Shown: piece by piece, positions 1 to 32,462 of the stretch
How positions within the stretch are numbered: the stretch's first letter is position 1
Layout: the number at the start of each line of letters is the position of its first letter
NCBI GenBank assembly: GCA_934746185.1
Contig: CAKVEY010000002.1
Coordinates: 1-32,462, forward strand
Length of the DNA stretch: 32,462 bases
Direction: 5' to 3'
Origin: an uncultured Clostridia bacterium
Lineage (GTDB): Bacteria; Bacillota; Clostridia; Christensenellales; UBA1242
Position numbers and translations under genes: made by a program
Notes under the pieces: model-generated
Told to the model about the DNA's origin: nothing
Databases searched by the model: none
What the model saw: only the letters and a program-made list of their open reading frames with translations

Positions 1-878
1 GGTTTAGTTATATAAGGGTTAAGTCCAAAACTAAATTCGCCAACATATCTTGCCCCTTCATCAATATTAAAAATTTCTTCTAATTCTTTTTGATGATTTT
101 CGCAAGAACATTTAATAATTTTTCCATTTTCAAAATAAAGTTTAACATCATTAAATCTTACGCCATTATACATACTAGGAGTATTATAATGAATGTAGCC
201 GTTTACGCTATTTTTGACTGGTGCAGTATATACTTCACCATCTGGAATATTCATTTCGCCAGCACATTTGATTGCAGGAATATTTTTAATAGAAAAACTT
301 ATGTCTGTATCTTTTGCAATAATTCTTACTTTATCCGTTTTTTCCATTAAATTTTTTAAGTTATCCATTGCTTTATTCATTTTAGAATAATCTAAATTGC
401 AAACTTTAAAGTAAAACTCAGTAAATTCTTCTAAACTCATATTTGCTTCTTGCGAATAACCACTTGTTGGATAATTTAATATACACCATTTTGTAGATTT
501 TACTCTACAATCGCTATGCACAGGTTTTGAATAATATTTAGAATATAAATTTTTATTTTCAATTTTAATGTCATTTAATTCATATTTATTATTCCCTGCA
601 CTAATCCCAATATATGCGTCCATATCTTCCATAACTGGTAGCATATATTTTGTCATTAACTCTATGTGCTCTTTGCTTGTGTTTCTTAATAACTCTTTTT
701 TAACTAAAATATCACTAAAATTAACAAAAGGATAACCACCAACTTTATAAGCTTCTTTAATTAATTCTAACACTAAATCTAAACAATGCTCGTTGCCTTC
801 AATTAATAACTTTTCCCCTTTTTGTAATCTTACTGAATAGTTGATTAAATTTTTTGCTAGTATTTTAACTTCTTCCAC
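1..878 (-). CDS. pepS: Aminopeptidase, M29 (AmpS/PepS) family; the C-terminal end runs off the window
   Basis: The minus-strand frame is open from GTG at 878 to the window edge. An AAAGGGGGA Shine-Dalgarno (SD) sits upstream of the GTG. The translation (VEEVKILAKNLINYSVRLQKGEKLLIEGNEHC...EGARYVGEFSFGLNPYITKP) resembles thermophilic-metalloprotease M29 aminopeptidases. It is absent from the ORF track because no stop lies in the window. Confidence 0.75.
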   Translation of the reverse strand, partial: MEEVKILAKNLINYSVRLQKGEKLLIEGNEHCLDLVLELIKEAYKVGGYPFVNFSDILVKKELLRNTSKEHIELMTKYMLPVMEDMDAYIGISAGNNKYELNDIKIENKNLYSKYYSKPVHSDCRVKSTKWCILNYPTSGYSQEANMSLEEFTEFYFKVCNLDYSKMNKAMDNLKNLMEKTDKVRIIAKDTDISFSIKNIPAIKCAGEMNIPDGEVYTAPVKNSVNGYIHYNTPSMYNGVRFNDVKLYFENGKIIKCSCENHQKELEEIFNIDEGARYVGEFSFGLNPYITK

Positions 879-1012
879 ATTTCCCCCTTTTAACTAATTT
901 ATTAAATTATAAACTAATTAACAAAATTTTCCAAATACTTAAAATATTATTTCAAAAAATTTAATTTGTAAACTAAAATTGATTTTATTTTTTAAAATTA
1001 GATAAAATAATT

Positions 1013-1039
1013 TTGAATTAATTTCACTTATGCTATAAT
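1013..1039 (+). promoter_or_regulatory. Candidate sigma-A promoter for fba: TTGAAT, 15-nt spacer, TGcTATAAT (extended -10)
   Basis: TTGAAT lies at 1013-1018 and TGc+TATAAT at 1031-1039, 24 nt upstream of the fba ATG. AAGGAG SD is at 1051-1056. Confidence 0.5.
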
Positions 1040-1062
1040 AAACATATATTAAGGAGATTCAA

Positions 1063-1980
1063 ATGAGTTTAGTTACAACCAAAAAATTATTGTTAAAAGC
1101 AAAAGAAAATCATTACGCTGTTGGTGCATTTAATTTCACAACGCTAGAACAATTAAAAGCAATAGTTCGTGCTTGCGAAAACTTAAAAACAGGTTGTATT
1201 TTAGCAACTAGCGAAACTGCAATAAAGTTTATGGGAATTAAAAACATTGTAGATTTTGTTAAAAACGAAATAGAAAACTCTTTTATAGAATATAGTTTAC
1301 ATTTAGACCACGGAAAAAGTTTTGATATTTGCTCTACTTGTATTAACGCAGGCTACACTTCGGTTATGATAGACGCATCTAGTTTAAGTTTTGAAGATAA
1401 CATAAACTTAACTAAAAAAGTGGTTGATTACGCTAAAAAATTTAATGTAAGCGTTGAAGGCGAACTTGGGAAAATTCAAGGCGTAGAAGATTGTATTTCT
1501 TCAGCTGAAAGCATATTTACAAGCCCAAAAGAAGCCTTGGAATTTATAAAACGAACAGGTGTTGATAGTTTAGCAATATCTATAGGAACAAGCCACGGAG
1601 CATATAAATTTAAAGGTGAAAGCAAACTAGATATTGAAAGATTAAAACAAATAGACTTACAAACAAATCACTTCCCTTTGGTTCTTCACGGTGCAAGTTC
1701 TGTAAGCGAAAAGTTAAAAGAAGATTTTTGTAGTGTTGGTGGAGAATTAGGGACTGCAAAAGGTGTTGACGATAAAAGCATAATTGATGCCATAAATGGT
1801 GGAATATGCAAGATTAATGTTGACACAGATTTAAGAATTGCCTTTACTACTGGGGTTAGAAAATGCCTACTTGACGAAAAGATTTTTGGACTTAGAGAAT
1901 ACTTAAATTTAGGAATAGATTATATGCAAAAAGAAGTTGAAAATCGAATAAGATTATTTAATAATAATGTAAACAACTAG
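1063..1980 (+). CDS. fba: Fructose-bisphosphate aldolase, class II (long class IIB, Giardia/Thermus-like type)
   Basis: 305-aa ORF with a strong SD. It carries the HLDHG, SIGTSHGAYKF and LVLHGASSV motifs plus the KINVDTDLR segment typical of class II FBA. Confidence 0.92.
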   Translation: MSLVTTKKLLLKAKENHYAVGAFNFTTLEQLKAIVRACENLKTGCILATSETAIKFMGIKNIVDFVKNEIENSFIEYSLHLDHGKSFDICSTCINAGYTSVMIDASSLSFEDNINLTKKVVDYAKKFNVSVEGELGKIQGVEDCISSAESIFTSPKEALEFIKRTGVDSLAISIGTSHGAYKFKGESKLDIERLKQIDLQTNHFPLVLHGASSVSEKLKEDFCSVGGELGTAKGVDDKSIIDAINGGICKINVDTDLRIAFTTGVRKCLLDEKIFGLREYLNLGIDYMQKEVENRIRLFNNNVNN

Positions 1981-2114
1981 TTTATAGTTTTTAAATAAAA
2001 AAGTTATTAGATTTTTATAAAAAATTTGTAATTAATGTATGCTTAAATTTATATATGTTTAAACGTATTATTTATAAGTTAATTTTTAAAACAAAAAATC
2101 AATGATTTTAATTA

Positions 2115-2146
2115 AAAAAGAGAGTTTAAAAACTCTCTTTTGTTTT
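2115..2146. terminator. Bidirectional rho-independent terminator shared by the convergent fba and pfkA
   Basis: Hairpin AAAGAGAGT/ACTCTCTTT is flanked by an A-run on the left and a T-run on the right. It abuts the pfkA stop codon. Confidence 0.7.
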
Positions 2147-3101
2147 ATAAGTTGCTTAAATATAATTCATATAAATTTTTGTTAAAATTACTTTTTGCGT
2201 TTAAAACTTTATTTAAGGTTATCATATAAATATTTTCTTTTTCCATTCCTATTGCTAAATTAAATTTATTTTCTTTAATAGCATTAAAAGTTTGAATTGC
2301 AAGTAAATTTGCAAAAATTTTATCTTTAACTGTTGGACTTCCACCACGCTGAACATAACCTATTTTTTCAAACTTAAATTGTTTATTAAATGTCTTTTCA
2401 AAATCTTTTCTTAAAATTTCGCCATCTAAAATATTTTCTTGCAATACAATAACAGGACTTTCTACTCCGTTTTTAATAGCCATTTTTACATAATTTTTGC
2501 AATTATCAACGCTATGTTTGTCTTCATCTATAATTAAAGCGTTTGCGTTTACACTAATTGCCGTAGATAAAGCAATGTTGCCACAATTACGCCCCATAAC
2601 TTCAACGATTAATCCACGATTGTTAGATTGCATTGTTTGTTTAATTTTTTCAATAGTTTCAACTGCATTATTAACGCAAGTATCAAATCCTAAACTAATA
2701 TTTGAATAGAATAAGTCGTTATCAATAGTCCCTGGAATACAAATTACATTCATTCCTTTTTTTGATAAATTAATAGCACCTTTATAACTTCCGTTACCAC
2801 CTAAAACAACTAAACACTCAATTTTATGCTTTTTTAAAATTTTGTAGCCTTTTTCTACGCCACTATCTTCATAAAATTCTTTGCATCTACTCGTTTTTAA
2901 AACACTTCCACCTAAAAAGGCAATATTCTCTACATATTCATTATCTAGTTCAACAAAGTCATCATCTAATAATCCCTGAAATCCCCTTTTAATTCCAAAA
3001 ACTTTATACTTGTTTTTTAATAGTAAAGTTGTCAACTTATAAATATAAGCGTTCATTCCTTGACTATCTCCACCACTTGTTAAAATTGCTACTTTTTTCA
3101 T
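2145..3101 (-). CDS. pfkA: ATP-dependent 6-phosphofructokinase (divergent at some canonical residues)
   Basis: 318 aa with MKKVAILTSGGDSQGMNA, PGTIDND, VMGRNCG and QRGGSP motifs. AGGAG SD is present. It lies 9 nt downstream of dnaE, as in many Bacillota. Confidence 0.9.
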   Translation of the reverse strand: MKKVAILTSGGDSQGMNAYIYKLTTLLLKNKYKVFGIKRGFQGLLDDDFVELDNEYVENIAFLGGSVLKTSRCKEFYEDSGVEKGYKILKKHKIECLVVLGGNGSYKGAINLSKKGMNVICIPGTIDNDLFYSNISLGFDTCVNNAVETIEKIKQTMQSNNRGLIVEVMGRNCGNIALSTAISVNANALIIDEDKHSVDNCKNYVKMAIKNGVESPVIVLQENILDGEILRKDFEKTFNKQFKFEKIGYVQRGGSPTVKDKIFANLLAIQTFNAIKENKFNLAIGMEKENIYMITLNKVLNAKSNFNKNLYELYLSNL

Positions 3102-3110
3102 ATTATTCTC

Positions 3111-6100
3111 CTATTTAAAAACTGTATTATTTTCGCCAATAGAATTGTATAATTCATACAATAAGGCTTTTGATACATTTACAGTTTTTGGCAGTTGATA
3201 TAAATTATTTGTTTTACTACATCTTACCAAAATTTTTGTTGCACCAATGTAGTTTTCTAAAATATTATAAACTTCATTTCGTAAATTTTCATTAGTAACA
3301 TCAAAACGAAGATATAATTTTGGTTCAACTTTTGGTTTTTCTTCTTGTTTTTGAATATTGTTTTTTTGTTTAAAACTATCAAAATCATCAAGTTTTTCTA
3401 GTATTATAACAGGATTTTCTCCTGAACGAACGTTTACTTTACCAATTATTTTGCAAATTCTATCAACTTCAATTTCGTCTTTAAGTTTTGCATATATTTT
3501 AGGAAAAGCCATAACATCAATAGTTCCATACAAATCTTCTACAGTTATTATTGCCATTTCTTTATTATCTTTACGAGTATAAGTTTTTTTAATGGCACTT
3601 ATAATTCCACCGAATACAACTGTTTGACCATCTTCAATAACAGTGTCAACAGGTCTATTTATTTCGGCATCGGTAGATTCTTGTTCTAATGGTTCAAAGT
3701 CTACATTATCATCAAAGTTTTCGTCGCCTTCATCTTTTGAAAGCATAGATGTGTTAAATGTAAAACCAACCATTTCTTTTACATATTTATCTAATGGGTG
3801 TCCTGAAATATAAACACCTGTAACTTCTTTTTCGTATTTAAGTTTTAAAGAATTGTCAAATTCTTCAATATTTGGATATTTTACCATATTTAAAGTTTCT
3901 TCATTTTTAAGTAAAGTATCAAACATACTTAGTTGACCAGTTGCTTCTTTTTTTGTATCGGTTGACACTCTATCCAAAATCATAGGATAAACCTGCATCA
4001 TTTGACTACGCTTAACATTAAAGCAATCGAACGCACCACTTAAAATTAAACTTTCTACTGCCCTTTTGTTTAATCCAAAAGCATAGCAACGCTTAATAAA
4101 ATCTTGAATATCTTTAAATTCACCATTCGTTTTTCTTTCATTAATAATGTTATCTATAATTGTAAAGCCAACATTTTTTAACGCACTTAGTCCATAACGA
4201 ATTTTTCCATTTTTAACATTAAATAAACTTTCACTTTGGTTAATATTTGGTTGTAAAACTTCAATACCTTCACTTTTTGCATAAGCAGCATATTTTTTTA
4301 AGTCGTCAGTTTTTGTTAATCTGTTATTTAAAACAGCAGTTAAAAACTCTGGTTCATAATAACATTTTAAATATGCAGTTTGATAAGTTACATAACTATA
4401 TGCAGCAGCGTGAGATTTGTTGAACGCGTAAGAACCGAACTTCTCCATTTTATCCCATAAGTTATTAGCAACATCTTCTGGCACGCCCATTTTAATTGCA
4501 CCTAAACAACCTGATTGTTTTTCGGTTGCTTCAATTCCGTTTAAAAAAACTTTACGCTCTTGTTGAATATCTTTAACTTTTTTCTTACCCATCATTTTAC
4601 GAACGGAGTCTGCACGAGATAGTGTGTAACCAGCAAGCACTTGAACAATTTTCATAACTTGCTCTTGATAAACAATACAACCATAAGTATAGTTTAAAAC
4701 AGGTTCTAGTCTTGGGTCAACATAAGTTATATCTTCTGGGTGAAATTTGTTATGCACAAATTGTGGAATATCGTCCATAGGACCTGGACGGTATAAAGAC
4801 ACTGCCGCAATAATATCTTCTATGCAGTTTGGTTTTAAATCTTTTAAGAACTTTTGAAAACCACCACTTTCTATTTGGAATATTGCCGTAGTATTTCCAG
4901 TAGAAATTAAATCAAAAACTTTTGGGTCATCATAAGTACATTTACTAAAATCAATATCAACGCCGTGATTTTCTTTAATATAGTTTATAGCAAGTTTTAT
5001 ATCTGTTAGGTTAGAAAGTCCTAAAAAGTCCATTTTAAGTAGCCCTAAATGCTCTAACTCACCACCTACATATTGCGAAACTAATTCACCTTCACTAAAA
5101 GATAATGGAACAACCGTATCTAAAACAACTCCACCGATAATAACACCACAAGCGTGAGTACCTGTTTGTCGTGGCATATCTTCTAGTTTTATTGCAAGGT
5201 CTATAACTTTTCTTAATTTTTCATTCGTGTTATAAATTTCAATTAACTCTGGAATACCATATTCAACACCATAGTCTTTATCGCCTTCTTTTGCTTTATA
5301 AAAACCAAAACACTTTTGCAAAATGTTAGGTCGTTTAATTGAATTTGGAATTGCTTTTGTAATTTTATCAGTTTCGCTATATGGAACTTGAAGCACTCTA
5401 CCAACATCTTTAATAGCGTTTTTTGCTGCCATTGTTCCAAAAGTTATAATTCTACAAATATGGTCTAAACCGTATCTCGCTTTAACGTAATCAACAACTT
5501 CTTCACGCCTACTATCTTCAAAGTCTATATCAAAATCGGGAGCAGAAACACGCTCAGGATTTAAAAAACGCTCAAAGAATAAGCCATACTTTAAAGGGTC
5601 AACCTTTGTTATACCAATTAAATACGCAACAATACTACCAACACCACTTCCACGACCTGGACCTACCGAAATTCCTAAATTTTCGGCAGCGTGAATATAA
5701 TCCCACACAATTAAGTAATATTCAATGTAACCTAATTTACTAATAACACCTAATTCATAGTCTATTCTATCCAAAACTTCTTTTGTAGGATTTGGATATT
5801 TTTCTTTTAGCCCTTTTTGAATTAAATAATTCATAAATTCCATAGGTTGCATACCATTATCTGGTATATATTTTGGAAACATATAGTGTCCAAACTCAAA
5901 CTCGTAATTACATTTATCAGCAATTTCTAATGTTGTTAATAAACATTCTTCGTCAAAAAGTTCTCGCATTTCATCATAAGTTTTAAAATAAAACTCGTGT
6001 GTATCAAACTTTAATCTATTTGGGTCGTCAACAAGTTTTTTCATTTGTACACACATTAAAACATCTTGCGCTTCCCAATCTTCTTTTTCAATATAGTGAG

Positions 6101-6710
6101 CATCGTTTGTAGCAACAGTTTTAACTCCTATATCTTTTGCTAACTTCATCAGTTTTGGAAGAACAACAATTTCATCTTTTAAAAAGTGATTTTGAAGTTC
6201 AATATAAAAGTCACCATCACTAAACATATCTTTTAATCTGTTTGCAAGCAAATATGCGTCTTCATTAAAGCCGTTTAATAAACTTTGTGGAATATCACCA
6301 GCAATACAAGCCGACAAGCAAATTAGCCCTTCGGCATATTTTTCTAGTGTATTATAATCTATTCTTGGTTTATAATAAAAACCCTCTGTAAAAGCAATCG
6401 TGTTCAATTTAGAAAGATTTTTATAGCCTATTTCGTTTTTAGCAATTAAAATTAAGTGTGCATATTTTCTATCACTTTTATTATGTAAGTCATCACAAAC
6501 ATAAAATTCGCAACCGATTATTGCCTTAATGCCTTGCTTTTTACATTCTTCAAAAAAGGCAACTGCACCAAACATATTTCCGTGGTCTGTCATTGCAATA
6601 GCAGGCATATTTAATTCTTTTGCTTTTTTAACAACATTTTTTATTCTGCAAGCACCATCAAGCAAACTAAACTCTGTATGTAAATGTAAGTGAACGAAAT
6701 TTTTATCCAT
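3111..6710 (-). CDS. dnaE: DNA polymerase III alpha subunit, DnaE type
   Basis: 1199 aa with an N-terminal PHP domain (HLHLHTEFSLLDGA), polymerase core motifs (FDIDF, GLLKMDFLGL) and a C-terminal OB region. Confidence 0.95.
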   Translation of the reverse strand: MDKNFVHLHLHTEFSLLDGACRIKNVVKKAKELNMPAIAMTDHGNMFGAVAFFEECKKQGIKAIIGCEFYVCDDLHNKSDRKYAHLILIAKNEIGYKNLSKLNTIAFTEGFYYKPRIDYNTLEKYAEGLICLSACIAGDIPQSLLNGFNEDAYLLANRLKDMFSDGDFYIELQNHFLKDEIVVLPKLMKLAKDIGVKTVATNDAHYIEKEDWEAQDVLMCVQMKKLVDDPNRLKFDTHEFYFKTYDEMRELFDEECLLTTLEIADKCNYEFEFGHYMFPKYIPDNGMQPMEFMNYLIQKGLKEKYPNPTKEVLDRIDYELGVISKLGYIEYYLIVWDYIHAAENLGISVGPGRGSGVGSIVAYLIGITKVDPLKYGLFFERFLNPERVSAPDFDIDFEDSRREEVVDYVKARYGLDHICRIITFGTMAAKNAIKDVGRVLQVPYSETDKITKAIPNSIKRPNILQKCFGFYKAKEGDKDYGVEYGIPELIEIYNTNEKLRKVIDLAIKLEDMPRQTGTHACGVIIGGVVLDTVVPLSFSEGELVSQYVGGELEHLGLLKMDFLGLSNLTDIKLAINYIKENHGVDIDFSKCTYDDPKVFDLISTGNTTAIFQIESGGFQKFLKDLKPNCIEDIIAAVSLYRPGPMDDIPQFVHNKFHPEDITYVDPRLEPVLNYTYGCIVYQEQVMKIVQVLAGYTLSRADSVRKMMGKKKVKDIQQERKVFLNGIEATEKQSGCLGAIKMGVPEDVANNLWDKMEKFGSYAFNKSHAAAYSYVTYQTAYLKCYYEPEFLTAVLNNRLTKTDDLKKYAAYAKSEGIEVLQPNINQSESLFNVKNGKIRYGLSALKNVGFTIIDNIINERKTNGEFKDIQDFIKRCYAFGLNKRAVESLILSGAFDCFNVKRSQMMQVYPMILDRVSTDTKKEATGQLSMFDTLLKNEETLNMVKYPNIEEFDNSLKLKYEKEVTGVYISGHPLDKYVKEMVGFTFNTSMLSKDEGDENFDDNVDFEPLEQESTDAEINRPVDTVIEDGQTVVFGGIISAIKKTYTRKDNKEMAIITVEDLYGTIDVMAFPKIYAKLKDEIEVDRICKIIGKVNVRSGENPVIILEKLDDFDSFKQKNNIQKQEEKPKVEPKLYLRFDVTNENLRNEVYNILENYIGATKILVRCSKTNNLYQLPKTVNVSKALLYELYNSIGENNTVFK

Positions 6711-6728
6711 ATTTTGATTATATCACAA
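6711..6728 (-). promoter_or_regulatory. Extended -10 promoter placed 6 nt from the dnaE ATG (candidate leaderless start)
   Basis: The minus strand reads TTGTGATATAAT-caaaat-ATG. No SD-like purine tract lies between the promoter and the start codon. Confidence 0.5.
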
Positions 6729-6825
6729 GTTTAAAAATTTTTAAATAAAAAAAAGATAAATTTTAAATTTCTAAAATTTACCTTTTAATTGTTAATATTG
6801 TATATTTGTTTAATTGTTTTTTAAA

Positions 6826-7041
6826 CTATTTATTTTCATCTTCTATTATTAATTTTTCTGTTAAAAATATATCAACTTTTAAATCTTCACAAATACTACA
6901 TAGTGCATCATACTTTCCAAAAGCAATATTATATTCGGGTTTACCTTTTAATTCTAGTAAATTTTTATGCGCTTGCTCTTTTTGCTCTTCCCTATTTGTT
7001 AACTCACTTTTTAATTCTTTTAAATGTTTTTCTAGTTCCAT
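6826..7041 (-). CDS. Small predicted coiled-coil protein, function unknown (paralog of 7063..7287)
   Basis: 71 aa with AAGGAG about 10 nt upstream. The sequence is charged and heptad-like. It shares an ELK..(K/E)LKxxxEYxxAF core with its neighbour. Confidence 0.6.
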   Translation of the reverse strand: MELEKHLKELKSELTNREEQKEQAHKNLLELKGKPEYNIAFGKYDALCSICEDLKVDIFLTEKLIIEDENK

Positions 7042-7062
7042 AGTATCTTTTCTCCTTTTCGT

Positions 7063-7287
7063 TTAATTTTGTTTTTCCATTTCGGTTTCTACCATTTTTA
7101 TATCATCTTCTAATCTTTGTTTATCTTTATAGTAATCATCTAAAAATTCTAAAAAGCCCATAAACGCCTTATCATAATATTCAGTGTTTTTTAGCTTATT
7201 AACTACTCTAAATTTTTCTTCTTTTTCATCTTCTAAGGCGTGTAATTTAGTTTTTAAAATTCTTAACTTTAATTCTAAATCACTCAT
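7063..7287 (-). CDS. Small predicted coiled-coil protein, function unknown (paralog of 6826..7041)
   Basis: 74 aa with a GGAG SD 5 nt upstream. It lies 14 nt downstream of the whiA stop. Confidence 0.65.
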   Translation of the reverse strand: MSDLELKLRILKTKLHALEDEKEEKFRVVNKLKNTEYYDKAFMGFLEFLDDYYKDKQRLEDDIKMVETEMEKQN

Positions 7288-7301
7288 AAAATCTCCTTTA
7301 C

Positions 7302-8234
7302 TTAAAATTTACCTTTAAGTTCATCACTTAATTTAATTATTTTATTAAATCTATGATTTAGACCACTTTTAGTTATTTTATTATTTAAAAGTTTAACTAA
7401 ATTATCTAAACTTTCTTCCTTATTTGCTAATCTACATAAACAAACTTCTTGAAGTTCTACTGGCAAACTATTAATGCCTATTGTAGAGTCTATAAAGTTT
7501 ATTGCATCTAATTGCTTCATACTAGCCGAAATAGTTTTATTCATATTCGATTCAAAACAATTATTTTGTCTATTTATATTGTTTCTAACATTTCTTAAAA
7601 CATTTTCGTTATTAAGTTCTAAAACGCTATTTGATAAACCAAACAAAGCAAGTAAATCGCTTATTGTATCAAATTTATTAATATAAACTACAAATTGTCC
7701 CCGTCTTTCAACCTTTTTTGCAAATATTTCGTAATTAGATAACAATTCTAAAACAAACAAACTAAAATCATTATCATTAAAAACAAATTCAATTAAATAT
7801 CCACTATTTTCACTATTTAATGATAAGTTCCCTGTGCCAGAAATTAAAAACAAACCTTTTAAAAAAGTGATTTTTTGCTCATCAGTTTTAAGCAAATTTT
7901 CATTTAAGTTTAAATCGGTTTTATAAATAAATTCATTTAACAAAAATTGACTAGTTTTTTTATTTAAAAATATTTTATATTTTGTGTTGTTTTTAATGGT
8001 TAGTTCATCATCAATTTCAAATTCTGCTAAATCTAAATTTAATTTTTCTAAACAAATATTAACTAATAAATAAACATCTTCATTATTAGTTATAAAATTT
8101 AAACTATTTGTATTTAAGTTTATTTCACCACAAGTTTTAAATAAAGCATACAAAAAACTTAAACTATTATTATAATTTAATGCTTTTTTTTCTCTAATTA
8201 TCAATTCTTCTTTTATCGTAGAAATAAAACTCAT
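7302..8234 (-). CDS. whiA: DNA-binding protein WhiA (cell-division/sporulation regulator family)
   Basis: 310 aa with a typical MSFxxxxKEEL N-terminus, a degenerate LAGLIDADG-like middle region and a C-terminal HTH (ITKSGLNHRFNKI). Confidence 0.88.
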   Translation of the reverse strand: MSFISTIKEELIIREKKALNYNNSLSFLYALFKTCGEINLNTNSLNFITNNEDVYLLVNICLEKLNLDLAEFEIDDELTIKNNTKYKIFLNKKTSQFLLNEFIYKTDLNLNENLLKTDEQKITFLKGLFLISGTGNLSLNSENSGYLIEFVFNDNDFSLFVLELLSNYEIFAKKVERRGQFVVYINKFDTISDLLALFGLSNSVLELNNENVLRNVRNNINRQNNCFESNMNKTISASMKQLDAINFIDSTIGINSLPVELQEVCLCRLANKEESLDNLVKLLNNKITKSGLNHRFNKIIKLSDELKGKF

Positions 8235-8235
8235 A

Positions 8236-8940
8236 TTACCCCAAGTTTACAACACTATTAAAATCTATATTGTGTTTAATAATGTAATTTAATCCTAAAT
8301 TTGTTTCACCAACATTGCTGGGTTTATGAGCGTCCGAACTTAAAATAAACTTTGTGCCATTTTGTTTCATATATTCTATTTCGCTATCGTCAAAACAAAT
8401 TCTTTTTCCGTTTAATTCAATCAAAACGCCCTTTTTAGCGCACTCATCACTAAGTTTTTGAACATCAACTTTAACCCCATAATTTAAGTGAGTTAAAATT
8501 TTAATATCATATTTATTTATTGCTTTTATATAAGCATTCGTTACTTTTTCTTTTTGTTTTTTTGTTTTAAAAATTTTAGTTAAAACTGAAAACCAAAACG
8601 TTTTCCATTTAGGTTTTAGCATTTTATGATAGCCCATAATAATTATATCTAAATATTTTTTATCTTCTTCTAAAACGTCAATATCGCCGTCATAATTTAA
8701 TAAATTTGCTTCAACGCCTAATAATACTTTTATATTATATTTTTTGCTTAATCTTTCACATTCACTTTTCATAAACGGAAGATTTTTTCGTTTAACAGCA
8801 TAACTAAAATGGTCAAAACCGTGGTCAGTAATAGCAACACAAGTTAATCCTTTTTCTTTTGCTACTTTTACATTATCTTCAATAGTTCCTGTTCCGTGGC
8901 TAAATATTGTATGTGTATGTAAATCATAAATAACTTTCAT
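8236..8940 (-). CDS. PHP-domain metal-dependent phosphoesterase (histidinol-phosphatase-like family)
   Basis: 234 aa with an N-terminal DLHTHTxFSHG motif, internal ITDHG and C-terminal SSDAH, all PHP-fold metal ligands. Confidence 0.82.
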   Translation of the reverse strand: MKVIYDLHTHTIFSHGTGTIEDNVKVAKEKGLTCVAITDHGFDHFSYAVKRKNLPFMKSECERLSKKYNIKVLLGVEANLLNYDGDIDVLEEDKKYLDIIIMGYHKMLKPKWKTFWFSVLTKIFKTKKQKEKVTNAYIKAINKYDIKILTHLNYGVKVDVQKLSDECAKKGVLIELNGKRICFDDSEIEYMKQNGTKFILSSDAHKPSNVGETNLGLNYIIKHNIDFNSVVNLG

Positions 8941-8944
8941 ATTA

Positions 8945-9838
8945 TTATAATATCACAATTTCAAGTTCTAAATCAATATTCTTTTCATCTTTTATTTTAT
9001 TTTTAACAAAATCTATCAAATTAATTACATCATCAAAACTCGCGTTATTATAATTTATAATAAATCCTGCGTGCTTTTCGCTTATCATTGCTCCACCAAT
9101 AGTTTTTCCTTTTAACCCGAGTTCATCAATTAGTTTACTAATAATTACACCGTCAACTCTTTTAAACACACTTCCAGCACTAGGATAATCATAAGGTTGC
9201 TTACTTTTTCTTGTTTCAATAATTTCTTTTAACCTTTTTTCAATTTTTTCTTTACTATCCTTTTTGAGCAAAAATTCAGCACCTAAAACAACATAATTTG
9301 TATGATTTTTAAATTCACTTGTTCGATAAGAAAAAGTTAAATCGTTTTTGCGAGCTCTTATTAATTTTTTGCCGTTAAAATAATAAACTTTTGTTAAATT
9401 ATCACTAATAGATGCACCAAAAGCCCCACAATTTTGAACAACGCCACCACCAACGCTACCAGGAATTCCGTAAGTTCGCTCTAAACCAGATAAAGAATTT
9501 TCGCACAAAACTTCATTAAATTTAAAAAGTGAAACGCCACTTTCGGCATAAACTTTTTCGTTTTCCACATTAATTTTATTTAATTTTTTTAGTGATATAA
9601 CAACATCTTTGTCGCCATTAATCAAAACATTTGTTGCGTTGCCTAAAACAATAAAATTTATGTTATTTTTAGTTAAATATTTTAATAATTTAATGGCCAT
9701 TTTAATGCTAGACGGATAAAGCATAAAGTGAGCAACTCCACCTATTTTAAAACCAGAATACTCTTTTAAACTCGCTTCTAATTCTATGTTGTTTTTACCT
9801 AATATTTTATATAGTTTTATAATGTTTTTTAAATTCAT
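8945..9838 (-). CDS. murB: UDP-N-acetylenolpyruvoylglucosamine reductase
   Basis: 297 aa with an FAD-binding region (FKIGGVA, LGNATNVL), GIPGSVGG and the C-terminal SAGSVFK/GGAxISEKHAGFI motifs. AGGTGA SD is present. Confidence 0.92.
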   Translation of the reverse strand: MNLKNIIKLYKILGKNNIELEASLKEYSGFKIGGVAHFMLYPSSIKMAIKLLKYLTKNNINFIVLGNATNVLINGDKDVVISLKKLNKINVENEKVYAESGVSLFKFNEVLCENSLSGLERTYGIPGSVGGGVVQNCGAFGASISDNLTKVYYFNGKKLIRARKNDLTFSYRTSEFKNHTNYVVLGAEFLLKKDSKEKIEKRLKEIIETRKSKQPYDYPSAGSVFKRVDGVIISKLIDELGLKGKTIGGAMISEKHAGFIINYNNASFDDVINLIDFVKNKIKDEKNIDLELEIVIL

Positions 9839-9845
9839 ACTTCAC

Positions 9846-10919
9846 CTAGTTTAAATATTTTAAGATTTCATTTTTGTTATCTTTTAAATTGTAAAAATAA
9901 TCTTCTAAACTGTTTTTTATATTTTTTAGAGTAACATTAGAATAAAACACATTTATTGTTTTTAATGGTTTTAATAGCGTTTTATTAAACTCTTTATAAC
10001 TATCATCGGTGTAAATGTTTTTGTTTAAAACAGAAAACATACCAATATTGCTTAAATTGTCCTGCACATTATCGCTCACTAAATATTCTAAAAATTTTTG
10101 TGATATTTGTTCAGTTTTTGCGTTTGACTTAAAAATTCCACCATAAACGATTAAATCGGTGTAACCACCAAGATTGATATAATTACACTGCATTTTTAAA
10201 TTGTTTTCCCTATTTTTGCATCTAAAAAAATCTCTTTGAGTTCCAAGCAAACTATTGTAATTTTCGTGAATAAATTTATCGTAGGCATCAAAACTATTAA
10301 CACTAATATCACTATTTACTTTTGGTGCTAAATTATTTACAAAAAGACTAAATAGTGGAATGTTATAATCTTCACGAGAATAAATAAGCGAACTACTTAA
10401 AATATCTTGCGTATTTGTTGAAGATAATTTTTCTTTGTTTGTTATTAATGAATAACCACCAAGCATTATAGGAAGAGCTTTAATTTTTTTATCAATAATA
10501 GACGATTTTATAAGGTCATCTCTTATATTATATTGCGAACTAATTGATACTAAATCGTTTACTATGTAATCGCCTGTTCCAATTCCAAAAGTTATAATAG
10601 ATGGTTTTTTATTAGATTTTAAATTTAACTCTAATTGCTCTAAGGTTATGTTTTTAACTAAAATTAAAACTCCTTTGTGCTTTTTTTCAAACTCCACACA
10701 CCTATTTTCTATAAAAGTTGTTCGACTAACACTCCCACCTTCAAAAGTATCTACATTCCATAGTTCAATAACGCCGTTATATTCAAACTTGTATTCACTA
10801 TTTAGGTTATAATTTAACGAATTTATTTTAGTAAAAAGTGGATAAGGTGCAATTATTAAAAAAGTAAGCAAAATAATTGTAATTAAAATCTTAAAGAAAT
10901 TTTTGCGTAAAAAAATCAT
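9846..10919 (-). CDS. Membrane-anchored extracytoplasmic protein, function unknown (weak resemblance to solute-binding proteins)
   Basis: 357 aa with a single N-terminal hydrophobic helix (ILITIILLTFLIIAPYPLF). The C-terminal part (AKTEQISQKFLEYLVSDNVQDNL) recalls the tails of ABC substrate-binding proteins. It ends 7 nt upstream of murB. Confidence 0.7.
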   Translation of the reverse strand: MIFLRKNFFKILITIILLTFLIIAPYPLFTKINSLNYNLNSEYKFEYNGVIELWNVDTFEGGSVSRTTFIENRCVEFEKKHKGVLILVKNITLEQLELNLKSNKKPSIITFGIGTGDYIVNDLVSISSQYNIRDDLIKSSIIDKKIKALPIMLGGYSLITNKEKLSSTNTQDILSSSLIYSREDYNIPLFSLFVNNLAPKVNSDISVNSFDAYDKFIHENYNSLLGTQRDFFRCKNRENNLKMQCNYINLGGYTDLIVYGGIFKSNAKTEQISQKFLEYLVSDNVQDNLSNIGMFSVLNKNIYTDDSYKEFNKTLLKPLKTINVFYSNVTLKNIKNSLEDYFYNLKDNKNEILKYLN

Positions 10920-10957
10920 ATTAAATTTTATTCATTAATATGATTTTATATGTTTAT

Positions 10958-12766
10958 TTAATTAAAATGTTTAATAATCTGCAAAGCTAAATTTTCGTTA
11001 ATACCTTTCAATTTAGTTAAATCTTCTATTTTTGCATTTTTTATATTATCAATCGTTTTAAATTTATTAAATATTAATTTTGCTTTTGTTTCGCCAATTC
11101 CTTCAATATCTAAAAGCCTGCTTTTAAGTTCGCTCTTGTTTCTTAAATTTCGGTGAAAAGTAATTGCAAATCTATGACTTTCATCTCTTACTCTTTGCAA
11201 AAGTTGTAAACTATAATCATTTCTTTTTAAAACTACGGGAATAGGACTATTTTCTTTAAAAATTTCTTCTTCTTTTTTTGCTAGCGAAATCAATTCAATC
11301 TCATCATCAAACTCCCTTAAAATTTTGCTTGCACTAGAAAGTTGCCCCTTGCCACCATCAATCAAAATTAAATTAGGTTTTTGCGAAAAACTTTCGTCAG
11401 TACCTTTTTTAAGCTCGGTCATTCTTCTTTTAATAACTTCACTCATACTTCTAAAATCATCAGGGCCTTCAAAACTAGTTATTCTAAATTTTCGATAGTG
11501 GCTTTTTAAAGGTTCACCATTTACAAAAACAACCATACTAGCAACTTTGTTAGTGCCCGAAATATTAGAAATATCATAACCTTCTATTCTAAAAGGCGTT
11601 TGTTTTAAATTTAGTTTTGTTTGAAGATTTTTGCAAGCGTTAATTGTTCGCTCTTGTTTTAAGTTTTCTAAATTCAAACTTTTTTCTAAATATTCTTTTG
11701 CATTGCTATTTGCCACATTTTGTAGAGTTTTTTTAGTTCCTTTTATGGCTTTAACAATATTAACTTTTTTATCAAAATTTTTAATAAAAAACTCTTCTAA
11801 AACACTTTCATTTTCAAAATAATCTGGCACGACAATTTCATTTGGTAATAATTTATTGTTTAAATAATATTGCACAAAAAAGTTTGTTATATCACTTTCT
11901 ACAATTAATTTATTAATCAAATTAAAACTTTCCATACCTATCATTTTGCCGTTACGAATAATTAACACGCATAAACACGCATTGTTATTTAAGTAATAAC
12001 TTCCAACAACATCTATATTTAATTTTTTAGCAAATTGAGTAGTGTATTTATTGTTTATTTTCTCTAACATTTCAATTTGATTTTTATAATTTATTGCACT
12101 TTCAAAATTTTCTAAATTAGCTGAATTAATCATTTTTTTTGTTAAAATCTCTTTAACTTTAACTGTATCTCCATTTAAAAAATCTATAACATCATCAACT
12201 ATTTTATTATAATCTTCAACAGATATTCGATTAGTGCAAGGCGCAGAACACTCCCCTAAACTATATTTTAAACACTCTCGCTTTTCAGGTTTTTTCAAAC
12301 TTAAATTGCAACTTCTAAGTGGATACGCATATTTTACTATATCCATAACACTATGAGCTGAAATTCCGTTAAAATATGGTCCAAAATATTTAACATTTTT
12401 TTTAAAATCGACTTTTCTTGTAAGTTCAAGTTTAGGAAAATCTTTGTTTAAATCTAACTTTAAATACGCAAAATTCTTGCCGTCTTTTAACAAAATGTTA
12501 TAATGTGGCTGATATTTTTTTATTAAGTTATTTTCAAGCATTAAAGCATCATATTCGCTATTAGTTAAAATATAATCAAAATTCTTAATGTTTTCAACAA
12601 GAAGTGTTGTTTTTAAGTTTTTTTCTCTACTATCAAAATACTGATTAACTCTACGCTTTAAATTTTTTGCTTTACCCACATAAATAACGTTATTGTTACT
12701 ATCTTTCATTAAATAAACGCCACTAGATGACGGCAAATTATTTAGCTTCTCTTTTAAATTAACCAT
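10958..12766 (-). CDS. uvrC: Excinuclease ABC subunit C
   Basis: 602 aa with an N-terminal GIY-YIG domain (GVYLMKD...VIYVGKAKNLKRRVNQY), a central UvrC region and a C-terminal (HhH)2 domain. Confidence 0.95.
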   Translation of the reverse strand: MVNLKEKLNNLPSSSGVYLMKDSNNNVIYVGKAKNLKRRVNQYFDSREKNLKTTLLVENIKNFDYILTNSEYDALMLENNLIKKYQPHYNILLKDGKNFAYLKLDLNKDFPKLELTRKVDFKKNVKYFGPYFNGISAHSVMDIVKYAYPLRSCNLSLKKPEKRECLKYSLGECSAPCTNRISVEDYNKIVDDVIDFLNGDTVKVKEILTKKMINSANLENFESAINYKNQIEMLEKINNKYTTQFAKKLNIDVVGSYYLNNNACLCVLIIRNGKMIGMESFNLINKLIVESDITNFFVQYYLNNKLLPNEIVVPDYFENESVLEEFFIKNFDKKVNIVKAIKGTKKTLQNVANSNAKEYLEKSLNLENLKQERTINACKNLQTKLNLKQTPFRIEGYDISNISGTNKVASMVVFVNGEPLKSHYRKFRITSFEGPDDFRSMSEVIKRRMTELKKGTDESFSQKPNLILIDGGKGQLSSASKILREFDDEIELISLAKKEEEIFKENSPIPVVLKRNDYSLQLLQRVRDESHRFAITFHRNLRNKSELKSRLLDIEGIGETKAKLIFNKFKTIDNIKNAKIEDLTKLKGINENLALQIIKHFN

Positions 12767-12783
12767 ATTTTTATTATATCACA
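12767..12783 (-). promoter_or_regulatory. Extended -10 promoter placed 6 nt from the uvrC ATG (candidate leaderless start)
   Basis: The minus strand reads TTGTGATATAAT-aaaaat-ATG, the same 12-mer and spacing as upstream of dnaE. There is no SD. Confidence 0.5.
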
Positions 12784-12821
12784 AAATTATTAAACTCAAC
12801 CAAATTAAATATCTAATTTTA

Positions 12822-12850
12822 TTGATTTTTTGTTGCGAATTTGCTAACAT
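12822..12850 (+). promoter_or_regulatory. Candidate promoter TTGATT-17-TAACAT ending 7 nt before the XRE gene ATG (leaderless geometry)
   Basis: The hexamers are at 12822-12827 and 12845-12850 and the ATG at 12858. No SD is present. Confidence 0.4.
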
Positions 12851-12857
12851 TTAATAT

Positions 12858-13064
12858 ATGATAAATGATTTTTGTGAAAGACTAAAAGAGATTAGAACTA
12901 AAAATAAAATTACATTAAGGCAATTAGCACAAGCGCTTAATGTAAATTTTTCTACTATTTCACGCTGGGAAAATGGTGAAATCACTCCATCTATTGATTA
13001 TTTAAAACAAATATGCGATTATTTTGATATATCAGCAGATTATTTATTAGGTAGAATTGATTAA
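12858..13064 (+). CDS. Small XRE-family helix-turn-helix transcriptional regulator
   Basis: 68 aa with an HTH_3-like LRQLAQALNVNFSTISRWENG segment and a C-terminal SADYLLG. It is followed by a strong terminator. Confidence 0.85.
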   Translation: MINDFCERLKEIRTKNKITLRQLAQALNVNFSTISRWENGEITPSIDYLKQICDYFDISADYLLGRID

Positions 13065-13095
13065 AAAAGTGCTTAAAGCACTTTTTTGTTTTTTA
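13063..13095. terminator. Rho-independent terminator after the XRE gene
   Basis: Hairpin AAAAGTGC-ttaaa-GCACTTTT is followed by a T-rich run. Confidence 0.75.
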
Positions 13096-13210
13096 AAATT
13101 TTGTTATTTTTAAATTGCATTTTATTTAATTAAACACTTATTGCATATTTTTACAAATTAAAATGTAACTTAAATAATAAACTCTTTTTACTTTAACTAA
13201 ATAATATGTA

Positions 13211-13597
13211 TTACATCATTAAATAATTAACGCCAGTTAGTAAACAATCATTTATTTGTTTGTCGGCAATAGAATAGTAGATTATTTTCCCATCTCTACG
13301 AAATTTTACTGCCCCAACACTTTTAAGTAGTTTTAATTGATGACTAACTGTTGTTTGATTTAACTTTAAAATTCTAGAAATATCATTTACACATAATTCG
13401 CTAACCGAAAGTGCCGAAATGATTTTTATTCTAGTTTCATCGCTAAACATACTAAAAAATTCGGCAAGCAAGCGTAAAGATTTTTCTTCGGGCAAATAAT
13501 ATTTAATATCATTTACAATTTTATCATCGGCTTTAATGTTGTTATTACAATTATTATTTCCTTCTTCTAAATTGTATATTTTATTCAAATTAACCAT
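13211..13597 (-). CDS. ArsR/SmtB-family winged-helix transcriptional repressor
   Basis: 128 aa with the core FSDETRIKIISAL...ELCVNDISRILKLNQTTVSHQLKLLK...YYS. GGAGG SD is present and a TGaTATAAT box lies upstream. Confidence 0.87.
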   Translation of the reverse strand: MVNLNKIYNLEEGNNNCNNNIKADDKIVNDIKYYLPEEKSLRLLAEFFSMFSDETRIKIISALSVSELCVNDISRILKLNQTTVSHQLKLLKSVGAVKFRRDGKIIYYSIADKQINDCLLTGVNYLMM

Positions 13598-13663
13598 AAT
13601 TTAACCTCCACAAACATTATATCAAAAATTATAAATATGGGAATATTAGCACATTTACTAATT

Positions 13664-13692
13664 TTGTTGCATAAATAGTTTTATAGTAATAT
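13664..13692 (+). promoter_or_regulatory. Candidate promoter TTGTTG-17-TAATAT for the small peptide gene, preceded by an inverted repeat ATTAG-N8-CTAAT (13645-13662)
   Basis: The hexamer spacing was read directly from the sequence. The inverted repeat abuts the -35 and is a possible ArsR operator, but it is short. Confidence 0.35.
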
Positions 13693-13712
13693 TTTGTCAA
13701 AAGGAGGCAAAT

Positions 13713-13901
13713 ATGATTTATTCGCAAGATGTCTTACTTATTTTACTATTATCAATTTTAACAAGTGCAGGTAATATCGACTTAAACACTAACACTAACT
13801 TCTTACTTCTACTTTTATTAACTTTATCTAATAGTAATACAGGCTGTCCTACAAATACTTGTTCTAGTTGTAGTAGGAGATACGCAGGATTTACAATATA
13901 A
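13713..13901 (+). CDS. 62-aa peptide with a hydrophobic Leu-rich body and a Cys/Ser/Thr-rich tail, function unknown
   Basis: A perfect AAAGGAGG SD lies 5 nt before the ATG. The gene has its own promoter candidate and a downstream hairpin terminator. The tail reads GCPTNTCSSCSRRYAGFTI. Confidence 0.55.
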   Translation: MIYSQDVLLILLLSILTSAGNIDLNTNTNFLLLLLLTLSNSNTGCPTNTCSSCSRRYAGFTI

Positions 13902-13912
13902 CTTTATCATCA

Positions 13913-13962
13913 AAAAAAGAACGCTTTAAAGAGATTTATTCTTATTATTAAAGCGTTTTTTC
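13913..13962 (+). terminator. Terminator after the small peptide gene
   Basis: A 10-bp stem AACGCTTTAA/TTAAAGCGTT with an 18-nt loop is followed by TTTTT. Confidence 0.6.
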
Positions 13963-13981
13963 TATAAAAATAAAATTAGTA

Positions 13982-14010
13982 TTGACATTACTATAAAAAA
14001 GCGTTAAACT
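13982..14010 (+). promoter_or_regulatory. Candidate promoter TTGACA-17-TAAACT for the 14030 gene
   Basis: The hexamers are at 13982-13987 and 14005-14010. AAGGAG SD follows. Confidence 0.5.
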
Positions 14011-14029
14011 TATTTAATAAGGAGATTAT

Positions 14030-14491
14030 ATGAAATTAAACGAAGAAATTAAACAAATTAGCCAAAAAGACTTAACAAATTTAAATGGTGAAGAGTTAAA
14101 AAATTATAGCGTACAATTAATGAATCTAACTACAAGTGCAGACGCTAATGCAAACAAATGGAAAAAGATTTATCAAATTGTAGGTGGGATTATATCTTTG
14201 GTTGCCACACTTTTAATTGTTTGTGCTATTTTTAGTTATCGACGAACTTTGAATACAACAGTAATGACAATATCCTATGTTTTTGCCGGAATATTATTAA
14301 TGTCAACTTATGTATTAAAATTCTTTTATAAAAAAGCAACAAGCGATAGTGAAAAAATGAAAAGAATTTACAGTTTAAAATTAGTTGAAATTAATAACCA
14401 AATTGCAAAAAATGCAACAAAAAATTCTAACAACGCAGTAAACAATTCTAACAACGAAACAGTCGCAGAAACCCCAGCCGAAAACAAATAG
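14030..14491 (+). CDS. Membrane protein with two predicted TM helices, function unknown
   Basis: 153 aa with an SD. Hydrophobic segments are IVGGIISLVATLLIVCAIF and VMTISYVFAGILLMSTYVL. The tail is Asn-rich. Confidence 0.72.
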   Translation: MKLNEEIKQISQKDLTNLNGEELKNYSVQLMNLTTSADANANKWKKIYQIVGGIISLVATLLIVCAIFSYRRTLNTTVMTISYVFAGILLMSTYVLKFFYKKATSDSEKMKRIYSLKLVEINNQIAKNATKNSNNAVNNSNNETVAETPAENK

Positions 14492-14521
14492 AATTAAATT
14501 AAAAAACTAATTGTTAAAACA

Positions 14522-14546
14522 AGAAGTGCCAAATGGCACTTTTTTA
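14522..14546 (+). terminator. Rho-independent terminator
   Basis: Hairpin AAGTGCC-aaat-GGCACTT is followed by TTTTT. Confidence 0.8.
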
Positions 14547-14645
14547 TTTACTTACTTTTAAAATATATAATTTATAAGGTTTAAAGTTATTATATTAATT
14601 AGTAGTTTTTAAAATATTTATAAAATACGAATTACTTAACAAGCA

Positions 14646-14682
14646 ACAAAAAATATCTTGACAATTTCAAGATATTTTTTTA
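14646..14682. terminator. Bidirectional hairpin terminator downstream of prfA
   Basis: A 13-bp stem AAAAATATCTTGA/TCAAGATATTTTT with a 5-nt loop has T-runs on both strands. Confidence 0.65.
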
Positions 14683-14725
14683 TGGTTATATAAGATTGTT
14701 TTTCAATAAGTTATATAAATCGTAA

Positions 14726-15793
14726 TTAATTTAATCCTTGTTCTAATTTTGCTTTTTGGTCAGCGATAGTTAAAGCATCTATCAACTCGTCCATATCACC
14801 ATTTAAAAACTCTGTTAAAGCGTAAACTGTGTAATTTATTCTATGGTCAGTTAATCTGCCTTGTGGATAGTTATATGTCCTAATTCGTTCGCTTCTATCC
14901 CCTGTTCCTATTTGTGTTCGACGATTTTGAGCATATTTTTCGTCTTGTTCAGTTTTATATTTATCATATAATTTTGTTTTTAAAATAGATAATGCTGTTT
15001 CTTTATTTTGAATTTGGCTTCTTTGGTCTTGACAGAAAACAACAATGCCTGTTGGAATATGTGTTACTCTTATAGCACTTTCAGTTTTATTAATATGTTG
15101 ACCACCTGCACCACTGCTACGGCAAGTATCAATTTTTAAATCTTTTTCATCAAGTGTTACATCAACATCTTGTGCTTCTGGAAGTACTGCAACTGTAATA
15201 GTTGAAGTATGAACTCTACCTTGTGTTTCTGTATCTGGAACTCTTTGAACACGGTGAACACCACTTTCAAACTTAAAGCGGGAATAAACGCCATTACCTG
15301 AAATTTTAAAAGTTGCTTCTTTAACTCCACCAAGTTCAGTGTCATTTAATTCATAAATTTCAACTTTAAATCTTTTTCTTTCAGCATATTTCATATACAT
15401 ACGCATAATTTCTGCACCAAATAACGCTGCTTCGTCACCACCAGCGCCACTACGAATTTCTACAATTACGTTTTTATCATCGTTTTCATCTTTTGGAAGT
15501 AAAAGGATTTTGATTTCTTCTTCAAGTTTAGATATTTTATCTTTACTCTCTAAAATTTCGGCTTCTAAAAACTCTTTCATTTCGCCACTTTCAACTTCAA
15601 GCATACTTTCGGCATCTTTTAAGTTATCAGTAACTTTTTTATATTCGTTATATTTTTCAACAATAGGTTCTAGGTTTTTTTGTTCTTTTGCTAACTTTAC
15701 ATATTCTTTATTATCATTTAAAACTTCTGGGCTCATAAGTTTTGCACTTACTTCTTCATACCTATTTTTAATGTTTTGCAATTTATCTAACAT
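14726..15793 (-). CDS. prfA: Peptide chain release factor 1
   Basis: 355 aa with the GGQ motif (SGAGGQHINKT) and an RF1-type RVQRVPxTE(S/T)QGR tripeptide region. Confidence 0.95.
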   Translation of the reverse strand: MLDKLQNIKNRYEEVSAKLMSPEVLNDNKEYVKLAKEQKNLEPIVEKYNEYKKVTDNLKDAESMLEVESGEMKEFLEAEILESKDKISKLEEEIKILLLPKDENDDKNVIVEIRSGAGGDEAALFGAEIMRMYMKYAERKRFKVEIYELNDTELGGVKEATFKISGNGVYSRFKFESGVHRVQRVPDTETQGRVHTSTITVAVLPEAQDVDVTLDEKDLKIDTCRSSGAGGQHINKTESAIRVTHIPTGIVVFCQDQRSQIQNKETALSILKTKLYDKYKTEQDEKYAQNRRTQIGTGDRSERIRTYNYPQGRLTDHRINYTVYALTEFLNGDMDELIDALTIADQKAKLEQGLN

Positions 15794-15796
15794 ATT

Positions 15797-16606
15797 TTAC
15801 TCCTTTTTTATTTTTATAACTCTGTCTAAATTATTATAATCTTTAATTAATGTTACATCTTTATATTTTTGCTTAAATAAATTTATTAAATTGCCTTGAT
15901 TATAACCGATTTCTAGCAAACATACGCCGTTTTCGTTTAAAAATTTATCTAAATTATCAAATATAATTTTGTAAAATTTTAAACCATCTTCTCCACCGTC
16001 TAACGATATAATTGGGTCAAAATTTTTAACTTCATCATCTAAGTTTTTAACAACATTAGTTTCTATATATGGTGGATTACAAATAATTAAGTCGTATCTA
16101 CCATTTATATTATTAAACATATCAGTTTGTACGAAATTTGCTTGTAAATTCAACTTTTTAGCGTTAATTTTGCTTACTTTTAAGGCTTTTTTACTAATAT
16201 CAGCAAGTGTTAAGTCTGTTTCTTTCCTATTATTTTTAATAGAAAGTCCTAAACAACCACTTCCACAACATAAATCTAAGCAAGAATTAAATTTTTCTTT
16301 CAATGCCGTTTCCACCAAAATTTCGCTATCGAACCTTGGAGTTAAAACAAAATTATTAACATAAAATTCTAAACCGAAAAAATATGCTTTTTTAAATATT
16401 TTTTGATATGGAATTTTTGTTTTTAAATGTTGTTTTACTATCTTTTTTATTTTATAAACTTCAAAAATCGAAAAATCTAAAAATTTAACTTCTAAAATAT
16501 TAGTTTTACATATTTCACTTAAACAATAATCAATTTCATTTATATTAGGATTATTATAATAATTATATAATTTAATTAATTCTTTTTTTAAATCGTTATA
16601 TTTCAT
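15797..16606 (-). CDS. prmC: Release-factor glutamine N5-methyltransferase
   Basis: 269 aa with a SAM-binding LDLCCGSGCLG motif and the catalytic NPPY (ICNPPYI). It ends 3 nt upstream of the prfA start. Confidence 0.88.
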   Translation of the reverse strand: MKYNDLKKELIKLYNYYNNPNINEIDYCLSEICKTNILEVKFLDFSIFEVYKIKKIVKQHLKTKIPYQKIFKKAYFFGLEFYVNNFVLTPRFDSEILVETALKEKFNSCLDLCCGSGCLGLSIKNNRKETDLTLADISKKALKVSKINAKKLNLQANFVQTDMFNNINGRYDLIICNPPYIETNVVKNLDDEVKNFDPIISLDGGEDGLKFYKIIFDNLDKFLNENGVCLLEIGYNQGNLINLFKQKYKDVTLIKDYNNLDRVIKIKKE

Positions 16607-16646
16607 AATTAAAAAAATAAGAACACAGACTTACTCTATGTTCCTA
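16607..16646 (-). terminator. Hairpin plus T7 run between rpmE and prmC (terminator or attenuator-like)
   Basis: The minus strand reads AGGAACA-(11 nt)-TGTTCTT-A-TTTTTTT-AATT-ATG(prmC). The stem is 7 bp including one G-U pair. Confidence 0.35.
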
Positions 16647-16733
16647 CTTTTTGCTTATAGTTAAAAATTTTTGAGTAAAATTTACCAGCACAAAGCATAG
16701 AACACAGCAAAATCTGTGCCTAGTAAACCTTAC

Positions 16734-16940
16734 CTATTCCATATTAAATTTTTTCTTAAATTTATCAACTCTACCACTAGAATCTACCATTTTTCTTTTA
16801 CCTGTATAGAAAGGATGACATTTGTTACAAATTTCTACTCTAACAACGTCGCCATTTACTGTAGATTTAGTTTTAAAAGTTTCTCCACAAGCGCAGATAA
16901 CTTCAACTTCGTGATAATTTGGATGAATACCTTCTTTCAT
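16734..16940 (-). CDS. rpmE: 50S ribosomal protein L31 (Zn-ribbon, C+ type)
   Basis: 68 aa reading [12 protein letters not shown]...CACGE...[20 protein letters not shown] is present. Confidence 0.95.
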
Positions 16941-16970
16941 TTTCGCACCCCTTTTTTTGTAATACGATTT

Positions 16971-16999
16971 ATTATATTATAAAAAGAAAATATTGTCAA
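16971..16999 (-). promoter_or_regulatory. Consensus promoter TTGACA-17-TATAAT for rpmE
   Basis: The reverse complement of 16994-16999 is TTGACA and that of 16971-16976 is TATAAT. The spacer is exactly 17 nt. Confidence 0.6.
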
Positions 17000-17012
17000 C
17001 TATTTTTAAAAA

Positions 17013-17234
17013 TTATTTTATAACTTTAACAACAAAGTTGCAAAAGTCGTCTAAACTCATTTTTTGCATAACAACAATGTTAAAAGCTACGCTAGGTTTA
17101 ACTAAATGGTCGCCATAAAGCATACGCTTTAAGTTCCACTTAGAAATTAGTGCCTTTTTACTATACTCTTCTAGCGATAATTTGTTTTTTTTAATAAAAT
17201 TTTCAACTATATTATATTTTACTTTAACTTCCAT
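17013..17234 (-). CDS. Small HTH (XRE/Cro-like) protein, divergent partner of the 17326 gene
   Basis: I prefer the ATG at 17234 (MEVKVKYNIVENFIKK...) because AAGGAG lies 6 nt upstream. The longer track ORF (to 17276) would start inside the promoter/operator. The HTH-like segment is LSLEEYSKKALISKWNLKRML. Confidence 0.6.
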   Translation of the reverse strand: MEVKVKYNIVENFIKKNKLSLEEYSKKALISKWNLKRMLYGDHLVKPSVAFNIVVMQKMSLDDFCNFVVKVIK

Positions 17235-17255
17235 AATTTTCTCCTTAATACAATC

Positions 17256-17292
17256 TGTACATATTATATTGTACAACTTGTCTAAATGTCAA
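17256..17292 (-). promoter_or_regulatory. Promoter TTGACA-18-TATAAT with the -10 bracketed by two TGTACA palindromic half-sites
   Basis: The minus strand reads TTGACA(17292-17287)...gTTGTACA-a-TATAAT-a-TGTACAg. TGTACA-N8-TGTACA spans 17256-17275. Confidence 0.5.
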
Positions 17293-17325
17293 ATAAATAT
17301 TAATAAATTACTTAAAATATTATTA

Positions 17326-17535
17326 ATGAAAAACAAATTCGCCGAGAGATTTAAAGAATTTTTAAAAACAAACAATATTTCTCAAACACAATTCGCAAAA
17401 AGAATTGGCGTTTCTATTTCATTAATAAATAAATTTTGTTTAGGAACGAGAGAACCTAATTTGGATTTATTATTAACGATTTGTAATGAAATCGGTGAAT
17501 CTGCTGACTATTTATTAGGAATAAAAGAACTTTAA
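17326..17535 (+). CDS. Small XRE-family HTH regulator (paralog 1)
   Basis: I prefer the ATG at 17326 (MKNKFAERFKEFLKTNNISQTQFAKRIGVSISLINKF...), which aligns end to end with the 17645 paralog. The upstream part of the 117-aa track ORF is low-complexity and overlaps the divergent gene. Confidence 0.8.
   Translation: MKNKFAERFKEFLKTNNISQTQFAKRIGVSISLINKFCLGTREPNLDLLLTICNEIGESADYLLGIKEL
17494..17535 (+). repeat. 42-bp perfect direct repeat, copy 1 (3' end of XRE paralog 1)
   Basis: GGTGAATCTGCTGACTATTTATTAGGAATAAAAGAACTTTAA is identical to 17810-17851. The flanking bases differ on both sides. Confidence 0.95.
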
Positions 17536-17591
17536 TTTTGATAAAAATTTTATCAAATGAATACTAGGTTCTTTTTTTTGTTTAAATATAT

Positions 17592-17638
17592 TGCTAATAG
17601 CAGTATGTCAAGTAATTTAATGCTATTAGCATTATAAT
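17592..17638 (+). promoter_or_regulatory. Two 11-bp palindromic operators (TGCTAATAGCA and TGCTATTAGCA) plus a TATAAT 6 nt before the ATG of XRE paralog 2
   Basis: The palindromes are at 17592-17602 and 17621-17631, 29 bp centre to centre. TATAAT is at 17633-17638 and the ATG at 17645. There is no SD. Confidence 0.55.
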
Positions 17639-17644
17639 TCTTTT

Positions 17645-17851
17645 ATGAATAAATTTGCTGAAAGACTAAATGAAAGTTTAAAAAATAACCAAATTTCACA
17701 ATCGGCTCTTGCACGAAAAATTGGAATGTCACAAAGTATTATAAATAATTATTGTCGTGGTGTTAGAGAACCAAGTTTAGATGTTTTAATTAAAATATGT
17801 GAAGCTTTAGGTGAATCTGCTGACTATTTATTAGGAATAAAAGAACTTTAA
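17645..17851 (+). CDS. Small XRE-family HTH regulator (paralog 2)
   Basis: 68 aa reading MNKFAERLNESLKNNQISQSALARKIGMSQSIINNY...GESADYLLGIKEL. Confidence 0.85.
   Translation: MNKFAERLNESLKNNQISQSALARKIGMSQSIINNYCRGVREPSLDVLIKICEALGESADYLLGIKEL
17810..17851 (+). repeat. 42-bp perfect direct repeat, copy 2 (3' end of XRE paralog 2, overlapping the murC stop)
   Basis: Identical to 17494-17535. Confidence 0.95.
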
Positions 17852-19188
17852 AGTAAATTTTTTATATTATATATATCGCCTGCGCCAACAAATAAAATTA
17901 CCATATCTTGTTTGGCGTATTTTTTTAAATGTTTTATAACTTTTTTAAAATTAGTATAATAATAGCAATCTTGACGAGTTTTTAATTTATTAAATAAATC
18001 TTTTGCTGTTTTCCCTGCACTTTTTTTCTCTCGTGCCGAATATGTTTTATAAAAAATCGTTTGATAAACGCCTAAAAACGATGTTAAAAACTCATTAAAA
18101 TACTTTTTTGTTCTGCTATAAGTATGTGGTTGAAACACACAAATAATAGGTTTATTTAAGCTTTTAACTTCTTCAATCAACTTTTTTATTTCTGTTGGGT
18201 GATGAGCATAATCAAAATATATATCACCTAAAATTTTATTGCTTTTAACATTTTCAAATCGGCGTTTTATTCCTTTAAAATCAAAAAGTGCTTTTTTGAT
18301 AATTTGTTTATCTATATTATAATAATCAGCAACACAAATAGATGCCAAAGCGTTTAAAACATTGTGTTTACCAAAAATATTTAATCTAAATCGGTCAAAA
18401 AATTGTCCGTTTTTTATAACCGAAAACGAATATCCCCCATTTTTAAGTTTTCTAATATTTTTTGCATAAAAATTACTATTTTTATCTATAAAAGTTATTT
18501 TGTTATTATTAATTGTATTATATTTATTATTAATAACAACTTTTTTACAAATACTACTAAAATCGTCAAACGCTTTTTGAACTTCATCAATATTTTTGTA
18601 GCAATCTGGGTGGTCTTCTTCTATATTTAAAATAACGCCAACTGTGCTATTAAATTTTAAGAACGAACGTTTATATTCGCACGCTTCGGTTATAAAAAAG
18701 TTATTATCACCACAAATATAGTTAGAATTTAAGTTTACGCTCTCGCCACCAATATGAACTGTCGGTTTTAAATTTGCTAAAACAAAAATTTCGCTTATCA
18801 TAGATGTAACTGTAGTTTTGCCGTGGCTACCAGAAACCGAAATAACATTTTTATAATTATTTAATAATAAGTTTATAAACTCAGCTCTTTCTAAACATTT
18901 TATATTGTTATTTCTAGCCCAAACAAGTTCGGGGTTATTTTGTTTTATTGCTAAGGAATAAACAACTAAATCGGGTTGAACTTTTTTTATGTTTTTAGTG
19001 TGATGCGATATGTAAACTTTTATATTATTTTTAAATAATTTTTCAGTAATTTCGCTTTTGATAGCATCACTACCAAAAACACTATAACCTAATGTGTTTA
19101 GTATGCTTGCTAAACTTGATAAACTTATTCCCCCAATGCCTATAAAATAGATTTTATTTACATCTTCAAAATTCGACAATTTTTTCAT
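17848..19188 (-). CDS. murC: UDP-N-acetylmuramate--L-alanine ligase
   Basis: 446 aa with the N-terminal IYFIGIGGISLSSLA and the Mur ligase P-loop GSHGKTTVTSMI. Confidence 0.92.
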   Translation of the reverse strand: MKKLSNFEDVNKIYFIGIGGISLSSLASILNTLGYSVFGSDAIKSEITEKLFKNNIKVYISHHTKNIKKVQPDLVVYSLAIKQNNPELVWARNNNIKCLERAEFINLLLNNYKNVISVSGSHGKTTVTSMISEIFVLANLKPTVHIGGESVNLNSNYICGDNNFFITEACEYKRSFLKFNSTVGVILNIEEDHPDCYKNIDEVQKAFDDFSSICKKVVINNKYNTINNNKITFIDKNSNFYAKNIRKLKNGGYSFSVIKNGQFFDRFRLNIFGKHNVLNALASICVADYYNIDKQIIKKALFDFKGIKRRFENVKSNKILGDIYFDYAHHPTEIKKLIEEVKSLNKPIICVFQPHTYSRTKKYFNEFLTSFLGVYQTIFYKTYSAREKKSAGKTAKDLFNKLKTRQDCYYYTNFKKVIKHLKKYAKQDMVILFVGAGDIYNIKNLL

Positions 19189-19248
19189 AAAACATTATAT
19201 GATTTATCATTAATTTTTCGTTAAATTTAGAAAATGTGTTAAATTTGT

Positions 19249-19277
19249 TTGGAAATTTTTAACAAAACCAGTAAAAT
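19249..19277 (+). promoter_or_regulatory. Candidate promoter TTGGAA-17-TAAAAT for spoVG
   Basis: The hexamers are at 19249-19254 and 19272-19277. AAGGAG is at 19293-19298. Confidence 0.45.
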
Positions 19278-19304
19278 AATGTATATACAAATAAGGAGAA
19301 TAAA

Positions 19305-19589
19305 TTGAATATGTTAAACATTACTGATATTAGAGTTAGATTAGTTAAAAAAGATGATTTAAAACTTAAAGCCGTTGCTTCAATTACTATTGATGGTTGC
19401 TTTGTAGTTCACGAAATTAGAGTTATTGAAAGTGAAAAAGGTTTATTTGTTGCAATGCCTTCTAAAAAAACTCCAGATGGTGAATTTAAAGACACTGCTC
19501 ACCCAATAGACACTGAAACAAGAAATATGCTTGATAAAGCAGTTTTAAACGCTTATGAAAAAGCAGTTAAAGATGCACCAAACGAATAA
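19305..19589 (+). CDS. spoVG: Regulatory protein SpoVG
   Basis: ITDIRVRLVKK...KAVASITIDGCFVVHEIRVIESEKGLFVAMPSKKTPDGEFKDTAHPI closely matches the SpoVG family. The start is either TTG 19305 (6 nt after the SD) or ATG 19311. Confidence 0.92.
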   Translation: MNMLNITDIRVRLVKKDDLKLKAVASITIDGCFVVHEIRVIESEKGLFVAMPSKKTPDGEFKDTAHPIDTETRNMLDKAVLNAYEKAVKDAPNE

Positions 19590-20999
19590 TTAAAGTATTG
19601 GAGAAAATAAAGAGCAAAACGATATTGCTAGTCTTTTTACGGCTGGCAATTTTTTATAGAAATTTTTTTCAAGTCTACTACTCTCCTTTAAATCTTTAAT
19701 CATAGTTTTATAAAACTTTTTGCTTAACTTTTCATCAAAAACTATCAAACTACTTTCAAAATTCAAGTAAAACGAACGCATATCAAAATTACAACTTCCA
19801 CAAACAAAAATGTTTTTATCTATAAGTAAAGTTTTTGCGTGCAAAAATCCGTTATATAAATAAACATCAACGCCTAACTCTAATAACTTTTTAGCGTTAT
19901 ATAAACTTGCGTTATAAACAAACTTTTTATCAATAAGTTTAGGAATTAAAACAATAACTTTAACCCCATTTAAAACTGCTTGCTTTAAACAATTTATAAA
20001 CTTGTCATCTAAAATTAAATAAGGCGTTTCAATAATCACTTCGTTAATACTAGAATTTATTAAGTTTATAAAACTATCTTCAATTTTTTGTCCTTTATCT
20101 AATGGGCTAGAACTAATTACTTGTGCATAATTTTGTTTTGTATTTTTAAAATTAAAATTATTATCTATAAAATTATTTTCAATTTTAGGTTTAGACAACT
20201 TTAAATCTTGCAAAAATATTTTTAAAAGTTCTAAACTTGTTTTGCCCACTACCCTTAAATGTGTATCTCGCCACGGTGAAAGTTTTTCATTTTTATTAAA
20301 ATGGTCATCTCTAAAATTAACGCCACCTATATAAGAAATCTTGTTATCTATTATAATTATCTTTCTATGATTACGATAATTTATATTTAATTGAAAAATT
20401 TTTAATAAAGCAGGGAAAAACTCTATAACTTCAACATTATTTTCTTTTAATTCATTAAAAAATTTTTTGTTAGTTTTTTTGCTACCAAAACTATCGTAAA
20501 TAACAATAACTTTAACACCTTGTTTTGCTTTCTTTATTAAAATGTCTTTTATTTTACTTCCTACAATATCGTTACTAAATATATAACTTAATAAAAATAT
20601 CGAATGTTTGGCATTTAATAAATCGGCTTTAACGTTTCGCAAAAACATATTTGTATTTGCGAATATATCAATATTTTCATTATCTAAATATAAAGAATTA
20701 CAATTTAAAGCATTAAAAACTATATTTTGTTTATACTTATTTGTGTTTTTAACATTCTTTATATTATTTTTTATGGTAAGTTTATTTAATCTAGTTAAGT
20801 TATAAATTTTTTGATATTTCGATTTTTTGTTTAAAACTCCAATACCTAATAACAAATAAATAACAAAACTCAAAATGGGCAAAAAAGTAAAAACGAGTAA
20901 CCAAATTGCTACTCTATGTAAACGTTTATGTTCGATAAAAATCATAAACATAATTAATAATAAATTAATTAAATTTACAATATAAAAAAAGACAAGCAT
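19590..20999 (-). CDS. cls: Cardiolipin synthase (phospholipase D superfamily)
   Basis: 469 aa with two N-terminal TM helices and two HKD motifs (HRKIIIIDNKISYIGGVN and HAKTLLIDKNIFVCGSCN). Confidence 0.9.
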   Translation of the reverse strand: MLVFFYIVNLINLLLIMFMIFIEHKRLHRVAIWLLVFTFLPILSFVIYLLLGIGVLNKKSKYQKIYNLTRLNKLTIKNNIKNVKNTNKYKQNIVFNALNCNSLYLDNENIDIFANTNMFLRNVKADLLNAKHSIFLLSYIFSNDIVGSKIKDILIKKAKQGVKVIVIYDSFGSKKTNKKFFNELKENNVEVIEFFPALLKIFQLNINYRNHRKIIIIDNKISYIGGVNFRDDHFNKNEKLSPWRDTHLRVVGKTSLELLKIFLQDLKLSKPKIENNFIDNNFNFKNTKQNYAQVISSSPLDKGQKIEDSFINLINSSINEVIIETPYLILDDKFINCLKQAVLNGVKVIVLIPKLIDKKFVYNASLYNAKKLLELGVDVYLYNGFLHAKTLLIDKNIFVCGSCNFDMRSFYLNFESSLIVFDEKLSKKFYKTMIKDLKESSRLEKNFYKKLPAVKRLAISFCSLFSPIL

Positions 21000-21037
21000 A
21001 TTTTAATGTTTGCCTTTTTATGTTTAATTATTCTACT

Positions 21038-24000
21038 TTATATTTCAAATAATTTATAGTTATCACCGTAACTTAAATTTTCGTTAGGGATATATGCTTT
21101 AATATACATTTTTACTGAACTATCTGTTTTACTTCCAGCAATAACACCTGTAAACTTATTTAAAGTTATTCCGTTTGCAGACATTGTTAAATCTGTTACT
21201 TTTGTTCCTGCTAAATTTTCTAAGTTACTTGTAACCAAACTAAATCTTAACAAATCTTCAACAATATTTCCATTTAAAGTATAAACAAATGTATTATTGT
21301 TTTTAACAATAGAATAATTATTTAATTTAAAATATTTGTTTGTAGTATAACTAATTGTCGAAGAAACCGGTGTTTCAGTTTGTAAATAAATTATACCTAT
21401 GTTATTTTCGTTAATATAATCTTTACTAACATTATCATAGAACAAAATATTACCTAAATTGTTTATTTTTAATAAGTTTTCTATTATATAATAAGTTATT
21501 CCGTCTTTTGTTTCTACTTTTATATTGTTATAATCAACATTGTTTAAAGTAGCTTTAACAACGTTAGTAATTGTTTCACCCAAATCGTTTTCATTGTAAT
21601 AAATTTCTTTATAACTCTTATTATTTATAACATAGTTATTTTCATAATCCAAAACATCATTTTCAACTTTTATAGGTAAAATTTCATTTACATAACAATC
21701 TTTAAAGTTATATTCAATATAAATTGTTTTATTGCAATTTTCATTAACATATAAAACATTGTTTTTAATAGAACTATCACTATTAATTAACTTGTAAGCA
21801 AAGTTAGATGCAAAATTATTTTCGCCAACTTTAAAATTAAATATATTTTGCAAATCTATTTTAGAGTTATTTTTTATTGTTATTGCATTTTGAATTTCTT
21901 CTTTAATATTTGCAATTCTTAATTTTAAAACTAATGGTTGATTAACGATTGTTGCATTTATAGTTAAATAATAAATATCTTCTTTTGCTTTTAATTGTAA
22001 TTTAGAATCTACTAAATTTACATATTGTTCGCTATCTATTGAAGTAAAAACATTATTATTATTTTCTACTATAACATTGTTTTTAGCAATTTCAAATTTT
22101 ACATCACTATCTGTTAATATGTTAGTTTGTGAATATAAATCTACAAAATCTGTTAAATCAATAGTTTTTTCAGTTAAGTTTTTATAATAAATAGTTATAA
22201 ATTCTTCGCCATTTTTTATAACAACTGCGCCATCTATAATAGCATCGGCACTAAAAGTATAATCTGGTGTGTATTTAGAACTTATTTGCACTGGATATAT
22301 TTTAACATAAACACGGCTTTCTAAATAGTCGTTGCCTGTTTTGCCATTTGTTACTGTAAAATAACCAAAAGTAATTGTATTTGTAGTTATGGCTTTAATT
22401 TCTCCGTTTTCAAAACTTACATTAACAAAATCGCTATTTTTAATATTATTATTGTTTAATAAATATGTTAAGTTATATTTTTCACCTGAAATTAAATTTA
22501 AAACTTTAACGCCATTTTCAGTTAAATATCTTTTATCGTCATTTAAAACTATAACATTTTCTTCACTAATATTGTTTGTAAACTTTCTAGTTTCTCTCAT
22601 AGAATTATAGTTTGCATCTATTTCTACTGAAATCTTTTTATTTGTGTTTAAGTTAGTTACTGTTCCGTTACTTAATAAAGTGAATAATAAGTTATTATCA
22701 ACGTCATAAATATGATAACGAATAATTCCTGACACTACTTCAATATTAAAAGTTATATAAGTTTCATTGTTTCTTACTGCTACAATACTTCCATTATTTA
22801 AAATAGTTGAATTATTAACAAGTGTGTTAACAGGAGCAAATAAAGTAGTATTTAATGTTTCGCCTTCGTCTGTGTAAATAATGTTTACGCTACTAGATAC
22901 AATATCACCTATTTTAGCATAAACTACAAACGTATTTCCCGTTATGCTTAACTTGTTATCAATAATTTCTTTGTTTTCTGTGCCTTCTTGAACTAAATAT
23001 GTTTGAATTTTATCATTCAAATTTATATTATTTGCTTCACAGTTAGTTTGAGCGTAAAATGCATTATAAATTAAGTTATAATATTTAATTTCATTATCTA
23101 ATGTTAAATCTGCGTTTGTAATGTTTATCTCACTATTTGTAACAAACATTTTAACTGGCATTAATCTAACATTTAAGATATTTTCTACTATGCTATTATT
23201 TAGTAAACTTAAATTAATATTTAATAAAATTTCGCTATCTAAACTTGAATAGCAAGTCATTACAAAATTAGATATTTTGAATATTAAATTGCCGTTATAA
23301 TTTAGAATTAGCCCATTAGAGTTATTAATAATTTCAAAATTATTTCGATTTAAACTACCACAATTTTCTATATTTAAAGCAAATTCTAGGTTGTTATAGA
23401 AATTGTCGTTTGTTGCAATGATATTATTAACATTGTTGTCATTTTTTAAAATTATGCTGTTTGTTGCATATAGGTTTTCATATTTTTTAGTTTCAAGTGT
23501 TGTTTCATTAGTTTTAGTAGTGTAATTTGAGTAGTTAACATCTATTTTTAAATCTGCTACAATTATGTTAATAGTGTATTTTGCATCGTTAACATTTATT
23601 GTAACTATAAAACTACCACTTGTTTTTGCTGTAAATAATCCGTTAGCATCTACATAACCATTTTCATCTAAATAAGTTACATTTCTATTAGATAGACTTT
23701 TAATACTTAAATTCGTAGCATTTAATTTAGATTGTAAAATTGTTTGTAAGTTTACACTTTCACCTACATAACTATCTAAATTGTCAAAAGTAATCTCATC
23801 AGTTGTAACTTTAAAGTTTATAGTAAACACACCATCTAAATTAATCACTGTGTCGCTATCAATTTTACCAAAAGCGTTTTCATATTCAACTAATTTGTAT
23901 GTTGGTAAATTTTGTGAAGAAAATTTATCAAATTTTTGTAAAGTAAAGTAATCATAGTAGTTTATAGATTCGCCTTTTAAAACTACAAAAGTTGTTTGCA

Positions 24001-27000
24001 TACTTGATGATTTATATAAAGGTACTACTTTTACATTAATTTCTTCAACCACCGAACCATTTATTACAGAAATTATTATATATAAATCTTCATTTATCGA
24101 ACTATTTGTAATTAAGTTAGAACCATTTAAACTAATTCCGGATACACTAACAACATTACCTAGAGAATTAGTTATTGATTTTATTTCATAACTTAAATCA
24201 TTACTGTTTTCTACGCCACCGATTAAAGAATATAAATCAAATTCGTTAGAAGCAACTAAATTTTGATACATTTTATCATTATAAACTACGGGATTAATAT
24301 AATTTACGCTCATTTTTTGTGCGTGAATATTTGTTAAAACTTTACTAGTTAAACTACCATATTTACAAGATAAGTTAAACTCTAAATCGCCGTCCAAATC
24401 ATTTGATATTTCTAAAACATAATTATTATTAGTTTTAGTTAAAGTAAATAATAATTTGCCAGCAAAACTAAATTCGCCGTTTGATTCGTTAAAGAAGTTT
24501 GAATTAGAATAAACATTTTCTCCAACTGTGTATTTTATATCGTTTAAAGAAACGAAAACCTCAACATCGACATTAGAAATAGTTTCTTCTTTTAAATTAA
24601 CAGTTATTATTTTCTTATTGTTTTCATCAATTAAAGAACTAGAACCAATATAATATGTTTTTCCTAATGATAAATTGTAACTGTTAACATCAGCGTCATT
24701 ATATTTAAAATTTATTTCAACGTTTTCACCTTGAATATAAATTGTATATTCTTTATTAAGTAGTGTAAATGTTACATCAATTTTGCCTGTTACTTGTTGA
24801 TAACATTTTAAAATTCCGTTATCTAAAGTATATATAACATTATTGAATGAATCTTTAACTTCTTTGCTTGCAAAACTTAAATATGTTAAATATTCGTTTT
24901 GGTCAACAATTTTTTCACCATTAATATAAATATTATTTTTTAGATCCATTTCCTGTGCGTTTGAAATAGATAATCTATTTGTTTCGCTGTTTTCAGTTTT
25001 ATCGTCATTATAAATTTTAATTGATAAATCTATAACTTTTAATGTGTAATAATAATTTTCACCATTTGCTTCAACTAAAATAGAGTAACTACTAACTGAA
25101 TTGTTGTATGCTACGGTAGATATTTGAATTTCTGCTGTATCTACTTTTTTAATATATTTTAACGTGTGATATGTGCCAACAAATTCTTCTTGATAATTAT
25201 CTTTGCTACCAAATTTTATAGAACTTACACTATCGCTGTTATATTTTAATAAATTGCTTGTATTGCCTACAACATAATTGCCAGGAGAATAAACTGAAAT
25301 GTAATTTTGATTTTCGTCATATTTTGCAACAATGTTTGTACTTGGTTTTAAACAAATATTAAAGTAACCCGTATAACTTTCTACTGTATATTTAATTTTA
25401 AAGAATACATATTCAACTAATGCTTTGCTTGCACTAAATTGATAAACATCTTCATTATCGCTTAAAGTAATTGCTGTTCCGTTAAAAGTTGATAAACCTT
25501 TATTTGTAATTGAAGTAATATTATAAAGTAGTCCACTATAAGTTAGCATAGAGCCGTTATCTGTTACTTCCCCAACAAAACTAGAAGATAAATTATCTAT
25601 TAAAACGGCAACTTTTGAAATTGAACTTTCAATATTCAATTTAAACGCTTTATCATCTTCACTTGTTAATACATAATAAGTTTCATTGTTTACATCTACT
25701 TGGTTATCTGCCTTTAATGTTACATTGATTTTTGTAACATTTAAAGTAACTTCTATGTATTTATTATCTAAAACTTCTAAATTATAGCCTTCTGCTGTTA
25801 AATTTAAGTAACCACGAAGAACTATTGTCATATTATCTAAATTATTTGTGCATTTGAACACTTTTTTAGATATATCAACTTGTTTATCAGTTACGCCATT
25901 AATTATACTTGCAACCATTTCACCATTTTTTAATAAGTCATAACTATCAGTTATTCTATTATAAATAGTGCTATAATTTTCTTTATTTTCAACTTCTAAA
26001 CTAATAAATCTATAATCAATACAATATTTGTTTTCAGCACTTCCATTTTGAGATTCAACAAAGTAGTTGCTATCTCGTGATGTTAATTCTGTTTCATTTT
26101 CACCAACATAAATGTTAATATTTTTTCTATTATTATAAACATCTAACGATTTTATAGTAAATGTGATTTCTTTTTGACATTCAATATTTGTAGTATTTTC
26201 TACAAACGCTATAATTTTAAATGTTCCGTCAGCTGTACTTGCTAAATGTATTTGACCAGTTAAACTATCTAATGTTCCTATTTCTTTATTGCTTTCATTT
26301 TTTATTCGATAAATTCCGTTTGTTAAGTCAATAATATAACTATCATTAGGTTTATAATTTAATTGTAGTTCTTTACTACTAATTTTAGCCTTAATATAAT
26401 TTGTTATATTTGTATTAGGATAAACACTTAAATTAACGTTATTATCTAATTTAGAACCATCATATTTTGTGAATATTACGGGACTTGCATTAATAACTAA
26501 ATTTGTTGTGATAAATTCACCTAAATAAATGTTAATTGTATTTATACTATCATCTAATAAAAGTTGTTCTTCATCAAATGTAATATAATCGTTATATTTT
26601 GTAGTTATATTGCCTTGATTATTTGTTATATAAACATATTTTAATATTTCATTTTTATTTAGTAACTCACCCAAATAATATATTGATTCAACATTTTTAG
26701 TATTAAGTGTTAATGTTTCAATATAAAATTCTAACGATTTAATAACTTTTACAATATTGTTATTATTGTTTTTTACATAAAATTCTAAATATAGAGCATT
26801 ATTTTTAGCACTTGTTAAATTTAATGTGTAATTTGATAAATTTAAAGTATTAAGATTGATGTATTCACCATTTTGTAAAATAACTTCACTATTTGCGTTA
26901 TCTATGTAATAAAGTTTAACCATTAAATCATTTGCAATAGAATTTGTTACATCAACGCTATAAAATGCTTCACTATTTGTTTCATTTCCACCATCAACAT

Positions 27001-30000
27001 CTGTTAAGTTGTAAGTAAAATAATTTAATAAAACTTGTCTATTTCCGTTTAAATCAGTGAATTTAGTAGTTAAAACTACTTTTTTAAGAGTAATTGTTTT
27101 AGAAATTGTCGTTCCTACTGAGTTTAATGAGTACAATTTAATATTCAATTTTAAAGTTAAATCTTCACCCAAATAATTGCTTACTTTTAATGTTGTTTTA
27201 TTGTTAGTAGAATTGTAAACTTTATCAACAACACTACTTTCAAGTTTTGTGTTATCTTCTCTTAAAATTTCAACTTCATAGTTTAAATTATTATTAAAAA
27301 TTAAATTCCAAGTTTCTTCATTAAATATGTCGTATTCTAAATTTGAATATAAAATGTCAAAGCCATTTAAAGTAATTTCTATGTTTTTTACTTCTAAATT
27401 TTTAACAATTTCAATTTTTCTACCTAAAATGTTAAATGTTATATTATATATGCCATCATTATTGAATATAATTGATGCTTTATTGTTTTCTAATGAATAA
27501 TCTTCGTTTATTATAGCATCGTTAGAGTTTATAGTTACACTTTCAATTGTTATATCATTAATATTTAATGAAGATTTAACATCATCGCTTAATGATAATA
27601 AATCTTGAACGCCATAACTTTTTCCAATAACAGCAGTATTTACAATAGAATCAGCAAATTTTTCAACTATTTTGCAACTAATATATTTAATAACATAATT
27701 TGCTTTAAAGCATACAAAGTAATTATCATCATTATCTTTATATAAACTAATTTCAACTGGTTGATTTTGTGCGTCGTCTTCTTCTACAATAAAACTACTA
27801 CTTTCAACATAACTATTAAGTGATAAAATTGTTTCAGGTTTTAAACTAAAATCTGCATTAATTTCATCTTGTGTTAAATATATAGTTGATACATTTTTTA
27901 ATTGTAGTGTAGTTAATTTAAAGTTTAATGTAAAATTATGATTTTCTTTAACTGTTTGTTCGCCGTCTATTATTGCTGTAATTTTTGCTTGTAAATTTTC
28001 TATTTTATAAATGTTAAAGTTTTGTGGAATTGTAATTTCATCGTTAGTTATAACAATGTTACTATCAATAGATTTTATTCTATCTTTGCTTTCTTTTGTA
28101 AGTTCTACTTTTGTTATTTCGGCGTTTTCTAATAAAGAATTATTTTTATAAATCTTAAATAAATCTTTTAGTTTTATTGTTTGACCATTGTTTACGTATT
28201 CATTATTTTGAATTGTTAAATTAGATTTTACAATTATAGGTAAAATTCCTTCGCTTGTAACATTTTTAATAGTTCCGTTATCTTCATAACTATATTCTAA
28301 AACTGCATAGATGCTAATTTGTGAATTTGTAAACGAATTAGTAGAAACTTCATAACTATCAGTTATTTCGTACTGATAACTGTTTGAAGTTTTGTTTTCA
28401 TACAATTTATAATTAATTGTTGTGCTATCTATAACATTGCTTTCAATATTGCCTTTATAAGCACCATTTGGAACAAATTGTCCGTAAACATTTTGTTGTA
28501 ATTTTATATTTTTAATTAATTGTGCTTTTGTTATAGTATCACCAGCGTTTAAATTTAAAGATGTAGTTTTAACTTCAAATTTAGGAACAATATAGAAATA
28601 TAAATCTATATAATCTTCGTCATTAAAGAAATTTGCTTTTATAGTAATTTTACATCTTGTTGCTGTTTTAACATTATAGAATTTATTGCCACTAAATAAA
28701 ATACTATCGTCTTGTGATTTATCAGTTGTTTCTGCAATAAAATCATCTGCACTAAATCCATCTTCTAGTGGATTATTTTTAAAGTATAAATATCCGTTTC
28801 CGTTAATTTCAAATATTTCATCACCGATAACTCGTTCGTAAGGAATAGAATTTATATAAATAGTGTTGTTTTCATTTCGGTTTGCAATAATTTCAAAGTT
28901 TTCTGGCATTTTAACTTTAACACTTATAGTTTTAGTTTTAATTTGTTCACCATTATCACCTATTATATAAACATAGAATGAAATATCTTCACTTAATGTT
29001 AAAGGATTTATTCTAATTATTTTGTTATCTAATAATTCAATTTCAATTTTTTTAGAATTTGCATTATTTAAAACTAAATATACATTATCTTCAAAATCTG
29101 TTTTGCCATTTATTTCAATATAATGAGTTGTGTCTTCATTAAGATTATTTGTGTAATAAACAATTTCATCACTAACTTCAATGTTGTCTTTAAAAATTCC
29201 TATTGTTTTAGCTTCTTTTTCATTTACTACAACATTGCATCTAAATTCTTCTTTACCGTTAAATATTATAATAACTTGTGTTGAACCAACATTAACACCT
29301 GTAACTGTTATTTTACATTCATCACTTAATTGAGATGGTAAAGTAACCATAGTTGTTATAATATTATTAACATCTGTACGAATTTCCAACAAGTTTAATG
29401 CGTATGCTTCGTTAAAAGTTCGATAATTTGTAACTGTAAATGTAATATCAGTAGAATTTCCTTTTGTTATTGGTTTGTTATCAAATACAAATCCACTTAA
29501 ACTAACTTCGTTTGAAATAACTAAATTTAAGTCTGCACTACGAATTAATTCATATTTATAATCAATAAATTTTTGGTCGTTTTCGTTAATTGTTTCTATA
29601 TAACTATAAATACTTGCATATAAAACGCAACTTGAATTATTTTCACCAGTTCCAGTAGTTTTAATATATCTACCTAATCCGTAAATATTTTCCACTAAAT
29701 TTCCGTCTTCATCTAAATCGTAAGTTTTTAAACTAAAATCATCATTGTATTCAAGTGGACAATCGTTAGTTGGGTTTTTAATGAAAAATCTTACTTTTTT
29801 ATATGTAGCATCTTCTGGATAAATTTCTTTAATTAAAGATTGTAAATCTAACTTGTCGCCGTTAACTTTTAATACATAATTATTTGGGTCATCACCTTGC
29901 TCGTAAGTAGCAAGCAATTTATCAGTAGTTAATTTTAATGATGTATTTTCTACTATTTTTGTAGTTACTTTTACATAAGAATAGTAAACATAATTTGTAC

Positions 30001-31330
30001 TATCATCGTTTGCTAATTCCTTAGATACATCTTGAAGATTATCGTTAGTTAATTGATTTTTTGCAATTCTTATAATTAAATACAAATCTTCTGTGCTTGT
30101 ATAAAATTTAGGAGTAACTGTAAAGTATAATGGATTTACATTTTTTGTAATTACAAAATATTTTGTAGTTATTGTTTTTCCGTCATCACTAATCACTTGA
30201 TTTTGTGATAAATAAAATTTATCTCCACTTTTGTAACCTTCAAAAATTTCAACATCTTGAAGTTTATATTCTAATTGTTTTGCTGTATAATTGCTATTTG
30301 CTGGTGGAACTAAACTTAAATTTAAGTTTAATGGTTTATCACCTGTTTCATAATTTCCATTAACAGAATATTTATAAATGTTATTTACAAATAAATCGAA
30401 AGAACTAGTTGTTGCGTTTATGCCACTTACTTCAATAGAGTTTGAAGTGAATGTTTGAGTTTCTTGACGAATGGCTAGTCCTGTTCCGTCATTAAATAGT
30501 GCATTAAAATAATCTATATCGCTATCATAACTTTCTCTTGGAAGTATTTTAGAATTATTTTCGTAAGTTGATGCAACATAAGCAAATATGTTAAAAGTAC
30601 CAGTTGTTAAAACTTCTACTTCACCTGTTAATCTATCAACTTTTGCAACGCTTTCGTTTGACGAAAAATATAAAATTTGTTTATTGAAGTAATCATTTCC
30701 GTATGTATCATAAAAGATTTGTTTTTTGGGTTTATCTAACGCATTTGTTGGGAAGATATTTTGCACTTGCACTTTAAATTTTGTGCCAGGATAAATTTTA
30801 TTTACATTTGTTAAATTATGGTTTAAATCAAAACTTTTTACTGGGCTTTCTACAAAAACATTTGTTGAAGCATAAACTAAATCTTCTTCTTGAATAGCAG
30901 TTAAAACAAATTCGCCACCTTTATTGTAGTATCTATTTCCTGCACGAGATTGAATAAGTTTTATGTTTAAGTTTTTGCCAACTTTTCCCACATTTTTATT
31001 AGAAGAATCTTTATCAAATTCTACGCAACTATTATCATCTGCCGATAAGGTAACATTAAGTTTAGTAGCATCTTCGTTAGTAGGAATAAGTTTTATTGAA
31101 TTATCATAAATTTCGCCTTTATCGTTACTAGAACCCACTAAAACATAGGCTTGTCTTTCAAAATTCATACCTTGTAAGTTTACAACCTTTTCTCTAAACC
31201 CACCACATAAAGCAAAAACGCCAACCGATAAGCCAATAAAAGCAAAGATTGATGCCACACCTATGCCGATTAATTTAAAGATTTTTTTAACTCTTTTTTT
31301 ACTAAAAGTTTTCTTTTTTTTCTTAGCCAT
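21038..31330 (-). CDS. Giant (3430 aa) N-terminally membrane-anchored surface protein with scattered Ig-like (Big_2-like) segments, function unknown
   Basis: This is one uninterrupted 10,293-nt ORF with a GAGGT SD. The N-terminus is MAKKKKKTFSKKRVKK followed by one hydrophobic helix (approx nt 31205-31279). The rest is Asn/Ile/Tyr/Thr-rich and beta-rich. A Big_2-like segment SSNESVAKVDRLTGEVEVLTTGTFNIFAYVAS lies at approx nt 30572-30670. Confidence 0.9.
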   Translation of the reverse strand: MAKKKKKTFSKKRVKKIFKLIGIGVASIFAFIGLSVGVFALCGGFREKVVNLQGMNFERQAYVLVGSSNDKGEIYDNSIKLIPTNEDATKLNVTLSADDNSCVEFDKDSSNKNVGKVGKNLNIKLIQSRAGNRYYNKGGEFVLTAIQEEDLVYASTNVFVESPVKSFDLNHNLTNVNKIYPGTKFKVQVQNIFPTNALDKPKKQIFYDTYGNDYFNKQILYFSSNESVAKVDRLTGEVEVLTTGTFNIFAYVASTYENNSKILPRESYDSDIDYFNALFNDGTGLAIRQETQTFTSNSIEVSGINATTSSFDLFVNNIYKYSVNGNYETGDKPLNLNLSLVPPANSNYTAKQLEYKLQDVEIFEGYKSGDKFYLSQNQVISDDGKTITTKYFVITKNVNPLYFTVTPKFYTSTEDLYLIIRIAKNQLTNDNLQDVSKELANDDSTNYVYYSYVKVTTKIVENTSLKLTTDKLLATYEQGDDPNNYVLKVNGDKLDLQSLIKEIYPEDATYKKVRFFIKNPTNDCPLEYNDDFSLKTYDLDEDGNLVENIYGLGRYIKTTGTGENNSSCVLYASIYSYIETINENDQKFIDYKYELIRSADLNLVISNEVSLSGFVFDNKPITKGNSTDITFTVTNYRTFNEAYALNLLEIRTDVNNIITTMVTLPSQLSDECKITVTGVNVGSTQVIIIFNGKEEFRCNVVVNEKEAKTIGIFKDNIEVSDEIVYYTNNLNEDTTHYIEINGKTDFEDNVYLVLNNANSKKIEIELLDNKIIRINPLTLSEDISFYVYIIGDNGEQIKTKTISVKVKMPENFEIIANRNENNTIYINSIPYERVIGDEIFEINGNGYLYFKNNPLEDGFSADDFIAETTDKSQDDSILFSGNKFYNVKTATRCKITIKANFFNDEDYIDLYFYIVPKFEVKTTSLNLNAGDTITKAQLIKNIKLQQNVYGQFVPNGAYKGNIESNVIDSTTINYKLYENKTSNSYQYEITDSYEVSTNSFTNSQISIYAVLEYSYEDNGTIKNVTSEGILPIIVKSNLTIQNNEYVNNGQTIKLKDLFKIYKNNSLLENAEITKVELTKESKDRIKSIDSNIVITNDEITIPQNFNIYKIENLQAKITAIIDGEQTVKENHNFTLNFKLTTLQLKNVSTIYLTQDEINADFSLKPETILSLNSYVESSSFIVEEDDAQNQPVEISLYKDNDDNYFVCFKANYVIKYISCKIVEKFADSIVNTAVIGKSYGVQDLLSLSDDVKSSLNINDITIESVTINSNDAIINEDYSLENNKASIIFNNDGIYNITFNILGRKIEIVKNLEVKNIEITLNGFDILYSNLEYDIFNEETWNLIFNNNLNYEVEILREDNTKLESSVVDKVYNSTNNKTTLKVSNYLGEDLTLKLNIKLYSLNSVGTTISKTITLKKVVLTTKFTDLNGNRQVLLNYFTYNLTDVDGGNETNSEAFYSVDVTNSIANDLMVKLYYIDNANSEVILQNGEYINLNTLNLSNYTLNLTSAKNNALYLEFYVKNNNNNIVKVIKSLEFYIETLTLNTKNVESIYYLGELLNKNEILKYVYITNNQGNITTKYNDYITFDEEQLLLDDSINTINIYLGEFITTNLVINASPVIFTKYDGSKLDNNVNLSVYPNTNITNYIKAKISSKELQLNYKPNDSYIIDLTNGIYRIKNESNKEIGTLDSLTGQIHLASTADGTFKIIAFVENTTNIECQKEITFTIKSLDVYNNRKNINIYVGENETELTSRDSNYFVESQNGSAENKYCIDYRFISLEVENKENYSTIYNRITDSYDLLKNGEMVASIINGVTDKQVDISKKVFKCTNNLDNMTIVLRGYLNLTAEGYNLEVLDNKYIEVTLNVTKINVTLKADNQVDVNNETYYVLTSEDDKAFKLNIESSISKVAVLIDNLSSSFVGEVTDNGSMLTYSGLLYNITSITNKGLSTFNGTAITLSDNEDVYQFSASKALVEYVFFKIKYTVESYTGYFNICLKPSTNIVAKYDENQNYISVYSPGNYVVGNTSNLLKYNSDSVSSIKFGSKDNYQEEFVGTYHTLKYIKKVDTAEIQISTVAYNNSVSSYSILVEANGENYYYTLKVIDLSIKIYNDDKTENSETNRLSISNAQEMDLKNNIYINGEKIVDQNEYLTYLSFASKEVKDSFNNVIYTLDNGILKCYQQVTGKIDVTFTLLNKEYTIYIQGENVEINFKYNDADVNSYNLSLGKTYYIGSSSLIDENNKKIITVNLKEETISNVDVEVFVSLNDIKYTVGENVYSNSNFFNESNGEFSFAGKLLFTLTKTNNNYVLEISNDLDGDLEFNLSCKYGSLTSKVLTNIHAQKMSVNYINPVVYNDKMYQNLVASNEFDLYSLIGGVENSNDLSYEIKSITNSLGNVVSVSGISLNGSNLITNSSINEDLYIIISVINGSVVEEINVKVVPLYKSSSMQTTFVVLKGESINYYDYFTLQKFDKFSSQNLPTYKLVEYENAFGKIDSDTVINLDGVFTINFKVTTDEITFDNLDSYVGESVNLQTILQSKLNATNLSIKSLSNRNVTYLDENGYVDANGLFTAKTSGSFIVTINVNDAKYTINIIVADLKIDVNYSNYTTKTNETTLETKKYENLYATNSIILKNDNNVNNIIATNDNFYNNLEFALNIENCGSLNRNNFEIINNSNGLILNYNGNLIFKISNFVMTCYSSLDSEILLNINLSLLNNSIVENILNVRLMPVKMFVTNSEINITNADLTLDNEIKYYNLIYNAFYAQTNCEANNINLNDKIQTYLVQEGTENKEIIDNKLSITGNTFVVYAKIGDIVSSSVNIIYTDEGETLNTTLFAPVNTLVNNSTILNNGSIVAVRNNETYITFNIEVVSGIIRYHIYDVDNNLLFTLLSNGTVTNLNTNKKISVEIDANYNSMRETRKFTNNISEENVIVLNDDKRYLTENGVKVLNLISGEKYNLTYLLNNNNIKNSDFVNVSFENGEIKAITTNTITFGYFTVTNGKTGNDYLESRVYVKIYPVQISSKYTPDYTFSADAIIDGAVVIKNGEEFITIYYKNLTEKTIDLTDFVDLYSQTNILTDSDVKFEIAKNNVIVENNNNVFTSIDSEQYVNLVDSKLQLKAKEDIYYLTINATIVNQPLVLKLRIANIKEEIQNAITIKNNSKIDLQNIFNFKVGENNFASNFAYKLINSDSSIKNNVLYVNENCNKTIYIEYNFKDCYVNEILPIKVENDVLDYENNYVINNKSYKEIYYNENDLGETITNVVKATLNNVDYNNIKVETKDGITYYIIENLLKINNLGNILFYDNVSKDYINENNIGIIYLQTETPVSSTISYTTNKYFKLNNYSIVKNNNTFVYTLNGNIVEDLLRFSLVTSNLENLAGTKVTDLTMSANGITLNKFTGVIAGSKTDSSVKMYIKAYIPNENLSYGDNYKLFEI

Positions 31331-31391
31331 AATTACCTCAAATATTTTTTATATATAACTTGTTATATATATTTTATACTAAATATAATTA

Positions 31392-31420
31392 ATTATAAAA
31401 ATAATAGAAAATTTTGTCAA
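31392..31420 (-). promoter_or_regulatory. Perfect consensus promoter TTGACA-17-TATAAT for the giant gene
   Basis: The reverse complement of 31415-31420 is TTGACA and that of 31392-31397 is TATAAT, with a 17-nt spacer. The resulting 5' UTR of about 55 nt contains the inverted repeat TATATATAAC/GTTATATATA (31350-31371). Confidence 0.65.
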
Positions 31421-31458
31421 ATAAATTAGCCTATAATTTATTAGCATCAAGCACTTAA

Positions 31459-31490
31459 TAAAAAAAGTGATAAATATTTATCACCTTTTA
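31459..31490 (-). terminator. Rho-independent terminator downstream of the DEAD-box helicase gene
   Basis: The perfect palindrome GTGATAAAT/ATTTATCAC (31467-31484) is followed by T7 on the minus strand. Confidence 0.65.
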
Positions 31491-31673
31491 AATACTTTAA
31501 TTTTATTAAATTTTAAGTTATTATTTTGTTTAATAAAACCGACTAAAAATATAATTAAAATTAGCGTTTAAAATTTAATTAAAATTAGTTTAATAATTTA
31601 TAAAATTTTGTTATTTTTTTTAATATATTTAATTTCAATTTATAATTAAATTTTAAAAATTTTTTAACTATTT

Positions 31674-32462
31674 TTAATGATTTTTTTTATAATTTTTTTT
31701 ATTATTAAAGTTGTTTTTAACCTTAAAATTTTTACTATTTTTTGATTGAAAATTGTTAAAATTTTTGCCTTTTTTATTCAAATTTTTATCATTTTTTTGC
31801 GTTTTTTTATCAATATTTTTTACTTTTTTATCGCTTTTTTGAGTAGTTTTTGTGTGTTTTTTATCAAGTTTTTCAAAATTCGATTTTGTCTTATTAGATT
31901 TATTTTTTTTGAAATTAACATCTTTTTCAAAATCAAAATTTACTGTATTTGTTTTTACAAAAATTGTTTGATTTGTCCTATCATCTTTTTTAACTTTTAG
32001 TTCAGTTAAATTGTAATTTTTTAAGTTTTCTTTAAAAAAATCTAGTTGTTTTTGCGTGTTTATTAAAGATAAACTTAATCCGTTTTTGCCAGCACGAGCC
32101 GTTCTGCCTATTCGGTGAATATAACTATCAAAATTCTCAGGAATGTCGTAGTTTATAACATACTCAACATTTTCTATATCAAGTCCCCTACTTGCAACAT
32201 CGGTTGCTATTAATAAATTGTTATTAAAACTTTTAAAGTTATTTATAACTTTTTTACGCTCATTAAAAGATAAATCACCATTTATATATTCACTTTTTAT
32301 ATCATTCTTTTTAAGTTTTGTATATAACTCTTCTGCCATTTTTTTTGTGTTACAAAAGATAATTGTTTTTTCTTTATATAATGTTTTTAAAAATTTTAAA
32401 AGGGTTTCAAACTTGCCTTTTTTTAAACACAAAATATAACATTGGTCTATTGTGTCTACGAT
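31674..32462 (-). CDS. DEAD-box ATP-dependent RNA helicase; the N-terminal part lies outside the window
   Basis: The frame stays open to the window edge (IVDTIDQCYILCLKKGKF...). Helicase C-domain motifs IATDVASRGLDI and HRIGRTARAG are present, followed by a Lys/Asn-rich basic tail. Confidence 0.9.
   Translation of the reverse strand: MVDTIDQCYILCLKKGKFETLLKFLKTLYKEKTIIFCNTKKMAEELYTKLKKNDIKSEYINGDLSFNERKKVINNFKSFNNNLLIATDVASRGLDIENVEYVINYDIPENFDSYIHRIGRTARAGKNGLSLSLINTQKQLDFFKENLKNYNLTELKVKKDDRTNQTIFVKTNTVNFDFEKDVNFKKNKSNKTKSNFEKLDKKHTKTTQKSDKKVKNIDKKTQKNDKNLNKKGKNFNNFQSKNSKNFKVKNNFNNKKNYKKNH

Follow-up and report, generated by a model that had tools for sequence, protein, structure and literature searches.

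The 32,462-nt stretch of DNA analysed here (hereafter the window) carries a gene for a protein of 3430 amino acids (aa) that, judged from sequence comparison, belongs to an undescribed and unannotated protein family of uncultured low-GC (~25%) gut Firmicutes. On balance, this giant is probably the main fibre or coat protein on the cell surface in its lineage. Giant Ig-repeat surface proteins are already known as a kind; what is unusual here is a non-repetitive chain of constant length, encoded by a gene that is syntenic in all lineages examined and probably expressed at a very high level.

Coding sequence and membrane anchor

The features of the locus are listed below (positions in the window; (-), reverse strand).

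19590..20999 (-): cardiolipin synthase gene (cls), 38 nt downstream of the giant gene; TIGR04265, 354.8 bits (cut-off 290 bits)
21038..31330 (-): giant coding sequence, ATG start, 3430 aa and TAA stop
21041..24550 (-): modelled C-terminal ectodomain, aa 2261-3430; ~11-13 tandem beta-sandwich domains predicted by AlphaFold
27881..31195 (-): modelled N-terminal ectodomain, aa 46-1150; ~10 tandem beta-sandwich domains predicted by AlphaFold
29210..31303 (-): N-terminal core common to the short relatives, aa 10-707 (hhalign)
30566..30835 (-): Big_2-type Ig-like domain, about aa 166-255 (Pfam match aa 216-252)
31208..31273 (-): single hydrophobic helix, about aa 20-41 (Kyte-Doolittle), followed by a conserved GGF motif
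31274..31330 (-): Lys/Arg-rich, putatively cytoplasmic stub, aa 1-19, MAKKKKKTFSKKRVKKIFK, with 11 Lys or Arg in 19 aa
31335..31339 (-): Shine-Dalgarno sequence GAGGT, 4 nt upstream of the giant ATG
31392..31420 (-): sigma-70-type promoter, TTGACA (31420-31415), 17-nt spacer, TATAAT (31397-31392)
31460..31485 (-): AT-rich hairpin GGTGATAAATATTTATCAC and T-run between the helicase gene and the giant promoter, read from the sequence

The open reading frame (ORF) described in the original prediction is borne out. Its product has a mass of 389 kDa; a Lys-rich N-terminus precedes a single hydrophobic helix, everything beyond the helix is all-beta, and the ectodomain has a pI of 4.6.

The gene is real, intact and under purifying selection. 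The ORF is uninterrupted in every one of at least eight independent assemblies from this species and encodes a protein of 3429-3430 aa with at least 98.5% aa identity, the sole indel among these variants being one Asn within an Asn run. Within-species dN/dS is 0.16, similar to that of the neighbouring housekeeping genes (cls 0.13, murC 0.10, prmC 0.28); variable columns number 8 in the first 1000 aa and 47 in the last 1000 aa, and no diversifying or phase-variable signature was found in this within-species comparison. The contig is low-GC and metagenome-assembled, and word-index searches with parts of the protein returned almost no matches; yet an artefact (assembly chimera, pseudogene or chance long ORF in AT-rich DNA) is refuted, with next to no probability left to it, by the constant ORF length across these assemblies, the dN/dS, the collinear orthologues, the confident structure models and the conserved promoter and Shine-Dalgarno sequence.

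The poly-Lys stub and single N-terminal transmembrane helix that had been predicted are both recognisable: the stretch at aa ~20-41 is the only hydrophobic one of the whole protein, and AlphaFold places a helix at aa 11-41. The positive-inside rule would put the stub in the cytoplasm. Few blocks of the family are conserved as well as the anchor block, which would not be expected of a disposable signal peptide, and we infer that the helix serves as an uncleaved signal-anchor, although a V-x-A-like site at its end (VFA followed by L) may be cleaved by signal peptidase.

As predicted, no known wall-anchoring signal was found: motif scanning detected no LPXTG, lipobox, YSIRK or GW motif, there were no RTX repeats, and SLH, CWB2 and choline-binding domains had no Pfam match. 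Nor was a catalytic domain detected. Searches of NCBIfam and of PDB sequences gave no match, full-length homology to a characterised adhesin family was looked for and not found, and about 97% of the sequence lies outside any Pfam or NCBIfam model. The expected lack of near-identical repeats holds as well, since scans of the gene found neither tandem nor long direct DNA repeats and the protein had no BLASTP match to itself.

Ig-like domains and predicted fold

Three segments had been singled out as Big_2-like (SSNESVAKVDR..., aa 223-254; ITVTGVNVGSTQVIIIFNG, aa 674-692; VTYLDENGYVDANG..., aa 2551-2580). All are present in the translation, as are the proposed module-end peptides VKVVPLY, VRLMPVK, VKIYPVQ and YIVPKFE, but Pfam supports the first segment alone and has no match for the other two. 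The Big_2 match at aa 216-252 scores 18.4 bits in the whole protein and 23.3 bits in a 344-aa tile (Pfam cut-off 22.8 bits); across the family, Big_2 is matched in 8 of 11 members, with a best E of 1e-6.

Structure prediction extends this picture considerably. Both modelled parts are all-beta, with a mean pLDDT of 82.8 for aa 1-1150 and 75.6 for aa 2261-3430, so that about two thirds of the protein is predicted to consist of strings of Ig-like beta-sandwiches. Profile-profile self-comparison revealed a few diverged internal repeats (probability up to 94%) and, like the models, supports the earlier estimate of some tens of diverged modules of about 100-130 aa. The entire protein would then comprise about 30 Ig-like domains in a row, all of them different, and the models cover some two thirds of its length; the beta-rich, exported and N-terminally anchored product originally envisaged is likewise supported. 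The C-terminal ectodomain contains a conserved end block, ...SGTKT.SS.KM.IKAY....N...G.N.KLFEI, and the last 80 aa form the second most conserved block of the family.

Foldseek searches with the N-terminal model returned NUP210 (1e-24), GhpA (1e-15) and Sap, EA1 and SbsC (about 1e-13); those with the C-terminal model returned NUP210 (4e-19), together with DSCAM, hydin, GhpA, contactin, Sap and SbsB. Cadherins also stand among the best matches overall, beside NUP210, GhpA, hydin and the Bacillus S-layer proteins, and all of the best matches are multi-Ig ectodomains or S-layer proteins. Because TM-scores are low (0.07-0.22), these matches give the type of domain and a beads-on-a-string layout and point to no specific homologue. 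NUP210 (gp210; PDB 7r5k chain 10 and 9hcj chain 10), the best match of both models, likewise consists of many Big_2-type Ig domains in a long row, none identical to another, with a single membrane helix, and forms ordered lateral assemblies. Unlike the giant, however, it is eukaryotic, has ~15 domains and is anchored C-terminally; with about 9-10% sequence identity and TM-scores of about 0.1 it is an architectural analogue outside the family.

Promoter and flanking signals

The exact TTGACA-17-TATAAT promoter and the good Shine-Dalgarno sequence that had been claimed were both found. This promoter is the sole 12/12 consensus match within the 12 kb scanned; the whole window holds three such promoters against 0.15 expected by chance, and one of the other two drives rpmE (ribosomal protein L31). 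A 12/12 promoter precedes the family gene in all seven lineages examined, namely the window, three with orthologues (L001, L008, L010) and three with short relatives (L009, L011, L012). In the six relatives it is embedded in a conserved context, TTGACAAAAT, and at the L008 and L010 loci (21-26 kb) it is the only perfect one. This conservation and the sharing of the promoter type with rpmE strengthen the original argument for strong expression. GAGG also precedes the start codon in L001, L008 and L010. Judged from these signals, the giant gene is probably highly expressed, although its codon-usage bias is only intermediate. The hairpin upstream of the promoter is probably the terminator of the DEAD-box helicase gene; the automatic scan missed it, presumably because its stem has fewer than three G-C pairs, as the rule of the scan suggests.

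Family and synteny

Ten orthologues of 3373-3681 aa share 27-46% identity with the giant and are collinear with it end to end, conservation being evenly spread and indels small. The slot DEAD helicase, giant, cls is identical in the window, L008 and L010, and continues with spoVG and murC where the contig reaches that far. The L001 fragment, from a relative with 54% identity, displays only the helicase side of the slot; its record, a Hadza gut metagenome, indicates a gut habitat.

Short relatives of ~1200 aa (P0016-P0022), unannotated and drawn from metagenomes and NCBI MAGs, occur in more distant genomes. They share with the giant the N-terminal anchor, the GGF motif, the first ~700 aa (hhalign of the two profiles: probability 100%, E 5.7e-54, giant aa 10-707) and the perfect consensus promoter. 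They differ in being one third as long and in lying downstream of a ribosomal protein/rpoA-rplQ cluster, in genomes of 32-34% GC; past aa ~700, just one module type is recognisably common to both. A further protein, P0013, carries a module homologous to giant aa 293-699. Read by eye, it appears to begin with a lipoprotein signal (LSAC) and to continue with LRR-like repeats.

Possible function

If the giant is a surface fibre or coat protein, its near-ideal sigma-70 promoter and strong ribosome-binding site would ensure high, constitutive expression, and the Lys-rich N-terminus and hydrophobic helix would insert it into the membrane by the Sec route, as an uncleaved signal-anchor with the N-terminus inside. 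The other ~3390 residues would form ~30 non-identical Big_2/Ig-like beta-sandwich domains outside the cell, arranged head to tail. At ~4 nm per domain the acidic chain could span ~100 nm or more, cross the peptidoglycan and make the outermost contact layer of the cell. We infer this extended geometry, and with it the coat or contact function, from the features above; surface exposure is favoured by the distal within-species variability, the P0013 module and the ectodomain pI. No two domains are alike, and in all orthologues each is found at the same place along the chain, so that a simple elastic stalk seems less likely than a chain whose domains make position-specific contacts, either laterally or with a partner.

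Alternatively, the Ig-like string could be the passive stalk of a fibrillar adhesin, with conserved C-terminal domains at its far end that recognise a specific ligand, for example another microbe, dietary particles or a mucin or glycan of the host. We consider this rather unlikely, though it is the most serious competitor. Stalks of Ig-like domains are standard in fibrillar adhesins, and as a class these giant Ig-repeat proteins (Big_2 and Big_3 stalks; SiiE, LapA, MpIBP) resemble the giant, which is a multi-thousand-residue extracellular beta-sandwich chain with at least one Pfam Big_2 domain and an acidic, non-enzymatic, probably surface-exposed ectodomain. The gut habitat, the conservation of the last 80 aa, the greater within-species variation of the distal part and the presence of adhesion molecules and GhpA among the Foldseek matches also fit. 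GhpA, the grappling-hook protein of Aureispira (PDB 9fly, 9flw), is a giant, largely Ig-like bacterial surface protein that forms a fibre; it differs in belonging to a Bacteroidota predator, in its secretion route and in ending in hook structures, and in the giant no terminal domain was recognised as hook-like or non-Ig. Moreover, known adhesins are held by a C-terminal LPXTG or a type I secretion retention module rather than by an N-terminal helix. Unlike in typical adhesins, the giant's domains are all different and not interchangeable, its length is fixed, and Pfam, NCBIfam and PDB sequence searches revealed no known adhesive domain; nor is there a recognisable ligand-binding tip. The locus is not accessory: all lineages examined have it within a conserved neighbourhood of housekeeping genes. 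The gene is also under purifying selection.

The same core-gene slot, constant length, lack of repeat or phase variation and purifying selection lean towards a constitutive coat or fibre. No recognisable binding (tip), lattice-forming or wall-binding domain was found in the protein, so that it is population-genetic and synteny behaviour, rather than biochemistry, that separates coat from adhesin here. To our knowledge, characterised S-layer proteins are all far smaller than 389 kDa, which counts against the coat reading. Of the original interpretation, gene and architecture stand; of the functions it offered, adhesin and S-layer-like coat are both candidates, and for an epibiont attachment protein nothing in the analysis supports an epibiont lifestyle.

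More specifically, the giant could form a true S-layer analogue or ordered sheath, i.e. a lateral lattice tethered by the N-terminal helix in place of an SLH- or CWB2-anchored S-layer. Such a lattice would suit the very strong conserved promoter, the terminator after the gene in L010 and L011, and the position-by-position conservation of domain identity; NUP210, the top match, is likewise anchored in the membrane, and its string of unique Ig domains assembles into an ordered ring. Sap, EA1, SbsC and SbsB of Bacillus and Geobacillus, among the best structural matches of the N-terminal model, are abundant surface proteins with very strong promoters, consecutive beta-sandwich domains and, like the giant, an acidic pI. 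This structural likeness, however, is one that Ig strings show in general, TM-scores are low, and these proteins measure 80-150 kDa, the giant being 2-10 times the size of known S-layer proteins. They bind secondary cell-wall polymers by N-terminal SLH domains (SbsC by another N-terminal cell-wall-binding region), whereas the giant lacks SLH and CWB2 and has a membrane helix instead. We consider an ordered lattice improbable.

Cardiolipin synthase neighbourhood

The gene next to the giant raises a last alternative, a scaffold that organises the envelope or membrane, e.g. at poles, septa or cell-cell junctions, and is tied functionally to cls. In the window, the terminator scan found no terminator between the two genes. 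cls is the next gene after the family gene in the window, L008, L010 and L011, and thus in two upstream contexts (DEAD helicase for the giants, rpoA-rplQ for L011), and in L009 it lies two genes downstream. In L012, however, cls is not at the equivalent position, and terminators separate it from the family gene in L010 and L011, so that co-transcription is not general. The adjacency may simply be inherited gene order, and a membrane-lipid role needs no extracellular chain of more than 3000 aa; we regard such a scaffold as highly improbable.

The giant gene, its product and its variation among strains

The window has a G+C content of ~25% and is tightly packed with housekeeping genes (fba, pfkA, dnaE, whiA, murB, uvrC, prfA-prmC, rpmE, murC, spoVG, the cardiolipin synthase gene cls and a DEAD-box helicase gene), among which lies the gene studied here:

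31330 to 21038, minus strand: open reading frame of the giant protein (hereafter the giant), 3430 aa

The product has a mass of 389 kDa and begins with MAKKKKKTFSKKRVKKIFK, followed by the sole hydrophobic stretch of the protein (about aa 20-41). Asn, Ile, Thr and Tyr are abundant, while Trp occurs once and His seven times, and the ectodomain has a pI of 4.6. The DEAD-box gene upstream encodes a separate CshA-like RNA helicase. The giant is recorded at NCBI as 'hypothetical protein' (MBE5746283.1); exact database look-ups with the window's own giant and cls products found no record.

The window is one entire contig of 32,462 bp, which NCBI and ENA also contain (P0037), and the loci of other strains of the species (L002-L007) were reached via the identical prfA product. 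In these independent assemblies, which display 98.5-99.8% nucleotide identity, the giant ORF is likewise present, and eight full-length variants (3429-3430 aa) group in the 90%-identity cluster. Only 91 of the 3430 columns of the strain alignment are variable and the sole indel is one Asn, while dN/dS (Nei-Gojobori, C-terminal 1690 codons) is 0.16, compared with 0.13 for cls, 0.10 for murC and 0.28 for prmC. An intact ORF across independent assemblies under such selection refutes both a pseudogene and an assembly chimera, the artefact that the original prediction had allowed for. Variable columns are graded along the protein, with 8 in the first 1000 aa and 47 in the last 1000 aa, which fits a conserved membrane-proximal and a more exposed distal end.

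A separate feature marks the 5' end of the gene:

31274-31330, minus strand: homopolymer runs A8, A7 and A7 (poly-Lys codons) in the first 60 nt

These runs are potential slippage sites. Phase variation through them was considered and rejected, as the strains contain neither frameshift nor length variants apart from the single Asn, located at aa 3090.

Promoters, ribosome-binding site and terminators

An exact consensus promoter and a good Shine-Dalgarno sequence had been claimed for the giant gene, and both are present in the sequence, with GAGGT ending 4 nt 5' of the ATG. Perfect promoters (12/12) in the window are the following:

31420 to 31392, minus strand: TTGACA-17-TATAAT, upstream of the giant gene
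16971-16999, minus strand: TTGACA-N16-18-TATAAT
17263-17292, minus strand: TTGACA-N16-18-TATAAT

These three compare with 0.15 expected, while looser promoter-like matches are at chance level in this AT-rich DNA (103 found, 99 expected). One of the other two perfect promoters is situated 31 nt upstream of rpmE (ribosomal protein L31) and the remaining one upstream of a conserved 73-aa ORF without known function; both are kept in strains L002-L006.

A 12/12 promoter with a spacer of 17 or 18 also precedes the family gene in all seven lineages compared, i.e. the window, three loci with giant orthologues (L001, L008, L010) and three with short relatives of ~1200 aa (L009, L011, L012). It is usually embedded in TTGACAAAAT, with a GAGG-type Shine-Dalgarno sequence following, and in L008 and L010 it is the sole perfect match within 21-26 kb. 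A clear intrinsic terminator directly follows the family gene in L010 and L011, while none was seen between the giant gene and cls in the window and L008. Codon usage of the giant gene displays only an intermediate bias. The conserved promoter footprint is the strongest available evidence that the giant would be highly and constitutively expressed.

Further upstream, ~40 nt from the -35 box, we noted another element:

31460-31485, minus strand: AT-rich perfect palindrome GTGATAAAT/ATTTATCAC with a T-run

This element probably terminates transcription of the helicase gene, though it could instead act as an operator, and it shows no conservation in L001, L008 or L010.

Domains and predicted fold

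The sole Pfam match in the giant is Big_2 (PF02368) at aa 216-252, which scores 18.4 bits on the whole protein (below the 22.8 threshold) and a marginal 23.3 bits on a 344-aa tile, so that the protein has one bacterial Ig-like region just above the gathering threshold. Of the few Big_2-like segments proposed originally, this one thus holds when the protein is tiled, and no further Pfam match was obtained. Across the family, Big_2 is matched in 8 of 11 members (best E 1e-6). No match to the giant resulted from NCBIfam or from single-sequence and profile searches of the PDB, and neither these searches nor Pfam on all 11 members revealed an enzymatic or known binding domain; the Pfam and NCBIfam libraries together cover ~3% of the protein.

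The AlphaFold model of aa 1-1150 (23 sequences, mean pLDDT 82.8) comprises a helix at 11-41 and then about ten beta-sandwich domains, and that of aa 2261-3430 (10 sequences, mean pLDDT 75.6) about 11-13 such domains. Both models are all-beta with Ig-like modules, and extrapolation from them would give about 30 domains for the whole ectodomain. Every top Foldseek match is a string of Ig-like domains. In the PDB these include NUP210 (E 1e-24 for the N-terminal and 4e-19 for the C-terminal model), the eukaryotic multi-Ig proteins DSCAM, hydin, contactins and (proto)cadherins, and from bacteria the GhpA grappling hook, the S-layer proteins Sap, EA1, SbsB and SbsC, and alpha-2-macroglobulin; TM-scores are low, as expected of flexible multi-domain chains. 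In a viral structure library only generic Ig-rich phage proteins were matched.

When 130-aa windows of the family alignment were compared profile against profile, 15 of 2016 pairs exceeded 50% probability, for example aa 2346-2437 with 2608-2725 (94%) and the Big_2 region 146-264 with 1607-1725 (60%). The modules are therefore very old and highly diverged repeats, and the suggestion of some tens of diverged modules agrees with both these internal matches and the predicted beta-sandwich strings. Similarly, the reported lack of near-identical tandem repeats was confirmed, since DNA repeat scans of the gene and self-BLASTP of the protein were both empty.

Membrane anchoring and classes of surface proteins

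Motif scans of the giant found no LPXTG, lipobox, YSIRK or GW motifs (the only LPXTG-like string in a regular-expression scan is VPPAN at aa 341), and Pfam matches neither SLH (PF00395) nor CWB2 (PF04122) in the 11 family members, the window protein included, in line with the original prediction, in which no C-terminal wall-anchoring signal was seen by eye. A sortase-type C-terminal anchor is absent, as the only hydrophobic segment is N-terminal and the protein ends in ...NYKLFEI. Also lacking is the near-identical repeat stalk with copy-number variation of sortase-anchored (MSCRAMM) proteins, the giant giving neither self-BLASTP hits nor DNA repeats and being of constant length within the species. 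The N-terminus, a basic stub plus helix, differs from the retention module of RTX giant adhesins of type I secretion (LapA, SiiE, MpIBP type), and there is no RTX or haemolysin-type calcium-binding Pfam match, with one DxDxDG-like match and no GGxGxD array.

A lipoprotein was likewise rejected: the lipobox [LVI][ASTVI][GAS]C is missing, and Cys42 (FALCGG) is not conserved (family consensus ALFGGF). Conservation within the family is among the highest at the helix and the GGF motif that comes after it, unlike in disposable signal peptides, and on this sequence pattern the helix is taken to be a permanent membrane anchor. As a V-x-A-like site ends the helix (VFA|L), cleavage by signal peptidase at this position is possible.

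Orthologues, short relatives and evolution of the family

A word-index protein search gave the giant the appearance of an orphan, with aa 1-1000 retrieving only a 705-aa fragment and the last 1200 aa nothing. As that collection does contain orthologues, which the index evidently overlooks, this result was set aside. When 1.84 billion cluster representatives were searched exhaustively with HMMER, aa 1-1200 matched only 29 proteins, which include ten giants (3373-3681 aa) and six proteins of ~1200 aa (1177-1324 aa).

Over their whole length the giant orthologues can be aligned with the window protein (27-46% identity), with small indels and evenly spread conservation that is best in the N-terminal ~250 aa and at the C-terminus (last ~80 aa). 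Within the species the protein keeps a constant length; among orthologues the length deviates by ~4.5% in either direction. The order DEAD helicase, giant, cls is kept in all giant loci with enough flank (window, L008, L010; the L001 fragment covers only the helicase side), and in L010, which has the most divergent giant, spoVG and murC follow cls as in the window. The proposed comparison of related genomes thus yields the same genomic slot, a near-constant length and, within the species, purifying selection. UvrC proteins from apparently the same genomes as the orthologues are 68-79% identical to that of the window, while the giants are 31-33% identical; the giant therefore diverges fast, with its length and domain order kept. 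UvrC relatives are labelled 'Clostridiales bacterium' (74%) and 'Christensenellales bacterium' (54%). Fixed length and domain order at ~30% identity point to position-specific constraints on the Ig chain, which would be unusual for bacterial surface fibres.

The short proteins have the anchor and the first ~700 aa in common with the giant (hhalign probability 100%, E 6e-54), and their final module corresponds to a type present more than once in the giant. Their genes are located after rpoA-rplQ in genomes of 32-34% G+C; cls is the next gene downstream in L011, comes two genes later in L009, and is not found at this place in L012. With an anchor and promoter common to forms of 1200 aa and of 3400-3700 aa, and in some lineages a neighbouring cls, the family represents a clean natural experiment in giant-protein evolution. 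An origin of the giant by fusion with short-form neighbours was rejected, as the 304-aa and 439-aa proteins of L012 have only a Big_2-like motif in common with it.

In L009 and L012 a conserved gene pair lies downstream of the family gene, coding for a 426-439 aa protein without known function and a DUF6320 protein, and a DUF975 gene is nearby; these neighbours may form a small surface or envelope gene cluster. One further HMMER match, P0013 (822 aa, from a related organism), resembles aa 293-699 of the giant over one segment (37% identity). As read by eye from the sequence, this segment is preceded by a lipoprotein signal (LSAC), LRR-like repeats and a repeat of the Listeria-Bacteroides type. 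Its chimeric make-up implies that modules of the family are exchanged among surface proteins.

Proposed function and relation to known systems

The basic N-terminus and single helix would insert with the N-terminus inside, following the positive-inside rule, and the remainder would be exported. An Ig domain measures ~4 nm, and about 30 of them, if extended, would reach more than 100 nm, well past the Gram-positive wall; the organism makes peptidoglycan, as murB and murC in the window attest. A strong conserved promoter, purifying selection, fixed length and synteny in every lineage examined together make an abundant surface fibre or coat, produced constitutively, the most likely role; it would mediate contact with the surroundings. 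These properties argue against a strain-variable accessory adhesin.

Among the alternatives, a fibrillar adhesin that binds by its tip is plausible though less likely: the C-terminus (last ~130 aa) is conserved and the habitat is the gut, but Pfam, NCBIfam and PDB sequence searches recognised no ligand-binding tip domain and the usual population signature is lacking. We regard a true lattice-forming S-layer analogue as rather improbable. Several S-layer-type traits do occur, namely a perfect promoter (predicted strength) in 7/7 lineages, the terminators of L010 and L011, the acidic pI and the structural neighbours, yet neither SLH nor CWB2 is found and the size would be unprecedented. A functional link to cardiolipin synthase, suggested by adjacency in two genomic contexts, is very unlikely in view of the terminators in L010 and L011 and the missing cls in L012. 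Finally, nothing supports an epibiont or predatory role, and the earlier suggestion of epibiont attachment found no backing.

Full-length homology to a characterised adhesin family, which would have made the protein ordinary, was not found in Pfam, NCBIfam and PDB searches, nor did we find the family described in the literature: giant bacterial Ig-like surface proteins are a familiar kind, this family itself is not. As described, the Omnitrophota giants possess many transmembrane regions and mostly internal SecA-DEAD domains (10.1101/2023.11.21.568195); that description sets them apart from the present protein, which has one hydrophobic segment and no SecA domain. It further differs from known giants in being anchored at the N-terminus, in lacking recent repeats altogether, in its constant length and syntenic locus, and in the conserved consensus promoter. 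By analogy with NUP210 or S-layers, unique domains that are conserved position by position may make specific lateral or partner contacts.

A more far-reaching scenario, which we put forward tentatively and hold to be unlikely as a whole, is that an ancestral, constitutively and very strongly expressed anchor protein of ~1200 aa grew about threefold within a single low-GC gut lineage and became frozen at ~30 position-specific Ig domains, giving rise to a new envelope type, an ordered membrane-tethered 'Ig brush' or sheath ~100 nm deep that replaces the classical S-layer. If true, an envelope of this kind might be the basis of a life in obligate attachment to a host or to other cells. The lineage is uncultured and poorly characterised, with a close relative from a human (Hadza) gut sample, and the giant, as the largest surface component and probably the most abundant one, would dominate encounters with mucus, phages, immune factors and neighbouring microbes. 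Being annotated as 'hypothetical' and invisible to Pfam and NCBIfam, it is missed by current pipelines.

Other observations in the window

Among the 17 ORFs of at least 80 aa, Trp accounts for 10 of 5804 residues (0.17%) outside the giant and 1 of 3430 within it, and Trp-free enzymes include the 602-aa UvrC, MurB, PrfA, PfkA and Fba. All 17 end in TAA or TAG and none in TGA. An alternative code (TGA = Trp, code 4) was rejected, since it meaningfully lengthens no real gene, so that code 11 stands.

Three further features were noted:

9846-10919, minus strand: 357-aa ORF between murB and uvrC
~12770-14030: strain-variable stretch, arsR to uvrC
~16600-17850: strain-variable stretch, murC to rpmE

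The 357-aa ORF has no Pfam or NCBIfam match and is conserved at the same place in all strain loci. The two variable stretches, as compared in L002, L004, L006 and L007, are small strain-variable islets in an otherwise fixed core region; their small XRE-type HTH genes differ from strain to strain. In addition, L002 and L005 have a further 260-aa ORF, L004 has one with a Rho_N domain, and in L007 several small ORFs form a block.
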